The notes below the pieces were generated by a model. That model searched no databases and was not told the origin of the DNA. It worked only from the letters and a program-made list of their open reading frames with translations. 64,000 nucleotides of DNA, taken from Candidatus Omnitrophota bacterium (GTDB taxonomy: Bacteria > Omnitrophota > Gorgyraeia > Aquiviventales > Aquiviventaceae). The translations under genes were made by a program, and so were the position numbers. This document shows, one piece after another, positions 1 to 64,000 of this stretch. The number at the start of each line of letters is the position of its first letter. Positions within the stretch are counted from its first letter, which is position 1. The DNA is taken from NCBI GenBank assembly GCA_023247255.1, contig JAHFGV010000006.1, positions 14,231 through 78,230 on the forward strand. Direction: 5' to 3'.

Positions 1-248
1 AGGACCTCAAAGAGACGCTGAAATCAGACGACGTCGAAAAGATCAAGCGGGCCACCGAGGTTTTGATGCAGGCCTCCCACAAGTTGGCTGAAGAGGTGTA
101 CAAGAAAACGCAAGGATCAAAGGGCGCTGGGCAAGGGGCGAATGAAACTCCCCAAGAAGCCGCCGAGGAATCGGCAGGCAAAGCCCATGGCAAAGATAAA
201 GACGATAACATTGTAGATGCTGAGTTCAAGGTGGAAGACAATAAGTAA
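1..248 (+). CDS. dnaK: Molecular chaperone DnaK, C-terminal fragment (gene starts upstream of window)
   Basis: Translation ends ...EEVYKKTQ...GKDKDDNIVDAEFKVEDNK*, the typical acidic/Gly-rich DnaK C-terminal tail; stop TAA at 246-248. Confidence 0.85.
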   Translation, partial: DLKETLKSDDVEKIKRATEVLMQASHKLAEEVYKKTQGSKGAGQGANETPQEAAEESAGKAHGKDKDDNIVDAEFKVEDNK

Positions 249-250
249 TG

Positions 251-372
251 CCTGTTTATTTTCTGCTTTCTCATGACACATAACACATGAAACATGACAC
301 AGTCCTCATTACTTCTCTTGGAACATGACACAACACTCGGTCGACGCGTTAGCTATTTTTGCAAAAGCCCAG
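251..372 (-). repeat. Truncated reverse-orientation copy of the ~235-bp MITE-like element (left arm only)
   Basis: Reverse complement reads CTGGGCTTTTGCAAAAATAGCTAACGCGTCGACCGAGTGTTGTGTCATG...GAAAGCAGAAAATAAACAGG, matching the 5' half of the copies at 8357, 9571, 25894 and 63502; begins 3 bp after the dnaK stop codon. Confidence 0.6.
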
Positions 373-401
373 ATAGAACGGATGGATAGTCCGCGTGTTG
401 G

Positions 402-734
402 ATGATTCGCATCATTAGAGAGCGGGTGACGGCTGAGCAGATGCGCAGGATGCTCGAAACGTTGCAGACGTACGTCAAGCTTGCCGTTGACGTTCGTCGG
501 AAAATCGTTGGTGGCGGTGGAGCAATGCACGCGGATTGCAAAGCAGTGCTGCTGGAAGACGGCAGCCAACAAGCCGACGTCTGGGGTGCTGATTGGTCAC
601 CCAAGACCCGAAAGGTTCGCTTTGAGTCCCTGATCAACATTCGCCCCAGGCAGAACAACCGAACCATGCACATTGAGGACAAGGCCCTGCGCGCGAAGAT
701 TGAGAAAATCGTTCGAGAGCGGTTTGAGTCGTGA
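402..734 (+). CDS. Hypothetical protein (110 aa)
   Basis: ORF with ATG start and ATGA overlap with the next ORF; no family recognised. Confidence 0.4.
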   Translation: MIRIIRERVTAEQMRRMLETLQTYVKLAVDVRRKIVGGGGAMHADCKAVLLEDGSQQADVWGADWSPKTRKVRFESLINIRPRQNNRTMHIEDKALRAKIEKIVRERFES

Positions 735-1075
735 TGGTTTCAGGTGCCATTCACCAGCGGTTCCTTCAAGATCCATTGCCGAAACGGCTGGGCAGTTTAG
801 CCGCTGACTTAGCGAGAATTGCGTCGTTTGCGGAAGACCCCGAGGATTATGAAGTCGTTGCGAGTTTGCTAGAAGAAGGGAAATGGTTCGCGGAATGGGC
901 TGCGGCGGAAGCGCCACTCGAAACTCAGGCGGTTCTTGCCGAAGTTCAACTCGCTCTGGCTGTGTGGCAGCGTCAGTGGCTCTCTAGACGTGCTGCGCCT
1001 ACCATGCGTGATGAAGCTGCGCGCCGATCCGAAGAATTACTGGCCTTATCCGGTTTGAGTTTGACTCGTAGTTAG
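731..1075 (+). CDS. Hypothetical alpha-helical protein (114 aa), translationally coupled to upstream ORF
   Basis: ORF overlapping the previous stop by 4 bp (ATGA); no family recognised. Confidence 0.35.
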   Translation: MMVSGAIHQRFLQDPLPKRLGSLAADLARIASFAEDPEDYEVVASLLEEGKWFAEWAAAEAPLETQAVLAEVQLALAVWQRQWLSRRAAPTMRDEAARRSEELLALSGLSLTRS

Positions 1076-1097
1076 ATAAAAAAAGTGGGGAGGTGCC

Positions 1098-1529
1098 ATG
1101 AATCTCAAGCGATGGGCGTTGGCGACAGGGGGTGTTTTTCTCGTAATTGCTGTGGCAGACTTTGTGATTCATGAAGCTTGGCTGGGTGGGTTTTACCGAG
1201 CGAATGCCCAGTGGTGGCGAAGCGGGGATGCCATGAAAGCGCACATGGGCTGGATGTTCATCAGTCAGTTTATCTTGGCGGTTCTGTTGAGCTTTGTCTA
1301 TGCAAAGGGCTACGAAGTGGGAAAAGGCAACATAGGCCAGGGACTACGTTTTGGAATTCTGATGGGTTTTTTGCTGTTTCTGCCCAAAATGCTCATGACG
1401 CACTTCATCTATCCCTATCCGGTCTCCCTTCTTGTGGGCTGGTTTATCGGCGGTCTGATCGAAACCACGCTAGCTGGGTTGATGATCGGAGCCATCTATA
1501 AACCCGTGCTTGCCAGAGCCAAGGTTTAA
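1098..1529 (+). CDS. Small integral membrane protein (4 predicted TM helices; DUF1761-like?)
   Basis: GGAGG RBS 8 bp upstream of the ATG; hydrophobic segments VFLVIAVADFVI, MFISQFILAVLLSFV, GILMGFLLFL, LLVGWFIGGLIETTLAGLMIG. Confidence 0.5.
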   Translation: MNLKRWALATGGVFLVIAVADFVIHEAWLGGFYRANAQWWRSGDAMKAHMGWMFISQFILAVLLSFVYAKGYEVGKGNIGQGLRFGILMGFLLFLPKMLMTHFIYPYPVSLLVGWFIGGLIETTLAGLMIGAIYKPVLARAKV

Positions 1530-1562
1530 AATTTCTAGGAAGATTACAGTCTGGAGGAATAG

Positions 1563-1805
1563 ATGGAAGCTAAACGTTTACAACCAGTTTCCACACTGAA
1601 ACGGCGGTATCCTAACGAATGGCTGCTGCTGAGAGATGTTGCAGCAGATGAGCTCACCCACCCCGTGAAGGGCAGACTTGTTGCTCACAGTAAAAATCGC
1701 GATCATATCTATGATCGACTCTCGCGGATGAGAGGAAAGCTTGGTGTCTTATATACAGGAGATATCCCCAGGAAGCTAGCTGTGTTATTTCTCGAGTTGG
1801 GCTAG
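1563..1805 (+). CDS. Hypothetical protein (80 aa), immediately upstream of retropepsin-like protease
   Basis: ORF with GGAGG RBS; stop lies 3 bp before the next ATG. Confidence 0.4.
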   Translation: MEAKRLQPVSTLKRRYPNEWLLLRDVAADELTHPVKGRLVAHSKNRDHIYDRLSRMRGKLGVLYTGDIPRKLAVLFLELG

Positions 1806-1808
1806 CGG

Positions 1809-2207
1809 ATGGGTCAACAGCGCTTTGATCCGCAGCTCAACCTTGTTGCGTTAGACGCCATTCTGGAAGGAAGAAGAGCCTATTCCGTATCGCTGCGTAT
1901 GGTGTTGGACACGGGAGCATCGTACACAGTCATTTCCTGGAGTGCGGCTGAGGCATTAGGATACCATCCGGCCAACAGTCCTAACCGCATCGAGTCCATG
2001 ACAGGGAGTGGCAGGGAAGCGGCGCCGTTGTTAATAGTAAAAGCGATTGAGGTGGTAGGGGTTCGACTTGAGCAGGTTCCTGTCCTCTGTCATGACCTCC
2101 CACAAGGAAGCTTGGTGGATGGACTCTTAGGGTTGAGTTTTCTGAAGCAGTGCCGATTGGCTGTTGATTTCCCAATGGGCGTATTGGAACTTGACCGATT
2201 GCGCTGA
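1809..2207 (+). CDS. Retropepsin-like (clan AA) aspartic protease
   Basis: Catalytic motif VLDTGAS (D-T/S-G-A) in the expected N-terminal position; protein is ~130 aa, typical of bacterial retropepsin-like single-domain proteases. Confidence 0.6.
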   Translation: MGQQRFDPQLNLVALDAILEGRRAYSVSLRMVLDTGASYTVISWSAAEALGYHPANSPNRIESMTGSGREAAPLLIVKAIEVVGVRLEQVPVLCHDLPQGSLVDGLLGLSFLKQCRLAVDFPMGVLELDRLR

Positions 2208-2276
2208 CGCCACTTTTTAAATTTCGCGAAGCGATGGCGTTAAAAACATTGCATTTCGGATTGTGAAGGAAGAGCT

Positions 2277-2507
2277 ATGAAGTTGAAGGAAGCTGCGCAA
2301 ATCTACGTGGATCTGGTCCGGTTGGAGAAATCTATCGCGCCGGATCAAGATCAAGCCAGGCAGGAGGTCAGTGTACTTCGGTCAAAATACCATGACCTGT
2401 TTACCCAAGCGCTTTGGGAAACTGGCATCAAGTCCACCGACCGCTTTGAAGCTACTTCCCGCGCGTTTGAATTAGTCGGCGAGAGCGTCAAGAGGATATC
2501 TGGTTGA
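2277..2507 (+). CDS. Hypothetical protein (76 aa)
   Basis: ORF with purine-rich sequence upstream; no family recognised. Confidence 0.3.
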   Translation: MKLKEAAQIYVDLVRLEKSIAPDQDQARQEVSVLRSKYHDLFTQALWETGIKSTDRFEATSRAFELVGESVKRISG

Positions 2508-3052
2508 GAGAGCTAAATCCTGCTTGTGAATTTAAAAAGCGCTTGAGTAAGATGTCTAGCGTGGTTTGGTTTTGGATTATTGTTGCTGGAGCGACAGCGT
2601 TTGCATTGGGCAACATCAAGTACCCGTTGGCGCGTGAAGCTGAGAAAAAGCGAGCTATGACCTCAATGGCTGTCTCTTTATTGCAGCCAGAATTGGAAGC
2701 CAATCTTGAGTTGGTTAAACGTACAAAACGATTACTTAGCGAGGACCCGCCACAGGTTGCTTTGCAAAGTTTCAATACAGCTGCTTGGGAGACGGTTTCG
2801 AGTAGCGAATTGCTCTTAGGCTTGGATTCCGAAAAATTAAGTCGTCTAATGCGAGCCTATCATCTTGTGAAACAAGCTAACCATCTACATGGCTGGATGG
2901 AAGAAAATACGCTCGGTATTTCGTCTGTTGTAAAGGGAGAAGCGCGAGGGAAAAACAAGGAAGCGCTAGTCAAAGGCTTGTCTGAAAACCTGGATAAACT
3001 TGAACCGCTACTATTAACTTCAATCCAAGATGTTCAAGGCGAAGGAGAATAA
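2504..3052 (+). CDS. Hypothetical membrane-anchored protein (start may be the internal Met at 2553, MSSVVWFWIIVAGATAFAL)
   Basis: One N-terminal hydrophobic helix followed by a charged helical region; ATGA overlap with the upstream ORF. Confidence 0.4.
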   Translation: MRELNPACEFKKRLSKMSSVVWFWIIVAGATAFALGNIKYPLAREAEKKRAMTSMAVSLLQPELEANLELVKRTKRLLSEDPPQVALQSFNTAAWETVSSSELLLGLDSEKLSRLMRAYHLVKQANHLHGWMEENTLGISSVVKGEARGKNKEALVKGLSENLDKLEPLLLTSIQDVQGEGE

Positions 3053-3312
3053 TTTGTTCGTTTACTTGAGTCTCGGATCTCAAGTCGGATGTCTGTGGAC
3101 TATCGACTGTAGACGGTGGACTAACAGATGCCAGTGACGAAGTCGACTACTACGAGATTCTGGGGTGGTGAAGGACACCTCGGTGGAGGATCACAGCGAC
3201 GGCTGAGCGGCTGCAGACAATTGCGGCAGTGAGCGGAAGGCATTCAAGCGGATAGGTGAAGGAGTGATGGCATCCACGCAGGAAGCCCAGATGGTCATTC
3301 AGCCCGCAGAAG

Positions 3313-3567
3313 GTGATTCTCTTCGGATCGCATGCTCGTGGGACCCCGCGTTCGGAGAGCGATATTGATCTCTTGATTATCAAAGAGACGTCGGAACGTT
3401 TTATTGACCGATGGACGCGAGTGCGCCGAATCCTTTCTGATCCGCAACGGGCCATTCCGTTCGAAACGCTTGTGCTAACGCCTCAGGAAGTGGCGAAGCG
3501 GTTGGCCATCGGCGATCAGTTCGTGGAAACAATTTTGCGCGAAGGAACCGTGCTTTATGCCTCATGA
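3313..3567 (+). CDS. MNT-type nucleotidyltransferase antitoxin (HepT/MNT pair), apparently N-terminally truncated; GTG start
   Basis: ILFGSHARG...SDIDLLII motif (GS-X9-DxD of minimal nucleotidyltransferases). The in-frame upstream region hits a stop after only ~15 codons and lacks the usual ~25-aa N-terminal helix. Confidence 0.55.
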   Translation: MILFGSHARGTPRSESDIDLLIIKETSERFIDRWTRVRRILSDPQRAIPFETLVLTPQEVAKRLAIGDQFVETILREGTVLYAS

Positions 3568-3946
3568 GGCGCCCCGTTATGCTGCGGAGTGGTTGCGGAT
3601 TGCCGAGAAAGACTTCGCGCGAGTCGAGCATCTACTGAGCGTGGATGATCCGGAGGCAGCGGGTTTCTATCTGCAATAGGCAGTAGAGAAGTTTCTGAAA
3701 GCTTTCCTCCTAGTTCAGGGATGGAAACTTGAACGGATTCACGATTTAGAGGTGCTCTTGAACGCAGCCGTAGCCTACGATCAATCGCTGGAACCCTTTC
3801 GCGAGGTGTGCCAGAAGATCACAGGGTTCTATTTCGTGGAGCGTTATCCCGATGTAGGGGGAGACGATTTAACCGAGAACGATGTCCGTCAAGCGTTCGA
3901 ACAAAGCAGAGGCCTGATCCAAAAATTGAGGGAAGTATGCCGGTGA
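3557..3946 (+). pseudogene. HEPN-domain (HepT-like) toxin gene inactivated by an in-frame TAG at 3677-3679
   Basis: Frame reads MPHEAPRYAAEWLRIAEKDFARVEHLL...GFYLQ*AVEKFLKAFLL..., i.e. HEPN consensus YxxQQAVEKxLKA with the second Q codon (CAG) changed to TAG. The 3' end overlaps the dnaJ start. Confidence 0.6.
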
Positions 3947-5076
3947 CGAAGCGGGATTATTACGAGATTCTCGGAGTTAGCAAAAACGCGACTGAGGATG
4001 AGGTTAAGCGCGCGTACCGAACGCTTGCGCTCAAACATCATCCGGATCGGGTGAGCGCGGATCAGAAGAAGAACGCAGAAGAGAAATTCAAAGAAATCTC
4101 CGAGGCCTACGCGGTTCTTTCGGATTCTAAGAAACGCTCGGTCTACGACCAATATGGCCATGCCGGTTTTGACCAGCGTTACTCCACCGAGGACATTTTC
4201 CGGGGTGCTGATTTTTCAAGCATCTTTCAGGATTTGGGATTTGGGGGATCAATTTTTGAAGAACTCTTTGGATTGGGCGATTTCTTCGGTGGAGGCGGCG
4301 GAGGTGGCCGTCGCGCCAGGCGTGGAGCGGATGTGCTGTTCGAATTGTCCCTGAGTTTTGAGGAAGCGGCTAAAGGAACGACCAAGACCGTCACGGTTCC
4401 TCGATCGGAATTGTGTCCGGAATGTCAGGGCCAGGGAGGGGATCGAGCCTCTTGCTCCAGTTGCCAGGGAACCGGACAGATCCGTCAGTCTGCAGGATTC
4501 ATGGTAATCGCACGGACCTGTCCTCGATGTGGAGGGCAAGGCAGTTCCATCAAGAAAAGTTGCTCCAAATGCCGGGGGGAGGGACATATCACCACGAAGC
4601 GACAGCTTCAAGTTAAGATTCCTGCAGGAGTGGAATCCGGCATGCGCCTGAGACTTGTGGGAGAAGGAGACGGCGGCGTCAGAGGACGGGGGGATTTGTA
4701 CGTACAGCTTAGAGTCGATCCCCATCCTCTTTTTCAGAGAGATGGCGCGCATCTGATTGTGACGTATCCGCTGAACATTGCCCAGGTAGCCTTAGGAACG
4801 GAAGTCGAAGTGCCCACGATCAACGGTCGGGTGTCCCTGAAGGTTCCTTCAGGCATCCAGAGCGGCACGGTGCTGCGCGTTCGGGGCAAGGGTCTTGCGG
4901 ATGTGCACGATGGGCGCACCGGTGATCTTTTGGTCCGCATAGTCGTGGAAACGCCTACGAATCTGAACGCAACTCAGAGACAATTTCTAGAGGGATTCCA
5001 GCAACTTTTTAGAGAGGATGCCCATCCGACTCGGCGTTCGTTTCTTGACAACCTCAAGGACCTGTTGAAAAAATAA
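3937..5076 (+). CDS. dnaJ: Molecular chaperone DnaJ
   Basis: [10 protein letters not shown]...HPDR J-domain with HPD motif, G/F-rich region, four CxxCxGxG zinc-finger repeats and a C-terminal domain. The track ORF 3808 start is trimmed to the Met preceding the J-domain. Confidence 0.9.
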
Positions 5077-5089
5077 TCCTTGAAATCGC

Positions 5090-5183
5090 CGATTGCATCG
5101 CGATATTGTCGATTGACGATCGTCGATCTTCGATTGAATAACGGTTTTCAATCGAAAATCCAAAATCGACAATCGAAAATTCC
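5090..5183. repeat. Palindromic heptamer-repeat element (AATCGAC-type), copy A
   Basis: CGATTGCATCGCGATATTGTCGATTGACGATCGTCGATCTTCGATTG ... CAATCGAAAATCCAAAATCGACAATCGAAAATTCC; the two halves are inverted complements. Near-identical copy at 58026-58121. Confidence 0.65.
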
Positions 5184-5274
5184 CAGGCAGTTTCATGATT
5201 CCTTGGGAGGAGAGAAGTTATCAGTGCCACAGACTCATCCTGTGGGGCTCCACCCGTAACAGCCGAGGGGGAAA

Positions 5275-5535
5275 ATGCCGACGTACGAGTACAAGTGTCA
5301 ACAGTGTGGCCGACATCATGAAATCTCTCAGCCCATCACCGCCCGGCCTGTTTCCAAGTGTCCCAAATGTTCCGGTAAAATGAAGCGGTTGATCGGCGGT
5401 GGTTCCGGATTTCTATTCCGTGGGAGTGGTTTTTATATCACTGATTATCGGAGCAAAAGCTATCACGACGCTAAGAAGAAAGACGAAACCCCCTCCAAGC
5501 CTTCTGAACCCTCCAAAACTGCCACCACCGCTTAA
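5275..5535 (+). CDS. FmdB-family zinc-ribbon regulatory protein
   Basis: MPTYEYKCQQCG...KCPKCSG: canonical FmdB CxxC-X~17-CxxC zinc ribbon with a low-complexity tail; GAGGGGG RBS. Confidence 0.7.
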   Translation: MPTYEYKCQQCGRHHEISQPITARPVSKCPKCSGKMKRLIGGGSGFLFRGSGFYITDYRSKSYHDAKKKDETPSKPSEPSKTATTA

Positions 5536-5899
5536 AGACAAAAGGAATCGCTGGTGGCTTGCTTCAGGGATATATGCCATCTTTATTTTCTTTCTATCGG
5601 TAGTACCGGTCGTTCAAGATCTGCCTCCGATTCAACATGTGGACAAATGGGCACACCTGTGCGAATATCTGGTGTTTGCTTGGCTTTTGGTACGAACCCT
5701 TTTCTTAGCTCGAGGAATCTTGCCGGGATCCTTGATTTTGGCTTGGCTGTTTGCCAGCAGTTATGGCTACTTGATGGAGTTGATCCAGTTGATGTTGCCA
5801 TGGAGAACCGCAGACGTGGCCGATGCGGGTGCCAATGCCTTGGGAGCTGCCTTAGGAGTATGGATCGGCCATAAGATGTTTAGAGCACCTAACTGTTAG
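5399..5899 (+). CDS. VanZ-like family membrane protein (start uncertain; the 5' portion overlaps the FmdB gene in another frame)
   Basis: Four hydrophobic helices and a ...DKWAHLCEYLVFAWLL... pattern resembling VanZ-like proteins. No ATG, GTG or TTG lies between 5531 and 5620 in frame, so the 5399 ATG is the only conventional start. Confidence 0.45.
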   Translation: MVPDFYSVGVVFISLIIGAKAITTLRRKTKPPPSLLNPPKLPPPLKDKRNRWWLASGIYAIFIFFLSVVPVVQDLPPIQHVDKWAHLCEYLVFAWLLVRTLFLARGILPGSLILAWLFASSYGYLMELIQLMLPWRTADVADAGANALGAALGVWIGHKMFRAPNC

Positions 5900-5934
5900 G
5901 TGCTCTAAGCCATCATCCAACTTTTTGACTGATC

Positions 5935-6612
5935 ATGTACATGGAGAAATCTTGCGAGATTTCAGCGACTAAGACACGCAGTGCTCGTGTCATCGAGGAG
6001 CTCGCCCACCATTTACCCTATACCTTAGTGGGATCCCTCGTTGCGATGGCAGTAGTGTGGTTCTTCGCAGCGCAACGCTTGCATCAAGGGATCGCTGAAC
6101 AGCTGTTTGAGGAATCCCGCACAGCCTTTCATTTGTTTCATCCCCTGCATGTGTGCCTGAGCGCTATTGCCACAACGGCCCTGTCCTGGCGCACCAGCCG
6201 TCGTCTGCTCCAAACAGTTCTGACCGGCGCTCTGGGAACGATCATTCCGTGTGGATTGAGCGATTATGTTTTTCCCTATCTGGGAGGTAGACTCCTGAAT
6301 CAACCCATGGAACTGCATGCGTGTGTGGTAGCCCATCCCCAGATGTTTTTCCCTTTCCTTATATTAGGCATCCTTGGAGGTCTCTGGGCTGAGGAACGGC
6401 TCACCGGGAGCCATTTTTTCTCACATGCGGCACACATTCTTGTCAGCAGCGTGGCTTCGTTACTCTATCTCATTTCGTTTGGATGTGTCGCATGGATGAC
6501 GGATGTGCGGTTTGTGTTTCCTGTTTTTCTGATCATCCTGCTGGCCGTGTGGATTCCTTGTTGCATCAGTGATATCGTGATCCCGACGGCCACAGCTAAG
6601 GATTTGGATTAG
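5935..6612 (+). CDS. Hypothetical polytopic membrane protein (225 aa)
   Basis: At least 6 hydrophobic helices; no family recognised. Confidence 0.45.
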   Translation: MYMEKSCEISATKTRSARVIEELAHHLPYTLVGSLVAMAVVWFFAAQRLHQGIAEQLFEESRTAFHLFHPLHVCLSAIATTALSWRTSRRLLQTVLTGALGTIIPCGLSDYVFPYLGGRLLNQPMELHACVVAHPQMFFPFLILGILGGLWAEERLTGSHFFSHAAHILVSSVASLLYLISFGCVAWMTDVRFVFPVFLIILLAVWIPCCISDIVIPTATAKDLD

Positions 6613-6644
6613 CTCATCCATGAGGATATTTCCCTGAGGATGAA

Positions 6645-8003
6645 ATGGCACTGATCCAGCCCTTTCGCGCCCTTCGCTATAATCCACAGGGTGTGCCTCA
6701 GTTGGGTGCGGTGCTTGCTCCTCCCTATGATGTCATTACGCCCGAGGAACAGCAACGGCTCTATCAGTGCTCTGACTACAACATCGTGCGGCTCATTCTG
6801 GGCAGCCAGTATCCGACTGACCGAGAAGGAGACGATCGTTACAGTCGCGCGAAAGCCGCATTTAACGCCTGGTGTACTCAGGGGGTGTTTTCTCGCGATC
6901 CGACCCTCGCTTTCTACGTCATTGAGCATCAATTCAGTGATTTCGAGACCGATTCGTCGCCCAAACAGAGCGCGCCAGACAAAGGTTTCCAGCAATCGCG
7001 TCTGGGATTCATCGCCCTTCTTGGGTTTGAAGACTCGATGGAGCGAACGGCTTACCGTCACGAGGCCACTTTGACTGCGCCCAAGGCCGATCGAAAGAAG
7101 TTGCTGGAGGCTATTCCAGCGAACCTGAGCCCCATCTTCTGTCTTTATCCGGATCCCGATGGAATCGTCCAGTCCCTGTTGCGGGAGCATGTTCGTAAAA
7201 CCGCTCCAACCGTTGAGGCCCCTTTCAAGCAGGATACCGTTCGATTATGGGTCGCAACCGATGCTTCTTGGATTCAAGAGATTCAGCGGCAACTCGCTGC
7301 GGCGACGGTGCTGATCGCCGATGGCCATCATCGATTTGAAGTTGCTTATGCCCGCAAACATCAGTATCCAGCGCTGATGAGCTATTTTGTTTCCCTCAAG
7401 GATCCTGCGCTTTGTATGCATGCCATCCATCGGGTCGTCCGGCGTGATTCCGAGACAGGGGAGGAACCTCTCAGCCAGCTTTGCACCTTGGAAGCCACGC
7501 AAAATCTTTCTTCAGTGATGATGCGGCTGGGGCACTCTCAGAAGCAACCCGTCCAGCCATCTGAGCCAGGTGCCTTCCATGGACAATTCGGCTTCTATAA
7601 TGGAAAGGTCTGGTACTATGTGAGCTTGAAGCCTCGATCGGTTGAGAGTTGGTTAGGCACTTGTTCCATTCCACAACCCATCGCATCCCTCGACGTATGT
7701 CTTCTGCAACAGTTTCTCCTTCCTAATCTTGTTAACCATGCATCCAAGGTAGGGCAATCGGGGAAGGTTTTAGATGAACAATCCCAGGCGAAGTGGAAGA
7801 TCATCGACTATACCGCATCGGCCAAGCAGGCGGTATGTGCTGTTGACAGAGGCCAAGGGACTGAAGCGTGGTTCTTACGCGCGATGTCTCTTGAGCAGAT
7901 TTACTCGCTGGCAGCTAGAGGGTTTATTCTCCCTCCCAAATCGACCTATTTCTATCCGAAGGTGCTTTCAGGCCTGACGATTAACCCCCTAGCAGGATGC
8001 TGA
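6645..8003 (+). CDS. DUF1015 family protein
   Basis: N-terminus MALIQPFRALRYNP and later ADGHHRFE are the hallmark motifs of DUF1015 (~450 aa). Confidence 0.7.
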   Translation: MALIQPFRALRYNPQGVPQLGAVLAPPYDVITPEEQQRLYQCSDYNIVRLILGSQYPTDREGDDRYSRAKAAFNAWCTQGVFSRDPTLAFYVIEHQFSDFETDSSPKQSAPDKGFQQSRLGFIALLGFEDSMERTAYRHEATLTAPKADRKKLLEAIPANLSPIFCLYPDPDGIVQSLLREHVRKTAPTVEAPFKQDTVRLWVATDASWIQEIQRQLAAATVLIADGHHRFEVAYARKHQYPALMSYFVSLKDPALCMHAIHRVVRRDSETGEEPLSQLCTLEATQNLSSVMMRLGHSQKQPVQPSEPGAFHGQFGFYNGKVWYYVSLKPRSVESWLGTCSIPQPIASLDVCLLQQFLLPNLVNHASKVGQSGKVLDEQSQAKWKIIDYTASAKQAVCAVDRGQGTEAWFLRAMSLEQIYSLAARGFILPPKSTYFYPKVLSGLTINPLAGC

Positions 8004-8356
8004 AAAACCCTTCGTGGTTCAGGGTTCGGGGCAAATACACCACCGTTCGTCGAACCGACTGGCGTTTTTGAGCAGCCTGCTAGAACCTTGGGTCCCCCGT
8101 TCCGATACGGATGCCAGCCGGAGCGGGCACAGCGTGGAGTGCTTGATGGTGCCATGCATGATGGTACCACGGACTTGCTGGTGGGGCTCCACCATGTTAG
8201 GATATTCGCTTTCTACCCCGCCATCGGGCCACGGCCGAAGACATCGGCCCAGTTCCATGGGGCTCCACAAAATCGCGTAAAGTTTTTACAGAAATGTGAG
8301 GCATTTTCTGATACATGGAGGAACCGCGGCTGTAAAGCCGTGGGACATCTCTTAAC

Positions 8357-8596
8357 TGGGCTTTTGCAAAAATAGCCAACGCGTTGACCCAGTGTTGTGT
8401 CCTATTCCAAGAGAAGCAATGAGGATTGTGTCATGTTTCATGAGTCATGTGTCATGAAAAAGCAGAAAATAAACAGGTATCTCAAGCATAGCCAAAGGGG
8501 CTCTTTTGCTTTCCATGACTCATGACACATAACACATGACTCATGACACAGACGTGAGCGCTACCGCTAATCTCGATGCATTTTTCAAAACCTCAG
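8357..8596 (+). mobile_element. MITE-like non-autonomous element, intact copy, + orientation; flanked by a perfect 6-bp TSD, TCTTAA
   Basis: Termini CTGGGCTTTTGCAAAAATAGCC ... GCATTTTTCAAAACCTCAG form ~16-bp imperfect terminal inverted repeats. TCTTAA occurs at 8351-8356 and 8597-8602. Internal ~55-bp imperfect hairpin (CATGAGTCATGTGTCATG...CATGACTCATGACACATG). Confidence 0.8.
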
Positions 8597-8641
8597 TCTT
8601 AACATTGGTTCTCCTGCGATATTGCAAAACAATCTGCTTGC

Positions 8642-8704
8642 CAAAATCGCGCCATTCACTCCCCTTGAAATCGATAATACCAAAGGGTTCTCTGGCGCGA
8701 TTTT
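8642..8704 (+). promoter_or_regulatory. Perfect 12-bp inverted repeat (CAAAATCGCGCC / GGCGCGATTTTG) in the accD 5' leader; possible leader stem-loop, attenuator or operator
   Basis: Arms at 8642-8653 and 8693-8704 are separated by 39 nt and followed by a U-rich tract and the accD RBS (AAAAGGGGTGG). Confidence 0.3.
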
Positions 8705-8722
8705 GTTAAAAGGGGTGGCGGG

Positions 8723-9568
8723 ATGAAACTGTTTAGTCGGCACCATACAGCCTTTGTGCGGCGATCCAAGAGGGATATTCCCGCAGGCCTGTGGACCAAA
8801 TGCGAATCCTGCGGCCAGTTGATCTACAACAAGGCGCTCGAAGAGCAGCTTCGGGTTTGCTTCAAGTGTGATTTCCATTTTCCATTGTCCGCCCACCAAC
8901 GACTGGCCCTTACCATCGATGCTGGAACCTTTGAGGAATGGGACGCAGAGCTTGCTCCCATCGATCCGCTGCAGTTTGATGTGCCAAAGCCATATCTAGG
9001 GAAGGTGGTTGAAGAGCAACGCGCGTGCGGGATGACGGATGCCTGCATTAGCGGTTGTGGAAAGCTTGAGGGCTACGCTGTCGTGATAGGCATTACCGAT
9101 TCCCGATTCATGATGGGCTCGATGGGCTCGGTGGTTGGAGAAAAACTGACCCGTGCCATTGAACGCGCCACCCATCGACGCTTGCCCCTGATTATCATCT
9201 CTGGATCCGGAGGAGGCGCTCGAATGCAGGAAGGGATGTTCAGCTTGATGCAGATGGCTAAAACCTCCAGCGCCTTGATGCGTTTTGACGAACAAGGAGG
9301 ATTATTCGTCTCGGTGCTGACTCATCCAACCATGGCTGGTGTTCTGGCCAGCTTTGCGACGTTGGGAGATATTATCCTCGCGGAGCCCAAGGCCCTGATC
9401 GGTTTTACCGGACCCCGTGTCATCGAATCGACGATTCGGCAAAAGCTGCCGGAAGGTTTTCAGCGTTCCGAATTCCTCCTCGAACACGGTCTCATTGACT
9501 TGATTGTGCATCGTCGGGATATGAAGCTTACCATCGCCCGTCTCATTCGCCATCTCATTCCCAGTTAA
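8723..9568 (+). CDS. accD: Acetyl-CoA carboxylase carboxyltransferase subunit beta
   Basis: N-terminal zinc ribbon (CESCGQLIY...CFKCDFHF) followed by the carboxyltransferase domain (GSMGSVVGEK...SGGARMQEG). The stop TAA sits inside the TSD of the downstream MITE. Confidence 0.85.
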   Translation: MKLFSRHHTAFVRRSKRDIPAGLWTKCESCGQLIYNKALEEQLRVCFKCDFHFPLSAHQRLALTIDAGTFEEWDAELAPIDPLQFDVPKPYLGKVVEEQRACGMTDACISGCGKLEGYAVVIGITDSRFMMGSMGSVVGEKLTRAIERATHRRLPLIIISGSGGGARMQEGMFSLMQMAKTSSALMRFDEQGGLFVSVLTHPTMAGVLASFATLGDIILAEPKALIGFTGPRVIESTIRQKLPEGFQRSEFLLEHGLIDLIVHRRDMKLTIARLIRHLIPS

Positions 9569-9570
9569 AA

Positions 9571-9811
9571 GTGGGCTTTTGCAAAAATAGCCAACGCGTT
9601 GACCGAGTGTTATGTCCTATTCCAAGAGAAGCAATGAGGATTGTGTCATGTTTCATGAGTCATGTGTCATGAAAAAGCAGAAAATAAACAGGTATCTCAA
9701 GCATAGCCAAAGGGGCTCTTTTGCTTTCCATGACTCATGACACATAACACATGACTCATGACACAGACGTGAGCGCTGCCACTAATCTCGATGCATTTTG
9801 CAAAACCTCAG
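9571..9811 (+). mobile_element. MITE-like element, intact copy, + orientation; TSD TTAAAA
   Basis: Same termini (GTGGGCTTTTGCAAAAATAGCC ... GCATTTTGCAAAACCTCAG). TTAAAA at 9565-9570 (includes the accD stop codon) and at 9812-9817. About 97% identical to the copy at 8357. Confidence 0.8.
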
Positions 9812-9839
9812 TTAAAATAAAAACAGGGGAGTTGGGCAC

Positions 9840-10943
9840 ATGGCCCAAGTAAGATTGTTGAATATCTCAAAAATGTATTCGGGAGGCAACGTCGCCGTTA
9901 AGGATGCCAGCCTCAATGTGGAAAGCCGCGAGTTTCTGGTTATCGTCGGCCCTTCCGGGTGTGGAAAATCCACGTTGCTTCGAATGATTGCGGGTCTGGA
10001 AGAGCTGAGCAGTGGCGAGATTTGGATCGGCGATAAACGAGTGAACTCGATTCCGCCCAAAGATCGCGATATCGCCATGGTGTTTCAGAACTATGCCTTG
10101 TATCCGCATATGACGGTGTTTGAAAACATGGCTTTTGGCCTACGTCTGCGAGGATACACCCGGCGTGAAATCGAGCAACGGGTTCGCGATGCCGCCTCTA
10201 TTCTGGGTATTGAATCCTATCTTCAACGCAAGCCGAAGGAACTCTCAGGTGGGGAACGTCAGCGTGTGGCCGTAGGCAGGGCGATTGTCCGAAAACCGAT
10301 GGTCTTTCTGTTTGACGAGCCCCTTTCGAATCTGGATGCCAAATTACGGGTGCAGATGCGCACGGAGATCCGCAAGCTGCATCTGAAGCTTCAGACCACG
10401 ATGATTTATGTGACTCACGACCAAACAGAGGCGATGACCATGGGGGATCGCATCGTGGTAATGAACAAAGCGTTGATTCAACAGGTGGCGGATCCACTCA
10501 CGATTTATGAGCATCCGGCGAATCTGTTCGTGGCCAGTTTCATCGGGGCGCCACCGATGAATTTTCTAAAGGGAACGATCAACCGAATGGGCGAGACCGT
10601 ATTGTTCAAGAACGAGTCCGTCCGCTTGCGGGTAGTGGAAGAAATGGCCAGCCGACTGATCCATTGTGAACACCAACCCGTGATTTTGGGTATTCGACCC
10701 GAGGATTTGTACGACAAGCTGTTTATCATGGATGCCCCACCAGACACCGTCTTGACGGCGACCGTCGAGGTTGTGGAACCTATGGGGGCGGAGGTGTATC
10801 TGCATTTGAAGATCGGTTCCCATGCGCTCGTTGCACGAGTTGGTCCTCACAACCGTCCGGAAGTCAATCAGGATATCGATGTGGTGTTTGATATGGGGAA
10901 AGTCCATTTCTTTGACGCAACGACTCAGGCGGCAATTGTCTGA
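9840..10943 (+). CDS. ABC transporter ATP-binding protein, MalK/UgpC (carbohydrate uptake) type; orphan, with no permease or SBP in the window
   Basis: Walker [13 protein letters not shown] signature LSGGERQR, Walker B VFLFDEP, and a C-terminal TOBE/MalK-like regulatory domain. Confidence 0.8.
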
Positions 10944-10969
10944 TCGGAAACACCCTATTTCCTTCACCT

Positions 10970-12397
10970 ATGGCTGAGAATTCCACACTCAAACCCATCA
11001 GCGCCATTCGCTGGCTGGTTGCTTTTGCCAGCGGCCTGGTATGCGCCAGCCTGCTGATGTCGAGTTCGCTCCAGAGCCTTGGAGAACTCAGCCATATCTT
11101 CTGCCTGGTGGCGATTGCCCTGGTGGCTTATTCCTGGGTGTTGTATTCCATGACCATGAGTATCGGTATCAGCGCGATCACGTTTCTGTGCGTGGTCTGG
11201 GTGTGGGCCCTTCAACGCTCGGTATTGCTTGGAATCGATCTTGTGGCACTGATGTTTTTGCTGGGCATCGGGTTTTGGCAGATGCGGCGTCGGTTCAGAC
11301 GGTTTCAACGAATGAGCCAGGTATTGGATGACTTGCGTGAAGAGACTACGGTTAAGGAACAGGCAGTCTCCCATGCCACCCAGCTGCGGGATGCCCTTCA
11401 AAAAAAGCTCTACCGCTACACGCAACTCCAAGCGATTGCCGAACGCTTGAGCTATTTGACGGAATTTAACGGTATCGCGCAGCTTGCGGTTGAAAGTGCC
11501 TTTTCCCTGATTGGCAAATCGGATGCCTGTTTGTTGCTTCTGCTGGATACGCATCACCAGGAACTTTCCCTGATCGCCTCAAAGAAACATGACGGGTCTA
11601 TGGCCATTCGAGCCAAGCATGGGGACCCGTTTGACCGCTATGTGCTGCGCACCCATCGTCCATTGATTGTAAGCGATGTGCGGCGAGATTTCCGGTTCAC
11701 CACTATGGGATTTTCCGACCGCTGTGTGAGTTCCGTGATCGCGTGTCCGATTTTGCTGAATCAAGGAGTGGCAGGGGTGCTTCGCCTGGATAGTGCGCAG
11801 CCGGCGGTCTATAGCCAGGATGATTTGCGATTTTTGGACGTCCTGCTGGGATTGGTGGAAACGGCAATGGCCAATGCGCAATTGTTTGAAAAAACTCAGC
11901 AGCTTGCCATTACCGATGGGCTAACCGGCTTGCTTTTAGCCCGGCCGCTATCGGAGCAGTTGGGACGCGAGTTGGTTCGAGCCGACCGCAACCATGAGCC
12001 GATTTCGGTATTGATGCTAGACATCGACCACTTTAAACAATACAACGACAAGTACGGCCATCCGGCCGGTGATGGGGTGTTGAAACGGGTGGCCGATATC
12101 TTGCGGCGTGTCGTTCCTCCAGATGCGGCCGTCGCTCGTTATGGAGGTGAGGAGTTTATTATTTTATTGCCGCGTATGATTCGTGAAGAGGCCCGTGTCG
12201 TTGCAGAATCCATTCGGTCTCAGGTTGCCGAACAAGCTCTCAGGCCAGAATCAGGGATGCGGATTAAGATCACCCTGTCGATTGGAATCGTTTGTTTTCC
12301 TGAAGATGCCCGGACAGAAGTGGAGTTGATCCGTATCGCTGATCAACGACTCTATCAAGCGAAACACGATGGGCGAAATCGGGTGTGCGCGTTATGA
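10970..12397 (+). CDS. Membrane-anchored GAF-GGDEF diguanylate cyclase
   Basis: N-terminal TM helices, a central GAF-like region and a C-terminal GGDEF domain with RYGGEEF active-site motif. Confidence 0.75.
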   Translation: MAENSTLKPISAIRWLVAFASGLVCASLLMSSSLQSLGELSHIFCLVAIALVAYSWVLYSMTMSIGISAITFLCVVWVWALQRSVLLGIDLVALMFLLGIGFWQMRRRFRRFQRMSQVLDDLREETTVKEQAVSHATQLRDALQKKLYRYTQLQAIAERLSYLTEFNGIAQLAVESAFSLIGKSDACLLLLLDTHHQELSLIASKKHDGSMAIRAKHGDPFDRYVLRTHRPLIVSDVRRDFRFTTMGFSDRCVSSVIACPILLNQGVAGVLRLDSAQPAVYSQDDLRFLDVLLGLVETAMANAQLFEKTQQLAITDGLTGLLLARPLSEQLGRELVRADRNHEPISVLMLDIDHFKQYNDKYGHPAGDGVLKRVADILRRVVPPDAAVARYGGEEFIILLPRMIREEARVVAESIRSQVAEQALRPESGMRIKITLSIGIVCFPEDARTEVELIRIADQRLYQAKHDGRNRVCAL

Positions 12398-13698
12398 TTC
12401 CGACAATGATTTGTTGGCTTCTGGCAATGGAATCTGGCTTATCCTGGGCGGCGCGATGGACAGTAATCCTGGATCTGGTCACGATACTGGTTTTCACCGT
12501 CACCGAGGGTAGGCTTCTGAACCAATGGAACGGTTGGGCGCAACTGGCCATTTTAGGGATCACCCCCTGGCTTTTGGCCATTCAGCGCATGCGGGATGAA
12601 CGGTTGCTCAAAACCCAGCAGGCCGAAGAAGCCAGAGAGTTGAACCATCTGTCTGATCGCTCGCGAAATCTTCTATCGATCCAGCATCAGACGCAGAAAA
12701 CCGAACGTCAGATCGCCGAAATCACCGATGCCTATCATGTGACTCGTGAGGCCTCTAAAACCTTGCGTCTGACGGAGCTTTTTTCCATCTTGCTCGATCT
12801 TGCCCCTCGGTTGCTCAATGTGAAGACCTTGAGGTTGATCGATCTGTCTACGGATCGCTGGCAGGTTCTACGAGCGCATCAACTTCCGGATGGTCAGATC
12901 GTGATGGTTGGTTCCAGCCCAGATGTCCCAGCGGATTATGCGACGCAAGTGCCCTCACAGACCGAGCGGGTGATTATTCAAGAAGCGGCTTCGATGGATC
13001 ACGGTTATCGAGACCCTATCGGATGGATACAGGAAGGAGATTCTCGTTTTAGCTGGACTCCCTTGTGGTGGAACCGACAGCTCAGCGGTGTGCTGGTTGT
13101 GGAGTCGCTCGCAGAATCGCAGAAAAAAGTGCTCTTGATGATCGCCAACCAACTGTCCCTGCAACTTTCTCGGATTCTTCTTTATCAGCAAGTGGAGTCT
13201 CTTGCAGTGACGGATGCTTTGACAGGTCTTTTTGTGCGTCGTTACTTCGTGGAACGCGCAAAGGAAGAACTCGCCCGTGCGCAACATCACGATTTGCCTG
13301 CCACTTTGGTGATGGTGGATTTGGATCATTTCAAGCAGAAGAACGACACATACGGCCATCTGGTCGGTGACATCGTTCTGACGGAAGTGGCGCAATTGTT
13401 GCAGCGGAATTTGCGGGAAGTGGATTTGATTGCCCGTTACGGAGGTGAAGAGTTCATTTTACTTTTGGTAGAGACGACGCTTGACCAGGCGGTGCCGGTT
13501 GCCGAGCGACTCAGACAAATTATCGAGCTGCATCCGATTCGCGCCTATGATGAGCTGTTGTCCCAGACCGTCAGTTTGGGTATCGCTGGGTTTCCTAGGG
13601 ATGGACAGACGCTTGAGGCGTTGATCGAAAAAGCCGATGAGGCCCTGTACGCCGCCAAGAAAGCGGGACGCAACCGGCTCATGGGCAGTCACCTTTAG
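12385..13698 (+). CDS. Membrane-anchored GAF-GGDEF diguanylate cyclase (tandem paralog)
   Basis: Same architecture; RYGGEEF motif; overlaps the upstream paralog by 13 bp. Confidence 0.75.
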   Translation: MRVMIPTMICWLLAMESGLSWAARWTVILDLVTILVFTVTEGRLLNQWNGWAQLAILGITPWLLAIQRMRDERLLKTQQAEEARELNHLSDRSRNLLSIQHQTQKTERQIAEITDAYHVTREASKTLRLTELFSILLDLAPRLLNVKTLRLIDLSTDRWQVLRAHQLPDGQIVMVGSSPDVPADYATQVPSQTERVIIQEAASMDHGYRDPIGWIQEGDSRFSWTPLWWNRQLSGVLVVESLAESQKKVLLMIANQLSLQLSRILLYQQVESLAVTDALTGLFVRRYFVERAKEELARAQHHDLPATLVMVDLDHFKQKNDTYGHLVGDIVLTEVAQLLQRNLREVDLIARYGGEEFILLLVETTLDQAVPVAERLRQIIELHPIRAYDELLSQTVSLGIAGFPRDGQTLEALIEKADEALYAAKKAGRNRLMGSHL

Positions 13699-13770
13699 CG
13701 GGGCATGGCTCATTCGTTTAAATCCGACGCTAGAGGACTTTTACCGGACACCTAACGTCCTGCGCCTGGT

Positions 13771-14847
13771 GTGAGGGAGTCGCTATCCATGCGAAAAAAC
13801 GTTGCCATCCGCCGTAGAACTCTTGCGAGGTCTGTTAATGGCAAATGGGTGGTGGGTATCGATGTCGGTGGAACGAATGTGAAAGTCGGACTCGTTAGCC
13901 CTCAAAGACGGGTAGTGCGTCTGTGTTTATTCGCGACTCAGACCTATCAGAAGCCCGATAGCTTCGTCGTTAAGATAAGTGAGGTCGTTCAATCGCTTCT
14001 GGAGCAGGCAGGCTTGGGAATTTCAAAATTGGAAGGTATCGGGATCGGACTTCCCGGGCCGGTAGATGTGGATCGAGGGATTGTGCACTCTTGCGTGAAC
14101 ATTCCCGCTTGGCAGGAGTTTCCCCTTCGTCGCATTCTCAAACGGCGCTTGAACTGCGAGGTTTTCGTTGATAACGATGTTAATGTGACTGCCCTGGGGG
14201 TTTGGATGTTCGGTTCAGGCCGTGGGTTTTGTCATCTTGTCTGTGTGACCATTGGTACTGGCGTGGGAGGGGGGCTGATCTTGCATGGATCGCTCTATCG
14301 AGGCAGCAATGGCTCGGCTGGTGAGATCGGTCATATGGCGGTCAATCCCCGTGGCCGAATCTGTGCGTGTGGAGCGCGAGGATGCCTGGAAACAGAGATA
14401 GGCAGCTTGGCCATCATGGATCGCGCGCGAAAAGCAGTCGATCGAAAGCCGGGGCCATTGAGGAATCTGGCGCGAAAAGCATACGGACGACTGACACCGG
14501 ATCTAGTTTGTCAGGCGGCTTCCCGTGGGGATGCGGCGGCCAAAGCAATATGGGACGAAGTGGGCTATTGGCTGGGCGTGGGGCTTGCGAATCTCGTCAA
14601 CCTTTTGAACCCGGATGGTATCGTGATCGGTGGTGGGATTGCCAATGCGTGGAAGTTCTTTTCTCCGGTGATGATGCGGACCTTGCGGACTCAAGCGATG
14701 ACTCTTTCAGCGCGGACCGTACGGGTGGTTCGGGATGAATTGGGATCGCAGGCCGGTATCTTGGGAGCAACGGTGCTTGTCCAACAACTTGGCAAAAGGG
14801 GGCTAGCAACCAATGAAGATTTTTTTGGACTCGGCAAACCTGGTTGA
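13771..14847 (+). CDS. ROK family sugar kinase/regulator
   Basis: GIDVGGTNVKVGLV ATP-binding N-terminus and the ROK zinc motif CACGARGCLE. The start may be an internal Met (13789). Confidence 0.7.
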   Translation: MRESLSMRKNVAIRRRTLARSVNGKWVVGIDVGGTNVKVGLVSPQRRVVRLCLFATQTYQKPDSFVVKISEVVQSLLEQAGLGISKLEGIGIGLPGPVDVDRGIVHSCVNIPAWQEFPLRRILKRRLNCEVFVDNDVNVTALGVWMFGSGRGFCHLVCVTIGTGVGGGLILHGSLYRGSNGSAGEIGHMAVNPRGRICACGARGCLETEIGSLAIMDRARKAVDRKPGPLRNLARKAYGRLTPDLVCQAASRGDAAAKAIWDEVGYWLGVGLANLVNLLNPDGIVIGGGIANAWKFFSPVMMRTLRTQAMTLSARTVRVVRDELGSQAGILGATVLVQQLGKRGLATNEDFFGLGKPG

Positions 14848-15511
14848 AATTAAAGAGGCCGTGAGTTGGGGGGCCATTGACGGGGTGACCACTAACCCAA
14901 GCCTTGTCTCCAAAGAACAGCAGGACTTCTTTGAGTTGCTCCGGACGATTTGCGAAATCGTGAACGGCCCGGTGAGTATGGAGACGATTTCAAAAGACGC
15001 CGCAGGGATGGCGCAGGAGGGCAGGCAGTTCAGCGCCCTTCATCCCAACATTATCGTCAAATGCCCACTGACGAAAGAAGGTTTGAAAGCGACACGGCAA
15101 TTGGCCAGTGAGCATATCCGCGTCAATGTTACTCTCTGTTTTTCACCCTCTCAAGCCTTGCTCGCTGCCAAGGCCGGTGCCTTCTATGTGTCTCCTTTCA
15201 TCGGTCGTCTCGATGATATCAGCAACGATGGAATGCAGTTAATCCGCCAGATCAAGACGATCTATGCCAACTACCGATTTCCAACCCAGATCTTGGTCGC
15301 AAGCGTCCGGCACCCGATCCATGTGGTGGAGGCGGCTCAGATCGGCGCGGACATCGCCACGATGCCGTTCGGTACGCTGGAAGCTTTGATCAGACACCCA
15401 CTGACTGATATAGGATTGGAACGATTCTTGAAGGACTGGGAACGACTGCCGCAATCCGCTCGGAATCTAATCAACCCGAACGTAGGATCTCTGGCAAAAG
15501 CAGTTCGCTGA
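14813..15511 (+). CDS. tal: Transaldolase / fructose-6-phosphate aldolase family (short form)
   Basis: MKIFLDSANLVEIKEA...GVTTNPSL and catalytic Lys context (IVKCP), typical of ~220-aa Tal/FSA enzymes. Confidence 0.8.
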   Translation: MKIFLDSANLVEIKEAVSWGAIDGVTTNPSLVSKEQQDFFELLRTICEIVNGPVSMETISKDAAGMAQEGRQFSALHPNIIVKCPLTKEGLKATRQLASEHIRVNVTLCFSPSQALLAAKAGAFYVSPFIGRLDDISNDGMQLIRQIKTIYANYRFPTQILVASVRHPIHVVEAAQIGADIATMPFGTLEALIRHPLTDIGLERFLKDWERLPQSARNLINPNVGSLAKAVR

Positions 15512-15540
15512 CGGCCATTTTTGTTTCTGGAGCTTAGGTA

Positions 15541-18500
15541 GTGAAACGATCGCTCTGTGGGTTACTGGTCTTGTGTGCGGCTTTCACCCTGGGTGTCTCT
15601 GCCTGGGCCTCTGACGCAGACGTTACCCATCATTGGCAGCGAGCCAAGCACCTGTTAAAGGAAGGCGACTATCAAGGGGCATTGGATTCCCTAGAGCAAA
15701 TCCTTTCGCTCAACCCCGATGATTTACTGGCCCAGGGATACCGGAGTCTTTGCGAACAACGTTTGAGAGATCCTCGGTCGATCAAACAACTTTCTCCATC
15801 GGAACTTTCGAAGCTGGAGAATAGACTTCGTCAGGAAGCACAGGCGCAGCGGAAGGCGAGCAGCCAGCAAAAAATTAGAGAACGAACATTCCGCATTGAA
15901 CAACGCCAGTGGGACCAGAAGCTTTCTGCCCAAAGGCGGCAAGCTCAACAGACCCAACAAACCCACGCCCCTCCCAAACAACAGAGCCTTCCTGTAACGG
16001 ATAAGCAGCAGAAAGAATCCCCACCTCTTGAGTCGACTCTGCTCCAAGAACAGGATAAATCGGTGTCTGAAGCGGCTTTGGAAGAAGCTGTTCCAGACGC
16101 AAATGAAACGCCTCCCTTAGAAACAAGCACCCCTGTAATCGAATCCCGCCAACAGAAACTTGAAGACGTTGCGGCAAGCCTGCCCCATCAGAGAGACACT
16201 GCCTCTGACCGTGGGCACCAGGATGTGCCTCCTGGATCGCGTGGACAGGATGTCGCCCCACCTACAGAACAAGAATTGGAATCACTGCCTTCACGGTCCG
16301 AAGAAGAATCTGTCGGCCTTAAGTCCGACGAGCAAAAGGAACAAGATGAGGAAAAAGTGGAGATTCACGCCGACCAAATGATCGTCTCCCCTGAGCGAAA
16401 ACGAGCCACTGCACAAGGCGATGTGGAATTAGAATACGGTTCCATAACCATGACCTGTGACCGGATGACCCTGTTCACCGATACCCATGATCTTTATGCG
16501 CAAGGAGACGTGTGGATCAAAGATGGCCAGAAGATCTTTCAGGGCCAGGCCATGCACACTAACACCGATACGAAAAAAGGCCGATTCCTTCAAGGACGCC
16601 TCGCCTCTTTGCCATGGTATGAATCCGGTCGGCTCATCGAGCAGATCAGCGAAGGGGTGTATCGGGTTCACTCCGGGGAGTTTACTTCCTGTGATCACGA
16701 GCCGCCTCACTTTAAGTTTACGGCGCGCCAGGCCACTGTCTTTGGCGATGACAGCATCGTCCGCGCGCGACATGCGAGTCTGCGGGTGGGTAACATGCCT
16801 GTTCTTTATTTACCCTGGCTGTCCGTTGCGGACCGACGATCCCCATTCTACATTATTCCAGGCAAACGAAAGCCCTGGGGAGAATATACCTTGATGGGAT
16901 ATCGTTATGAGTTACCCGAACAACCTGGCTCCCTTCGCCAGCAGGGTACGTTAAAAGTCGATTGGAGGCGCTATTTTGGATGGGGGGTGGGTTGGGACCA
17001 CCAGATCGAATCCGACACCCTGGGCAGCGGACTGCTCAAGACTTACTACAATGACGAGCCCAACCAGAGAGAACCCAAAAGCGCTCATCCTAAGGGTGCG
17101 GAAATCAATCGCTACCGCCTACTTTGGCGCCACCTTTGGAGGCCTCGCGAAGATACGGTGGTGTTGACAGACATTCAGGAATTCAGCGACGTGAATTTCC
17201 GGAAGGAGCTTTTATTCCAGGAGGAGTTCGTGAATGACGATCAACCGGAGAGTTTCATTTCTTCCGTTACTTCCATGAGCGCTTATACGTTCAGCGGCCT
17301 GTTGCGAAAACGGATGAACCGTTTTCAAACAGTGACTGAGGCGCTTCCTCAAATGACCGTGGATGTCCGTCCGCAGCGCTTGGGCAGAAGCCAGTTCTAC
17401 ACGGACAGCCATCTGGATTTCGCAAACTTCCAGACAGTACGCGCCCATTCGGATAACGATACGGATGTGGTGCGCGTGGACTGGCTGCAGCAATTGAGTT
17501 ACGCTCTGAATTGGTTCCGTCCCATAGAGATCACGCCCAGAGCAGGCATCCGCCAGACGTATTACACCAAGGATAAGCAGGGAGGCAGCGAAAGACCGGA
17601 TGGTATGCGGAATCTTATCAGCGGCCAGCTATCGTTTGGAACCGATGCAAGCCTCAAGCTTTTTCGGATCTTTCCGGTTGTTACCAACTGGTTGGGGCTG
17701 GATTTGTTCTGGCTGCGTCATGTGTTGACCCCGACGATCAGCTATCAGTATACGCACCAGCCCACCGTGCCCAATAGCTTGTTGGAATTTCCAACTGCCG
17801 GTTCCCCCGCAAATACTCTGACGTTTGGCATTGAAAACAAGTTACAAACCAGACGTTCCGATGCCGGCACTTCCCGCCACAACGTAGATCTGGCACGTTT
17901 TCTGGTGTCCCTACCCTATACCTTTCGCGGGAATGCGAACAAACAAGGAGGACGATTGGGTAATTGGGCTTTCGATTTAGAGATCACCCCTTGGCGGTGG
18001 ATGCGCCTCGAAGCCGACTGGAGCTATCGAACGATTTTTCCAAAAGGACAGTCTGATTCCCGAGTGCCCGGTTTCAATCTTGACTGGGTGGTAACCGGTG
18101 GGGCAGGCGATCGACAGCTTTCGGTAACGCAGCTTCCCAAACTTCAGGCCCCTGAGCCTGGGCAATTTGGAGTCGAGAGGCTTGAGCTCACCCAGATGAT
18201 GCCCAAAGGCCAATGGTACCTCGGGCTGGGACACCGTTATTCACATAACGATAAGACCGAGGCCGTGTTACAGTGGGACTGGCAGGCGACGGAGAAATGG
18301 CAGATCGGGACTTTCCACCGCTTGACATGGAAAGAAGCCATCGGGGGTTCCAAACGCTTTTATAACTTCCGTGAATATCAATACCGGCTGCGCCGGGATT
18401 TGCACGATTGGATTGCGGAATTGAGCTACCACGTCGATCGCGAGTTCGGTGAGGAACTCTTTTTTATAATGACCCTGAAGGCCTTTCCTCAAATGCCCCT

Positions 18501-18594
18501 GTCGCTGGGTGACTCCTATCATCAGCCTAAGATCGGTTCTCAAAACGATCCTTTTTCTCCCATGCGCAGCCAGCATCCCACCCCTGTTAATTAG
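15541..18594 (+). CDS. lptD: LPS-assembly outer-membrane protein LptD (OstA) with an unusually long N-terminal extension
   Basis: Signal peptide, then a TPR-like segment and a ~200-aa Q/E/P-rich low-complexity region, then the OstA N-domain (DQMIVSPERKRATAQGDVELEYGSITMTCDRM...) and a large C-terminal beta-barrel region; GTG start. Confidence 0.65.
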   Translation: MKRSLCGLLVLCAAFTLGVSAWASDADVTHHWQRAKHLLKEGDYQGALDSLEQILSLNPDDLLAQGYRSLCEQRLRDPRSIKQLSPSELSKLENRLRQEAQAQRKASSQQKIRERTFRIEQRQWDQKLSAQRRQAQQTQQTHAPPKQQSLPVTDKQQKESPPLESTLLQEQDKSVSEAALEEAVPDANETPPLETSTPVIESRQQKLEDVAASLPHQRDTASDRGHQDVPPGSRGQDVAPPTEQELESLPSRSEEESVGLKSDEQKEQDEEKVEIHADQMIVSPERKRATAQGDVELEYGSITMTCDRMTLFTDTHDLYAQGDVWIKDGQKIFQGQAMHTNTDTKKGRFLQGRLASLPWYESGRLIEQISEGVYRVHSGEFTSCDHEPPHFKFTARQATVFGDDSIVRARHASLRVGNMPVLYLPWLSVADRRSPFYIIPGKRKPWGEYTLMGYRYELPEQPGSLRQQGTLKVDWRRYFGWGVGWDHQIESDTLGSGLLKTYYNDEPNQREPKSAHPKGAEINRYRLLWRHLWRPREDTVVLTDIQEFSDVNFRKELLFQEEFVNDDQPESFISSVTSMSAYTFSGLLRKRMNRFQTVTEALPQMTVDVRPQRLGRSQFYTDSHLDFANFQTVRAHSDNDTDVVRVDWLQQLSYALNWFRPIEITPRAGIRQTYYTKDKQGGSERPDGMRNLISGQLSFGTDASLKLFRIFPVVTNWLGLDLFWLRHVLTPTISYQYTHQPTVPNSLLEFPTAGSPANTLTFGIENKLQTRRSDAGTSRHNVDLARFLVSLPYTFRGNANKQGGRLGNWAFDLEITPWRWMRLEADWSYRTIFPKGQSDSRVPGFNLDWVVTGGAGDRQLSVTQLPKLQAPEPGQFGVERLELTQMMPKGQWYLGLGHRYSHNDKTEAVLQWDWQATEKWQIGTFHRLTWKEAIGGSKRFYNFREYQYRLRRDLHDWIAELSYHVDREFGEELFFIMTLKAFPQMPLSLGDSYHQPKIGSQNDPFSPMRSQHPTPVN

Positions 18595-18678
18595 TCTGAA
18601 GCCTTGCTTTTGAGAGGGGGTAGGTTATAATACTGCGACATTCTCCCCCTTAACGTTCTGAAGCTCTAGCGAGGTCCC

Positions 18679-19977
18679 ATGGATATCAGCATCATTGGCT
18701 CTGGGCATGTCGGTCTTGTGAGCGGTGCTTGCTTCGCCGACTTAGGCAACCGGGTCGTTATGGTCGATAACGATTCCTCAAAGATCACCCGTTTGAAGCG
18801 AGGACAGGTCTGGTTTTATGAACCTGGCCTCAAGGAACTTGTGCGGCGTAGTCTTAAGGAACGTCGGCTGTCCTTTACCCATTCGATTGCGATGGCTGTA
18901 CGTCAATCCCAGGTAATCTTCATCTGTGTCGGGACCCCGCCGCTACCTAACGGAGAAGCGGACCTATCCAGCGTGGAGCATGTGTCCCGCGAGATCGCCC
19001 GCTCCATGAGCACTTACCGGTTGGTGGTGGAGAAAAGTACCGTGCCGGTTCAGACCGGGGAGTGGATCAAACGTACGCTGCAATCGTCGGTGCGCAAGAA
19101 CATTCCATTCGATGTGGCCTCAAATCCAGAGTTCCTTCGAGAAGGATCCGGGATTCAGGATTTTCTTCATCCGGATCGAATCGTCCTGGGTGTGGAGACT
19201 CAAAAAGCCAAGGAGTTGCTCCTGGCACTCTATGAACCTTTGAACGCGCCCATTATTGTTACTGATGTCAAAAGTGCCGAGCTGATCAAACACGCCTCCA
19301 ATTCCTTCCTGGCCTTGAAGATTTCGTTCATCAACGCGGTGGCCAGGATTTGCGAGCTTTCCGGTGCCGACGTCGTACAAGTGGCCGAGGGGATGGGAAT
19401 GGACAAGCGTATCGGCCGCTCGTTTCTCAATGCCGGGGTAGGCTACGGGGGTTCCTGTTTTCCGAAGGACGTAGCAGCCTTCATTCGTATCGCAGAGAAG
19501 CTGGGGTATGATTTTCAGTTGCTCAAAGCCGTCTCGCAGGTCAATACGGATCAACGGCACCATCTGGTCAAGCGGATTGCAAGCAGCCTCTGGAATTTGA
19601 AAGGAAAGACCATCGGTGTGCTGGGGCTTGCTTTTAAACCCGATACGGATGATCTGCGGGAGGCACCCTCCATTGAAGTGATTCGCCTGCTGCAGGAAGC
19701 GGGGGCTCGAGTCAAGGTTTTTGATCCCGAGGTGATGGCGCAGATGGATCGGTCTTTCCCAGGGGTGCTGGGTTGTCGGGATGTCTATGAAGTGGCTCGG
19801 GGTGCGGATTGTTTGGTTCTGCTGACCGAATGGAACGAATTCAAAGAATTGGATTTTAAGCGCGTCAAACGACTCATGCGTCAGCCTCTGGTCGTGGATG
19901 GGCGCAATCTTTATGAACCGCAACGATTGCGCAAACTCGGCTTCCATTATCTTGGGGTCGGAAGATCCGATAGCTAA
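18679..19977 (+). CDS. ugd: UDP-glucose 6-dehydrogenase
   Basis: MDISIIGSGHVGLVSGACFADLGNRV NAD fold, catalytic GGSCFPKD motif and the C-terminal UDP-binding domain. Confidence 0.8.
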   Translation: MDISIIGSGHVGLVSGACFADLGNRVVMVDNDSSKITRLKRGQVWFYEPGLKELVRRSLKERRLSFTHSIAMAVRQSQVIFICVGTPPLPNGEADLSSVEHVSREIARSMSTYRLVVEKSTVPVQTGEWIKRTLQSSVRKNIPFDVASNPEFLREGSGIQDFLHPDRIVLGVETQKAKELLLALYEPLNAPIIVTDVKSAELIKHASNSFLALKISFINAVARICELSGADVVQVAEGMGMDKRIGRSFLNAGVGYGGSCFPKDVAAFIRIAEKLGYDFQLLKAVSQVNTDQRHHLVKRIASSLWNLKGKTIGVLGLAFKPDTDDLREAPSIEVIRLLQEAGARVKVFDPEVMAQMDRSFPGVLGCRDVYEVARGADCLVLLTEWNEFKELDFKRVKRLMRQPLVVDGRNLYEPQRLRKLGFHYLGVGRSDS

Positions 19978-19996
19978 CCAGCGACCAGGGATCATA

Positions 19997-20458
19997 ATGA
20001 AGCTAATTCAGGGTGTCAAAACCAAGTCGTTGCAAGTGATTCCGGATGAGCGTGGCCGGCTCTTTGAGATCTTGCGACGGGATGAGCCTCTATTTTTAAA
20101 GTTCGGCCAGGTGTATTGCACCACGGTGGACTTCGCTGTCGTGAAGGCCTGGCATTATCACAAGCGGCAGGTGGATCACTTTGTCTGCGTGAGCGGGATG
20201 ATCAAGCTTGTGATCTATGACAGTCGCAAGGATTCGCCCACGCATGGCCGCATCAATGAATTTTTCATCGGCGTTCACAACCCGCTACTCGTTCAGATTC
20301 CTGCGCTAATCTATCATGGATTCAAGGGGCTCACCACACCTGAAGCGGTCGTGATCAACGTTCCCACCGAGCCTTATCAGCCCAAACAGCCGGATGAATA
20401 TCGGCTGGATCCGCATCAGAACGACATTCCCTATGATTGGAACCGCCGCGATGGGTGA
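19997..20458 (+). CDS. RmlC-like cupin (dTDP-4-dehydrorhamnose 3,5-epimerase family or sugar ketoisomerase)
   Basis: ~150-aa cupin with conserved His and Lys (AWHYHKRQVDHFVCVSGMIKLVIYD) as in RmlC/FdtA-like proteins; the start is trimmed to MKLIQG (the track ORF starts at 19898). Confidence 0.5.
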   Translation: MKLIQGVKTKSLQVIPDERGRLFEILRRDEPLFLKFGQVYCTTVDFAVVKAWHYHKRQVDHFVCVSGMIKLVIYDSRKDSPTHGRINEFFIGVHNPLLVQIPALIYHGFKGLTTPEAVVINVPTEPYQPKQPDEYRLDPHQNDIPYDWNRRDG

Positions 20459-20460
20459 AA

Positions 20461-20556
20461 CTTACATTTTGTGTCATGTTTCATGTGTTATGCAAAAGCG
20501 AGTAAAAGCGGATGGAAAGCTGTTTTGCTTTCCATAACACATAACACATAATACAA
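20461..20556 (+). repeat. Degenerate hairpin-core derivative of the MITE-like element
   Basis: GTGTCATGTTTCATGTGTTATG...GCTTTCCATAACACATAACACATAA resembles the internal hairpin of the 235-bp element but lacks the TIR ends. Confidence 0.45.
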
Positions 20557-20565
20557 TCAATCCAA

Positions 20566-21330
20566 ATGAAAGGAGTCATCCTAGCGGGGGGTCTGGGCAA
20601 GCGGCTGGGGGTGCTTACGCGCATCACAAACAAGCACCTGTTGCCCATCTATGATCGCCCCATGATTTACTATCCGCTTAAGACTCTGGTTGAGGCGGGA
20701 ATCTCCGAAATCCTGCTGGTAACCGGAGGCAACAATGCCGGGGATTTCTTGCGATTGTTAGGCAATGGCGAGGAGTTTGGCCTCAAACACCTCAACTACA
20801 CTTACCAGCGAGGGGAAGGCGGTATCGCAGAAGCCTTGAGCCTGACTGAGCATTTTGCGGCAGGGGATCAAATTACCGTGATGCTGGGGGATAACATCGT
20901 GGAGCAGAGCATCAAACGTTACGTGGATCACTTCGTCCAACAAGATAAAGGAGCTAAGATTTTGTTGAAAGCGGTCGAAGACCCCTGGCGTTTTGGCGTT
21001 GCCGAGTTGAACGGTCCTCATATCGTGGGGATTGAAGAAAAACCGAAGACGCCGAAATCGTCATACATCGTTACCGGCATTTACATGTATGATTCCCAGG
21101 TGTTCGATATTATTCGAACGCTGAAACCCTCAGGACGAGGCGAGATGGAGATAACGGATGTGAATAATGCCTACATTCGTCAGCGGCAGATGACTTACGA
21201 CACTCTGGAGGGTTGGTGGACCGATGCCGGGCTGCCAGAAACCCTCTATCGTGCCGCTACTTTAGTTAGAACACGTACCATGCAGCAGGGAGGAGTGTCT
21301 GTTCCAGAACCGCTCTGGTGTGAGCGCTGA
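20566..21330 (+). CDS. rmlA: Glucose-1-phosphate thymidylyltransferase (short-form sugar nucleotidyltransferase)
   Basis: MKGVILAGGLGKRLGVLTRITNKHLLPIYDRPMIYYPL: the nucleotidyltransferase G-x-G-x-R-L signature. Confidence 0.75.
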   Translation: MKGVILAGGLGKRLGVLTRITNKHLLPIYDRPMIYYPLKTLVEAGISEILLVTGGNNAGDFLRLLGNGEEFGLKHLNYTYQRGEGGIAEALSLTEHFAAGDQITVMLGDNIVEQSIKRYVDHFVQQDKGAKILLKAVEDPWRFGVAELNGPHIVGIEEKPKTPKSSYIVTGIYMYDSQVFDIIRTLKPSGRGEMEITDVNNAYIRQRQMTYDTLEGWWTDAGLPETLYRAATLVRTRTMQQGGVSVPEPLWCER

Positions 21331-21393
21331 GTGACGAATGGTCAAATTCCAACTGACGGTTGCGGTTGGCGTTTCCAGGCGGATGATCGGCGA

Positions 21394-21425
21394 TCAATCG
21401 ACAATTGACAATCGACAATCGAACA
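21394..21425. repeat. Short tandem heptamer array (AATCGAC/AATTGAC)x4
   Basis: CAATCGACAATTGACAATCGACAATCGAAC immediately upstream of the rmlB start. Confidence 0.5.
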
Positions 21426-21429
21426 TGCA

Positions 21430-22464
21430 ATGAAGCTTCTTGTGACGGGTGGTGCCGGATTCATTGGATCTCATTTCATCCGCTTTTGGCTGAGAAGGCA
21501 TCCATCGGATGAGGTCGTCAATGTTGACCAGCTCGGTTATGCCGGTTCCTTGGAGAGGCTCACCGATGTGGAGTCTCACTCGGGATACCGTTTTGTGCGT
21601 GGGGACATCTGCGATTCTGACGCTGTGCATACGCTGATGCAAGGAGTCGATGGTGTGATTCATTTCGCCGCCCAGACACATGTCGATCGCTCGATCACGG
21701 ATGCCAGTCCTTTCCTAAGAACTAATGTGGAGGGCACGGGGGTGTTGCTCCGCCAGGCGCACGCCCAAGCGGTGCGACGGTTCATTCATGTCAGTACCGA
21801 TGAGGTGTATGGTCCTGTGCTCGATGGAGCCGTTGACGAACGGGCCGCGCTATCGCCCCGTAGTCCTTATGCGGCGAGCAAAGCGGCAGGGGATATGCTC
21901 GCCCAGTCTTTCTTCCACACCTATGGGCTCGGAGTGATCGTCGTGCGTCCGACCAACATCTTTGGCCCCGGCCAACTACCGGAGAAATTGATTCCCCTGT
22001 GCTTGACGCATGCCTATGAAGGGCGCCCGATTCCTATCTATGGAGATGGCCTGCAACGGCGGGCGTGGCTGTTTGTCGATGATTTGTGTGATGCCCTCGA
22101 GCGAATAATGGAACAGGGTTCCGCCGGCTCCATCTACAATGTCGCCAGTCCCCAGGAGCGAACGAATCTGGAGACGGTCCGCCGAATTCTTCAGTTGGTT
22201 GACCGATCCACCGATTTGATTCAGTTCGTGATGGACCGCCCGGGTCATGATCGAAGATACGCCATGGATGATCGGGCCCTATGCTTGCTTGGGTGGCAGG
22301 CCAAGACGTCGTTTGAGGAAGGACTCTCAAGTACGGTGAAGTGGTATTGGCAACACGCCGAATGGTGGCGTCCAATTGTGCAGGCCCTCCGTGAGAATCC
22401 TTATCACTGGCTCAACAGGCCTTTTGGGTCAGGCTCTGTGCAAACGTCTGGCGCAGTCGTGTGA
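21430..22464 (+). CDS. rmlB: dTDP-glucose 4,6-dehydratase
   Basis: [16 protein letters not shown] Rossmann motif, catalytic YAASKA and the C-terminal ...WYWQHAEWW motif. The last ~30 codons overlap rmlD in another frame, so the exact end is uncertain. Confidence 0.85.
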   Translation: MKLLVTGGAGFIGSHFIRFWLRRHPSDEVVNVDQLGYAGSLERLTDVESHSGYRFVRGDICDSDAVHTLMQGVDGVIHFAAQTHVDRSITDASPFLRTNVEGTGVLLRQAHAQAVRRFIHVSTDEVYGPVLDGAVDERAALSPRSPYAASKAAGDMLAQSFFHTYGLGVIVVRPTNIFGPGQLPEKLIPLCLTHAYEGRPIPIYGDGLQRRAWLFVDDLCDALERIMEQGSAGSIYNVASPQERTNLETVRRILQLVDRSTDLIQFVMDRPGHDRRYAMDDRALCLLGWQAKTSFEEGLSSTVKWYWQHAEWWRPIVQALRENPYHWLNRPFGSGSVQTSGAVV

Positions 22465-23290
22465 CGTCACTGGACTTTCTCGCCGTGGCGTACTTTCAGA
22501 AAGGCCGGTGGGACGTCAGTTGCTTTGCGATTTGTCAGACGCCCGGCGCACAGTTTCTGTGATCCGAGAGTATTTACCTGACGTTGTCGTGCATGCGCAG
22601 GCCCTTTCGGATGTTGAACGCTGCGAACGGAATCCCCACCTGGCGCAGGCCATGAATGTGACGGCCTTGAGCCACGTAGTCCAGGCGTTAGAAGGCTTAC
22701 CGACTTTGCTGATTGCACTCAGCTCAGATTACGTATTCGATGGAAGCAAGCTTGCTCCGTATGAAGAGGCCGATGAGCCTCATCCGATCAGTGTGTATGG
22801 ACGAACCAAGTGGCAAGGTGAGCAGGTAACGCTGAGTCGTTCGCAATCCCTAATCGTGCGCACCAGCACCTTATTCGGTCTCGGCCGCGTGAATTTTTGT
22901 GACCATATCGTTACGCAGCTCGCAAATGGAAAGACCCTGGATGCTTTCGACGACCAGGTGACATCGCCGACCTACACCGAGGATCTGGCATCGGCGATCC
23001 AGGCGTTGATCGAGGTTTTGCCAACCTGCGAGCTTTCGGGCCTGTCATCACGGATCATCCATATCGCCAATGCCGGTGCTTGCCGTCGGCTGGATTTCGC
23101 GTACCAGATAGCCGATGAACTGGCATGTTCCCGAACACAGATCCGGGCAGTCTCCATGGTTCACAGCGGCCTCGTTGCCCAGCGGCCGCGTTACTCGGCT
23201 TTAGCCACAACGTATATCGCCCATTTAATTGGAAGGGGTCTCCGTCCATGGCAAGACGCGCTCAAGGAGTATCTCAGTCAACGTCATTAA
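22376..23290 (+). CDS. rmlD: dTDP-4-dehydrorhamnose reductase
   Basis: RILITGSTGLLGQAL..., ...LSSDYVFDG..., YGRTKWQGE: RmlD signatures. The start may be GTG at 22391. Confidence 0.75.
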   Translation: MCRPSVRILITGSTGLLGQALCKRLAQSCDVTGLSRRGVLSERPVGRQLLCDLSDARRTVSVIREYLPDVVVHAQALSDVERCERNPHLAQAMNVTALSHVVQALEGLPTLLIALSSDYVFDGSKLAPYEEADEPHPISVYGRTKWQGEQVTLSRSQSLIVRTSTLFGLGRVNFCDHIVTQLANGKTLDAFDDQVTSPTYTEDLASAIQALIEVLPTCELSGLSSRIIHIANAGACRRLDFAYQIADELACSRTQIRAVSMVHSGLVAQRPRYSALATTYIAHLIGRGLRPWQDALKEYLSQRH

Positions 23291-24594
23291 CCGAATTGAG
23301 CCAGCGCATCAAACAGCGAAAGGCTCACATTGGCCTCATCGGGTTAGGCTATGTCGGCCTGCCTTTGGCCGTTGAATTCGCCCGCGAGGGATTTCGTGTG
23401 ACCGGAATCGATCTGGATCAAAGCCGGGTGGAAGGGGTTCTTCACGCGCGGTCCTACATTCTGGATGTATCCAGTGAAGATCTCCGTCACCTGCGGCAAT
23501 CGGGCCGGTTGCAGGCAACTGCCTCCTTCGATGTGCTCCGAGGACAGGATGCCATCATCATCTGTGTGCCCACGCCGCTGCGCAAGACCCGTGAGCCGGA
23601 TATGTCTTATATCCTTTCCGCGACGGAACAAATTGCCCGACGGGTGCGCAAGGGACAGCTGATCGTTCTGGAGAGCACCACCTATCCGGGAACCACCGAG
23701 GAAGTCATTCTCCCCGCCCTTGAGGCGCAAGGGTTGAAGGTGGGCAGAGACTTCTGCCTGGCCTTTTCCCCGGAAAGGATCGATCCGGGCAACTCTGTTT
23801 ATACCACGCGCACGATTCCTAAGGTGATCGGAGGCATTACTCCCGCTTGCACGCGGCTGGCCCAAGAACTCTATGGCTCGGTGATTCACAAGACCGTTTG
23901 TGTCTCTTCAGCCAAGGTGGCGGAGATGGTCAAGCTGCTGGAGAATACCTTTCGGGCTGTGAACATCGGGTTGGTCAATGAGATTGCGTTGATCTGCAAT
24001 CGATTGGGCATCGACGCATGGGAAGTAATCGAAGCGGCAAAGACCAAGCCGTTCGGGTTCATGCCCTTTTATCCAGGGCCAGGCATCGGCGGACATTGCA
24101 TTCCATCAGATCCGATGTACCTCGCATGGAAAGTGCGGGTTCACGGGTTTGAAGCGCGATTCATTGAACTGGCGACTCAGATCAATGGCGCGATGCCGGA
24201 ATATGTCGTTGAGAAAGTGGTTTCCGTTCTGAATGATCGGAGAAAGCCGCTCAAGGGTTCCCAGGTGCTTCTTCTGGGCCTTGCGTATAAAAAGGATGTT
24301 AGCGACCTGCGGGATTCTCCGGCCTTTGACGTCGCCCGCCTGTTGGAGGAACGCGGAGCCTCAGTGGGCTATCACGATCCTTATGTCGAGTCGGTTCAAT
24401 TGAACGGAACCAAGCAGATCTCTCAACCATTGACAGAATCGGTGCTGCGACGATCCGACTGTGTGGTTTTGCTAACCAATCATTCGCAAGTGGATTACGG
24501 CTTTGTTTTAAAACACGCCCCTGTGATTGTGGATACGCGCAATCAGTATCGGCAACTGTCCCGATCCGCCACTGGGCGAGTCGTCAAGCTCTGA
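23248..24594 (+). CDS. UDP-N-acetyl-D-glucosamine/mannosamine 6-dehydrogenase (WbpA/TviB/WecC-like nucleotide-sugar dehydrogenase)
   Basis: IGLIGLGYVGLPLAVEFA NAD fold, catalytic Cys context GGHCIPSDP; the track ORF is trimmed to the Met after a GGAAGGGG RBS. Confidence 0.75.
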   Translation: MARRAQGVSQSTSLTELSQRIKQRKAHIGLIGLGYVGLPLAVEFAREGFRVTGIDLDQSRVEGVLHARSYILDVSSEDLRHLRQSGRLQATASFDVLRGQDAIIICVPTPLRKTREPDMSYILSATEQIARRVRKGQLIVLESTTYPGTTEEVILPALEAQGLKVGRDFCLAFSPERIDPGNSVYTTRTIPKVIGGITPACTRLAQELYGSVIHKTVCVSSAKVAEMVKLLENTFRAVNIGLVNEIALICNRLGIDAWEVIEAAKTKPFGFMPFYPGPGIGGHCIPSDPMYLAWKVRVHGFEARFIELATQINGAMPEYVVEKVVSVLNDRRKPLKGSQVLLLGLAYKKDVSDLRDSPAFDVARLLEERGASVGYHDPYVESVQLNGTKQISQPLTESVLRRSDCVVLLTNHSQVDYGFVLKHAPVIVDTRNQYRQLSRSATGRVVKL

Positions 24595-24640
24595 TGATGC
24601 AAAAAAATCGCTGCGCTTTTTCTGCCTGTTTTGCGGACAT

Positions 24641-24937
24641 ATGCTGGTGGACAGAACCGCCAGTGCCGGTGCGACTGATTTCACCAAGACCAGCCTTCTA
24701 CGGACTCGACGAGCCTCTCGCAGTGGCACCCCCACGGGGCTAGGGGTATCCAGTGGGAAGGGCACGAGTAAGGATTTTTTCTGTGACGGCTGTGACGCTT
24801 GTTTTGTGGCGCAACGCGATCCAGAAGGCTGTGTGATCGGCCTGCAGGTAATCCATTGTGGTACCCCAGGCTGTTGTCAGTCATTACCTAGAGCTGGAGG
24901 CTGTATGGAAAAACACTCTCGTGCTTTGTCGGGGTAG
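24641..24937 (+). CDS. Possible small Cys-rich protein (98 aa; C-terminal CDGCDAC...C...CC...C)
   Basis: Only ORF in a 345-bp gap; 10 Cys residues. Could be non-coding leader sequence instead. Confidence 0.2.
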   Translation: MLVDRTASAGATDFTKTSLLRTRRASRSGTPTGLGVSSGKGTSKDFFCDGCDACFVAQRDPEGCVIGLQVIHCGTPGCCQSLPRAGGCMEKHSRALSG

Positions 24938-24940
24938 ACG

Positions 24941-25870
24941 ATGACGCGCTATCTGGTTACGGGTGGAGCAGGATTCATAGGCTCACATATTGTGGATCGG
25001 CTGGTGGCTCAAAACCATCAGGTCCGCGTTTTGGATGATCTGTCTTGCGGACGACTCGAAAACTTAGACTCTGTCCGCGACCGAATCGAGTGGATGAAAG
25101 CGGATATCTGTGATCGTCAGGCTGTCGCTTGTGCGGTTGAGGGAAGCCAGCGCGTCATCCATGCAGCCGCCTGGAGAAGTGTTCCGAAATCGATGGCCGA
25201 TGCCTGGGGATATACACAGGTCAATGTCTTGGGAACGGTCAACCTGCTTGAGGCCGCCTCCAAGGCCAAGGTCGAACGCTTTGTCTGTGTTTCCTCAAGC
25301 TCCGTCTATGGCTTGAGTGACCAAATTCCCATGCGTGAAGAGCAGCCGGCACTACCCATTTCCCCTTACGCGGCATCCAAACTTGCCGATGAGTTGTTCT
25401 GTGGGCTGTTTGCCAGGAGCTTCAACCTACAGACAACAGCGGTGCGCTATTTCAATGTCTTCGGCCCTCGTCAGAGTCTGGACAACGACTACGCGGTTGT
25501 GATTCCTAAATTCATCAGTTGTCTGCTGAAAGGCCAATCCCCTCCGATTTACGGCGATGGCCGGCAATCCAGGGATTTTACCTACGTGGATAACGTCGCT
25601 GAAGGAACGATTCTAGCTTCTCAGGTTCCAGGAGTCAGTGGGGAGGTTTTCAATCTCGCTTTGGGTGAGGAGCATACGGTGTTGGAACTGCTGGAAGAAC
25701 TCAACAAGATAATGGGATTGAAAATCGCTCCCCTGTTTAAACCTGCCCGAGCCGGGGATGTTTTGCGAACATTAGCGGACTCCTCCAAGGCCAAACACCT
25801 GCTGGGATGGAAAGCCTGCGTGTCTTTTTCCGAAGGACTGCGTCGAACCGTCGATTGGTTTCGTCTTTAA
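24941..25870 (+). CDS. NAD-dependent UDP-HexNAc(A) C4-epimerase (WbpP/TviC-like SDR)
   Basis: [16 protein letters not shown], catalytic YAASK, ...VRYFNVFGPRQ...AVIPKF...YGDGRQSRDFTYVDNV, closely matching the WbpP/TviC subgroup. Confidence 0.7.
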   Translation: MTRYLVTGGAGFIGSHIVDRLVAQNHQVRVLDDLSCGRLENLDSVRDRIEWMKADICDRQAVACAVEGSQRVIHAAAWRSVPKSMADAWGYTQVNVLGTVNLLEAASKAKVERFVCVSSSSVYGLSDQIPMREEQPALPISPYAASKLADELFCGLFARSFNLQTTAVRYFNVFGPRQSLDNDYAVVIPKFISCLLKGQSPPIYGDGRQSRDFTYVDNVAEGTILASQVPGVSGEVFNLALGEEHTVLELLEELNKIMGLKIAPLFKPARAGDVLRTLADSSKAKHLLGWKACVSFSEGLRRTVDWFRL

Positions 25871-25893
25871 CAAACAGCACATAGCACTTAGTA

Positions 25894-26157
25894 CTGGGCT
25901 TTTGCAAAAATAGCCAACGCGTCGACCGAGTATTGTGTCCTATTCCAAGAGAAGCAATGAGGATTGTGTCATGTTCCTAAGATCCAGTACTCACGTCTGT
26001 GTCATGTTTCATGTATCATGAAAAAGCAGAAAATAAACAGGTACCTCAAGCACGGCCAAAGTACGCCTTTTGCTTTCCATGACTCATGACACATGAAACA
26101 TGAAACAGTCCTTCATGACACCTGACACATGACTCATGAAACAGACGTAAGTACTGG
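25894..26157 (+). mobile_element. MITE-like element, variant copy with internal ~27-bp insertion and truncated or rearranged 3' end
   Basis: 5' end CTGGGCTTTTGCAAAAATAGCCAACGCGTCGACC; internal TCCTAAGATCCAGTACTCACGTCTGT insertion shared with the copy at 63502; the 3' TIR is not recognisable. Confidence 0.7.
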
Positions 26158-26254
26158 AGCTTAGGATCATGATTTACTTTCTTCTTGGCACTGGTCGTTT
26201 TCCCTTATCTCTCCCCCCACACCCCGCGCCCCTTATTGGTACTGCTCACTAACA

Positions 26255-27373
26255 ATGTCTGTTCCATTCATTGACCTTAAAGCGCAATACAAGACTATCA
26301 AGCGGGAAGTGTCTGAGGCGATCCAGCGTGTCCTTGATAGTGGCCAGTTCATCCTTGGGCCGGAGGTGGAGTCCCTGGAGCAGGAGATCGCCGGCTATTG
26401 CCAGACAAAATTTGCGGTTGCCGTCGCTTCAGGGACGGATGCTTTGGAACTTTCCTTGCGCTCTTGTGGTGTGGGGCCAGGGGATGAGGTCATCACCCCG
26501 GCGTACGGTTTTATCGCAGCCGCAGAAGCCATCGTAACGGTTGGGGCAGTGCCTGTGTTCGTGGACATTGAGTCTGCTACGTATACCTTGGATGTTTCTG
26601 CGATCGAGTCTAAGATCAGCACACGGACGAAAGCCATTCTCCCCGTGCATCTCTACGGACATCCTTGTGCGATGGATCCTATCCTGGCGGTTGCCCAGAG
26701 GCATTCGTTGAGGATCATTGAGGATTGTGCCCAGGCGATTGGAGCCATGACCGGTGGCCGCAAGGTTGGAGGGATCGGTCACATCGGATGCTTAAGTTTC
26801 TATCCCACGAAAAATCTGGGCGGCTATGGCGATGGCGGAATGGTGGTGACCAATGATGCCGACATCGCCGATCAGATCCGTTTGCTTCGCGGTCATGGCA
26901 GCCGAGAGCGCTACCAGCACCGGATGATCGGTCGAAACAGCCGCTTGGATGAGCTTCAGGCAGCGATTCTTAGGGTGAAACTACGGCATCTTGACTCATG
27001 GAACGAAGCCCGCCGTAACCGAGCGCTTCGCTATACCCAACAGTTTTCCAAGAGGCCTATCCCTGGACTGATCCTACCTCAGGAGCTGAGCGGATGCCGT
27101 CATGTGTATCATTTGTATACCTTACGCACACCTCAACGAGAAGCCATCCAGCAGAGATTAGCTGGCTTGGGTGTGGAAACTCAGGTTGCCTATCCCCAAC
27201 CTTTAACCGCACAGCCCGCGCTTTCCCCTTGGATTCCCAAAAATTGTCACTGGCCTAGCTCTGAGGCAATCTGCCGGGAGGTTTTATCAGTCCCTATCTA
27301 TCCTGAACTGACTGCCGAACAAGTAGACTGGGTCGTGGAAACCTTCTTTCAAGCGCTGGATAAAGCTGGGTAA
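26255..27373 (+). CDS. DegT/DnrJ/EryC1/StrS-family PLP-dependent sugar aminotransferase
   Basis: MSVPFIDLKAQY...ILGPEVESLEQEIA... and the SFYPTKNLG PLP-Lys region. Confidence 0.8.
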   Translation: MSVPFIDLKAQYKTIKREVSEAIQRVLDSGQFILGPEVESLEQEIAGYCQTKFAVAVASGTDALELSLRSCGVGPGDEVITPAYGFIAAAEAIVTVGAVPVFVDIESATYTLDVSAIESKISTRTKAILPVHLYGHPCAMDPILAVAQRHSLRIIEDCAQAIGAMTGGRKVGGIGHIGCLSFYPTKNLGGYGDGGMVVTNDADIADQIRLLRGHGSRERYQHRMIGRNSRLDELQAAILRVKLRHLDSWNEARRNRALRYTQQFSKRPIPGLILPQELSGCRHVYHLYTLRTPQREAIQQRLAGLGVETQVAYPQPLTAQPALSPWIPKNCHWPSSEAICREVLSVPIYPELTAEQVDWVVETFFQALDKAG

Positions 27374-27403
27374 AACCGCCGCTTGACGGACTACTGGAAA
27401 AAT

Positions 27404-28348
27404 ATGCAGATTCTAATTACAGGGGGAGCTGGATTTATAGGATCGCACTTGTGCGATCGGTTTATTGCGGATAAGCACAAGGTGATCTGCGTGGACAATT
27501 TCATCACCGGTGTTGAAGCCAACATCGCTCATCTCATTGGACGTCCTGCCTTCCGTCTTATTCGCCACGACATTACAAAACCTCTCGAGATTTCCGATTC
27601 TCTCGACTATGTGCTGCACTTTGCTTCTCCCGCAAGTCCCATCGATTATCTGAAATACCCCATTCAAACGCTTAAGGTAGGATCCCTGGGAACCCTAAAC
27701 GCTTTAGGCATTGCCAAAGCGAAAAGAGCGAAGTTTCTCCTGGCCTCAACATCCGAAGTCTACGGTGATCCTCAAGTTCATCCTCAGCCAGAGACCTACT
27801 GGGGCCATGTGAATCCGGTTGGACCTCGAGGAGTTTACGATGAAGCCAAGCGGTGTTCTGAGGCTTTCACCATGGCCTATCATCGGGAACACGGGCTGGA
27901 TAGTCGCATCGTCAGAATCTTCAACACCTATGGTCCCCGGATGCGAATGAACGATGGTCGTGCCATTCCCGCATTCATCACGCAGGCGCTGGAGGCAAAG
28001 CCCTTGACCGTTTTTGGAGATGGTTCTCAGACCCGAAGTTTCTGTTATATCGATGATCTCATTGAGGGTATCGTCAGGCTAATGGCCGCCGATTTCAATG
28101 ATCCTGTCAATCTGGGCAATGCCGAGGAATGGACGATTGCCCAACTGGCCCAGGCCGTTTTAAAACTCATCCAGGGCTCGGCAGATGCCTTGAAATTCCA
28201 GCCTCTTCCGATCGACGACCCCAGACAACGCAGGCCTGATTTGGCTCAGGCAAAGAGCTTGCTGAAATGGGAGCCCAAGGTTAGCCTCAAGGAAGGGCTG
28301 ACGAGCACCGTCGGGTGGTTTCGGCAACAACTGCCGATTGCTCGATGA
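27404..28348 (+). CDS. uxs: UDP-glucuronate decarboxylase (UDP-xylose synthase)
   Basis: [60 protein letters not shown]: near-canonical UXS motifs. Confidence 0.8.
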
Positions 28349-28938
28349 TGGACGTTGCCTCTCAGGGTGGTTTGCCTTCACGCTTTTATGGCTTCAAAGT
28401 ATCCCTCCGCGTTTGTCTGCTGAATTTCAGTAGTGTCCCATTGTTTTTGAGATTTTATTGCTCTTCTCGTCGATAAAGTTCGCCGAAACGGTTGAATCGA
28501 CTTCAAGCAAAGATCATGTTTTTATGACAGAGCTCAACGAGAACGCCTTCGAAAATTGAAACGTTGGGACAGCAGTGGCTGAATTTAGGGTATTCCATAC
28601 GACCTACGTTCGGAAGATCTCTTCTCCGGAGAGAGTAAGTCTGAATCCTACCACAAGCTGGAAGTTCAGAGTTGTTAACGGAAGCCTTCAAGACGATTCG
28701 ATGCTCAGCCTCAATGGTATTAACATTCCAGCGATAAATAAACCTATTGCATAATTGGTTTTTCAAGCACCACGTCCGACAGAGTTTGAGCACAGAAAAC
28801 TTATTGCGCAACAGGTCTAATGTGTGATTGCAAGAGCTGACCCCTTCTTCTTGGAGTAGTCCAAATAACCTGTGCTTGTGCAAGTTGCAGACTACAAGCC
28901 TCAAGATCAAAGAGCATCTAGGGTGAAGTTAGCGGACA

Positions 28939-29916
28939 ATGTGTAGAAAAATTGGGAATATCTTTGTATTGGGTAGTGGATTTTCTGCCAGTTGCGGACT
29001 GCCGACACAGGCAGGGCTTTTTAAAGCGCTAATAAACCAAGCGGATCCCAAGGATGTTCCACGATTGCGGAACATGCTGAAGCTTTTCTTCCCGCATATC
29101 GATGAAACTGCCGACAGCTATCCCCCGTTTGAACAATTCCTGAGCCTGCTGACGGCATCGCTGGATCTCTCCTCTGATGAAGAGGGGTCCTTGGCTATGT
29201 TCCCACGCGAGCAACAGGAGAAAGTTCGACAATACTGTCTCCGCCAGCTCCGGATGGTACTGGTCGACAGGAGCGAATCATACCGTAAAAACGAATCAGC
29301 GATCCAAAAATTTGTAAGGTGCTTGAAGACAGGAGACACAATCATTACGTTCAATTGGGATGTTCTCATCGAACAAGCACTCCGTCACGCCAAGAAGAAC
29401 TTCGGATTCTTTTCTCATGCAGACATCACGCTACTGAAGCTTCATGGAAGCTTGGGCTGGTATCTCTTAAAGGACATTGACCGTGACAAACTTCTCGAGT
29501 TTGACAAATTTGACGAAACTTTGGGTGCCTTAAAGCCTGAACACCTCAACTCTCTTCTCGACGTGCCGTCATTGCCCTATATTGTCACTCCGGAACACCA
29601 AAAAAGACCATCAGAGAGACGGGCGATGAGGCCTATCTGGGAGCAGGCATATGATAGGCTGGGGCGAGCAGCGAGAGAGGAAGGTAGTAAGGTTGTGGTT
29701 GTTGGTTATTCCCTTCCTCCGGAAGATTTCGATGCAAGGTTGCTCATGCGAATGGGCATTGGCGCTTGCGGGGACGACAAGAAGATGCTCCACATCATTG
29801 ATCCGGACACTGAGGTTAAAGCTCGCTACTCCTCTTGTATTACTTCTAACATCAAGTTTTACCAGGGGCGCTTCACTGGAGATGAGCTGCCGAAGATATT
29901 AGCTGAAGACTCATAG
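28939..29916 (+). CDS. Solitary SIR2-like (SIR2_2/DUF4020-type) domain protein, 325 aa
   Basis: NIFVLGSGFSASCGLP (NAD-binding GxGxS), ITFNWDVLIE (TxNxD) and LKLHGSLGWY (HG motif) in the spacing characteristic of defence-associated SIR2_2 domains. In-frame stop 9 bp upstream of the ATG. Local GC is ~10% below its surroundings. Confidence 0.65.
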   Translation: MCRKIGNIFVLGSGFSASCGLPTQAGLFKALINQADPKDVPRLRNMLKLFFPHIDETADSYPPFEQFLSLLTASLDLSSDEEGSLAMFPREQQEKVRQYCLRQLRMVLVDRSESYRKNESAIQKFVRCLKTGDTIITFNWDVLIEQALRHAKKNFGFFSHADITLLKLHGSLGWYLLKDIDRDKLLEFDKFDETLGALKPEHLNSLLDVPSLPYIVTPEHQKRPSERRAMRPIWEQAYDRLGRAAREEGSKVVVVGYSLPPEDFDARLLMRMGIGACGDDKKMLHIIDPDTEVKARYSSCITSNIKFYQGRFTGDELPKILAEDS

Positions 29917-30122
29917 TGATCAAATCAACCGTTGGTCATAGATTGGGAAGAAATTCCGGTGACACAGACAGAAAAACTGAGGCGTTTCTGCGGAGGATGT
30001 ACCGGGGTTTTCAATTTGCTGCGCCTCGCTGCTGGAAAATCAGGGACGGGTCTATTTTCTGGGCGGGACTGGGGAGGACGTGACATGAGTCAGGATCATC
30101 GCAAGCGCTTCGGAGTCGATTC

Positions 30123-31010
30123 ATGAAGGTCGTGATTCTCTGTGGAGGATTGGGCACGCGCCTGCGGGAAGAAACCGAGTATCGACCCAAACCCATGGTG
30201 CCAATCGGGGGACGGCCGATCCTGTGGCACATCATGAACCGGTATGCGGCTTACGGGTTTCATGAGTTTGTCTTGTGCCTGGGATACAAGGCGCACATGA
30301 TCAAAGATTATTTTTTGCACTTCCGGACAGAAACGAGCGATTTCACGCTGCGTTTGGGCCAGGGCCACCAGGCGATTGAATACCACAGTCCCCAGCATGA
30401 ACGCGACTGGGTAATTACGTTTGCCGATACCGGAGAGCAGACGATGACCGGAGGCCGTGTCAAACGTATCGAGCAATATGTCGATGGGGATACGTTCATG
30501 CTGACCTACGGGGATGGGTTGGCGGATATCGATATAGCCGAGGGGATCCGTTTTCATAGGCAACACGGCCGGATGGGGACGGTGACCAGCGTGCATCCGG
30601 GAACCGGGCGATTTGGTGAGCTCGTCTTGGCTGGCTCCGAGGTCAGGGATTTTATCGAGAAGCCGGATCAGCACGAAGGATACGTCAGTGGAGGTTTTTT
30701 TATCTTCGAACGGGCGTTCTTCCGATACCTGCAGGAGGACGATCTGTGCGTCCTGGAGCGCGAACCACTCCAGCGTCTTGCGCGGGACGGTCAATTGATG
30801 GCTTATCGTCATCACGGCTACTGGCAGTGCATGGACACCTACCGTGACTATCAACAGCTCAATGAGATTTGGCATCAGGGACAAGCGCCTTGGGGTATAA
30901 TCAAACATGCTTCTGAGGCACCTGCAGGGACCAAGCGCAGTCACCGATCGGGCTCCCCAAACGTTGCACAACCCTTGCGGACATCCCCGGCTCGATCTGA
31001 ATCTCAATGA
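30123..31010 (+). CDS. rfbF: Glucose-1-phosphate cytidylyltransferase
   Basis: MKVVILCGGLGTRLREETEYRPKPMVPIGGRPILWHIM...: DdhA/RfbF signature throughout. Confidence 0.8.
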   Translation: MKVVILCGGLGTRLREETEYRPKPMVPIGGRPILWHIMNRYAAYGFHEFVLCLGYKAHMIKDYFLHFRTETSDFTLRLGQGHQAIEYHSPQHERDWVITFADTGEQTMTGGRVKRIEQYVDGDTFMLTYGDGLADIDIAEGIRFHRQHGRMGTVTSVHPGTGRFGELVLAGSEVRDFIEKPDQHEGYVSGGFFIFERAFFRYLQEDDLCVLEREPLQRLARDGQLMAYRHHGYWQCMDTYRDYQQLNEIWHQGQAPWGIIKHASEAPAGTKRSHRSGSPNVAQPLRTSPARSESQ

Positions 31011-32350
31011 GCACGATAGACGCTGAGTCCATCAAACAAGAGATCCTGGCGAAAGTCCGCGACTATTTCAAGCAGGCGCATGAGCGCAAGGTTTTTGTGC
31101 CCTTTCAGACAAAGATTCCTTATGCCGGACGTGTCTTCGATGCTGAAGAGATCGTGAACCTGGCTGATGCCGCATTAGAGTTCTGGTTGACCTTGGGACG
31201 ATTCGGACAGGAGCTCGAGCGAAAACTCAAGACATTCTTTGACGCCCGGGATGCCCTTTTGGTTAATTCAGGCTCTTCTGCGAACCTTTTGGCTCTAGGA
31301 ACCTTGTGCTCCCCCCACTTGGATCGTCACCTGAAGCCAGGCGATGAAGTCATCACACCCGCCGTGACGTTTCCAACGACGCTGGCTCCCATTGTTCAAC
31401 ACCAGCTTATCCCTGTTTTTGTGGATTCTGAGACAGGTACTTACAACGTCGATCCTCAACAGGTCGCTGATGCGATCTCCCCGTCAACGCGAGCGATTGT
31501 GGTGCCTCATACCCTCGGCAATCCCTGTGACTTGGACGCGTTGATAGCGCTTGCCAAACGTCACGAGCTGTGGCTGGTGGAAGATTGCTGCGACGCTTTG
31601 GGTTCCACTTTTGATGGACGGCACGTGGGCAGTTTCGGGGATCTGGCGACGTTGAGTTGTTATCCCGCTCATCAGATGACGATGGGGGAAGGGGGAGCCG
31701 TGATCGTCAACCGGCAGCGTTTTATCCGTCTTGCGCGATCCATCCGGGATTGGGGGCGGGACTGCTGGTGTGCGCCGGGAGTCAGCGACACCTGTGGCAA
31801 GCGCTTCGGCTGGCAACTGGGTGAGTTGCCTTTGGGCTATGATCACAAATATATCTACTCGCATCTGGGATACAACCTCCGGCCAACCGATCTGCAGGCA
31901 GCCGTAGGATGCGCCCAGTTTGAAAAGCTGGATCGCTTCATCGAACAGCGGCGTCGCAACTTCAGACGATTGCGCGAAGGTCTAGCTATTCTGGAAGAAT
32001 TCCTCATCTTTCCCAGCGTGCATCCCAAGGCTGATCCTGCCTGGTTTGGATTTCCGATCACCTTGCGCAACGGCACCCAGCGCTCGGCGCTTGTGCAGTG
32101 GCTTGAGGCTGCGAAGATCGAGACGCGGATGATCTTTGCGGGCAATATCCTGCGGCAGCCTGCGATGGCCGGTGTTCGTCATCGGGTGCACGGGCAACTG
32201 CGCGTGACGGATAAGGTCATGACCGATGGTTTGTTTCTGGGGGTGTATCCTGGCCTGAGCGATGCGATGATTGATTTCGTGGTCGAACGGGTTACGGGTT
32301 TTTTTCAGGCTTCACGCGTCGGTCGTTCAGCGATTGTATCTGCCACCTAA
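31007..32350 (+). CDS. rfbH: CDP-6-deoxy-D-xylo-4-hexulose-3-dehydrase (E1, PMP/[2Fe-2S] enzyme)
   Basis: DegT-like fold with the E1-specific ...[11 protein letters not shown]... and the C-terminal Cys cluster [11 protein letters not shown]...DTCGKRF; ATGA coupling to rfbF. Confidence 0.8.
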
Positions 32351-32369
32351 AAACGTGTGGACACAACCG

Positions 32370-33452
32370 ATGGCACAAACGTCACCAGCGAACGTTTCCT
32401 CACAACAGACGTTTTGGCAGGACCGAACGGTTTTCGTCACCGGAGCCTCCGGCCTGGTAGGTTCTTGGGTGTTGAAACGTCTCTTAGCGCTGGGCGCCGA
32501 TGTCGTCTGTCTCTTGCGCGATTGGGTGCCGCAGTCGGAGCTGGTGAGGGAGAAGTTGCTGGAACGAGTCAAGATCGTCCGCGGGGATGTTTGCGATCAA
32601 CAGATCCTGGAGCGGGTGCTGGGAGAGTATGAAGTGGAATCCGTCATTCACCTGGCTGCGCAGACGATTGTGGGAGTGGCCAACCGAAATCCGGCTGGGA
32701 CATTTGAAACCAACATCCGCGGCACATGGACGTTGCTGGAGGCTGCTCGAGTGAGTCCCACGGTGAAGCAGATCGTCATCGCCTCATCCGATAAAGCCTA
32801 TGGCGATCAGCCCAATCTGCCCTATAATGAACAAAGCCCACTGCAAGGAAGGCATCCCTACGACGTCAGTAAGTCCTGTGCGGATCTATTGGCCCACGCC
32901 TATGCGACGACGTATCAGTTGCCACTTTGCATCACCCGCTGCGGCAACTTCTATGGTGGGGGCGACTTGAACTGGAACCGTATCGTCCCTGGAACGATCC
33001 GATCCGTGCTGCGCGGCAAGCGTCCGGTCATCCGTTCGGATGGGCGGTATCTTCGCGACTACTTATATGTCGAGGATGCTGCAGATGCTTACACGTTGCT
33101 CGTTGAACGTCTGGCGCAATGCCCTGAGCTTCGTGGAGAGGCGTTTAACTTCTCGAACGAGCAGCCGATGACGGTTATCGAGTTGGTAGAAAAAATTTTG
33201 ACCTTGATGGGTTCCTCCCTTGAACCAGAGATTCGCAACGAAGCGACGCATGAGATTCGGGATCAATACCTCAGCGCCCGCAAGGCCCGTGAGGTGTTAG
33301 GCTGGCAGCCGCTGTACGGTTTTGAGGAAGGGCTCAAGAGAACCGTTCAATGGTATGAGGCGTTCTTCGAAATTCCTGAAATTCAAAGGCAACGTTCGGA
33401 AGGATTGGATCCTTGTGAAATGCCAATTCCTGGGCCAGGAGATTCGATATGA
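32370..33452 (+). CDS. rfbG: CDP-glucose 4,6-dehydratase
   Basis: [31 protein letters not shown]... matches the DdhB/RfbG N-terminus; catalytic YDVSK. Confidence 0.8.
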
Positions 33453-35242
33453 AACTGTCCGATTACGTCGTCGATTACCTTGTGGGTTTGGGCACGCGTG
33501 ATGTGTTTATGGTGATCGGCGGAGCCTGCGCGCATCTGGCACACTCCCTCCACGATCGTCAGGATATCCGCTACGTCTGTGTACAGCATGAACAAGCAGG
33601 GGCGATGGCTGTTGAGGCTTACTCTCGGCTGACCGGACGCTTGGGAGCGATGCTTGTGACAAGCGGGCCCGGGGCGACGAATCTAATCACGGGAATCTGT
33701 GGGGCCTGGTTTGACTCCATCGCCTGTTTATTTCTCACAGGACAGGTCAACACCCACGAGCAGCGAGGACCACGGCCAGTCAGACAGGTGGGATTTCAGG
33801 AGACGGATATTGTCAGCATCGTGAAGCCCATTACGAAATATGCCACGATGATCGATCATCCGGAACGCATCCGCTATGAACTCCAGAAGGCGACTTATAT
33901 AGCCCGCTGCGGACGTCCCGGGCCTGTTTTGCTCGATATTCCGCTTGATATCCAGCGAGCGGACATTGATCCCAATCGCCTGGAGGGTTTTGATGCTCCG
34001 GACTCAGAAGATGCCCTATCGATTCAAGAACTACAGGCAAACGTAACGCAATGCGTGGAATCACTTGAGTCCGCCCAGCGGCCCGTGCTTTTGGTCGGAG
34101 GAGGAATTCGTCTGGCAAATGCCCAGCAAGAGATTCGTCAGGTTGCCGACCGTCTGGGGATTCCAATCGTCGTCTCCTGGAGTGGGTTTGACCTCATTGC
34201 ATTCAACCATCCGCTCTCTATCGGACACTTGGGAGTCTACGGCTCACGCGCCGCAAATTTCACCGTTCAAAACAGCGATCTTTTACTGAGCGTTGGCTCA
34301 CGGTTGGATACGCGCCAGACTGGCGGTAAACCGAGCACCTTTGCCCGGCAGGCCAAAAAGATCATGGTCGATATCGATCCGGGCGAGCTTCACAAACGAC
34401 GCGGGCTGGATGCAGATCTGGCCATTGCCGTGGATGCGAAGCGCTTTCTGCAAGTGCTTCTGGAAAGCCTTCCCAAGAAACACCAGCGAGCCATCACCTC
34501 TTGGGTACAGCGCACCCAACAGTGGAAGCGCCAGTATCCCACGGTGCTGCCAGAGTATTTCCGTCAGGAGCGCAACGTCAATCCTTATGTCTTCATTAAA
34601 ACCTTGTCTGCGGTGCTAGACGCCGAGGCCGTGGTCATTACCGACTGCGGCGCTAACCTTACTTGGACGATCCAGGCCTTTGAAGTGAAAGAAAATCAGC
34701 GGGTGTTATCCACTTTCGGAAATTCTCCGATGGGCTATTCCTTCGCCGCTGCGATCGGTGCGGCCATCGGGCTGAATCGTACGATCATTTGTATCATCGG
34801 AGACGGCGGTTTTCAGATGAACATCCAAGAGCTCCAAACCGTTTTCCACTACAAGCTTCCGATCAAAACATTCATTCTCAACAACCATTCCTACGGTATC
34901 ATCAAGCAGTTCCAGGATATGTATTTCAACTCCGTGTATGTCGGCTCAGGCGAAGGCTATAGCTGTCCGGATTTCGTGAAGGTCGTCGAGGCGTATGGGA
35001 TTGCGACGGCGCGGATCTCAAGCCACAGCTCTCTCACCGAGCAGATTCACCAAGTCCTGCGCCAGCCGGGTCCTGTTGTGTGCGACGTGGTTTTGAATGA
35101 CGATGCCAAGCTGACTCCACGCCTGGAATTTGGCAAGTCGATTGAGGATCAGACCCCGTATCTTTCTCGCGAGGAATTTATGTCAAACATGATCGTTGCG
35201 CCAGTGCCGGAGTCAATCGAACAGGAGGTGAAACATGTCTGA
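33449..35242 (+). CDS. ThDP-dependent acetolactate-synthase-family enzyme (YerE-like candidate C-C ligase for branched sugars; no small subunit present)
   Basis: TPP_enzyme N, central and C-terminal domains ([11 protein letters not shown]..., GDGGFQMN...); ATGA-coupled to rfbG and 8-bp overlap with panB. Confidence 0.7.
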
Positions 35243-36104
35243 GGAACGCAAGAAAGTAACCCTGCACACCCTCTATCGCCTCAAAGCTGAAGACAAACGA
35301 GCGGTCTACATCACGGCTTATGACTATCCCTTCGCCCTTCTTGCGGATCGTGCCGGCGTGGATATGATTCTAGTCGGGGATTCCCTGGCCATGACCGTTC
35401 ATGGGTATTCGACGACGCTGCCGATCACGATGAACGAAATGATCAGCCACGCCAAGGCCGTGACCCGAGCCGCCAAATCGGCGTTTGTCTTTGGCGACAT
35501 GCCTTATATGTCGTATCAGCCGTCGGATCGAGACGCGATCATCAACGCGGGGCGGTTTATCCAAGAAGCGGGTTGCGATGGAGTCAAATTGGAAGGTGGC
35601 CGTCGCGTGCTCAGTCGAGTCAAAGCCATTGTCGAGGCCGGGATCGTTGTCCAGGGGCATCTGGGATTGACGCCGCAAAATCTTGGGCAATTGGGAGGCT
35701 ATCGGGTCCAGGGTAAAACGAAGGAATCTTATCAGGCACTCCTCGATGATGCCAAGTCCTTGGAAGCTGCCGGTGCTTCGTCTTTGCTTTTAGAGGCGAT
35801 GCCGGCCGTAACGGCTGCAAAAATCAGGGAGCAGCTTTCTATCCCTGTATATGGCATCGGTGCCGGCGATCAGGTGGATGGCCAACTGGTCATCATCCAT
35901 GACATCCTCGGACTGTTCGAGCAGTTCACGCCCAAGTTCGTTAAGCGCTACTGCGAGGCTGGAATCCTCATCAAAGCGGCCCTAGAGCAATACGCCGCTG
36001 AGGTTCGAGGGGGTACTTTTCCTGGCCCCCAGCAGTGCTATGAGATTGCTCCAGAGGAGCGACAGCGCATCCTTGGGGTTGGGACAACCGCAGTGCCATC
36101 TTGA
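35235..36104 (+). CDS. panB: 3-methyl-2-oxobutanoate hydroxymethyltransferase (ketopantoate hydroxymethyltransferase) homolog
   Basis: Canonical PanB motifs: YDYPFALLADRAGVDMILVGDSLAM, KLEGG, QGHLGLTPQ. Confidence 0.8.
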   Translation: MSEERKKVTLHTLYRLKAEDKRAVYITAYDYPFALLADRAGVDMILVGDSLAMTVHGYSTTLPITMNEMISHAKAVTRAAKSAFVFGDMPYMSYQPSDRDAIINAGRFIQEAGCDGVKLEGGRRVLSRVKAIVEAGIVVQGHLGLTPQNLGQLGGYRVQGKTKESYQALLDDAKSLEAAGASSLLLEAMPAVTAAKIREQLSIPVYGIGAGDQVDGQLVIIHDILGLFEQFTPKFVKRYCEAGILIKAALEQYAAEVRGGTFPGPQQCYEIAPEERQRILGVGTTAVPS

Positions 36105-36149
36105 AAACGCCAAGAAGGTCGTAAGCCAAGGTCATAAAAAATCAGAAGA

Positions 36150-37241
36150 ATGCCCACAGCAGCATCGCAGGTAACTGCTATTTCCTTAATCGAGCAGGAT
36201 AGCGAACGCGTAGTTTCTGAGGTTGGAGACTCCATCCACCGACTCTGCGGAAAAACGCTTCTCTTGACAGGGGCGAATGGATTTTTGGCAAGTTATTTGG
36301 TAGATACCGTTGCATGGATGAACCAGCATGTGTTCTCATCCCCCTGCCGGTTGATTGCTATGGTGCGTTCGCCTATCACGCCATCGGAACGTCTAGGTCA
36401 CTTGCTGGGTCGTGGCGATGTGCAATTCATCCAGCAGGATGTCTGCGCTCCTGTTCACCTGGATGGTCCTATTAACTTTGTTGTCCACGCGGCCTCCAAG
36501 GCTTCTCCAAAAGACTACCTCGCCCACCCTCTGGAGACGATGGATGCTAATGTCATTGGGACCCGGCTTTTGCTTGATCTTGTCAAGGCGCAACGGACTG
36601 GGCGTGTGCTCTTTTTGAGTAGCGGTGAAATCTATGGCAATGTTTCTGCTCAGTTCATTCCGATTCAGGAAGACTGTCCTTGGAGTATGCCTCCTACTGA
36701 CCCCCGAGCCTGTTATGCCGAGTCAAAACGATATGGGGAGGCTTTGTGTCTTGCCTATTGGCGGGAGTATCAAGTCCCAGTTAATATTGCACGAACATTT
36801 CATGTGTATGGGCCTGGGCTTCGCTTGGATGATGGAAGGGTGATGGCGGATTTCTTTAGGCACCGTCTCGAGAATACCCCCTTGCGTGTCTTAAGCGATG
36901 GCAGTGGGGTTCGAGCTTTTTGCTATGTGTCTGACGCTGTGACGGGGTTCTTGAAACTACTGCTCTCCGACTGCCATGGGGAAGTCGTAAATATCGGGAA
37001 TGATCAGGAACCCCTCTCGGTTCGTGAACTGGCCCTGTTGATCGCAACACTTGAAGATCCTCAGTTGCCTGTCAAGTTCCAGTCTGTTGCATTGCCCGAG
37101 CATTTGCGCGGAAGCCCTTCACAAGTCTGTCCGGACATCAGCAAAGCTCGACGCTTGCTGCACTTTGAACCGCGCGTCGGGCTACGGGAAGGGTTGTGCA
37201 AAACGCTTCAATGGCATCGGGCATGCCTGGGCAGACGATGA
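36150..37241 (+). CDS. NAD(P)-dependent sugar epimerase/reductase (extended SDR)
   Basis: LLLTGANGFLASYLV Rossmann motif, catalytic YAESK; ATGA-coupled to the downstream GT2. Confidence 0.6.
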   Translation: MPTAASQVTAISLIEQDSERVVSEVGDSIHRLCGKTLLLTGANGFLASYLVDTVAWMNQHVFSSPCRLIAMVRSPITPSERLGHLLGRGDVQFIQQDVCAPVHLDGPINFVVHAASKASPKDYLAHPLETMDANVIGTRLLLDLVKAQRTGRVLFLSSGEIYGNVSAQFIPIQEDCPWSMPPTDPRACYAESKRYGEALCLAYWREYQVPVNIARTFHVYGPGLRLDDGRVMADFFRHRLENTPLRVLSDGSGVRAFCYVSDAVTGFLKLLLSDCHGEVVNIGNDQEPLSVRELALLIATLEDPQLPVKFQSVALPEHLRGSPSQVCPDISKARRLLHFEPRVGLREGLCKTLQWHRACLGRR

Positions 37242-38293
37242 TCGAGGAAGACAACGCAATGCTATCCGAACGCACGAGTCGCCAGGCAATCACTTCTGTC
37301 AGTGCAAAAGCACCACCGCTTGTGTCGATCATCATTCCTGCGCGAAATGAAGCGGAGAATATCCCGCGGCTTGAAGCGGAATTATTAGCAACGGTCGATT
37401 CACTGCCCTACGCGTTTGAATTCCTCGTGATCGATAATGCCAGTGAAGATGGCACCGGAGCATTGCTCAAAGCCATCTGCGCTCGTGATCCTCGGTGGAA
37501 ATACATACGATTCAGCCGAGACTTCACGGTGGAAATGTCGCTGACGGCCGGATACCATCTCTGCTCTGGAGAAGCCATCATCGTCCTCCATTCCGACCTT
37601 CAGGATCCTCCAGAGACCATTCCGCGGTTTCTTGAGAAATGGCACGAGGGCTACGATGTCGTCTATGGGGTGCGAACCGTTAGACCTGGGGAGCCAACGT
37701 GGCGCAATGTGGCGGTTCATTGGGCTTACCGCTGCATTGCCTGGGCCTCAGACGTCCCAATTCCACTAGATGCTGGGGATTTTCGTCTCATCTCGAAACG
37801 AGTCAGGGATGCCCTGGAGCAGTGCGGGGAATACAACCGCTATATGCGGGGCTTGGTCGCTTGGCTCGGATTTCGGCAGGTGGGCATTCCCTATGAACGG
37901 AGGCCGAGGAAAGCGGGTAGGAGCAATGCCCCCTTCTGGCATTTGGTGTCGTTCACCTTCAATGCAATCACGAGTTTCTCTCTAAAACCGCTTCGGATGT
38001 TTACTTTTATGGGTCTGTTGCTACTACTGCTGTCGGTGGGTGCGCTTCCTATCTATGTCGTTCTCTACCTCATCGGCTCCCCGCCGCCGGGCATTACGAC
38101 CATTATCGTTTTATTATTTATCGGCATCGGCTTAAACAGCTTAGGCATTGGCATCTTGGGCGAGTATCTGGGCCGAACCTATGCCGAGGTGAAAAGAAGA
38201 CCCCTGTACCTCATTCAAGAAACGGTTAATGTGGATGCCCCTGCGATGTCACAGGAACTGGCTCTTTCAGGAAAGAGAGAGGATCTTAAATGA
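37238..38293 (+). CDS. GT2 polyprenyl-phosphate glycosyltransferase (GtrB/ArnC/DPM1-like) with C-terminal TM helices
   Basis: VSIIIPARNEAENI...VIDNASEDGT...LHSDLQDP (DxD) plus two C-terminal TM helices. The start could be 37259. Confidence 0.7.
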   Translation: MIEEDNAMLSERTSRQAITSVSAKAPPLVSIIIPARNEAENIPRLEAELLATVDSLPYAFEFLVIDNASEDGTGALLKAICARDPRWKYIRFSRDFTVEMSLTAGYHLCSGEAIIVLHSDLQDPPETIPRFLEKWHEGYDVVYGVRTVRPGEPTWRNVAVHWAYRCIAWASDVPIPLDAGDFRLISKRVRDALEQCGEYNRYMRGLVAWLGFRQVGIPYERRPRKAGRSNAPFWHLVSFTFNAITSFSLKPLRMFTFMGLLLLLLSVGALPIYVVLYLIGSPPPGITTIIVLLFIGIGLNSLGIGILGEYLGRTYAEVKRRPLYLIQETVNVDAPAMSQELALSGKREDLK

Positions 38294-38553
38294 TAACGGC
38301 TAAGCAACAGCAAGTCTTGGGATACATCACGCATTACGTCATGGAGCATCAGCGTGCGCCGCTGATCCGTGAGATTCAAGAAGGGTGTCAGATCAGGTCC
38401 TATAAATCCGCGATTGACCGTTTAAGCGCCCTGGAACGCAAGGGGATCATCAAGCGTCTTTCCAACAAGCATCGCGGCATCCGCTTGCTTCAACAACCCA
38501 CCGCAGGCTCCCCAGCCGTGGAAGCAGTCCCAGCCCTTCAGGAGGTTCGCTAA
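38290..38553 (+). CDS. Stand-alone LexA-type winged-helix DNA-binding domain protein (no S24 peptidase domain)
   Basis: MITAKQQQVLGYITHYVMEHQRAPLIREIQEGCQIRSYKSAIDRLSALERKGIIKR matches the LexA N-terminal DNA-binding domain pattern; only 87 aa. Confidence 0.5.
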   Translation: MITAKQQQVLGYITHYVMEHQRAPLIREIQEGCQIRSYKSAIDRLSALERKGIIKRLSNKHRGIRLLQQPTAGSPAVEAVPALQEVR

Positions 38554-39632
38554 TGTTCAAAGATGGAGAGATCAGGGAGCCGAATAACTTAAGCTTTTTG
38601 AATGGGAAGACCCTTTTGGTTACCGGAGCAACCGGCTCATTTGGTCAACAGTTTACAGAGGCGGTGTTACGCGATAGCCATGTGAAGGCTCTGCGGATTT
38701 ACTCACGCGATGAGCTGAAACAGCACCATATGAGCCAGCTGTTTTCGGATGAGCGGTTGCGATTTTTTATTGGGGACGTGCGCGATAAGGAACGTTTGCG
38801 ACGAGCCATGCACGGTGTGGATATGGTCGTCCATGCCGCAGCGCTTAAGCAGGTTCCTGCCTGTGAATACAATCCTTTCGAGGCCGTGAAGACTAATATC
38901 CTCGGGGCAGTTAACATCATTGATACGGCCATTGACTGTAACGTGCAGCGAGTGATTGCCCTAAGTAGCGATAAGGCTGTGAATCCGATCAACCTCTATG
39001 GAGCGACTAAATTATGCGCGGAGAAGCTGTTTGTACAAAGCAACGCCTATTCTGGGCTGGATGGGACCCGTTTCAGTTCGGTTCGGTATGGCAACGTCGT
39101 GGGCAGCCGGGGCAGTGTTATCCCCTTGTTCCTTCAACAACGCACCCAGAGACTGGTTACCGTAACCGATAGGCGGATGACGCGTTTTTGGATCACCTTG
39201 GAACAGGGGGTGAACTTTGTCTTGCGGACCCTGGAGTTGATGCACGGCGGGGAAATCTTCGTGCCGAAGATTCCGAGCATGAACATCATGGACCTAGTCG
39301 ATGCGATTGCGCCCGATTGCGAGGTTCAATTTACCCAGATTCGTCCTGGTGAAAAACTCCATGAAATACTCATCTCCTCGGATGAGGCGCGACACACCCT
39401 GGAATTCCCAGACATGTTTGTCATTCAGCCCATGCATCCTTGGTGGAAATGTGATAACTGGAAAGAGGGCAAAGCCCTTCCGGACGGATTCGTTTACAGC
39501 AGCAACGCCAATCCACAGCAACTCAGTGTGGAGATTCTTCGGAACATGGTCGCTAGTCTCGGTGAGATGGAAGAATTCGCATCAACCGCAACGGGAGGCG
39601 CACCTGTCATGAAAGACACCAATGGCGACTGA
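38553..39632 (+). CDS. pseB: UDP-N-acetylglucosamine 4,6-dehydratase (inverting), PseB/FlaA1
   Basis: LLVTGATGSFG, ...SSDKAVNPINLYGATKLCAEK...: polysaccharide-biosynthesis CapD/PseB signatures; TAATG coupling. Confidence 0.8.
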   Translation: MFKDGEIREPNNLSFLNGKTLLVTGATGSFGQQFTEAVLRDSHVKALRIYSRDELKQHHMSQLFSDERLRFFIGDVRDKERLRRAMHGVDMVVHAAALKQVPACEYNPFEAVKTNILGAVNIIDTAIDCNVQRVIALSSDKAVNPINLYGATKLCAEKLFVQSNAYSGLDGTRFSSVRYGNVVGSRGSVIPLFLQQRTQRLVTVTDRRMTRFWITLEQGVNFVLRTLELMHGGEIFVPKIPSMNIMDLVDAIAPDCEVQFTQIRPGEKLHEILISSDEARHTLEFPDMFVIQPMHPWWKCDNWKEGKALPDGFVYSSNANPQQLSVEILRNMVASLGEMEEFASTATGGAPVMKDTNGD

Positions 39633-40851
39633 GGTTATCAGCTCCAAACCTGTTTTTAGCCATCCAGCGCTTGCGCTTTATGGAGGAACACCGATCAGGA
39701 CTCGGTTTTTGCCCTATGGGCATCAATCGATCGATGAGAGCGCTATCCAGGCGGTCGTCCAGGTGCTTCGTTCTGATTGGATCACCACAGGCCCAAAGAT
39801 TGCGGAATTCGAAGAGGCTATTGCGGCCGTTGTTGGAGCGCGGCAAGCCGTTGTGTTTAGCTCTGGAACTGCCGCTTTGCACGCCGCAGCTTTCGCGGCA
39901 GATCTTGAGCCTGGGCAGGAGGCGATCACAACGCCGCTTACGTTTTGCGCAACAGCCAATTGTATGCTCTATCAGGGAGCAAGACCTATTTTCGCTGACG
40001 TCTGTCCTGATACGCTTCTGATTGATCCCTGTGAGGTGGCTCAACGCATCACGCCTCGCACGAAAGCAATCCTTCCCGTCGACTACGCAGGGCATCCCGC
40101 GGCGTTAGGGGAATTCATGGAGCTAGCCAACCGTCATGGGCTTGTGATCATCGAAGACGCGACTCATGCCCTGGGAGCCACACATAAAGGGCGCAGGGTT
40201 GGAAGCATCGCGCACATGACGGTATTTAGCTTCCATCCAGTGAAGCACATCACGACAGGAGAAGGGGGCGCTGTCACCACAGACAATGTCCAGCTTGCCC
40301 ATCGGCTACGGAAGTTTCGGAATCATGGAATCGACTACGACCCACAGCTTCGTCAACACCACGGAACCTGGTATTACGAAATGGTGGAGCTTGGATATAA
40401 TTACCGATTGACGGATATCGGCTGTGCGCTTGGGCTTTCACAGTTGCGATCCCTTGAGGCGAATCTTGCCAGACGACGCGCTCTAGCGGACCGGTATACA
40501 GCGGCCTTAGCCGATCTTCCTGGCTTGACTCCCCCGGTGGTTCATACAGACGTTGAACCCGCATGGCATCTGTATCCTGTTCGGCTTGAATTAGCGAAAC
40601 TGCGCGTGGGGCGGGAAGAAATCTTTCGGGCTTTGCGCGCGGAGAATATCGGCGTCAACGTGCATTACATCCCCGTGCATCTTCATCCCTACTATCGCGC
40701 TCGATTCGGATATCGTGGGGGGGAATACCCCGTGGCTGAAATGGCCTACGAGCAATTGATCAGCCTGCCGATGTTTCCTGGCATGAGCGACTCAGATATC
40801 GAGGACGTCATCGAAGCACTGAGAAAGGTCATGAGCTACTATGCCCGGTGA
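39622..40851 (+). CDS. pseC: UDP-4-amino-4,6-dideoxy-N-acetyl-beta-L-altrosamine transaminase, PseC-like (DegT family)
   Basis: LPYGHQSIDESAIQAVVQVLRSDWITTGPKIAEFEEA... is the PseC-type N-terminus; PLP-Lys region FSFHPVKHIT. Confidence 0.75.
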   Translation: MATEVISSKPVFSHPALALYGGTPIRTRFLPYGHQSIDESAIQAVVQVLRSDWITTGPKIAEFEEAIAAVVGARQAVVFSSGTAALHAAAFAADLEPGQEAITTPLTFCATANCMLYQGARPIFADVCPDTLLIDPCEVAQRITPRTKAILPVDYAGHPAALGEFMELANRHGLVIIEDATHALGATHKGRRVGSIAHMTVFSFHPVKHITTGEGGAVTTDNVQLAHRLRKFRNHGIDYDPQLRQHHGTWYYEMVELGYNYRLTDIGCALGLSQLRSLEANLARRRALADRYTAALADLPGLTPPVVHTDVEPAWHLYPVRLELAKLRVGREEIFRALRAENIGVNVHYIPVHLHPYYRARFGYRGGEYPVAEMAYEQLISLPMFPGMSDSDIEDVIEALRKVMSYYAR

Positions 40852-40957
40852 TTCCTAAGGACATTGCCTTGCGCTTGTGGCTCGTTTGTTCACGAGCATC
40901 CACATTGTGCCTGGCATGACCGTGTGGTATTTTGAAACATACGAGAGGGGATGAAAC

Positions 40958-41950
40958 ATGTCTGTCGAGATCATCGCGGAAGTTGCGCAAGGCTACGCAG
41001 GCGATCCAACGCTCGCACGGCTGCTTGCACGCTCAGCTGTACTTGCCGGAGCCGATGCCGTGAAATTTCAACTCGTCTATGCCGATGAGTTGGCCACGCC
41101 TAATTACCCCTATTACGCCCGATTCCAAAAACTCCAGATGCCCCAGGACGCCTGGCACTGTGTCGTGCAAGAAGTTCGGGCAGGGAAACGGCGGCTCTAT
41201 CTCGACGTCTTTGGCGAGCGCAGTCTTGGCGAAGCCAAAGCCATGGGTGCTGACGGAGTGAAGATTCACAGCACCGATTTCTTCAACGACGACTTGGTGC
41301 GCGAGGCGCTGGCGTGCATGAGCCGCGTTTTTGTATCGCTCGGGGGTATTAGCGCGGATGAATTAGAGGAATTCCTGCACAGGCACCATCTGAGACCGAG
41401 TGATTCCCTCTGTCTGCTCTACGGATTCCAGGGATTTCCAACACCGATTGACTCCAACCATCTGCAGCGACTAGGTACCTTACGAGTGCGATTCCCAGGG
41501 TATCCGTTCGGGTTCATGGATCACACAGACGGTAGCGATGAGGAAACCATGACCGTTTCCTTGGTAGCGTTGGCGTATGGCGTGCAGTGTATCGAAAAGC
41601 ACATCACACTGGATCGCACCCTGCAACTAGAAGATTACATCTCGGCGCTTGACGGGGAGCACTTTCGTCACTTCGTGCAGCGTGTGCGCCAGCTGGAGAG
41701 CGCTTTGGGAACGGAGTCGCTAGAGCTGAGCGCACCTGAGTGGGAATACCGACGCAAAGCCGTGAAGACCATCGTTGCAAAACAGCATCTTAAGCAGGGC
41801 GATGTGGTGACACTCAATCAACTGTGCTTCAAGCGGGCAGCAGAGAAGAGTTCCGAAACATCGATCTACCGGCTCGATGAGGCAGTAGGCCGGACGCTAG
41901 TGGCCGACGTCGCCCCAAACCAATCACTGACCCGGGAAATGGTTCGATGA
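40958..41950 (+). CDS. NeuB-family aldolase-type synthase paralog 1 (divergent)
   Basis: IAEVAQGYAGD...AGADAVKFQL, GFMDHTDG, IEKHITLDR parallel the NeuB motifs IAEIGxNHNG...GxxAVKFQ, GFSDHS and IEKHFTLD. Confidence 0.6.
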   Translation: MSVEIIAEVAQGYAGDPTLARLLARSAVLAGADAVKFQLVYADELATPNYPYYARFQKLQMPQDAWHCVVQEVRAGKRRLYLDVFGERSLGEAKAMGADGVKIHSTDFFNDDLVREALACMSRVFVSLGGISADELEEFLHRHHLRPSDSLCLLYGFQGFPTPIDSNHLQRLGTLRVRFPGYPFGFMDHTDGSDEETMTVSLVALAYGVQCIEKHITLDRTLQLEDYISALDGEHFRHFVQRVRQLESALGTESLELSAPEWEYRRKAVKTIVAKQHLKQGDVVTLNQLCFKRAAEKSSETSIYRLDEAVGRTLVADVAPNQSLTREMVR

Positions 41951-42831
41951 GACGACTCGTCGCGACTCTCGCCTGCCGAGTGCAGGGCAGTCGGCTTTAC
42001 GGCAAGCCGCTGCAGCATTTGGATGTAGAGAACAGGGTGACGATTTTAGAGCACCTGATTAGTCTTATCCAGACGCTGCCATGCATCGAGGCTGTAGTCT
42101 TGGGCATCGCTCGAGGAGTAGAGAATGAACCGTTTCGGGACATCGCACGACGCCGGGGCATTGCCTTCATCATGGGAGATCAGCGGGACGTTTTGCAGCG
42201 GTTGATTCAGTGTGGGCGCAAGGCCCGTGGCACCGATGTGTTTCGGGTCACGACGGAGTCGCCGTTTTTCTACTACGAAGTCGTTGCGGACGCCTGGCGA
42301 CGACACATCGAAGCAGGCAATGACGTGACTACCTTCGACGGGGTACCCGCGGGCTCGTTTTTCGAAATCTATAGTCTCGAAGCCTTGGAGCGATCACACC
42401 GACTGGGGGATAAGAGGCATCGGTCTGAATATTGCAGCCTCTATGTCCGTGAACATCTCAAGGACTTTCAAGTTGAGGTGTTACCGATTCCTCCAGAGCT
42501 TGAACGCCTGGATCTGCGCTTCACGGTCGACTACCCGGAGGATCTGGTAGTCTGCCGTCAGGTGTACGAACATTTCAAAGCCCAGGCGCCACGCCTGCCT
42601 CTTCGCGACATTATTCGGTATGTAGATAGCCAGCCTCAGTTGAAAGCCCTAGTAGTACCCTATGTCGTCTCAAAACGACTCTGGTTTCTTCCCAGCCGTG
42701 AGCCAACTTGCTCTGCCGCCACCTGGTCTGCCGGTCAGAACCAGGCATCTAGCAATCTTAGCAGGCTGCGGAAAAACGCCACGCTTGCTCAAGGCTCGAG
42801 GCTTTTGGCTAGAGATCCAACGAATCGTTGA
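41947..42831 (+). CDS. Cytidylyltransferase of the PseF/SpsF/NeuA-like family (CMP-nonulosonate synthetase candidate)
   Basis: N-terminal RLYGKPL...nucleotide-binding region and C-terminal RFTVDYPEDL motif typical of CTP_transf_3 enzymes. Confidence 0.6.
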   Translation: MRRLVATLACRVQGSRLYGKPLQHLDVENRVTILEHLISLIQTLPCIEAVVLGIARGVENEPFRDIARRRGIAFIMGDQRDVLQRLIQCGRKARGTDVFRVTTESPFFYYEVVADAWRRHIEAGNDVTTFDGVPAGSFFEIYSLEALERSHRLGDKRHRSEYCSLYVREHLKDFQVEVLPIPPELERLDLRFTVDYPEDLVVCRQVYEHFKAQAPRLPLRDIIRYVDSQPQLKALVVPYVVSKRLWFLPSREPTCSAATWSAGQNQASSNLSRLRKNATLAQGSRLLARDPTNR

Positions 42832-42860
42832 TTGTCAATCGTCGATTGTCGATTTGTTGG
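42822..42860. repeat. Short heptamer array (reverse orientation: AAATCGAC AATCGAC GATTGAC AATCAAC)
   Basis: CGAATCGTTGATTGTCAATCGTCGATTGTCGATTTG lies between the cytidylyltransferase and pseI. Confidence 0.5.
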
Positions 42861-42932
42861 TAGTAAAATGTGGAGTGCCACTGCGAGACGCTCGTCGGCT
42901 TCGTAGAGGACTGACTCAACAAGGTAAACCAG

Positions 42933-43988
42933 ATGGTTTCGCATATCCAAATCGGAGAACGTCGGGTGGGTCAAGGTGAGTCCGCCTACATCATTGCCGA
43001 AGCGGGGGCCAACCACGACCGCGACCTGAAGATTGCGCACCGGTTAATCGACGTCGCAGCCGAGGCAGGGGTGGACGCAGTGAAATTTCAGACCTACCGC
43101 GCTGAAACGTTGTACTCGCGTTTCACCCCTCGTCTAAAAGAGATGGATGAATTTAACCGTTCCCCTGCTGGAGAAACGCCATTTGAACTCATTAAACGCA
43201 TCGAGCTGCCGTGGGAGTGGCAGGCAGAGTTGCATGATCACGCGGTGGATCGGGGTATCGATTTCCTGTCCACGCCCTTTGATCTTGAAGCGGTGGATGA
43301 GCTTGCGAAGTTTGGCGTGAAAGCGTTCAAGATCGCGTCGTATGAAATCGTCTACTACGCCCTATTGAGGGCAGCGGCTAAGTATCAACGTCCCCTGATT
43401 GTCTCGACTGGAAACAGTAGCTTGGCCGATGTGGAGCTAGCGGTGATGACGATCCGTGAGACCGGGAATCACCAACTCATTTTGCTGCATTGTATCAGCC
43501 AATATCCGGCCCGGTTTGAGGACCTGAACCTGCGTGCTATGCAAACGCTCGCCCACGCATTTGCTATGCCTGTGGGGTTCTCCGATCATACCCTTGACAA
43601 CACAGCAGCTGTGCTTGCAGTTGGGCTTGGGGCGTGCTGTTTTGAAAAACACTTCACCCTCGATCGCCGTCGTAGAGGACCCGATCACCCAAGTGCGCTT
43701 GAACCGGACGAGCTGGGTAAATACGTCCAAGCGATTCGAAATGCGGAGAAGGCCTTGGGTTCTTCAGTGAAACAAGTGCAGCCCTCAGAGGAGGAAAACC
43801 ACAGACTGGGTCGGCGAAGTCTTCATGCCTTAGTGGATATCTCGGAAGGAACCCGCATTACGGCAAAGATGTTGACGGTTAAACGCCCTGCCTTGGGCAT
43901 TCCTCCAAGCCAAGAGCCTCTCGTGATAGGGCGAGTCGCCAAACGAGATATTCGCGCCGATGAGTGGATCACATGGGAAATGATCTGA
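42933..43988 (+). CDS. pseI: Pseudaminic acid synthase PseI / NeuB family (paralog 2, canonical)
   Basis: IIAEAGANHDRDL...GVDAVKFQTY, STPFD, GFSDHT, FEKHFTLD, C-terminal SAF domain. Confidence 0.8.
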   Translation: MVSHIQIGERRVGQGESAYIIAEAGANHDRDLKIAHRLIDVAAEAGVDAVKFQTYRAETLYSRFTPRLKEMDEFNRSPAGETPFELIKRIELPWEWQAELHDHAVDRGIDFLSTPFDLEAVDELAKFGVKAFKIASYEIVYYALLRAAAKYQRPLIVSTGNSSLADVELAVMTIRETGNHQLILLHCISQYPARFEDLNLRAMQTLAHAFAMPVGFSDHTLDNTAAVLAVGLGACCFEKHFTLDRRRRGPDHPSALEPDELGKYVQAIRNAEKALGSSVKQVQPSEEENHRLGRRSLHALVDISEGTRITAKMLTVKRPALGIPPSQEPLVIGRVAKRDIRADEWITWEMI

Positions 43989-43994
43989 TGGGTC

Positions 43995-44918
43995 TTGCGT
44001 TGGAAAAACTGGAACTTCCTTCAAGAAAACAAGCGTAAGATGGCGTTGAGCGTGGTCATCACCGGGGCCTCTGGTTTTTTGGGTCAGGCCTTACTCGATA
44101 CAGTCACCACGAAGTGGCCCACGGCCAAGGTCTACCCACTCCATTCGCCCCGAGCCGGGGGCATCGATCTGGCGCACCCAGATGCGCCGGATCAATTGGC
44201 GGCCACGATCCATTTGTCAGACCCCGGCGAGACCATCTTGATCCATGCTGCAGCGAAAATCGCCTGGGATAGCCCGGATGGCTTACTGGACAATGCCGCG
44301 ATGGCGATTCATGTCGCCGCGTGGGCGCAAACTGCAAGGATTGGTTTTTGTGTGCTGGTGAGCACGGTGAGCGTGTATGCGCCCCTTACAGCAACTGATG
44401 TCCAGACGCCGTGCAAGCCCACGACGATGTATGGCCTTGGAAAATGGGCCGCGGAGGAAGTCTGGCGTCTGCGGGTGCCGGAAAAGCGCAGCGCCATTGT
44501 CCGGTTGGCTGGGCTCTGGGGATGGCAGCGTATGTCCACGTTATTTTGGAACCGCCTCCTTTTGGCGGCGGGGCAGGGGTCTGCGGCTGCCGAGCGGTCT
44601 GTGGTCTATCGAAGCCGAAGTGTCCGAAACTACATCTCTGTCCATGAAGCCAGCGACTGCCTCCTCCAAGTTGGGACAAACCGCATGAGTGGACTATTCC
44701 TTGGCGCCGGGCGGGATCCTGTCACCACCGGCTCCTTTGTCCAGGCACTCCAAGCACTGTCCGACTCCAGGCTCTGTGTGGATTGGGCGGACGATGGAGG
44801 AACGGATGAGCGCCTCTATCATCCAAGCCCCGAGCTGCTCCCGTGTCTTGCGCCCTTTCCGGAAGTGCTCTCGCGTGTGTGGTCCAAGCAGCCGGATTGG
44901 GTCTTGCAACGCTCATGA
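43995..44918 (+). CDS. NAD-dependent epimerase/dehydratase family protein (atypical SDR)
   Basis: VVITGASGFLGQALL, YGLGKWAAE; the start may be the Met at 44040. Confidence 0.5.
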   Translation: MRWKNWNFLQENKRKMALSVVITGASGFLGQALLDTVTTKWPTAKVYPLHSPRAGGIDLAHPDAPDQLAATIHLSDPGETILIHAAAKIAWDSPDGLLDNAAMAIHVAAWAQTARIGFCVLVSTVSVYAPLTATDVQTPCKPTTMYGLGKWAAEEVWRLRVPEKRSAIVRLAGLWGWQRMSTLFWNRLLLAAGQGSAAAERSVVYRSRSVRNYISVHEASDCLLQVGTNRMSGLFLGAGRDPVTTGSFVQALQALSDSRLCVDWADDGGTDERLYHPSPELLPCLAPFPEVLSRVWSKQPDWVLQRS

Positions 44919-45607
44919 AAATCGGACTCATGTCAGACATCCATGGGAACAGTCCTGCGCTGGAAGCAGTGCTTCCAGTGCTGTTCGCTGAGACGGATCA
45001 GGTGTTCTTCTTGGGCGATTTATGTGGATATTACCCATTCGTGGAGGAGTGCATCGCCCTCTGGGATCACGAGCGGGTTGTCGGCGTTCGCGGCAACCAT
45101 GATCAGATACTCCTGGACTGCCTTCAACATCACACCCCTCCTCCGACAACTTACCAAACCCGATATGGATCGGCGTTGGCACGAACCCTTCAACAGATCT
45201 CTCCCTCCTCAGTGGCACTTCTCCAGGGACTTCCGATTTCTCGAACGCTCACGATCAATGGCAAGGTCCTTGCGCTCTACCATGGAACACCTTGGGACCC
45301 ATTGGAAGGTCGCTTGTACCCAAACGATGACCACCTCGATCGCCTGGTGGATCTGCCTGCGGATATCATCCTGTTAGGTCATACCCACTACCCTTTCACC
45401 AGACGGTATCAGGACAAACTGATTGTGAATCCAGGTTCAGTGGGACAACCTCGGGATCGAAGCGGCGCCAGTGTGGCGATTCTGGATCTAGCAACAGAAG
45501 TGGTGGAACACCGTCGTGTGTTATTCAGTCCTCAGCGACTCATTGATGATGCGCGGCAGCATGATCCTGGAGTGCCGTACTTGGTCGAGGTGTTGACCCG
45601 GCGATGA
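44915..45607 (+). CDS. Metallophosphoesterase (calcineurin-like, YfcE/MPP family)
   Basis: MKIGLMSDIHGN...GDLCGY...RGNHD...GHTH: the MPP metal-binding motifs; ATGA coupling. Confidence 0.7.
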   Translation: MKIGLMSDIHGNSPALEAVLPVLFAETDQVFFLGDLCGYYPFVEECIALWDHERVVGVRGNHDQILLDCLQHHTPPPTTYQTRYGSALARTLQQISPSSVALLQGLPISRTLTINGKVLALYHGTPWDPLEGRLYPNDDHLDRLVDLPADIILLGHTHYPFTRRYQDKLIVNPGSVGQPRDRSGASVAILDLATEVVEHRRVLFSPQRLIDDARQHDPGVPYLVEVLTRR

Positions 45608-46644
45608 CAGAAGCCATTCAGGTGCTTGTCACAGGCGTTGGAGGCGATTTAGGTCAGGCGTTGGTGAAGGCCTTGCGGCTCAGCACGAGGCCGATCGTGT
45701 GTCATGGGAGCGATGCGGATGAGGCAGGCGTTGGGGCTGTATTTGTGGAGAGTTTTCAGATACTCCCACGGGCAGAAGATCCGAGTTATGTCAACGTGTT
45801 AGACCGGGTTTGTGGTGCCTTGGGTGTTGACGTGGTGATTCCTGGGAGTGAGCAAGAGATCGCTGTCTTGAGTCAACTGGGTCAGCCACCCCGGCTGCCG
45901 TCCGGCATTCGAGTCATCTGCCAGCAGTGGAGCTGGATCGAACGCTACGGTGACAAACTCACGTGTATGCAAACACTCACTGGGCATGTTGAGCTGTCGC
46001 CATTTGCGGACGGCGCTGATCGTCAGGCAGTGGCCGATGTCATTCAGCAAGTCGGATTCCCGGTGGTGGTGAAGTCTCGCCGCTCCAGAGGATCGCGAAG
46101 CCTACGCGTGGTCCACGATCAGCCAGAGCTGGACCGAGCGCTCAAGGCCACATCGCTTCCACTTCTCCAGGCTTTCCTCGATGACTCAGGTGGAGAATTT
46201 TCAGTGGGGGTTTTTGCGTGCGAGCCATTTTCGTCAGCCATTGCCTTCAAGCGCCAGTTGGGTCCCAGCGGGTGTTCTTGGTTTGCCCAGACCTCAACGG
46301 ATGCATCGGTCCTGGACTACGCCATGGCAATTGCTCGACTCTCCCACCTCAAAGGGAGCGCGAACATTCAGGTCCGAAAAACGTCACAGGGGGTTCGACT
46401 GCTTGAAGTCAACCCGCGCTTTTCCAGTCTCGTTGCGGCGAGAGCCGCTTGCGGATTTCGGGATGTGGAGTGGGCAATCGAGTTGGCCTTGGGGCGGAGT
46501 CTTGAGCAACCCGATGGGGAATTTCGGCATCTTCGCTTCCGTCGTTTCTTTCATGAACTGGTGGATGTCGGGGAGGGTTTCAAGGCGGTTGCCCAATGGT
46601 CCCCGAGGGAAATGCCGATGGCGTGTTGGAGGGTTAAGCGGTGA
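45604..46644 (+). CDS. ATP-grasp domain protein (carboxylate-amine ligase-like)
   Basis: PylC/CarB-like pre-ATP-grasp plus ATP-grasp pattern (...FPVVVKSRRSRGSRSL..., ...LEVNPRFS...). Confidence 0.55.
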   Translation: MTEAIQVLVTGVGGDLGQALVKALRLSTRPIVCHGSDADEAGVGAVFVESFQILPRAEDPSYVNVLDRVCGALGVDVVIPGSEQEIAVLSQLGQPPRLPSGIRVICQQWSWIERYGDKLTCMQTLTGHVELSPFADGADRQAVADVIQQVGFPVVVKSRRSRGSRSLRVVHDQPELDRALKATSLPLLQAFLDDSGGEFSVGVFACEPFSSAIAFKRQLGPSGCSWFAQTSTDASVLDYAMAIARLSHLKGSANIQVRKTSQGVRLLEVNPRFSSLVAARAACGFRDVEWAIELALGRSLEQPDGEFRHLRFRRFFHELVDVGEGFKAVAQWSPREMPMACWRVKR

Positions 46645-47693
46645 GGGCGTCTTTAGTCCTTCGGGCGGATGGCGGTCCACGTATTGGAGCGGGCCATGTG
46701 ATGCGCTGTTTGGCTCTGGCGCAGGCGTGGCAAGATACTGGCGGGCAGGCGGTATTTGTCATGGCCGAGCCCACCCCCACGCTGGAGGCACGAGTGCAAG
46801 CCGAAGGTATGCAGGTTATCAGGATTTCCGCAACACCTGGGAGCCATGATGATGCTTGCCAAACGGTTCGGCTGGCGCGACACCTCGATGCCTCCTGGGT
46901 TGTAGTGGACAGCTACCAGTGGGACACTGTGTCCCAGCGAATCGTAAAGGATGCGGGTCTGAGACTTTTGGTCATGGATGATATGGGTCAGGTGGGACGT
47001 TATGAGGCGGACTTGATCCTCAACCAGAACTTGCATGCCCACGAAGGACTTTATGCGAACCGACCCTCTACCTGTGAGCTCTTGTTGGGAGGGGAGTATG
47101 TCTTGTTACGAAGAGAATTTCTCCAATGGCAGGAATGGAGGCGGGAGATTCCTAGCGTTGGGCGCAATCTGCTGATCATGTTGGGTGGCAGTGATCCAGA
47201 AAATCTGACGCTTCGCTTGATCGAGGCGTTTCACACTATGGAGATCGAAAAGATTCAGGTAGTAGTAGTCATCGGAGGCATGAATCCGTACTATTCTCAA
47301 TTACAGGAAGTTATTAGGAGTTGTCGGGTTCCGATCCGGTTGGAACGTGAGGTGACACGGATGGCGGAGTTGATGGCGTGGGCCGACGTAGCCATTTCCT
47401 CAGGAGGCACGACCGTTTGGGAATGTGCCTTTATGGGGCTGCCCACTATTGTCGGTGTCATCGCAGAGGTTGAGGATTATCTAGTGAGTGGGCTCCGGAG
47501 GCATGGACTCTTTCTGCATCTAGGCTGGTTTAGAGAAACACCGGTGGAACAGCTTATGAACCTGCTGACGGTATTGACGAATGACCAACTGCAGCGTCAA
47601 CATATGAGCGAGCTCGGCCGACGACTTATCAACGGTCAGGGGTGCCAGAGAGTACTCGGAAGGATAAGGAATGGGAAGTCCGCTGACTGGTAA
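46641..47693 (+). CDS. pseG: UDP-2,4-diacetamido-2,4,6-trideoxy-beta-L-altropyranose hydrolase PseG-like (MurG-like GT-B fold)
   Basis: LVLRADGGPRIGAGHVMRCLALAQAW... N-terminus typical of PseG; C-terminal ...ISSGGTTVWECAFMGLPT. Confidence 0.7.
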   Translation: MRASLVLRADGGPRIGAGHVMRCLALAQAWQDTGGQAVFVMAEPTPTLEARVQAEGMQVIRISATPGSHDDACQTVRLARHLDASWVVVDSYQWDTVSQRIVKDAGLRLLVMDDMGQVGRYEADLILNQNLHAHEGLYANRPSTCELLLGGEYVLLRREFLQWQEWRREIPSVGRNLLIMLGGSDPENLTLRLIEAFHTMEIEKIQVVVVIGGMNPYYSQLQEVIRSCRVPIRLEREVTRMAELMAWADVAISSGGTTVWECAFMGLPTIVGVIAEVEDYLVSGLRRHGLFLHLGWFRETPVEQLMNLLTVLTNDQLQRQHMSELGRRLINGQGCQRVLGRIRNGKSADW

Positions 47694-48627
47694 GCGTATT
47701 CTTGTAACGGGCTCATCGGGGGTTATTGGACGTGAGCTTCTGACTCTGCTGGCCAACACCGACGCCGAGATTCTTTCGGTGGATCGCTCTCCCCTTCCGA
47801 CAGTGCTGGGTGAGCGCGTGCAGCATCTACAGCGTGATATCGTAGCCGATCCGTTGGAGGCCCTTGGTCGCTTTCGTCCCCACTGCTTCTTTCATCTGGC
47901 AGCGGCGTTTGAGCGCTCCAAGGAATCTCCCGCATTCTGGAATACGAATTGGCAGGACAACGTCGTGCTCAGCCATCGGCTTCTTGAAGCGGTGAAGGCC
48001 TGTGACGAGTTGGCGGTGTTGGTCTTTGCCTCGAGTTACTTGGTTTACTCGCCGGCGCAGTATTTGTTTCCCGATGCCAGGCCGCATGCTGTGCGGTTGC
48101 CTGAACAGGGCACGGTGACACCACGCAATCTCTGTGGCGCGGCGAAGTACTATACGGAGCAGGAAATCGACTTTGTCAAAGCGTATTTCCGCCCTTCGCT
48201 TCGGACGGTCCATGCCCGAATATTTCGCGTCTACGGATGCGGGTCGAGAGATGTGATTTCCCGATGGGTGCGCGCCGGACTCGATGGCCAGCCAATCGAG
48301 ATGTACAACTCCCAGAATCGCTTTGATTTTATCTTCGCCCGTGACGTAGCTGAAGGGCTCATGAAGTTGGCTGAATGCCCCCAAGCGAAAGGCGCCGTCA
48401 ACATTGGGACCGGCTCCTCACGGAGCATCCATGAGATGGCGGCCCTCCTAAGTGAACAGCTACCTGTCATTCGATCGCTGATCCGAGACACTGGACAACG
48501 GGAAGACATCGAAGCCAGTTGCGCAGACACGACGAACCTTGCGGCGCTCACCGGCTGGACGCCCCCCACGACGTTAGAAAAGGGACTCGGAGCACTGGTA
48601 GAGTTTGAGCGACAGCCAAGGCTCTAA
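47671..48627 (+). CDS. NAD-dependent epimerase/dehydratase (SDR)
   Basis: KRILVTGSSGVIGREL, ...YCGAAKYYTE... Confidence 0.55.
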   Translation: MGSPLTGKRILVTGSSGVIGRELLTLLANTDAEILSVDRSPLPTVLGERVQHLQRDIVADPLEALGRFRPHCFFHLAAAFERSKESPAFWNTNWQDNVVLSHRLLEAVKACDELAVLVFASSYLVYSPAQYLFPDARPHAVRLPEQGTVTPRNLCGAAKYYTEQEIDFVKAYFRPSLRTVHARIFRVYGCGSRDVISRWVRAGLDGQPIEMYNSQNRFDFIFARDVAEGLMKLAECPQAKGAVNIGTGSSRSIHEMAALLSEQLPVIRSLIRDTGQREDIEASCADTTNLAALTGWTPPTTLEKGLGALVEFERQPRL

Positions 48628-48645
48628 CCGCTTGACGTGCATTCC

Positions 48646-49620
48646 ATGAACATCCTAATTACCAGCGCCTCCAGGAAAGTCAGCTTGATTAAGAGCTTTC
48701 AGGAGGCGCTTAGAGAAGAAGGGAACGGGCAAGTCATCGCAGTCGATGTCAGTGCACTTGCTCCAGCCCTCTACTTTGCCGATACGCATTACCTCGTGCC
48801 ACACTCCAATGAACCTGAGTTTCTTAAGGTATTGGTCTGTCTCTGCCAGCAGCATGAGGTTCGGTTGGTGGTTCCGACTCGGGATGAGGAACTCGCGGTG
48901 TTTGCACGACATCGCGAGCGGTTCGCAGAAGTCGGGACCACGGTGCTGGTTCCCAGCGAGAAGACGGTAAACATCTGCCAAGACAAACACGCCTTCGTAA
49001 GGTTCTGTCACCAGCATGGGTTTGCCACTCCCGTGAGCTATGACCTGACCAATCTACCTGCCCAGCTTTCTTTCCCTCTATTTGTGCGACCACGGACTGG
49101 AAAGGGAGGACGACAGGCAGTGCCGGTTGATTCACAACAGCAGCTTGAGCTACTCTGCAGGCAAATCAACGCTCCACTTGTGCAGGAGTTTCTGTCTTGC
49201 GCCGAATACACCGTAGATGTGTTTGCCGATTTCTCAGGAAGGGTGATCTCTTCGGTACCACGGGAACGCCTTACTGTCGTTGGAGGAGAGGCTGTCGTGA
49301 GCCGAACTTCCAAAAATCCCCTGCTGATTGACGAAGCGACCCGTCTGGCTACCGCGCTGGAGTTGATCGGTCACAACACGATTCAATGTTTCCTAGACAA
49401 TGACAAAGTGAAATTCATCGAGGTTAATCCGCGGTTTGGGGGAGCGGCGCATCTGGGATTCGCGGCCGGGGCACCGACCCCACAATTTTTGGTCAAGCTG
49501 CTTAAAGGTGAAGCGCTTACACCCAATCTCGGCACCTTTCGGGATAATTACGTCATGCTGCGCTACGGTGAGGATTTCTTCCTAGAAGGTGAGGCGGTCA
49601 TCGAGCAGAACTTCCAATGA
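48646..49620 (+). CDS. ATP-grasp domain protein (second paralog)
   Basis: MNILITSASRKVSLIKSF..., ...FPLFVRPRTGKGGRQ..., ...IEVNPRFGG... Confidence 0.55.
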   Translation: MNILITSASRKVSLIKSFQEALREEGNGQVIAVDVSALAPALYFADTHYLVPHSNEPEFLKVLVCLCQQHEVRLVVPTRDEELAVFARHRERFAEVGTTVLVPSEKTVNICQDKHAFVRFCHQHGFATPVSYDLTNLPAQLSFPLFVRPRTGKGGRQAVPVDSQQQLELLCRQINAPLVQEFLSCAEYTVDVFADFSGRVISSVPRERLTVVGGEAVVSRTSKNPLLIDEATRLATALELIGHNTIQCFLDNDKVKFIEVNPRFGGAAHLGFAAGAPTPQFLVKLLKGEALTPNLGTFRDNYVMLRYGEDFFLEGEAVIEQNFQ

Positions 49621-50312
49621 AGGCGGTGCTCTTCGACCTTGACGACACCCTCTATCCAGAACGTGAGTTCGTCACAAGCGGCTTTAGGGTTGTGGCGCGC
49701 TACCTGAGTGCACGGCATCCACTGAATAATGAAGAGGATCTGGTTCGCCAGATGTTCGCGATCTTGCAGCGCGAGGGTAGAGGGCATGTGTTCGATCGGC
49801 TACTCGATCATATAGGGCTAAATGGATCCGTGTCGGTCATGACCTTAGTCTATCTCTATCGCTCCCAGCAACCGTTACTCCACCTCTACGACGATGTTCT
49901 ACCAACACTGAAACAGCTTCGAGGTTTTGGCATGCGCTTAGGTTTGCTGACGGATGGGCAGGCCTGTGTCCAGCGTAATAAAATCGCTGCGCTGGATTTG
50001 GCTGATCCGTTTGATGTGATTATCTGTACAGATGAATTAGGCCGGGATTGTTGGAAACCCGCGCCCGTTTCTTACCAGGTCGCCTTACAGCTCTTAGATG
50101 TGTCCCCGGGGCAGGCCATCTATGTCGGTGATGATGCTTCTAAAGATTTCGTGGCTCCGTATGCTTTAGGCATGATGACGGCACAAATCATCCGGTCCGA
50201 CAGACCGCAACGCCAGGAGTCACCGGCTTCTGCCGATGGGGCTCATTGGGTCATCACGCGGTTGGAACAGTTGACATCAATCCTTGGGGTACCAGCCAAT
50301 GTCTTCGGGTGA
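49617..50312 (+). CDS. HAD-superfamily hydrolase (phosphatase, subfamily IA)
   Basis: MKAVLFDLDDTLY (DxD nucleophile motif I) ... LLTDG ... GDDASKD. Confidence 0.7.
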   Translation: MKAVLFDLDDTLYPEREFVTSGFRVVARYLSARHPLNNEEDLVRQMFAILQREGRGHVFDRLLDHIGLNGSVSVMTLVYLYRSQQPLLHLYDDVLPTLKQLRGFGMRLGLLTDGQACVQRNKIAALDLADPFDVIICTDELGRDCWKPAPVSYQVALQLLDVSPGQAIYVGDDASKDFVAPYALGMMTAQIIRSDRPQRQESPASADGAHWVITRLEQLTSILGVPANVFG

Positions 50313-51375
50313 GCCGTTTATCGAGATTCGTGGGCGGCGGATCGGGCCGGGATTTCCCACCTATATCATCGCTGAAATATCTGCCAATCACCGGCAGCGA
50401 TTTGACGATGCGGCAGCTCTTGTCAGGACAGCCAAAGATGCTGGGGCGGATGCTGTCAAAGTGCAGACCTATACGCCGCAGACGATGACCATTGAGGGGG
50501 ATTCTGATTTGTTTCGGCACGGTGCTGGATCTTTGTGGGCTGGCAAAACACTCTATGAGCTTTACCAACAAGCCTATATGCCTTGGGACTGGCAGCCGCG
50601 TTTGAAGGAGTTAGCCAGGGAACTTGAGATAGAATGGTTTTCTACGGCCTACGATACAAGCGCAGTCGAGTTCCTCGAGGCTATGGAAGTGCCAGTTCAC
50701 AAGGTGGCTTCTTTTGAGTTGGTGGACATCCCATTGATCAGTATGATGGCGCGGACTGGAAAGCCGCTGATTCTATCGACGGGAATGGCCAGTTCTGAAG
50801 AGATTACAGACGCGGTGCACGCAGCGCATCAAGCCGGTGCCACACAGGTGGCGTTGTTGAAGTGCACCAGCGCCTATCCAGCTCCTCCAGAATCGATGAA
50901 CCTCCGTGCGATTCCGCATTTGGCAAGGGCATTTCAGGTGCCCGTGGGACTCTCCGACCATACGCTGGGCGTTGCTGTGCCCATTGCAGCAGTTGCATTA
51001 GGAGCCTGCCTCATTGAGAAACATCTGACCTTGTCGCGAGCATTGCCGAGCGCGGATTGTGCTTTTTCGCTGGAGCCTAATGAATTTGAGGCGATGGTAG
51101 AAGCCATTCGGACGGCGGAACGCGCGATGGGACGAAGCGACATTGGGACCACGGAGCAGGAGAGCAGCAGTCGCGCTTTTCGGCGCTCATTATTTGTGGT
51201 GAAAGCCGTGCAAGCTGGCGAGGCGTTCACGGCGCAGACGATTCGTTCCATTCGTCCTGGCCATGGCCTGCCCCCAAAGTTCCTCAGTCAGGTGCTTGGG
51301 CGGCGAGCGGCACATGCTATCGCTGCCGGAACGCCGCTTGCCTGGGATCTCATCGAGACTGATGGAACATCCTAA
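50299..51375 (+). CDS. NeuB-family nonulosonic acid synthase paralog 3 with SAF domain
   Basis: YIIAEISANHRQRF...GADAVKVQTY, LSDHT, IEKHLTL, C-terminal SAF. Trimmed to the Met after the GTG-type track start. Confidence 0.7.
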   Translation: MSSGEPFIEIRGRRIGPGFPTYIIAEISANHRQRFDDAAALVRTAKDAGADAVKVQTYTPQTMTIEGDSDLFRHGAGSLWAGKTLYELYQQAYMPWDWQPRLKELARELEIEWFSTAYDTSAVEFLEAMEVPVHKVASFELVDIPLISMMARTGKPLILSTGMASSEEITDAVHAAHQAGATQVALLKCTSAYPAPPESMNLRAIPHLARAFQVPVGLSDHTLGVAVPIAAVALGACLIEKHLTLSRALPSADCAFSLEPNEFEAMVEAIRTAERAMGRSDIGTTEQESSSRAFRRSLFVVKAVQAGEAFTAQTIRSIRPGHGLPPKFLSQVLGRRAAHAIAAGTPLAWDLIETDGTS

Positions 51376-51544
51376 GCAGGCTGCTGAAAAAGGCGCATCT
51401 GCTGCGTTGCCAGCCTCGCGGCTTCGTCAGCGTACTTTTCAGTACGCCTCCTCAGCCGAATCGAGCTGCGCCTTGCATCTCGCACCTTTTTGAGCAGCCT
51501 GGGTATCACGCGAGTTTTTCCGCAGCCTGCTAGTGCTTCGACCA

Positions 51545-51576
51545 GATTGACTTGATGGGTTACCATCAAGTCAATC
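51545..51576. promoter_or_regulatory. Perfect 14+4+14 palindrome GATTGACTTGATGG-GTTA-CCATCAAGTCAATC upstream of the ACP-fabG-ligase-luxE-luxC operon; candidate operator
   Basis: Exact inverted repeat read directly; contains a TTGACT -35-like hexamer; ~70 bp upstream of the first possible start codon. Confidence 0.4.
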
Positions 51577-51648
51577 CTGCTCAGCACAGTGGTGAGATAT
51601 CCAACAAAACAAAATGGTCGAACCACTAGAGCCAAGGCGAAACCGAGT

Positions 51649-51894
51649 ATGAGTCAGACGAAGTTGGCTCGCTGTTTCGCAGAAGCGCTTGGAATTCAGG
51701 AACAGGCCGTAACAGACGAGTTGGCATATCAGACCATCAAAGAATGGGATTCCGTGCGGCACATGGCGCTTGTGGCAATCATCGAGCAGACGTTCAACGT
51801 CATGCTCGACACCAACGACATCATCGCCATGAGCAGCGTGGGAAAGGCCAAAGCGATCTTGGCGAAGTATGGCATCGACTGTGATGCTGCTTAA
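51649..51894 (+). CDS. Acyl carrier protein
   Basis: ~80-aa helical protein with the phosphopantetheine-attachment context ...KEWDSVRHMALVAIIEQTF... (DS motif). Confidence 0.7.
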   Translation: MSQTKLARCFAEALGIQEQAVTDELAYQTIKEWDSVRHMALVAIIEQTFNVMLDTNDIIAMSSVGKAKAILAKYGIDCDAA

Positions 51895-52621
51895 AGAGAA
51901 GGTCGCCATCGTCACCGGAGCAAGTCGAGGCATTGGCAAGGCGATCGCCACAACGTTTGCCAAACAGGGAGCCCAGTTGGTCATCACGGGCCGCAGTAGC
52001 GCCATTCATGAGGTAGCCTCTGAGCTGTCAACGCATGGAGAGCGAGTCGTGGCCATGCAGGGTGATCTTAGAGAGCCTGCCCACCGGCGTGAGGTCGTGA
52101 TGGCCTGTCGTAAGACGCATGGCCGTCTCGACATCCTGGTCAATAACGCGGGAGTGCTGATTCATGGTCCGCTTGGGATGACTCTGCTTGAGTCCATGCG
52201 AGACGCCTTCGAGACGAACGTAACTGCGGCGATGGCGCTGACCCAATATGCAATACGCCTGATGAGTCCTGCTCGTGATCCCTGCGTCATTAACCTTGCT
52301 TCCTTTGCCGGCACGCGTGGCCAAGAGGGCCTTGCGATCTACGCAGCCAGCAAGGCTGCGGTCGTTGGATTTACCCTCTCGACGGCGAAAGAACTAGCCT
52401 CCCAGAGAATCCGCGTCAATGCAATCGCCCCGGGCTTTATCGAGACCGACATGACCCAGGCGCTGCCCGAAGCGATCTATCGCACCATGACTGAACGGAT
52501 ACGGCTCGGACGGATCGGCGTGCCCCAGGATGTGGCGAATTGTGCCTTGTTTCTGGCATCGGATCTTGCTTCCTATATCACAGGCCAAGTGATCGGTGTA
52601 GATGGGGGCCTGCTAGCATGA
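51884..52621 (+). CDS. fabG: 3-oxoacyl-[ACP] reductase-type SDR
   Basis: KVAIVTGASRGIGKAIA, NNAG, YAASKAA, PGFIETDMT. Confidence 0.75.
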   Translation: MLLKEKVAIVTGASRGIGKAIATTFAKQGAQLVITGRSSAIHEVASELSTHGERVVAMQGDLREPAHRREVVMACRKTHGRLDILVNNAGVLIHGPLGMTLLESMRDAFETNVTAAMALTQYAIRLMSPARDPCVINLASFAGTRGQEGLAIYAASKAAVVGFTLSTAKELASQRIRVNAIAPGFIETDMTQALPEAIYRTMTERIRLGRIGVPQDVANCALFLASDLASYITGQVIGVDGGLLA

Positions 52622-54039
52622 TCGATTTTATTCGTCAGCATCGTTCGAAGCATCCAGCCGTCATCGACACAGATCGAAACCAAGTGCTATCGTATGAAAC
52701 GCTCTATGACCAAATGGAGCAGATTGCTCTGGCCATCCGCCACCTGACAAGGGATCGAACGCTGGTGTTTCTCCACTCCTCAGCGACGAGTGACTTCCTC
52801 ATCCTGTACCTCGCGTGTCTTTTTAATCGCGATCCGGTATGCTTGCTTGAGTCCGGCTTGCTGGAAGCGACGGAGAAACTGCTCGCCGCGTATCATCCGA
52901 ATCTTGTGCTGAGCCCACCCGGAATGTCAATTCCAGAGGGATACAGCGATGCTGGCAGAATCCCGGGCACCTGCTACAACTGCGCTGTGCCGAAATCAAA
53001 CCCTGCCCCCCAGAAACTTCATCAGGATCTGGCTCTGTTGCTGCCGACGTCCGGGACGACCGGCAATCCTAAATTGGTGCGACTGACCCAAAAGAACCTT
53101 CAGGCCAACGCCCAATCCATCGCACAGTATCTGGACCTATCACCCGATGAGCGCTCCATCCAGGGACTGCCTATGCACTACGCCTATGGCCTGTCGTTGG
53201 TCAACTCGCATCTGGTGGCGGGAGGGACCATCGTCTTGACTCGCTGGTCCTTCCTGCAAGCCGAGTTCTGGCGCACCTTTGACGCCCAGCGGTGCACGTC
53301 GTTTGCGGGTGTGCCGTATATGTACGAAACCCTTGATCGTCTTGCGTTCGATCCCGCCTGTCATCCATCGCTGCGGACCATGACCCAAGCGGGTGGGGCG
53401 TTGCGTCCGGATATCGTTCGCCGCCTTGGGCGCGCGGTGGCGAAGGCTGGCTGTCGGTTGTTCATCATGTACGGCCAGACGGAAGCAACCGCTCGGATCA
53501 GCTACGTACCCCCACAGCTCCTCCAGGAGAAAATCGGCTCCATCGGAATCCCTATTCCTGGAGGAAGAATGGAACTTGCTGAACTTGAGGCAACTGAAGG
53601 GTTAAAAGAGCTTGTCTATTTCGGCCCCAACGTGATGATGGGCTATGCGACGTCGGCGGCATCCCTAGCGCAGGCAGACGAGTTACACGGGAAACTCTTT
53701 AGCGGTGATCTGGCACGGGTGGATAACGATGGTTTTTTTTATATCACCGGACGCCTGAAACGATTCGCAAAGCTCTTCGGCCGGCGGATCAGTCTGGAGG
53801 ACATTGAGGCAAACTTAGAGTCCTCATTCACCGTGCGTGCCGCGGCGATCGAGGCTGATGAGCATCTGAGCGTCTACATTGAGGGAGGGGATTCCTCGGA
53901 TGCTGATAGGATCAGGCAATACCTCGCATCGTGGTTGCAGATGAGTCCGATTGCTGTGACGGTCAAGCCGATCGAGAGGATTCCAATGACTTGCTCAGGA
54001 AAGAAAGCCTATCCGGCGTTACTGGTGGAGGCGGCTTAA
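52618..54039 (+). CDS. AMP-dependent synthetase/ligase (acyl-CoA/acyl-ACP ligase)
   Basis: AMP-binding signature LLPTSGTTGNPKLV, ...YGQTEA..., C-terminal Lys region; ATGA-coupled to fabG. Confidence 0.7.
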   Translation: MIDFIRQHRSKHPAVIDTDRNQVLSYETLYDQMEQIALAIRHLTRDRTLVFLHSSATSDFLILYLACLFNRDPVCLLESGLLEATEKLLAAYHPNLVLSPPGMSIPEGYSDAGRIPGTCYNCAVPKSNPAPQKLHQDLALLLPTSGTTGNPKLVRLTQKNLQANAQSIAQYLDLSPDERSIQGLPMHYAYGLSLVNSHLVAGGTIVLTRWSFLQAEFWRTFDAQRCTSFAGVPYMYETLDRLAFDPACHPSLRTMTQAGGALRPDIVRRLGRAVAKAGCRLFIMYGQTEATARISYVPPQLLQEKIGSIGIPIPGGRMELAELEATEGLKELVYFGPNVMMGYATSAASLAQADELHGKLFSGDLARVDNDGFFYITGRLKRFAKLFGRRISLEDIEANLESSFTVRAAAIEADEHLSVYIEGGDSSDADRIRQYLASWLQMSPIAVTVKPIERIPMTCSGKKAYPALLVEAA

Positions 54040-55166
54040 TGAGCGCAATCGAGCTTGAGCTTCCGGTCATAAGTGATTTTTTTGACCTTCCACCCTATGG
54101 GCTGCCACAATCGCAGAAGGCCCAGATGCTCGTGATTCGTCTGCGGCAACTGTGTTGGCATCATTATGAGCGCTGCGTCATCTACCGACGACTCATCGAG
54201 CGGGTGTTTGGGGGCGAGGACGCGCTGAACTTCGAGCGATTGGAAGAAGTCCCCTTCATCCCCGTCCCATTGTTCAAGACGCATGCGTTGCGCAGCGTTC
54301 CAGCGGAGGCCGTTGTGAGAACCCTCGCCTCAAGCGGCACGAGCGGTCAGGTTCTCAGCCGCGTCGAGCTCGATCGTGAGACCAGTCAGCGCCAGACTCA
54401 AGTGCTGGTAAAAATCCTCCAACATTTCCTCGGGCCTCGTCGCTCCCCCATGGTCATCTTTGATCGGAAAGTGGCACTCGATCAGCCAGGTCCCTATCCG
54501 GCAAGGGTCGCGGCTCTATTGGGGATGATGCCCTTTGGGCGCGATCCGTTCTTCGCCTTAAAGGAAGACTTGTCGCTGGATATTGAGGGTTTGAGCGCCT
54601 ATCTTGCACGGGCGAGTGGAGCGGGCGGGGAGCGCGTGGTCGTCTTTGGGCTTACTGCGATTCTCTGGCAAGCGCTGGTTTTAACTATGGAGCGAGAGGG
54701 AAAGAAGCTACATATCCCTCAGGGTGTGCTCATCCACGCGGGAGGGTGGAAGAAACTTCAGGATGCCGCTGTGGGAGCCGAGGAGTTCCGGCAGAGGGTC
54801 CAAGCCGTCACAGGAATCTCGCGCATCCTCAACTTCTACGGGATGGTAGAGCAGGTGGGAAGCATCTTCTTTGAAAATCCGCGGCATTACTTGCAGGCCC
54901 CTGTCTATGCTGAGGTTATCATCCGTGATCCCATAACGCTGCGGCCTTTACCCGTCGGCGGCGTGGGACTGGTTCAGGTGCTCAGCGCGATTCCCACGAG
55001 TTATCCCGGCCACTCTCTCCTTACTGAGGATATGGGGGTCCTTCGCGGAGTGGATGATCCAACGACAGGGATGAATGGACGGTACTTTGAAATCCTGGGA
55101 CGCGTTCCGCAAGCTGAGGTGCGTGGATGCAGCGATACCTACCCGACTCAACACTCAACGACGTAG
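54039..55166 (+). CDS. luxE: LuxE-family acyl-protein synthetase
   Basis: ~375 aa with SSGTSGQVLSRVELD and overall LuxE-like organisation; start overlaps the ligase stop (TAATG). Confidence 0.6.
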   Translation: MSAIELELPVISDFFDLPPYGLPQSQKAQMLVIRLRQLCWHHYERCVIYRRLIERVFGGEDALNFERLEEVPFIPVPLFKTHALRSVPAEAVVRTLASSGTSGQVLSRVELDRETSQRQTQVLVKILQHFLGPRRSPMVIFDRKVALDQPGPYPARVAALLGMMPFGRDPFFALKEDLSLDIEGLSAYLARASGAGGERVVVFGLTAILWQALVLTMEREGKKLHIPQGVLIHAGGWKKLQDAAVGAEEFRQRVQAVTGISRILNFYGMVEQVGSIFFENPRHYLQAPVYAEVIIRDPITLRPLPVGGVGLVQVLSAIPTSYPGHSLLTEDMGVLRGVDDPTTGMNGRYFEILGRVPQAEVRGCSDTYPTQHSTT

Positions 55167-55297
55167 AGCTTGGCAGTCAGGGCCCTCGCGCTGAAGAAAT
55201 CCTCAATCGTCAGCAGAGCCCCACCCCCGATGCTTCGCTTTGTCCCTTGAAATCGCCGACAGGCGATTTCAGGGATCCAATCCCCGACAAACTCCAC

Positions 55298-56557
55298 ATG
55301 TCAGGGAACGAAGCAAAGCCTGGGGGTGCTATGGCGGGGCTGCGCATCCTGGCTCCCCGAAAATCTGAGAGTCCTCTCGCGGATTGGCTGGCTTCGTGCC
55401 GGTTTTCAAACACCCATCCCTTTGCGGCTTCACGCATCCAGTTGCTTGGGGCATTCTCACAACGCATCCTCAAAGATCCGATTCTTCGCGATGAGCCCTC
55501 AAGCGTAGCCCTGGCCTACTACTTACGCCCAGCGAACATTACGAAAATCGCAACGCATGCTCAAGCACGCGCCAAGCTTGATCCTTCCGTTCTCTGGGTG
55601 CCTTGCGGTGGGGTGTTCCATGTGGCTCCGGCTAATGTGGAGACTTTTTTCATCTACCCTTGGGCTTTGTCCTATCTTTGCGGGAACAACAATCTCGTTC
55701 GCCTCTCCCTGGAGGAGCAACCGGTAACGATGCGGCTGCTTGAGTGCCTAAACACTCTGATGGAAACCGAGGAGGAACTCTCTCATACAAACCGGTTTGT
55801 GACCTACCCGCACGATCCTGAGATTACCAGGCTGTTCTCCGACTGGTGCGCCCATCGCATCATCTGGGGAGGGGATGAGGTCATTAGAGTCCTGCGCTCG
55901 ATTCCACTGAGCCCTCATGCGACCGAGCGTGTCTTTGGCTCGAAATTCTCCTACGCCGTCATTTCGGCAATGTCCTTTCAGGAAGCTGATGAAGCGACGC
56001 GGCAGCAGGTCATCTCCCGGTTTTTCAACGACATGTTCTGGTTCAACCAGATGGCCTGTTCCTCTCCCCACGTGGTATTCTGGGTTGGCACGAAGGCCGA
56101 TGGGGCGCGTGCAGTGGCAGCGTTCAATCCATTGCTGGGTGCTGAGGTTTTGCGTCGGGGATATGCCCTGCCACCACAGCTTAGCGTCCGGCGGCTCTCG
56201 CAGGCCTTTGAACTTGCCATCCAGGATGACGTTCGGGTTGATCTTAAGCATCCGGGATTCGCGAGTATCGATGTGCCACAGCTGTCTGTGTTGCGCAAAG
56301 AGCCTTATGGAGGAGGACTGTTGCACCATGTCCAGATCGATCGTTTGGATCGACTCCTTGAAGTCGCAGCGCCCAAGGACCAGACCATCGTCCATTTCGG
56401 CTTTCATCCTGATGAACTGCAAAGTCTGGCGTTTCGCATCGGCTCTCGAGGGGTGGATCGTCTTGTGCCTATCGGTGAGGCACTGACATTTGAGGTGGTA
56501 TGGGATGGACAGGATATGATCAGCGATGGTTTACGGAAGGTCGTGATTCGATGCTAA
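55298..56557 (+). CDS. luxC: LuxC-family acyl-CoA (acyl-protein) reductase, putative
   Basis: ~420 aa following luxE, the canonical LuxC partner position; start uncertain (55298 or 55331). Confidence 0.5.
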   Translation: MSGNEAKPGGAMAGLRILAPRKSESPLADWLASCRFSNTHPFAASRIQLLGAFSQRILKDPILRDEPSSVALAYYLRPANITKIATHAQARAKLDPSVLWVPCGGVFHVAPANVETFFIYPWALSYLCGNNNLVRLSLEEQPVTMRLLECLNTLMETEEELSHTNRFVTYPHDPEITRLFSDWCAHRIIWGGDEVIRVLRSIPLSPHATERVFGSKFSYAVISAMSFQEADEATRQQVISRFFNDMFWFNQMACSSPHVVFWVGTKADGARAVAAFNPLLGAEVLRRGYALPPQLSVRRLSQAFELAIQDDVRVDLKHPGFASIDVPQLSVLRKEPYGGGLLHHVQIDRLDRLLEVAAPKDQTIVHFGFHPDELQSLAFRIGSRGVDRLVPIGEALTFEVVWDGQDMISDGLRKVVIRC

Positions 56558-57987
56558 CTGAAACTGCCAAGCCGCGTGTCCTGATTGGACTGCCAAGCGA
56601 CATCTTCCTTAGAAATTTTGTGGAGACGAAGGCGTTTACGAGTCTGAGTGAACGCTTTGAGGTCTTCTGGTTTACCACCGAGGCGGTTCGCCATGCGCTG
56701 CCAGAACTTCCCGGCTTTACCCGCGTGGAATCCTGCAAGATAGATCCACGACGGGATATGATCCGCTACCATCTGCGTTGGTTGGCGGTTTTTGCTGGAC
56801 GTTCACGCAGTAGGCTTATGCGGTTGAAGGCCTTGAGCGTGGGATCCAGGCGCGAGCGGTGGCCGTATACGCTTCTGAGTGCGCCGGGTGTCTGGCCGAT
56901 TACGGATGCGCTCGTTGAGGCATGGCTAGGTCAGAACCAGTCGCTTGCGGCGATCTTCGATGCGGTCAAGCCGGACGTGGCGGTCTTCCCCTCGCAGGGC
57001 AATGATTCCTTCGCCATCGACATCATGAAAGTAGCAAAGTCGCGGAGGGTTCATACGGTAATGCTCAACTACAATTGGGACAATATGGGATCCAAAGGCG
57101 CCATGAGGATCAAGCCCGATCGGCTCTGTGTCTGGGGAGAAGATATGGCAGCCTTGGCGCGGCAGGTCCATCACCTGCGGCCAGAGCAGATTCGGATCAT
57201 CGGAGCCGCCCAGTTCCAGCAATATTTTGATCCCGAGCAGATGGCTGCCGCATCACGCGCCGCGGCGCAATCCCCTCAGGAGCCACCGCGGCTTTTATTT
57301 GCGGGAGCATCTCGAGGTCATCCTGAGGCTCGGTTTCTTAAGACCCTCGATGAAGCCATCGAGACCCATCGCTTGCCAGCGCTTCAGATCATCTATCGGC
57401 CGCATCCCTGGCGTGCGCCTCGTCCGCATGAAAACCCCTTTCACGCCTATGGCTACCGTCATATCACGATGGATCGGCAAGTCGCTGGTCAGTTTATGGT
57501 CGATGATATGAACGCACCCACCAAGCGCGTCGATTACACGTTTGCGCCCTCGATTGCGTACAACGCCGAATTGCTCCACTCAATCCGTGGGGTCATAACG
57601 CCTCTGTCGACTCTCTCCTTGGAAGCAGCCTTGGTCGGCGTACCGGTGCTGGCGATTCACTTTCCCGAGGAACGTTGGCTGAAGGATGCGCTGGATAACT
57701 TTGAACACTTACAGCGGATGTGCCGTCAGGTACCCGGCGTCGTAATCTGTCGCGAGGAACCTCGCTTCCTCGAGGCTGTCCGGCAACTCTTGGAACTGGG
57801 AGGTGATCCGACGCTTCCGGCTCGGATGCGAGAAGCCATCAAGCCGATTCTCTATGCCGATGGCGCCACGACCTATGCGGATCGGCTCGCCAGCGTTATT
57901 GAGGAAGTCTTGGGAAAGCGAGAGAATCTATCCAAGATGCAAGAGCCTGTGGAGTCCTGTATTCCCGTTGAAGGCTGGGTGAGGTAA
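56551..57987 (+). CDS. Unknown ~480-aa soluble protein, possibly a GT-B-fold transferase (candidate nonulosonate or glycerophospho-transferase)
   Basis: Two Rossmann-like alpha/beta halves; no confident family match from sequence reading; 7-bp overlap with luxC. Confidence 0.35.
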   Translation: MLTETAKPRVLIGLPSDIFLRNFVETKAFTSLSERFEVFWFTTEAVRHALPELPGFTRVESCKIDPRRDMIRYHLRWLAVFAGRSRSRLMRLKALSVGSRRERWPYTLLSAPGVWPITDALVEAWLGQNQSLAAIFDAVKPDVAVFPSQGNDSFAIDIMKVAKSRRVHTVMLNYNWDNMGSKGAMRIKPDRLCVWGEDMAALARQVHHLRPEQIRIIGAAQFQQYFDPEQMAAASRAAAQSPQEPPRLLFAGASRGHPEARFLKTLDEAIETHRLPALQIIYRPHPWRAPRPHENPFHAYGYRHITMDRQVAGQFMVDDMNAPTKRVDYTFAPSIAYNAELLHSIRGVITPLSTLSLEAALVGVPVLAIHFPEERWLKDALDNFEHLQRMCRQVPGVVICREEPRFLEAVRQLLELGGDPTLPARMREAIKPILYADGATTYADRLASVIEEVLGKRENLSKMQEPVESCIPVEGWVR

Positions 57988-58025
57988 GTCGAAGATGGAA
58001 CCAGATAACCCCGCCATTTCGCCCC

Positions 58026-58142
58026 TAACCCTCGACGATTGCATCACGATATTGTCGATTAACGATTGTCGATTTTCGATTGAACAGCGGGCTTCCAATC
58101 GAAAATCCAAAATCGACAATCGAAAATTCCAACGTGTGGGAG
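58026..58142. repeat. Palindromic heptamer-repeat element, copy B (near-identical to 5090-5183) with 3' extension AACGTGTGGGAGTGCCGGTGC
   Basis: CGATTGCATCACGATATTGTCGATTAACGATTGTCGATTTTCGATTG...CAATCGAAAATCCAAAATCGACAATCGAAAATTCC. Confidence 0.65.
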
Positions 58143-58228
58143 TGCCGGTGCTTCAGCGAGCGGGTGGGCGGGATGTCGTTTCCTGAAATCGCAAAACGAT
58201 TTCTGATTGATGAGATGAAAGTGCTCTT

Positions 58229-58283
58229 CAATCGAAAATCCAAAATCGACAATCGAAAATTCCAACGTGTGGGAGTGCGGTGC
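58229..58283. repeat. Direct repeat of the right arm of copy B (55 bp, including AACGTGTGGGAGTGCGGTGC)
   Basis: CAATCGAAAATCCAAAATCGACAATCGAAAATTCCAACGTGTGGGAGTGCGGTGC duplicates 58087-58142. Confidence 0.65.
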
Positions 58284-58297
58284 CACAGGCTCATCCC

Positions 58298-59359
58298 ATG
58301 AAGCTCCACAGACCCCATCAGCCCATTACGATAGGGACTCAAACAATCGGCCAAGGCTTGCCCTGTTTCATCGTCGGTGAAGTCGCTCAGAGCCATGATG
58401 GCAGCCTCGGCCAGGCCCATGCGTTCATCGATGCGATTGCAAGCGCCGGCGCTTGCGCAGTGAAGTTCCAGACGCACGTCGCTGCGGCAGAGAGCACCGT
58501 GCAGGAGCCATGGCGAGTACCTGGCAGCGGGCAGGATGCGAGTCGCTATGCCTATTGGAAGCGGATGGAGTTTAGCGAACCTCAGTGGGTAGAGTTGAAA
58601 TGTCATGCGCAGGAACGCGGCCTGGTATTTTTGAGCTCACCCTTTTCCTTGGAGGCAGTGGATCTGTTGGAACGCGTCGGGATGCCGGCATGGAAGGTCG
58701 GCTCCGGTGAGATCAGCAATAGGGTTTTGTGCAGACGTCTCGCATCTTCTGGTCTTGCGGTGTTTCTTTCAACAGGCATGAGCCCTTGGCATGAAGTGGA
58801 TGAGGCCGTGGCGTATTTCCGCGCACGGAACATTCCTTTAGTGGTGTTGCAGTGTAGCTCTGTGTATCCTTGTCCACCGGAGAAAATCGGCCTGAATGTA
58901 TTAGCGCAATTGCGAGACAGATACGGATGTCTTGTGGGGCTTTCGGATCACTCGGGAACCATCTATTCAGGATTGGCAGCCGCAGCGGTGGGTATTGAAG
59001 TGCTCGAGGTGCACGTGACATTAAGCCGGGAAATGTTCGGGCCGGATGTTCAGGCTTCCATCACGACTGCCGAATTGCGTCAACTGGTGGATGGGGTACG
59101 CGTGATTGAAGCCATCCGGTCACACCCCGTCGATAAAGATCAGATGGCCAAAGAACTTAAGCCGCTGCGGGATATTTTTATGAAGAGTATCGTGGCCAAG
59201 ACAGAACTTCCGGCAGGGACTATTTTGCAGGAAGAACACCTCATCCTTAAAAAACCCGGCACAGGAATTCCTGCGAGTCGCTTGGGGGAGGTAGTGGGCA
59301 AGCGACTGGTTCGCTGCCTCCGCTCGGATGAGAGGGTGCTTGAGGCTGACCTGCAATGA
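58298..59359 (+). CDS. NeuB-family synthase paralog 4 (divergent, SHDG variant of the NHNG motif)
   Basis: CFIVGEVAQSHDGSL...GACAVKFQTH, SSPFS, GLSDHS, C-terminal SAF-like domain. Confidence 0.65.
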   Translation: MKLHRPHQPITIGTQTIGQGLPCFIVGEVAQSHDGSLGQAHAFIDAIASAGACAVKFQTHVAAAESTVQEPWRVPGSGQDASRYAYWKRMEFSEPQWVELKCHAQERGLVFLSSPFSLEAVDLLERVGMPAWKVGSGEISNRVLCRRLASSGLAVFLSTGMSPWHEVDEAVAYFRARNIPLVVLQCSSVYPCPPEKIGLNVLAQLRDRYGCLVGLSDHSGTIYSGLAAAAVGIEVLEVHVTLSREMFGPDVQASITTAELRQLVDGVRVIEAIRSHPVDKDQMAKELKPLRDIFMKSIVAKTELPAGTILQEEHLILKKPGTGIPASRLGEVVGKRLVRCLRSDERVLEADLQ

Positions 59360-61230
59360 TCGAAGATCGGACAAATATCGATTTGCGGAATTTATGGATA
59401 AACGATAAACAACGACGGCTCCTGAAACTAATCGCCTGGTTGATGGCTGTTGCCGTTGTCACAGTCATTGCTGCCTATTGGCAAGTGAGGCCATGGGTTA
59501 TCCAAGCAAAGACACCTACGGCAGAGGTAAGTTTTTCTGCGAATCGTCGGCAGGTGCATGTAGGTTCATGCATGCGTCTTCGCTGGAATGTAACTCCAGC
59601 CCAGCCGGTGTGGCTGAATGGACAGTCGCAAAATGCCGTTGGAGAGCAATCGCTCTGTCCCCAACGGGAGGGAACTTTTGAAGTTAGCCTAAAGGTGTCT
59701 TCCTCAACCGGAGCAGGCAAGAGCTATGTGCTTCCGATTCAGTCCGTTCAACTTGAGCAGGATCGATGGGGAGGGGCAGTACGCATGCTCTTGGCGTTTA
59801 CGCTGCTTGGACTCATAGTGATCTTGGGTGAGTTATTGATCACCCTGCTCGCCCGAGGGCAGAAAAGCCCAGAGGTTCCTGGTGATTTTTCGAAGGATGC
59901 AGCAAGCCCTCTCAAAACCTACAGTTTTGCATGTGGGCTCATCCTCATTGCTGGTCTTGCGTGTTTGATTTTACAACCGCTTGCCCGACTCCTTCCCTTC
60001 GATCCGGATAACGTACTCACCCTGTCCATGGCGCAAGAACCTCCAGGCCACTGGTGGACTGGGCAGACTTTGTCCTATTTACCTGTCTATCGCCCGATCC
60101 CTTTCACCTTGACATGGCTGCAATATCAATTCATGGGGTTGGAACCCATCGGCTATTTCGTAGTCAACGCCTTGATTCTGATTTCCTGCGGGGTTGCGCT
60201 TTTTGGCTTGCTTTACCCTATCATTGGCAGGTTCATTTGCGCCCTGGCAGCGGCATTTCTGTTTTTGACCGATCCACGAACCATGCCGAGCGTGTATTGG
60301 ATCGGTGAACGTCAATCCAGCCTGGCAGGATTATTGGGTCTGCTGGCCTTAGGGTGGCTTTGGACTCGAACCCATCGGCCCAACAAAAAATCGACAGGAT
60401 TCTTCGGACAGTTTCTTGTGCCGGGATTGCTGCTGATGGGTTCGATCCTGAGTAAAGAATATGGACTTGCGTTTCTCTTAGCCGTCAGTGTGCACGCATG
60501 GCTGCGACGCTACACCTTCTGGAAAAGGTATGTCGGGGTTTGCTTTTTGATAGGTGCCCTTTATGTATTCATACGCGTTGGAACATCGACCATGAGCTTC
60601 AAGGTATACAGCGAAGATATGGGATTTTTATTTTGGACCCGACAGGTTACATACAGCAGTCTGCCATTCTTTGAACGGTTAGCGCAGTATAGCTACAATA
60701 TCGTGGCTACCTTCGTGGGAACTATCGTTCCGGTTTTTTTCAGCGGTTTTGGCGTGCTGAAAGCCCCAAGCCTGCAGGGTTCGATCCAGTTGCTTTTGTT
60801 ATCACCGGTGCTGCTTTGTTGTTGGATTGCCCTTCGGACCAATCCCCGTTTGGCCCTGGCGTTTTTTAGTTTGGTGATCGGCAATGCCCTTCTGAGCTTT
60901 CTCCTCTATCGTGGTCGCAACCATCTGATCGGTCTGATGGGGTTTTATGCCACGGCGGCCGTTGGTATGAGCTGGCTGTTGTCAAGGATTCGCTGGCGAG
61001 CGCGTGCGGGAATTGCATGGGGTATGGTCTTGTTTTTGACTGGATGGCAGGCTATGAAATATCGAACGGCCCTTGCGCAAACCTATGTAGCACCCATGAA
61101 TGAAGTGGATCCGTGCCTGGCCTTACGTACGAAAGAAGTCTCCATGAACACCGTGGAAGAAATCAAGCGACGCTTTGGGCTACCCAATCCTGCGTGCCAG
61201 GGATTCCCTCGTGGTCATGAAACGACGTAA
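59356..61230 (+). CDS. Large polytopic membrane protein, probable GT-C-fold glycosyltransferase (ArnT/PMT-like)
   Basis: One N-terminal TM helix, a ~110-aa periplasmic-looking segment, then at least 11 TM helices; ATGA-coupled to upstream neuB. Confidence 0.4.
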   Translation: MIEDRTNIDLRNLWINDKQRRLLKLIAWLMAVAVVTVIAAYWQVRPWVIQAKTPTAEVSFSANRRQVHVGSCMRLRWNVTPAQPVWLNGQSQNAVGEQSLCPQREGTFEVSLKVSSSTGAGKSYVLPIQSVQLEQDRWGGAVRMLLAFTLLGLIVILGELLITLLARGQKSPEVPGDFSKDAASPLKTYSFACGLILIAGLACLILQPLARLLPFDPDNVLTLSMAQEPPGHWWTGQTLSYLPVYRPIPFTLTWLQYQFMGLEPIGYFVVNALILISCGVALFGLLYPIIGRFICALAAAFLFLTDPRTMPSVYWIGERQSSLAGLLGLLALGWLWTRTHRPNKKSTGFFGQFLVPGLLLMGSILSKEYGLAFLLAVSVHAWLRRYTFWKRYVGVCFLIGALYVFIRVGTSTMSFKVYSEDMGFLFWTRQVTYSSLPFFERLAQYSYNIVATFVGTIVPVFFSGFGVLKAPSLQGSIQLLLLSPVLLCCWIALRTNPRLALAFFSLVIGNALLSFLLYRGRNHLIGLMGFYATAAVGMSWLLSRIRWRARAGIAWGMVLFLTGWQAMKYRTALAQTYVAPMNEVDPCLALRTKEVSMNTVEEIKRRFGLPNPACQGFPRGHETT

Positions 61231-62374
61231 AATCTGTGTAGTCGTGACGGCCCGTCCCAGCTACGCCCGGATCAAATCCGCGCTGCGTCATATCCAAGCG
61301 CATCCCGATCTCGAGCTACAACTGGTGGTCGCGGCCTCAGCGTTGCTGGATCGTTATGGCAGCGCCGTCGCCTACATTGAGCAGGATGGATTCGACATCG
61401 CAGCCCGGGTCTACATGGTGCTTGAAGGGGGCAATCTCACCACGATGGCCAAGACGACCGGGCTTGGCATCATCGAGTTGGCCACGGCCTTCGATAACCT
61501 CAAGCCGGACGTCGTGGTGACGATCGCGGATCGCTACGAAACGCTTGCCACGGCGCTGGCGGCCGCTTACGCCAACATCCCTGTGGTTCACGTTCAGGGA
61601 GGAGAGGTGAGCGGGTCCATCGATGAAAAGGTCCGGCACGCCGTGACCAAGCTATCGGACATTCATTTTGTGGCCAATCAGCAGGCAGCCGATCGGGTCA
61701 TACGCATGGGGGAGCATTCCGATCGCGTGTTTGTCACAGGCTGCCCCTCGATTGATCTCGCAGCCGAGGTGCTTCAAAACGCCGAGCTCGATTTTGATCC
61801 TTGTGAGCGATTCGGTGGAGTGGGACCGCGCGTGGATACGCGGGAAGATTATCTGATCGTCATGCAGCATCCGGTGACCACCGAGTACGAGGATGCCCAG
61901 CATCATGTTCAGGAAACCCTTCACGCTGTGCTTGAGCTGGGGATTCCCACCCTGTGGTTCTGGCCCAACGGTGATGCTGGGTCCGATGGGACGTCAAAAG
62001 GGATTCGCATCTTTCGCGAAGAGCATCATGAGATCCCCATCCACTTTTTTCGGCATATGGGACCTGAGGAATTTCTACGCGTGGCCTACCATAGCCGATG
62101 CCTGGTAGGCAACTCAAGCGTGGGGATTCGGGAATGTTCTTTCCTCGGTATTCCCACCGTGAATATCGGATCCCGACAGACCGGGCGCGACCGGGCAGGA
62201 AACGTCATCGACGTGGATTATAACCGGGGGGCGATTGTCGAGGCTGTGCGCAAGCATCTGGCCAATGGCCGATACCATTCGGATTCTCTCTACGGAGACG
62301 GCTCCTCCGGAGGCCGCATCGCCCAACGCTTGGTGAGTGTTCCCTTAACCATTGAGAAACGTCTGACCTATTGA
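61217..62374 (+). CDS. neuC: UDP-N-acetylglucosamine 2-epimerase (hydrolysing), NeuC/LegG-like
   Basis: KICVVVTARPSYARIKS...PDVVVTIADRYETLA...PVVHVQGGE: NeuC-type signatures. Confidence 0.75.
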   Translation: MKRRKICVVVTARPSYARIKSALRHIQAHPDLELQLVVAASALLDRYGSAVAYIEQDGFDIAARVYMVLEGGNLTTMAKTTGLGIIELATAFDNLKPDVVVTIADRYETLATALAAAYANIPVVHVQGGEVSGSIDEKVRHAVTKLSDIHFVANQQAADRVIRMGEHSDRVFVTGCPSIDLAAEVLQNAELDFDPCERFGGVGPRVDTREDYLIVMQHPVTTEYEDAQHHVQETLHAVLELGIPTLWFWPNGDAGSDGTSKGIRIFREEHHEIPIHFFRHMGPEEFLRVAYHSRCLVGNSSVGIRECSFLGIPTVNIGSRQTGRDRAGNVIDVDYNRGAIVEAVRKHLANGRYHSDSLYGDGSSGGRIAQRLVSVPLTIEKRLTY

Positions 62375-63501
62375 TGCCACCAGTGATGCCACCAGACACC
62401 GCCACCTACGCGATTGGAGACGTCGATTCCTTCGGTTTGAGCTTGGAGGAAGTCTGCTCCTTTTACCAGAAACACTGGAAGCGCCCCATTGCCTTGGCAT
62501 TGCCACAGTTTTATCAGTGGCAGTTTCGGCAAAGCCCGGATAATCAGGGCAAGGACCGATGCGTCGTGATCGTGGATGAGGATAAGCGTCTGTGTGGCGT
62601 GATGGGACTCAATGAAAGAAGGTTTTTCTTGGATGGGCGCGGACTTCGAGGCGCTGAGCTGACAACTTGGATTATTTCTGAATCCTGTCGCGGGACCGGC
62701 CAGAGCCTTGCGATGCTGGAGTATCTTCAAGATCACTACGAGGTACTCATCGGCATGGGAGTGACTCAAGAGGCCCTTCCTGCCTACCTGCGGTGTGGGT
62801 TTAAGCAGATTAGGCACATTCCTCGATACGTCCGGTTGTTTCATCAGGCAGAGAACATCCGTTCGATCATTCGCGTGGAGCCCTTTGGGCTATCCCTGAT
62901 GCGACGCAACACTGCTCAGGCAAACGTTTCTTACCTTGTACGTTCCATTCCCATCGCTGAGCTGGCTATCCATGAGCCGATTCTCCGTCAGCACTTCCAT
63001 ACTTTCAGCCGCGAGGCCGCCTACCTGAAATGGCGTTATACCGACCATCCCGTGTACCGTTATGAAGCTTTCCAGATCGAATCCGGAGGGCATGCCATGG
63101 CGGTTGTTTTGCGCGTGGATGAGAAAGAGACTTTGAAGATTCTCCACGTAGTCGATGCATTTGGAGATCTTCAGGCGCTTGCCGCTGTCGTCCATTTCTT
63201 GGAAGACTACGCGCGTCAGCACTTAGTGGATCTGGCCGATGTGTATGCCCTCTCGGATACCCTGGGGCATGTTTTTTGGACGATGGGCTGGTACTCCGTG
63301 CTTAATGATGAATGGATACAGGTGCCGCATCTGTTTCATCCAATTGAGCTGAAGAGCCCACCCACAACCTCACTCATCGCTTGGGCCAAGCAGGAAATGG
63401 ATCAGTTGTTGGATCAAACACGGCTCCATATCACCAAAGGAGATTGTGATCTGGATCGGCCCACCCTCCAGTACCTGCAAGAGCAGGATATCAGCCTATA
63501 A
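62371..63501 (+). CDS. FemAB/BioF2-like (GNAT-fold) acyl/aminoacyl-transferase family protein
   Basis: ~370 aa with GNAT-like core (...CVVIVDEDKRLCGVMGL...TWIISESCRGTGQSLAMLEY...). Size and position next to a polysaccharide deacetylase match the FemAB-related family of exosortase-type EPS loci. ATGA-coupled to neuC. Confidence 0.45.
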   Translation: MMPPVMPPDTATYAIGDVDSFGLSLEEVCSFYQKHWKRPIALALPQFYQWQFRQSPDNQGKDRCVVIVDEDKRLCGVMGLNERRFFLDGRGLRGAELTTWIISESCRGTGQSLAMLEYLQDHYEVLIGMGVTQEALPAYLRCGFKQIRHIPRYVRLFHQAENIRSIIRVEPFGLSLMRRNTAQANVSYLVRSIPIAELAIHEPILRQHFHTFSREAAYLKWRYTDHPVYRYEAFQIESGGHAMAVVLRVDEKETLKILHVVDAFGDLQALAAVVHFLEDYARQHLVDLADVYALSDTLGHVFWTMGWYSVLNDEWIQVPHLFHPIELKSPPTTSLIAWAKQEMDQLLDQTRLHITKGDCDLDRPTLQYLQEQDISL

Positions 63502-63717
63502 CTGGGCTTTTGCAAAAATAGCCAACGCGTTGACCGAGTGTTGTGTCATGTTTCTAAGATCCAGTACTTACGTCTGTTTCATGAGTCATGTGTTATGTGT
63601 CATGAAAAAGCAGAAAATAAAAAAGTGCTCCTTTTGCCTTCCATGACTCATGACACATGAAACATGACACAGACGTGAGCACTGCCACTAATCTCGATGC
63701 ATTTTGCAAAACCTCAG
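63502..63717 (+). mobile_element. MITE-like element, copy with intact TIRs; TSD CTATAA
   Basis: CTGGGCTTTTGCAAAAATAGCC ... GCATTTTGCAAAACCTCAG; CTATAA at 63496-63501 (contains the upstream gene's TAA stop) and at 63718-63723. Confidence 0.8.
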
Positions 63718-63738
63718 CTATAAGTGATCAGTAGAACT

Positions 63739-64000
63739 ATGATGGTTCTCACGACGGTGATGTATCATTACGTTCGGGATCTGCCAGGCAGTCGGTTTCC
63801 CCGGATCAAAGGGATGCTCACGGATGCGTTTCGTCGGCAGGTGGCTTTTTTGAAAGATCAGTACGAGATGGTTGACTTGGAATCGGCCCTTGCGTTTATC
63901 CGAGGGGACTATCAACCGACGCGGAATTTATGCCTTCTCACGTTTGATGACGGTCTTAAGGATCATCTGACCGCCGTGTTGCCGATCTTGACTGAACAGC
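63739..64000 (+). CDS. Polysaccharide deacetylase (NodB-homology) family protein, N-terminal part (continues beyond window)
   Basis: MYHYVRD...LTFDDGLKDH: the NodB motif 1 (TFDDG) region. Confidence 0.6.
   Translation, partial: MMVLTTVMYHYVRDLPGSRFPRIKGMLTDAFRRQVAFLKDQYEMVDLESALAFIRGDYQPTRNLCLLTFDDGLKDHLTAVLPILTEQ

What the first reader, a model, noticed from the sequence alone, without database searches (positions are those of the whole stretch)
51545..56557. ACP, FabG, AMP-ligase, LuxE, LuxC acyl-activation/reduction module embedded in a nonulosonic acid cluster
Five overlapping, translationally coupled genes encode an acyl carrier protein, a 3-oxoacyl reductase, an adenylating ligase, a LuxE-type acyl-protein synthetase and a LuxC-type reductase. 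They sit downstream of a perfect palindromic operator. ACP-linked 3-hydroxyacyl groups (for example 3-hydroxybutyryl) are known N-substituents of pseudaminic and legionaminic acids, but a LuxC/LuxE aldehyde-forming pair in such a context is not a described pathway. It could generate an acyl-aldehyde or activated acyl donor for modification of the sugar or its acceptor.
Basis: inference. Interest (0 to 1): 0.55.

Follow-up and report, generated by a model that had tools for sequence, protein, structure and literature searches.

The report
Acyl-carrier/LuxE/LuxC sugar-acylation gene cassette
This is a real five-gene cassette that most likely builds an unusual acyl group for decorating amino sugars, but the same gene set is already described in Aeromonas and enterobacterial glycosylation islands, so this copy is a new member of a known, biochemically uncharacterised kind.

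Summary
On the + strand lie an 81-aa carrier protein, a FabG-like SDR, a 473-aa adenylating ligase, a LuxE-family protein (PF04443, E 1e-47) and a LuxC-family protein (PF05893, E 5e-22). They sit between PseI and a further NeuB gene, downstream of a perfect 14-bp palindrome. Catalytic residues are intact in all of them.

The claim that the context is undescribed is wrong. The same five genes, in the same order and among pse genes, are reported in 98 Aeromonas strains and in Enterobacteriaceae flagellin glycosylation islands. Vibrio cholerae O1 uses an ACP, a ligase and a LuxC/LuxE fusion for the tetronate N-acyl group of perosamine.

In 80 related loci from more than 12 phyla the cassette is nearly invariant. 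91% of fully flanked loci carry glycan genes, only 32-40% carry nonulosonate genes, and 79% carry an N-acyltransferase candidate.

Most likely it turns a short dicarboxylic acid into a hydroxyacyl-ACP donor for N-acylation of amino sugars, not a fatty "liposugar". No step has been shown biochemically, and no transferase was identified in this window.

The parts
51377..51502 (+). Long imperfect hairpin immediately after the pseI stop codon. It is part of a 285-nt intergenic region that folds far better than shuffled sequence.
   Evidence: MFE -121.6 kcal/mol, z = -7.2, 0 of 200 shuffles as stable. No Rfam family. Function unknown.
51545..51576 (.). Perfect 14-bp inverted repeat with a 4-nt spacer, 74 nt upstream of the ACP start codon. 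It could be a protein-binding site or an RNA hairpin.
   Evidence: None of 20 shuffles gave a 14-bp inverted repeat. It is unique in the window, the loci and metagenome contigs. No promoter or terminator consensus.
51650..51894 (+). Dedicated acyl carrier protein (81 aa) with the phosphopantetheine-attachment Ser in an EWDSVRHM motif.
   Evidence: PF00550, 20.9 bits. The same gene call appears on the source contig. A homologue lies on the same strand upstream of the cassette in 70 of 80 related loci, with the Ser motif conserved.
51884..52621 (+). FabG-like classical SDR (245 aa). It is the proposed aldehyde/oxo-group reductase of the cassette.
   Evidence: adh_short_C2 E 8e-64. It scores below the FabG equivalog cut-off. 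TGxxxGIG and YxxxK motifs are present in the translation. Present in 50 of 53 fully flanked loci.
52618..54039 (+). ANL-family adenylating ligase (473 aa). It is the proposed loader of the carrier protein.
   Evidence: PF00501 E 5e-45. The closest solved relatives are oxalyl-/oxalate-CoA ligases, malonyl-CoA ligase and MenE. It has an LPMHY motif with His, as in acid-CoA ligases rather than the Asp of amino-acid adenylation domains, and a C-terminal GK. Present in 53 of 53 loci.
54039..55166 (+). LuxE-family acyl-protein synthetase (375 aa).
   Evidence: PF04443 E 1e-47. K238, R355 and C364 are invariant in 20 homologues and align with K238/R355/C364 of Photobacterium LuxE, PDB 7XC6_E (PMC9157457). 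Only 80 bits against the LuxE equivalog cut-off of 550.
55127..56557 (+). LuxC-family thioester reductase. The ORF is 476 aa; the part conserved in relatives starts at Met69 (55331, 408 aa).
   Evidence: PF05893 E 5e-22. A profile of 16 homologues hits LuxC 7XC6_A at E 2e-14, with DQxACSSP aligned to the catalytic-Cys motif DQQACFS. C311 and N170 are invariant. The protein ends about 30 residues before the C-terminus of true LuxC.
50284..51375 (+). Context: pseudaminic acid synthase PseI, directly upstream.
   Evidence: TIGR03586, 459 bits against a cut-off of 340.
38553..40851 (+). Context: PseB and PseC. PseC makes the UDP-4-amino sugar that is the likely acyl acceptor.
   Evidence: TIGR03589, 488 bits. 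TIGR03588, 470 bits.
46641..47693 (+). Context: PseG.
   Evidence: TIGR03590, 218 bits against a cut-off of 153.55.
56500..57987 (+). Neighbour that overlaps the LuxC stop codon but is not part of the cassette: a GT-B-fold protein of a rare family.
   Evidence: Only 12 homologues found. They occur next to NeuB-NeuC-2-hydroxyacid-dehydrogenase genes in loci without LuxE/LuxC. No homologue in the 80 cassette loci. The model (pLDDT 85.6) matches GT-B glycosyltransferases and UDP-GlcNAc 2-epimerases.

Best explanation
The five genes form a self-contained module that makes a non-acetyl acyl group on its own carrier protein. That acyl group is then used to N-acylate an amino sugar of a surface glycan.

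Here the most likely acceptor is the 4-amino group of the PseC product, which becomes N7 of pseudaminic acid. No PseH acetyltransferase was found in the window.

Proposed chemistry (inferred, not shown):
1. The LuxE-like enzyme adenylates one carboxylate of a short dicarboxylic or oxo-/hydroxy-dicarboxylic acid and acylates its own Cys364.
2. The acyl group passes to Cys311 of the LuxC-like enzyme and is reduced by NADPH to an aldehyde.
3. The SDR reduces the aldehyde (or an oxo group) to an alcohol.
4. The ANL ligase adenylates the other carboxylate and loads it onto the carrier protein. Whether loading comes before or after the reductions is open.

Net reaction: dicarboxylate + 2 ATP + 2 NAD(P)H gives omega-hydroxyacyl-S-ACP. 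Candidate products are 4-hydroxybutanoyl from succinate, a dihydroxybutanoyl ("tetronate"-type) group from malate, and 3-hydroxypropanoyl from malonate.

A separate GNAT, hexapeptide-repeat or other N-acyltransferase then moves the group to the sugar. That transferase is adjacent to the cassette in most relatives but was not identified in this window.

My probability that this is an acyl-donor module for sugar N-acylation is about 0.7. My probability for the specific dicarboxylate-to-hydroxyacyl route is about 0.4.
For: Shown here:
- All five families are present with intact catalytic residues.
- The set is conserved as a block. All five genes are present in 49 of 53 fully flanked loci drawn from more than 12 phyla, out of at least 597 species genomes matched.
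- 48 of 53 loci carry glycan genes and 30 carry a DegT-type sugar aminotransferase.
- 42 of 53 carry an N-acyltransferase candidate (GNAT, PglD-like hexapeptide, Antibiotic_NAT). One lies within two genes of the cassette in 48 of 79 loci.
- A RefSeq-annotated Deinococcus plasmid reads sugar transferase, ACP, SDR, AMP-binding protein, acyl-protein synthetase, acyl-CoA reductase, acetyltransferase.
- The window has PseB, PseC, PseG and PseI but no detectable PseH.

Inferred, favouring a short dicarboxylate:
- There are two separate carboxylate-adenylating enzymes but no ketosynthase, dehydratase, enoyl reductase or LuxD.
- The ligase's nearest solved relatives activate oxalate, malonate and succinylbenzoate, and it has the His-type motif rather than the amino-acid Asp motif.
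- The LuxC-like proteins lack the C-terminal segment that in true LuxC covers the long hydrophobic acyl cleft (PMC9157457).
- In Aeromonas AH-3, which carries the same cassette, the linking sugar is a 376.14-Da Pse derivative and the glycan ends in an unknown 102-Da unit (PMC7874193). By my arithmetic, 316.13 (Pse5Ac7Ac) - 42.01 + 102.03 (C4H6O3) = 376.15. No lipid-sized mass is reported.
- omega-Hydroxyacyl amides such as 4-hydroxybutyramido sugars exist in bacterial glycans (PMC3210612).
Against: - No enzyme of this cassette has been assayed anywhere. The substrate, chain length and order of steps are inference.
- In this window no acyltransferase sits next to the cassette. The nearest GNAT-like gene (62374-63501) travels with sialic-acid-type loci that lack the cassette.
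- The similarity of the ligase to dicarboxylate ligases is only about 25-30% identity within a very broad superfamily.
- The 376-Da and 102-Da masses fit other C4H6O3 groups, such as O-methylglyceroyl. The Aeromonas mutants that were made left the cassette intact.
- I could not align the V. cholerae or Aeromonas proteins with these ones, because their sequences were not obtainable with the tools.
- The two ATP-grasp ligases in the window could also acylate the sugar amines by an ACP-independent route.
Confidence: 0.5

Rival explanations
1. Liposugar reading, as in the literature. The cassette channels a long-chain fatty acid into a fatty aldehyde or acyl group, as LuxCDE does, and the glycan carries a lipid.
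For: LuxC and LuxE are known only as the fatty-acid reductase of bioluminescence (PMC9157457). The authors of the Aeromonas and Enterobacteriaceae surveys proposed a liposugar. PGAP names some homologues long-chain fatty acid--CoA ligase.
Against: - There is no LuxD, luciferase or fatty-acid elongation enzyme in the cassette or within 10 kb of it.
- LuxE scores 80 bits against the equivalog cut-off of 550.
- The LuxC-like proteins lack the C-terminal element of the long hydrophobic cleft.
- The Aeromonas AH-3 glycopeptide masses are fully accounted for by 376 Da + Hex + HexNAc + 102 Da, with no lipid-sized increment.
Confidence: 0.12
2. Split-function reading. ACP, ligase and SDR alone make a 3-hydroxyacyl-ACP such as 3-hydroxybutyryl from acetoacetate. 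LuxE and LuxC separately make a free aldehyde for another purpose, for example a substrate for transamination or for a different modification.
For: 3-Hydroxybutyryl is the commonest non-acetyl N-acyl group on nonulosonic acids and amino sugars (PMC3210612). The SDR is FabG-like. DegT or class-III aminotransferases are frequent neighbours.
Against: LuxE, LuxC and the ligase co-occur in 78-79 of 80 loci and are contiguous on one strand, which argues for one pathway. Known 3-hydroxybutyryl systems, from my own knowledge of the Pseudomonas syringae vio genes, use a KAS III with ACP and FabG and have no LuxCE.
Confidence: 0.15
3. Transferase reading. The LuxC-like protein does not reduce. It uses its acyl-Cys intermediate to pass the acyl group on, to the carrier protein or directly to the sugar amine, so LuxE/LuxC would be the missing acyltransferase system.
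For: No acyltransferase adjoins the cassette in this window or in about 40% of related loci. The LuxC-like proteins are about 70 residues shorter than true LuxC at both ends combined.
Against: The ALDH-type Asn170 and Cys311 are invariant, and the cofactor-domain GN motif (G186/N187) is invariant as well. In most loci a dedicated N-acyltransferase is present next to the cassette.
Confidence: 0.08

Closest known systems
Aeromonas group II polar-flagellin glycosylation island genes orf1-orf3, luxE, luxC (PMC7874193), and the Acp/FabG/CaiC/LuxE/LuxC genes of Enterobacteriaceae flagellin glycosylation islands (PMC4875605)
   Same: The same five protein families occur. In Aeromonas they have the same order and lie among pseudaminic-acid genes. 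They are conserved as a block, and the function has not been tested.
   Different: No flagellin or recognisable maf gene lies in this window. The locus also has three extra NeuB paralogues, two ATP-grasp genes and an ABC exporter downstream, so the glycan's carrier is unknown. In Aeromonas pseH immediately precedes orf1, whereas here pseI does and no pseH was found. Direct sequence comparison was not possible.
Vibrio cholerae O1 tetronate module wbeK-wbeO (rfbK-O), which N-acylates perosamine with 3-deoxy-L-glycero-tetronate
   Same: It has a carrier protein, an adenylating ligase of about 470 aa, and LuxC- plus LuxE-type domains, sits inside a glycan locus, and is genetically required for the N-acylated O-antigen (PMC3441752 and PMC9915646). 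The pathway proposal of Morona et al. 1995 is from my own knowledge. It is the best mechanistic analogue.
   Different: LuxC and LuxE are fused in one 825-aa protein there and are separate genes here. From my own knowledge, the alcohol-forming step there is assigned to an iron alcohol dehydrogenase (wbeM) and a hexapeptide acetyltransferase (wbeO) is adjacent. Here an SDR takes the reductase place and no transferase is adjacent. The acceptor sugar also differs.
LuxC-LuxE fatty-acid reductase of bacterial bioluminescence (PDB 7XC6)
   Same: Same Pfam families. LuxE K238/R355/C364 and the LuxC catalytic Cys and Asn are conserved.
   Different: There is no luxD or luxAB. Scores are far below the equivalog cut-off. 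The LuxC-like protein lacks the C-terminal cleft-forming segment. The pair is joined to its own ACP, ligase and SDR in a glycan locus.

Membership tests
Lux fatty-acid reductase (LuxC/LuxE of lux operons) | Match to the LuxE (PF04443) and LuxC (PF05893) family models above the gathering score | tested here: met
   163.3 bits against a cut-off of 24.9, and 78.7 bits against a cut-off of 21.
Lux fatty-acid reductase (LuxC/LuxE of lux operons) | Catalytic residues: LuxE Lys238/Arg355/Cys364 and the LuxC active-site Cys | tested here: met
   K238, R355 and C364 are invariant and aligned to 7XC6_E. C311 in DQMACSSP aligns to DQQACFS of 7XC6_A. Residue roles are taken from PMC9157457.
Lux fatty-acid reductase (LuxC/LuxE of lux operons) | Orthologue-level score to LuxE (NCBIfam NF052244, cut-off 550 bits) | tested here: not met
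   80.4 bits. No NCBIfam hit at all for the LuxC-like protein.
Lux fatty-acid reductase (LuxC/LuxE of lux operons) | Partner genes luxD (acyl transferase) and luxA/luxB (luciferase) in the operon | tested here: not met
   The gene and Pfam lists for 10 kb either side of LuxE show none.
Lux fatty-acid reductase (LuxC/LuxE of lux operons) | C-terminal LuxC segment (P460-P488 in the paper's numbering) that forms the long hydrophobic acyl cleft | tested here: not met
   The profile alignment ends at residue 444 of the 477-residue 7XC6_A chain, with 4 profile positions left. The feature is described in PMC9157457.
Glycosylation-island ACP/reductase/ligase/LuxE/LuxC cassette (Aeromonas group II FGI type) | All five gene families on one strand in the order ACP, 3-oxoacyl-ACP-reductase-like, AMP-dependent synthetase, LuxE, LuxC | tested here: met
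   Searches compared with the description in PMC7874193. All five genes are present in 49 of 53 fully flanked related loci, and the ACP-SDR-ligase-LuxE-LuxC order is the commonest arrangement.
Glycosylation-island ACP/reductase/ligase/LuxE/LuxC cassette (Aeromonas group II FGI type) | Embedded among pseudaminic-acid biosynthesis genes | tested here: met
   PseB, PseC and PseG lie upstream and PseI is adjacent.
Glycosylation-island ACP/reductase/ligase/LuxE/LuxC cassette (Aeromonas group II FGI type) | Linkage to flagellin and maf genes, making it a flagellin glycosylation island | tested here: not met
   tblastn with a flagellin N-domain finds nothing in the window. It finds flagellin in only 3 of 80 related loci. 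No maf-type Pfam hit for the unknown ORFs.
Glycosylation-island ACP/reductase/ligase/LuxE/LuxC cassette (Aeromonas group II FGI type) | Sequence orthology to the Aeromonas or enterobacterial proteins themselves | not testable with these tools
   Those sequences were not among the 80 best loci and could not be fetched.
V. cholerae O1 tetronate module (WbeK/L/M/N/O) | Carrier protein, adenylating ligase of about 470 aa, and LuxC- and LuxE-type domains in a glycan locus | tested here: met
V. cholerae O1 tetronate module (WbeK/L/M/N/O) | LuxC and LuxE fused in one polypeptide, an iron alcohol dehydrogenase, and an adjacent acetyltransferase | tested here: not met
   LuxE and LuxC are separate genes, an SDR replaces the Fe-ADH, and no transferase is adjacent in the window.
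FabG (3-oxoacyl-ACP reductase) equivalog | Score above the TIGR01830 / NF004198 cut-offs | tested here: not met
   239 bits against 297.75, and 226 against 296. It passes only a generic SDR subfamily model.
Canonical CMP-pseudaminic acid pathway (PseB, C, H, G, I, F) | All six enzymes present | tested here: not met
   PseB, PseC, PseG and PseI pass their equivalog cut-offs. No PseH or PseF model hit was found among the ORFs scanned between 35 and 64 kb. The only candidates are a weak CTP_transf_3 hit at 41947-42831 and a clearer cytidylyltransferase about 5 kb beyond the window's end.

The most novel reading that the evidence does not exclude
The cassette is a very widespread and still uncharacterised "carboxylate-reduction on demand" pathway. 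It was found in at least 597 species-level genomes across more than 12 phyla. In this reading it makes omega-hydroxy- or dihydroxy-acyl-ACP donors from central dicarboxylic acids. It would be the missing biosynthetic origin of orphan N-acyl groups on bacterial amino sugars, such as 4-hydroxybutanoyl, tetronate-type dihydroxybutanoyl and 3-hydroxypropanoyl. That would include the unresolved 376-Da pseudaminic acid derivative and the 102-Da cap of Aeromonas flagellin. In this locus it would replace PseH, giving a pseudaminic acid with a hydroxyacyl group at N7.
Probability: 0.35. Interest if true: 0.6.

Novelty: new member of a known kind. Interest (0 to 1): 0.35.

Why it matters
N-acyl groups on nonulosonic acids and other amino sugars shape antigenicity, phage receptors and flagellar assembly. 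The genes behind most non-acetyl groups are unknown. This cassette is common, modular and horizontally mobile among glycan loci, yet databases label it as bioluminescence or fatty-acid genes and the literature treats it as a "liposugar" module. A correct assignment would improve glycan-structure prediction from genomes, for example in serotyping Aeromonas, Cronobacter, Pantoea and Vibrio. It would also provide enzymes for making hydroxyacyl-modified sugars. This particular instance adds little beyond another example, from an uncultured bacterium, in an unusually complex locus with four NeuB genes.

Tried and rejected
- The 495-aa ORF overlapping the LuxC stop codon was tested as a sixth cassette gene or as the missing acyltransferase. 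Rejected. It has no homologue in the 80 cassette loci. Its 12 relatives sit in NeuB-NeuC loci without LuxCE. Its model is GT-B fold.
- The GNAT-like ORF at 62374-63501 was tested as the transferase. Not supported. Its family, paired with a polysaccharide deacetylase, occurs in sialic-acid-type loci of Photorhabdus and Yersinia ruckeri without the cassette. Its similarity to the unknown families found next to LuxC elsewhere is only weak (hhalign probability 19%).
- Palindrome as a regulon operator. No second site in the window, the fetched loci or JGI metagenome contigs, and no promoter consensus. Left open.
- Intergenic region as a known RNA. Only a sub-threshold miRNA hit in Rfam.
- The minus-strand 87-aa ORF in that region has a P-loop and a marginal helicase hit (E 4e-4) but no tblastn match in plasmids. 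Treated as probably spurious.
- Amino-acid loading by the ligase (DltA-like). Disfavoured by the His-type rather than Asp-type core motif.
- A literature search for dihydroxybutanoyl- or 4-hydroxybutyryl-pseudaminic acids found nothing relevant in the held library. The AH-3 primary paper (PMC3431630) is not held.
- phmmer of the LuxC-like protein alone against PDB found nothing. A profile was needed.
- Taxonomic assignment of the source failed.

Full report
**1. What is there**

The + strand between 51.6 and 56.6 kb carries five consecutive genes. Pfam assigns them as follows:
- a phosphopantetheine-binding carrier protein (51650-51894; PF00550 just above threshold);
- a classical SDR (51884-52621; adh_short_C2 E 8e-64);
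- an AMP-binding ligase (52618-54039; E 5e-45);
- a LuxE-family acyl-protein synthetase (54039-55166; PF04443 E 1e-47);
- a LuxC-family reductase (55127-56557; PF05893 E 5e-22).

The same gene calls exist on the public metagenome contig that holds this sequence, ENA ERZ27280021 k141_6271840.

NCBIfam shows that none of them is an orthologue of the named enzymes:
- The SDR falls below the FabG equivalog cut-off (239 vs 297.75 bits).
- The LuxE-like protein scores 80 bits against a cut-off of 550.
- The LuxC-like protein hits nothing.

Gene junctions are tight. ACP/SDR overlap by 11 nt, SDR/ligase share ATGA, and ligase/LuxE share TAATG. The LuxE/LuxC overlap of 40 nt depends on the 55127 start codon. 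In an alignment with 15 relatives the first 68 residues have no counterpart and homology starts at Met69, at 55331.

**2. The upstream palindrome**

GATTGACTTGATGG-GTTA-CCATCAAGTCAATC at 51545-51576 is a perfect 14-bp inverted repeat. None of 20 shuffles of the window produced a 14-bp inverted repeat.

It lies in a 275-nt gap between pseI and the ACP gene. The 285-nt stretch around that gap that was folded (51376-51660) is much more stable than shuffled sequence (z = -7.2). It includes a 126-nt imperfect hairpin immediately after the pseI stop codon.

The tests of its function were negative:
- No sigma-70-type promoter or intrinsic terminator is recognisable.
- No Rfam family matches.
- The site occurs nowhere else in the window, in the fetched loci (which include adjacent parts of the source contig), or in JGI metagenome contigs.

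"Operator" is therefore only one possible reading. An RNA hairpin is equally possible.

**3. Context**

Upstream lie PseB, PseC, PseG and PseI, all above their equivalog cut-offs. There are also two extra NeuB-family genes, two ATP-grasp ligases, a HAD hydrolase, a metallophosphoesterase and two epimerase/reductase-type genes.

Downstream lie a fourth NeuB, a NeuC-like epimerase and a GNAT-like gene. Beyond the window the contig continues with a deacetylase, a 2-hydroxyacid dehydrogenase, a TPP enzyme, a cytidylyltransferase, a methyltransferase and an ABC exporter.

No PseH or PseF equivalog was found. No flagellin is present. The window from about 18 kb onward is one large sugar-nucleotide and glycan locus.

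**4. Already described**

A full-text search found the same gene set in the literature.

Enterobacteriaceae flagellin glycosylation islands carry Acp, FabG, CaiC, LuxE and LuxC in 71-80 strains (PMC4875605).

Both papers guess at a "liposugar". Neither tests the genes.

In V. cholerae O1, tetronate acylation of perosamine depends on wbeL, a 471-aa protein with an ATP-binding domain (PMC3441752). [quoted passage not shown] From my own knowledge, the 1995 proposal of Morona and colleagues is that these proteins convert malate to ACP-bound 3-deoxy-tetronate together with an ACP, an iron alcohol dehydrogenase and an acetyltransferase.

**5. Distribution**

I scanned one genome per GTDB species using two conserved LuxE peptides. 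I kept the best 80. They come from:
- Planctomycetota, Gemmatimonadota, Nitrospirota, Verrucomicrobiota and Acidobacteriota;
- Bacillota (both Bacilli and Clostridia), Bacteroidota and Actinomycetota;
- Pseudomonadota (alpha, beta and gamma);
- Spirochaetota, Chlamydiota and several candidate phyla.

I analysed them locally with tblastn, all-against-all clustering and cluster HMMs. Among the 53 loci with full 10-kb flanks:

| Feature | Loci (of 53) |
|---|---|
| LuxC-like | 53 |
| Ligase | 53 |
| SDR | 50 |
| ACP on the same strand upstream | 50 |
| All five genes | 49 |
| NeuB, PseG or CMP-synthetase gene | 21 |
| Both PseG and NeuB | 17 |
| DegT-type aminotransferase | 30 |
| N-acyltransferase candidate | 42 |
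| Some glycan marker | 48 |

The usual order is ACP-SDR-ligase-LuxE-LuxC. A second arrangement places the ACP directly before the ligase, with the SDR elsewhere.

Pfam annotation of recurrent neighbours gave GNAT and PglD-like hexapeptide transferases immediately upstream. Hexapeptide, Antibiotic_NAT-type and formyltransferase-like proteins lie immediately downstream. Other neighbours are GT2/GT4 glycosyltransferases, polysaccharide deacetylases (including DUF3473), AsnB-like amidotransferases, Wzy and an EpsI-type protein.

An acyltransferase candidate lies within two genes of the cassette in 48 of 79 loci. A RefSeq-annotated Deinococcus plasmid shows the pattern plainly: glycosyltransferases, EpsG, sugar transferase, ACP, SDR, AMP-binding protein, acyl-protein synthetase, acyl-CoA reductase, acetyltransferase. 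A Rhizobium plasmid shows a variant with a split transketolase and an LpxA-like transferase. The same split transketolase occurs in 10-12 of the 80 loci.

The cassette is therefore a mobile module of glycan loci in general. It is not specific to pse or leg genes, and it is not found away from glycan genes.

**6. Are the enzymes competent?**

- LuxE-like: K238, R355 and C364 are invariant in 20 homologues. They align residue for residue with the Lys238/Arg355 pair and the acylated Cys364 of Photobacterium LuxE (roles from PMC9157457).
- LuxC-like: a 16-sequence profile finds LuxC (7XC6_A) at E 2e-14. The invariant Cys311 in DQxACSSP lies opposite the catalytic cysteine motif DQQACFS, and Asn170 is invariant.
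- The alignment stops at residue 444 of the 477-residue LuxC chain with only four profile positions left. The cassette proteins therefore lack the C-terminal segment that, according to the cryo-EM paper, reaches over from the neighbouring subunit to form the long L-shaped hydrophobic cleft for the C14 chain.
- Ligase: the closest solved relatives are oxalyl-/oxalate-CoA ligases, a feruloyl-CoA synthetase, MenE and malonyl-CoA ligases. It has the His-containing LPMHY core motif of acid-CoA ligases rather than the Asp of amino-acid adenylation domains, and it keeps the C-terminal GK.
- ACP: the serine sits in an EWDSVxHM motif conserved in 74 sequences.

**7. Most likely mechanism**

The content is two carboxylate-adenylating enzymes, one thioester reductase, one alcohol-forming reductase and one carrier. 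There is no condensing, dehydrating or enoyl-reducing enzyme. That does not fit fatty-acid synthesis.

It does fit reduction of one carboxylate of a short di-acid to an alcohol, by LuxE-like, LuxC-like and then the SDR. The other carboxylate would be attached to the carrier by the ligase, giving an omega-hydroxyacyl-ACP that a neighbouring N-acyltransferase uses. This is the logic proposed for V. cholerae tetronate.

It also fits the only relevant glycan data. Aeromonas AH-3, which has the cassette, links its flagellin glycan through a 376.14-Da pseudaminic acid derivative and caps it with an unknown 102-Da unit. A C4H6O3 acyl residue weighs 102.03 Da, and replacing one acetyl of Pse5Ac7Ac (316.13 Da) by it gives 376.15 Da. 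That is my arithmetic, and O-methylglyceroyl is isobaric. The fgi-1 mutant, which retains the cassette, keeps the 376-Da sugar.

4-Hydroxybutyramido and 2-hydroxyglutaryl amides on bacterial amino sugars show that such groups exist (PMC3210612).

In this window, the presence of PseB/C/G/I with no PseH suggests the acyl group goes onto the PseC product. All of this is inference.

The weakest point for this locus is that no transferase was identified.

**8. Boundaries**

The 495-aa ORF that overlaps the LuxC stop codon is not part of the module. It belongs to a rare family of 12 proteins. Members sit beside NeuB, NeuC and 2-hydroxyacid-dehydrogenase genes in loci without LuxCE. It is absent from the 80 cassette loci. 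It is predicted with good confidence to have a GT-B fold. It is probably a glycosyltransferase of the downstream nonulosonate module.

The GNAT-like ORF at 62374-63501 with its following deacetylase is likewise a pair found in sialic-acid-type loci without the cassette.

**9. Verdict**

The interpretation as an acyl-activation and reduction module feeding sugar modification is reasonable, and it is strengthened by the comparative data.

The novelty claim does not hold. This is a further member of a cassette that is already catalogued, widely distributed and routinely annotated in RefSeq, and that has a 30-year-old mechanistic analogue in V. cholerae.

What remains open, and moderately interesting, is the chemistry. 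My reading is a short reduced dicarboxylate rather than a lipid. It differs from the published guess and can be tested directly.

Noticed in passing
window 51376-51660: The pseI-ACP intergenic region folds far better than shuffled sequence (MFE -121.6 kcal/mol, z -7.2). It contains a 126-nt imperfect hairpin (51377-51502) plus the 14-bp perfect hairpin. No Rfam family matches and no promoter or terminator consensus is present.
   Followed up: partly
window 51372-51635 (- strand): An 87-aa antisense ORF across that intergenic region carries a Walker-A-like AGCGKT and gives marginal hits to SF1 helicase N-termini (PF01443, E 4e-4, just under the cut-off). A 64-aa version was gene-called on the public contig. 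It has no tblastn match in plasmids. It is probably spurious, or possibly a gene relic marking a module junction.
   Followed up: partly
window 248-375, 8347-8602, 9562-9817, 25885-26172, 63493-63723: A family of intergenic repeat elements of about 250 nt, rich in CATGACACATGA-type motifs. Copies occur in both orientations at 85-100% identity (MITE/REP-like).
   Followed up: no
window 5086-5198, 21395-21444, 42831-42855, 58032-58278: A second intergenic repeat family (CAATCGAAAATCCAAAATCGACAATCGAAAAT and its complement). It includes a 133-nt tandem duplication between the 495-aa ORF and the fourth NeuB gene.
   Followed up: no
window 38553-63501: An unusually complex nonulosonate locus. It has four NeuB-family genes (40958, 42933, 50284 = PseI, 58280), a NeuC-like gene (61175), two PylC-like ATP-grasp ligases (45604, 48637), a HAD hydrolase and a YfcE-type phosphodiesterase. 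No PseH or PseF equivalog was found. It probably makes more than one nonulosonic acid.
   Followed up: partly
window 56500-57987: A rare GT-B-fold protein family (12 homologues in 5.8 billion clusters) with a weak hit to the BFO_1060 glycosyltransferase family. It always lies beside NeuB-NeuC-2-hydroxyacid dehydrogenase genes. It is a candidate nonulosonic-acid transferase.
   Followed up: yes
window 62374-63501 and the next gene (beyond 63739): A GNAT of about 370 aa followed by a polysaccharide deacetylase. This pair is conserved in sialic-acid-type loci of Photorhabdus, Yersinia ruckeri, Vibrio, Pseudomonas and Cronobacter. Its function is unknown.
   Followed up: partly
window 59356-61230: A 624-aa ORF between NeuB and NeuC with no Pfam or NCBIfam hit. 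In a related locus (L086) a 640-aa protein assigned to PF27878 (PFTS_polysacc) lies just upstream of the homologue of the 495-aa ORF; I did not test whether it is related to this ORF.
   Followed up: no
window 33449-36104: A TPP-dependent (acetolactate-synthase-like) enzyme and ketopantoate hydroxymethyltransferase PanB sit inside the sugar-nucleotide cluster. A second TPP enzyme lies downstream of the window. They may supply a branched keto- or hydroxy-acid for glycan decoration.
   Followed up: no
window 55127-55330: The 68-residue N-terminal extension of the LuxC-like ORF is low-complexity and absent from all 15 aligned homologues. Both 55127 (GAGG 9 nt upstream) and 55331 (GGGGG 5 nt upstream) look like usable start codons.
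   Followed up: partly
L016-L018, L049, L058, L065, L073, L075, L076, L078, L080, L083; L092 3408-5232: A cassette variant in which a split transketolase (N and C halves) accompanies ACP-ligase-LuxE-LuxC, with the SDR displaced. On a Rhizobium plasmid it is followed by an LpxA-like acyltransferase. This may point to a different acyl precursor.
   Followed up: partly
L009 8566-9971; L078 766-3016 and 10001-12272: In a Nitrospirota MAG the ligase gene is broken into three ORFs, by frameshifts or assembly errors. An Oscillibacter MAG carries two LuxE-LuxC pairs in one locus.
   Followed up: no

Follow-up and report, generated by a model that had tools for sequence, protein, structure and literature searches.

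A dispersed family of short non-coding elements with terminal inverted repeats and 6-bp target-site duplications in an Omnitrophota genome resembles bacterial MITEs

A 216-nt segment separates the gene at 62374-63501 from the following polysaccharide-deacetylase-like gene in the window, the 64-kb stretch of Omnitrophota DNA that was analyzed, and it raises the question whether this segment is mobile DNA or a native structure at the end of a gene. A repeat family at six loci had been described in an initial annotation of the window, and an nhmmer search, for which the four long copies supplied the profile, recovered exactly these six loci and no further ones. Three of the six carry intact copies (8356-8596, 9571-9811, and 63502-63717) and the other three partial copies, i.e., a hybrid, a half copy, and a bare core hairpin, in which one or both ends are missing (Table 1). 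The loci reported before were thus real, except that copy 2 starts at 8356 rather than at 8357, and the copy at 25894, previously taken as intact, lacks both the TTTTGCAAAACCTCAG end and a target-site duplication (TSD). The left end of the element, 46 nt in length, is identical at 42-45 of 46 positions across five loci with unrelated flanks. The copies at 9571-9811 and 8356-8596 share 98% identity, the first base of the former being G and not C, and the copy at 63502-63717 lacks module A. The GC content of the element is 42-43% compared to 53.6% for the window.

Table 1. Coordinates of the element copies, their termini, duplications, and hairpins within the window.
Feature	Position	Strand	Remarks
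Element copy, intact, 216 nt	63502-63717	+	L, module B, heptamer hairpin with short loop, R1
5' TIR CTGGGCTTTTGCAAAA	63502-63517	+	14/16 matches to reverse complement of 3' end
3' TIR TTTTGCAAAACCTCAG	63702-63717	+	End comparison
Left TSD CTATAA	63496-63501	+	Holds TAA stop (63499-63501) of gene 62374-63501
Right TSD CTATAA	63718-63723	+	Followed by 15-nt spacer and ATG at 63739 of polysaccharide-deacetylase-like gene
Core hairpin	63562-63684	+	46-nt arms, 83% complementary, 31-nt loop
Element copy, intact, 241 nt	8356-8596	+	L-A-hairpin-R1; upstream of accD
TSD TCTTAA	8350-8355 and 8597-8602		Flanks copy 8356-8596
Element copy, intact, 241 nt	9571-9811	+	Between accD and MalK-like ABC ATPase gene
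TSD TTAAAA	9565-9570 and 9812-9817		Flanks copy 9571-9811; left one holds accD stop TAA (9566-9568)
Left end L and module A of hybrid/rearranged copy	25894-25969	+	Profile and repeat comparison
Self-contained foldback unit of 25894 locus	25970-26171	+	Own inverted ends TCATGTTCCTAAGATCCAGTAC... / ...GTACTGGAGCTTAGGATCATGA around heptamer hairpin
Half copy (L-A-left arm)	248-372	-	Broken off in hairpin loop
Solo core hairpin	20469-20556	+	28-nt arms, TGTGTCA / CATAACA heptamers; E = 6e-10 (profile search)

Metagenome assemblies break at the copies, as expected of a multi-copy repeat, and one contig shows an additional copy. The genome is represented by metagenome-derived contigs, which would leave room for an assembly artefact, and the strong predicted structure of the element could suggest a family of structured non-coding RNA genes; we nevertheless consider either of these explanations extremely improbable. 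The junctions flanking accD recur in independent metagenome assemblies (ENA, Logan) with 99.9-100% identity, two independent metagenome assemblies contain the copy at 63502-63717 in identical form, and the half copy at 248-372 recurs in a strain variant with 96.9% identity across the locus. With respect to an RNA gene, the copies differ by whole modules and not by compensatory substitutions, and a search of the whole window with Rfam gave no match at gathering thresholds; below threshold there was one generic hairpin match, to a plant miRNA precursor with 21.6 bits compared to a cut-off of 245 bits.

Comparison of the ends confirmed the imperfect terminal inverted repeats (TIRs) of about 16 bp that had been described before. 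In the copies at 63502 and 9571, the 5' end CTGGGCTTTTGCAAAA and the reverse complement of the 3' end, CTGAGGTTTTGCAAAA, agree at 14 of 16 positions, and the 3' TIR of the copy at 8356-8596 carries one substitution (TTTTTCAAAA). No similarity of the TIRs was found past position 16. Ten of the 16 positions form the self-complementary sequence TTTTGCAAAA, so that the inverted-repeat signal beyond the palindrome rests on CTG.G./.C.CAG. With at most one mismatch, TTTTGCAAAA occurs 13 times, compared to 2.9 expected occurrences.

All three intact copies are flanked by perfect 6-bp TSDs, each of a different sequence. Such duplications had been claimed for every copy, which holds true for the intact copies but not for the three partial ones, where none were found. 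The empirical chance of a perfect 6-mer match of the flanks is 3.7e-4 per copy with fixed boundaries and 6.5e-3 when a slip of 2 nt is allowed at each end, and the joint chance of three different perfect TSDs at the TIR boundaries is below 1e-6. Since the copies at 8356 and 9571 differ in their TSDs despite 98% identity, they represent independent, recent insertions. The possibility that accD was mobilized as a composite flanked by two copies was rejected, as the two copies have separate TSDs and DUF1015-accD-ABC is the ancestral gene order.

The duplications also bear on the idea that the copies are palindromic elements of the REP/BIME or IS200/IS605 type, moved by a tyrosine HUH enzyme (RAYT or TnpA-Y1). 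REP/RAYT and IS200/IS605-type elements have no TIRs in the transposon sense and no TSD, and they insert beside a fixed short motif, whereas the flanks here are duplicated and differ between copies. The unit of 216-241 nt far exceeds the size of a REP, and no Y1 or RAYT gene was detected with Pfam in the window. The intergenic location of the elements, their hairpins, and their abundance agree with this idea, as does the palindromic TTTTGCAAAA at both ends, but we regard the idea as very unlikely.

To what extent stop codons are targeted was judged from the position of the TSDs. According to the initial annotation, the duplications contain the stop codons of upstream genes in three cases. This is correct for accD and for the gene at 62374-63501, and the half copy at 248-372 does adjoin dnaK, ending at most 2 nt from its TAA (246-248); the TAA of TCTTAA, in contrast, ends no ORF of at least 30 aa. 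A preference for stop-codon contexts, as proposed, did not follow, as a stop lies within the TSD in only two of three cases and the reconstructed spacers before insertion were as short as 24 nt (accD/ABC) and 15 nt (gene 62374-63501/next gene). With such spacers, any insertion that spares both genes falls at or near a stop codon. The genome is very compact in general, with a median gap between genes of about -1 nt, and under a uniform null we estimate the chance of a stop within the TSD at ~0.13-0.2 per site. Stop-codon targeting by the element is not established. A preference for A/T-rich targets alone would favor TAA contexts.

In agreement with the imperfect hairpin core noted earlier, folding revealed a long imperfect hairpin. 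The arms of the hairpin at 63562-63684 consist of tandem 7-nt units, NNTCATG and CATGANN (TRF period 7), and the copy at 63502-63717 folds as a single rod (-81.1 kcal/mol, z = -8.6). For the RNA of the copy at 9571-9811, the values were -70.9 kcal/mol and z = -3.1, and for the foldback at 25970-26171 they were -93.9 kcal/mol and z = -6.9. Overall, the entire element including the TIRs forms one rod-like hairpin with z-values of -3.1 to -8.6 and arms made of CATGACA-type heptamer arrays. A terminator-like structure, as suggested before, was not recovered: the stems are A/T-rich heptamer arrays, and no canonical terminator, i.e., a G+C-rich stem followed by a T-run, was found within the elements or at their ends. 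Sigma-70-like promoters within the elements were not found either.

A second family of heptamer-armed hairpins, which lack TIRs, is located behind stop codons, among others at 5086-5198 and 58032-58130. In a related genome (L175), heptamer-armed hairpins follow grpE, dnaK, and the next gene, and in another one (L176) a 9-mer-armed hairpin follows dnaK. As such hairpins occur in the host and its relatives, the core of the element is perhaps native and not derived from a transposon. Taken further, the copies might altogether be native 3'-end hairpins, acting as terminators or mRNA stabilizers and multiplied by recombination or gene conversion, with the TSDs being coincidental. Gene conversion could account for the similarity of the copies at 8356 and 9571, which lie 1.2 kb apart. 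This explanation is improbable in our view, as it is opposed by the three different perfect duplications located exactly at the TIR boundaries, by the left end shared at five loci with unrelated flanks, by the missing terminator signature, and by the empty site deduced for a sister population (see below). Another possibility is that Omnitrophota generally use hairpins with arms of 7-nt or 9-nt repeats as 3'-end or inter-cistronic RNA structures and that the MITE is a mobile carrier placing such hairpins preferentially in TAA-containing hexamers at gene ends. We consider this rather doubtful; if true, the MITE would reshape operon processing as a transposable 3'-UTR module and would be selected rather than merely tolerated. 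The heptamer-armed core and its TIR-less kin here and in relatives hint at a lineage-wide intergenic structure.

The locus at 25894 offers another view of how the copies are composed. It begins 24 nt past the stop codon of the gene at 24941-25870, and its L and A parts precede an entire foldback bounded by inverted ends of its own, for which neither the R1 end TTTTGCAAAACCTCAG nor a flanking direct repeat of at least 5 nt was found. Two nested or recombined elements could therefore be involved, namely an outer MITE shell (L and R1 with TTTTGCAAAA TIRs) and an independent foldback in which the heptamer hairpin is bounded by TCCTAAGATCCAGTAC and GTACTGGAGCTTAGGA, the copies being nestings or chimeras of both. 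Such an origin would also fit the solo core hairpin at 20469-20556, which has neither L nor R ends and occupies a 107-nt gap between two sugar-nucleotide genes, the presence of only the left B module in the copy at 63502, and a further copy ending with ...CTGGATCTTAGAA in a metagenome contig (L001). The foldback is flanked by TCATGT and TCATGA, a possible 6-bp duplication with five of six positions matching, but these flanks are themselves heptamer units, so that the match is weak. Moreover, just one complete foldback unit was seen, contig L001 is possibly chimeric, and module B in the copy at 63502 merely lengthens the stem by pairing with R1-proximal sequence. We consider this two-element origin unlikely, though less so than the other alternatives; it overlaps with the explanation by a single MITE family, since each unit would count as non-autonomous mobile DNA in this case as well.

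To look for empty sites, related genomes and metagenome contigs were compared. The synteny DUF1015-accD-ABC is kept in related Omnitrophota, with the gap between accD and the ABC gene being 8 nt in L176 and 100 nt in L175 compared to 271 nt (241 + 6 + 24) here. The sites that hold the element in our genome thus measure 8-100 nt in relatives with conserved gene order. A profile search detected no homologue of the element in these relatives, which lack it at the orthologous sites and are too diverged for comparison at the base level. A closer counterpart is a contig of 2,265 nt from ERZ27297570 with a 94% identical variant (P0127) of the gene upstream of the copy at 63502. Gene-call coordinates place the start of the following gene 18 nt past the stop codon in this contig, and this spacing corresponds to the stop, 15 nt, and the second ATG, with the element and one TSD removed. 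In the occupied state, the start position called in the contig with P0127 reads AGC, i.e., no start codon. The second ATG is the start used in the L049 gene call. Judged from gene-call spacing, a precise empty site thus appears to be present at the 63502 locus in this sister population, which shows the unoccupied state indirectly. We predict that a precise empty site in this contig would read a single CTATAA followed by GTGATCAGTAGAACTATGATGG, i.e., ...CAGCCTATAAGTGATCAGTAGAACTATGATGG... The predicted fragments of 46-48 aa had no exact match, and a homologue search with short queries missed even the known full-length protein.

The element itself is non-coding: its ORFs comprise only 30-57 aa and none is conserved between copy types. 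An exact look-up of the internal 42-aa ORF gave no match, and neither did a protein query in which all six frames of the translated element were concatenated and which was meant to recover spurious ORFs of other copies. As stated in the initial annotation, the window contains no cognate transposase, since no transposase domain was detected with Pfam among the window ORFs scanned. An autonomous partner with matching ends was found neither in the window nor in the genome, metagenome, and viral contigs scanned, and these collections, which did not include the host genome, contained neither a transposase nor a full-length IS with CTGRGSTTTTGCAAAA ends. The exact 18-mer of the left end had 41 matches in 185,579 species genomes, from which the host species is absent, all of them chance matches of at most 26 nt. 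A 20-mer gave two chance matches in JGI metagenomes, the degenerate TIR pattern and both end patterns gave only chance matches in IMG/VR, and blastn against plasmids gave a single chance match of 31 nt. The one inverted pair of IS size in IMG/VR (L138, 1.49 kb) was rejected as parent, as it sits within phage structural genes. Literature searches for TTTTGCAAAA together with transposase returned only irrelevant eukaryotic papers, and no paper in the library searched combined Omnitrophota and MITE.

In summary, the element is genuine mobile DNA of an ordinary kind. It is shorter than about 500 bp, lacks a transposase ORF, and has TIRs, TSDs of fixed length and variable sequence, and multiple dispersed copies, which fits the textbook definition of bacterial MITEs (PMC3184786). 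We consider it likely that the family is a MITE mobilized in trans by a DDE transposase making 6-bp staggered cuts. Such a transposase would be encoded elsewhere in the genome, outside the window, and would bind the 16-nt ends CTGRGSTTTTGCAAAA; its parent IS would be bounded by CTGRGSTTTTGCAAAA ... TTTTGCAAAASCYCAG and would create a 6-bp TSD. The enzyme would move the unit of 216-241 bp into A/T-rich hexamers, and repair of the staggered cuts would yield the 6-bp duplications. Units of the heptamer arrays may be added, lost, or rearranged, presumably through recombination and slippage, which could give rise to the modular variants (modules A or B, long or short loop) and to decayed or hybrid copies. 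In this compact genome, insertions probably persist only where they hit one of the spacers of 15-100 nt between co-directional genes, so that copies would be found at or beside stop codons, and a duplication containing TAA would keep the upstream gene intact. The family would then represent an apparently active MITE in the phylum Omnitrophota, which is known from metagenomes only; the copies of the element explain why assemblies of this organism are fragmented around accD, where contigs break.

Among known intergenic repeats, the REP/BIME elements are likewise abundant extragenic palindromes of compact genomes. REPs have a size of about 20-40 nt, lack TSDs, and are tied to a RAYT gene. The element, with its 216-241 nt, its TSDs, and no RAYT gene in the window, shows none of these defining traits. 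Palindromic elements derived from IS200/IS605 have a fixed tetra- or pentanucleotide 5' of the insertion, in contrast to the duplicated and variable flanks described here. SPRITE and other terminator-like repeats, as in S. pneumoniae (PMC3049150, PMC3184786), are also dispersed intergenic hairpins downstream of genes. Unlike these, our element has no U-tract after the stem, a much longer stem, and TIRs and TSDs. Heptanucleotide repeats are found in intergenic regions as cyanobacterial STRR and as TAACTGA in Beggiatoaceae, Cyanobacteria, and Bacteroidetes (PMC4679880), and heptamers are the commonest long simple repeats according to Mrazek et al. (2007), as cited there. They share with our arrays the tandem units of period 7, the intergenic location, lineage-specific unit sequences, and probable slippage, but the arrays of the element are inverted hairpin-forming pairs inside a mobile unit bounded by TIRs and TSDs, and they lie downstream of stop codons rather than immediately upstream of start codons.

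The closest likeness is to bacterial MITEs, which have a size of about 100-450 bp (reviewed in PMC3184786 and PMC6382973). Like Correia/NEMIS of Neisseria, RUP of S. pneumoniae, ERIC/IRU and YPAL of enterobacteria, Nezha of cyanobacteria, and MITEAba12 of Acinetobacter, the element has TIRs and TSDs, and it has in common with known bacterial MITEs the lack of a transposase gene, an intergenic location, many copies, a long stem-loop, and the occurrence of truncated and hybrid copies. It has no sequence similarity to them and differs by a TIR built on the palindrome TTTTGCAAAA and by a core of inverted arrays of 7-nt tandem units. Its TSD of 6 bp also differs from that of Correia and RUP (TA) and of MITEAba12 (9 bp). 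Duplications of 5-7 bp are typical of the IS1634 family, the ISDol1 group of ISNCY, and some IS481 members (ISfinder tables); the length found here fits, which we take as a lead only. The ends of the element begin with C, as do those of IS1634. Together, the CTGRGSTTTTGCAAAA ends and the 6-bp duplication provide a handle for tracing the responsible transposase in a complete genome.

Direct reading, repeat detection, multiple alignment and a search with an nhmmer profile of the long copies concurred that the element, a putative MITE of about 240 bp, is present at exactly six loci in the window, which bears out the family of copies proposed in the initial annotation; the copy reported there to start at 8357 begins one base earlier. 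The intact copies start with (C/G)TGGGCTTTTGCAAAA and end with TTTT(G/T)CAAAACCTCAG. Their terminal inverted repeats (TIRs) pair at 14 of 16 positions, ten of the matching positions being formed by the self-complementary TTTTGCAAAA, and show no similarity past position 16. Perfect 6-bp direct repeats, different in sequence at each site, flank all three intact copies; the same had been claimed for every copy, which holds only for these three. For random placements within the window, the chance of a perfect 6-bp flank match was 3.7 × 10⁻⁴, or 6.5 × 10⁻³ when a 2-nt slip was permitted at both boundaries. Since these odds per copy are low and all intact copies carry a target-site duplication (TSD), the result is far beyond chance. 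The junctions flanking accD and the 63502 copy recur in independent ENA and Logan assemblies with 99.9–100% identity, and therefore the repeats are not an assembly artefact of a single record.

Element loci, element parts and further hairpins (window coordinates unless another locus is named)
Feature	Position or length	Description
Intact copy	8356-8596	TSD TCTTAA
Intact copy	9571-9811	TSD TTAAAA
Intact copy	63502-63717	TSD CTATAA
Incomplete locus	25894-26171	left end, then self-contained foldback; no right TIR, no TSD
Incomplete locus	248-372	reverse; half copy broken in hairpin loop, ≤2 nt from dnaK stop
Incomplete locus	20469-20556	core hairpin alone
Left end	46 nt	42-45/46 identical among 5 loci
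Module A		optional
Module B		optional
Hairpin	arms 31-46 nt	tandem 7-nt CATGACA-type units (TRF period 7; inverted-repeat detection)
Loop		long or short
Right end	~40 nt	
Second hairpin family	5086-5198, 58032-58130, 58223-58278, 21395-21425, 42823-42855	
L175 hairpins, period-7 arms (CAGACAN, AAGCACA)	3950-4125, 6020-6100, 6555-6655	past grpE, dnaK, next gene
L176 hairpin, period-9 arms (AACCGGCTT)	150-245	past dnaK
Third inverted-repeat motif	7989-8083	overlaps DUF1015 gene stop (8001-8003)
Third inverted-repeat motif	51374-51503	directly past stop of gene 50284-51375

The multiple alignment revealed a modular unit consisting of left end, optional modules A and B, hairpin, loop and right end. 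A single strand of the whole unit, TIRs included, is predicted to fold as one rod, with predicted energies of -70.9 kcal/mol (z = -3.1) for the 9571 copy, -81.1 kcal/mol (z = -8.6) for the 63502 copy and -93.9 kcal/mol (z = -6.9) for the foldback at 25970-26171 of the 25894 locus. The GC content of the element is 42–43% compared to 53.6% for the window. The ORFs in it, only 30–57 aa long, show no conservation across copy types, and neither a sigma-70-like promoter in the elements nor a matching Rfam family was found. The terminator-like structure attributed to each insertion failed the canonical test, as the elements contain no stem followed by a T-run; a role at the RNA level, as RNase III target or 3′ stabiliser, is possible. 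Four of the five TIR-bearing loci are co-directional with the genes, which is not significant. A second end type (..CTGGAKCTTAGRA) is hinted at by the hybrid at 25894 and by another copy, in contig k141_3990464 (ENA ERZ27280021), and the family might consist of two nested element types; we consider this unlikely, and it would be compatible with the MITE as the main explanation. At positions 1-251 of the same contig, the right end of copy 8356 is joined to unique sequence and to another element copy, which is inverted, ~94% identical and ends ...CTGGATCTTAGAA; this is either a chimera assembled across the repeat or a recombinant arrangement in a subpopulation.

The window is nearly all plus-strand and very compact (median gap about -1 nt in a greedy ORF map), with an hrcA-grpE-dnaK-dnaJ region, DUF1015, accD, ABC ATPase and GGDEF protein genes as well as a large gene cluster for the biosynthesis of sugars and nonulosonic acids. 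Clustered at 90%, its proteins form singletons or near-singletons, and the closest named homologues of accD occur in Candidatus Omnitrophica MAGs (~83% identity). The related Omnitrophota loci L176 and L175 keep the DUF1015-accD-ABC order, have accD-to-ABC gaps of 8 and 100 nt, respectively, and lack an element homologue. The window gap of 271 nt equals 241 (element) plus 6 (TSD) plus 24 nt, and in-silico excision of the element with one TSD left plausible short spacers. The 8356 and 9571 copies are 98% identical and have unlike TSDs, which indicates recent, independent insertions at the accD flanks, possibly with later gene conversion between them. For the 63502 site, the upstream gene (62374-63501) has a variant of 94% identity with unchanged C-terminus on a contig of another sample, where the next plus-strand gene begins 18 nt past the stop according to gene-call coordinates. 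The window without the element and one CTATAA predicts the same 18 nt, i.e., the 15-nt spacer and a start at the second of two ATGs, as in the gene call of contig record L049; in the occupied site the corresponding position reads AGC and the first in-frame start lies 18 nt further on. By this gene-call spacing, the contig indirectly points to an empty site. Another contig, with a 98%-identical variant, has no called gene in the 163 nt past the stop, consistent with an occupied site.

The proposed targeting of stop codons fared less well. A real stop codon lies within two of the three TSDs (accD and gene 62374-63501); the TAA in the TSD of the 8356 copy terminates no ORF of at least 30 aa. Since the spacers before insertion were 24 nt (accD/ABC) and 15 nt (63502 site), insertions sparing both genes fall on a stop or close to one. 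If all permitted positions were equally likely (uniform null), the TSD would include the stop at an estimated 13–20% of them per site, and an A/T-rich target choice would raise this share. With n = 2–3, a stop-codon preference is unproven.

Heptamer-armed hairpins also occur outside the element. A second dispersed family in the host genome (arms ATTGTCG... / ...AATCGAA; units ATTGTCG/ATTGACG ... CAATCGA/AAATCGA) has neither TIRs nor TSDs; every locus, some being half copies, lies in the gap just past a stop codon. With the hairpins of L175 and L176, locus-specific repeat-armed hairpins 3′ of genes look like a lineage-wide habit. In L175, heptamer arrays extend into coding sequence, with CAGCAGA five times at the dnaK 3′ end. 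Heptanucleotide repeats are described as the commonest long simple repeats of bacteria and form lineage-specific intergenic arrays in other bacteria (PMC4679880). Since TIR-less heptamer hairpins exist in host and relatives and such repeats are known elsewhere, the MITE probably packaged, or arose from, a lineage-typical hairpin; the hairpin core may predate the MITE, and the hairpin standing alone at 20469-20556 could be an element relic or a native lineage hairpin. A third inverted-repeat motif, GCAGGMTGCTGAAAAA ... TTTTTGAGCAGCCTGC, with 20-nt arms (90% complementary), was found at two gene ends.

The DUF1015 gene is separated from the 8356 copy by about 350 nt (8004-8355) with a 15-nt tandem duplication (8140-8169) and neither a convincing ORF nor an Rfam match; relatives have only 60–223 nt there. 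The dnaK-dnaJ interval contains a small-gene block (402-3800) with a DUF5674 gene, a retropepsin-like aspartyl protease gene (PF13650) and several ORFs without Pfam match, and holds no or one gene in L176 and L175. As the block begins right beside the truncated copy (248-372), it may be an inserted island. At 52540-57987 (3263-8632 of contig L048), acyl-CoA synthetase and LuxE-like and LuxC-like acyl-protein synthetase/reductase genes lie amid NeuB-type nonulosonic-acid synthase genes, which suggests an unusual acylated sugar product. About 3.3 kb past the window end, the sugar-biosynthesis cluster includes a bAvd/23S-rRNA-IVP gene (L048 17953-18309; PF22296, PF05635). Such proteins accompany diversity-generating retroelements; no reverse transcriptase was found in the L048 stretch examined.

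With respect to mobilization, the element would be non-autonomous and moved in trans by a DDE transposase, whose chemistry and family we infer and which would cut A/T-rich hexamers with a 6-bp stagger. Duplications of 5–7 bp are typical of IS1634 and ISDol1-group elements (ISfinder tables). As initially noted, no transposase domain was present in any window ORF scanned. The element is probably a bacterial MITE, because it shows all testable defining features of this class (summarised in PMC3184786), and the TIRs, 6-bp TSDs and small noncoding unit of the intact copies support the original interpretation. No MITE from the phylum Omnitrophota was found in the literature searched; the family is new, its kind well known.
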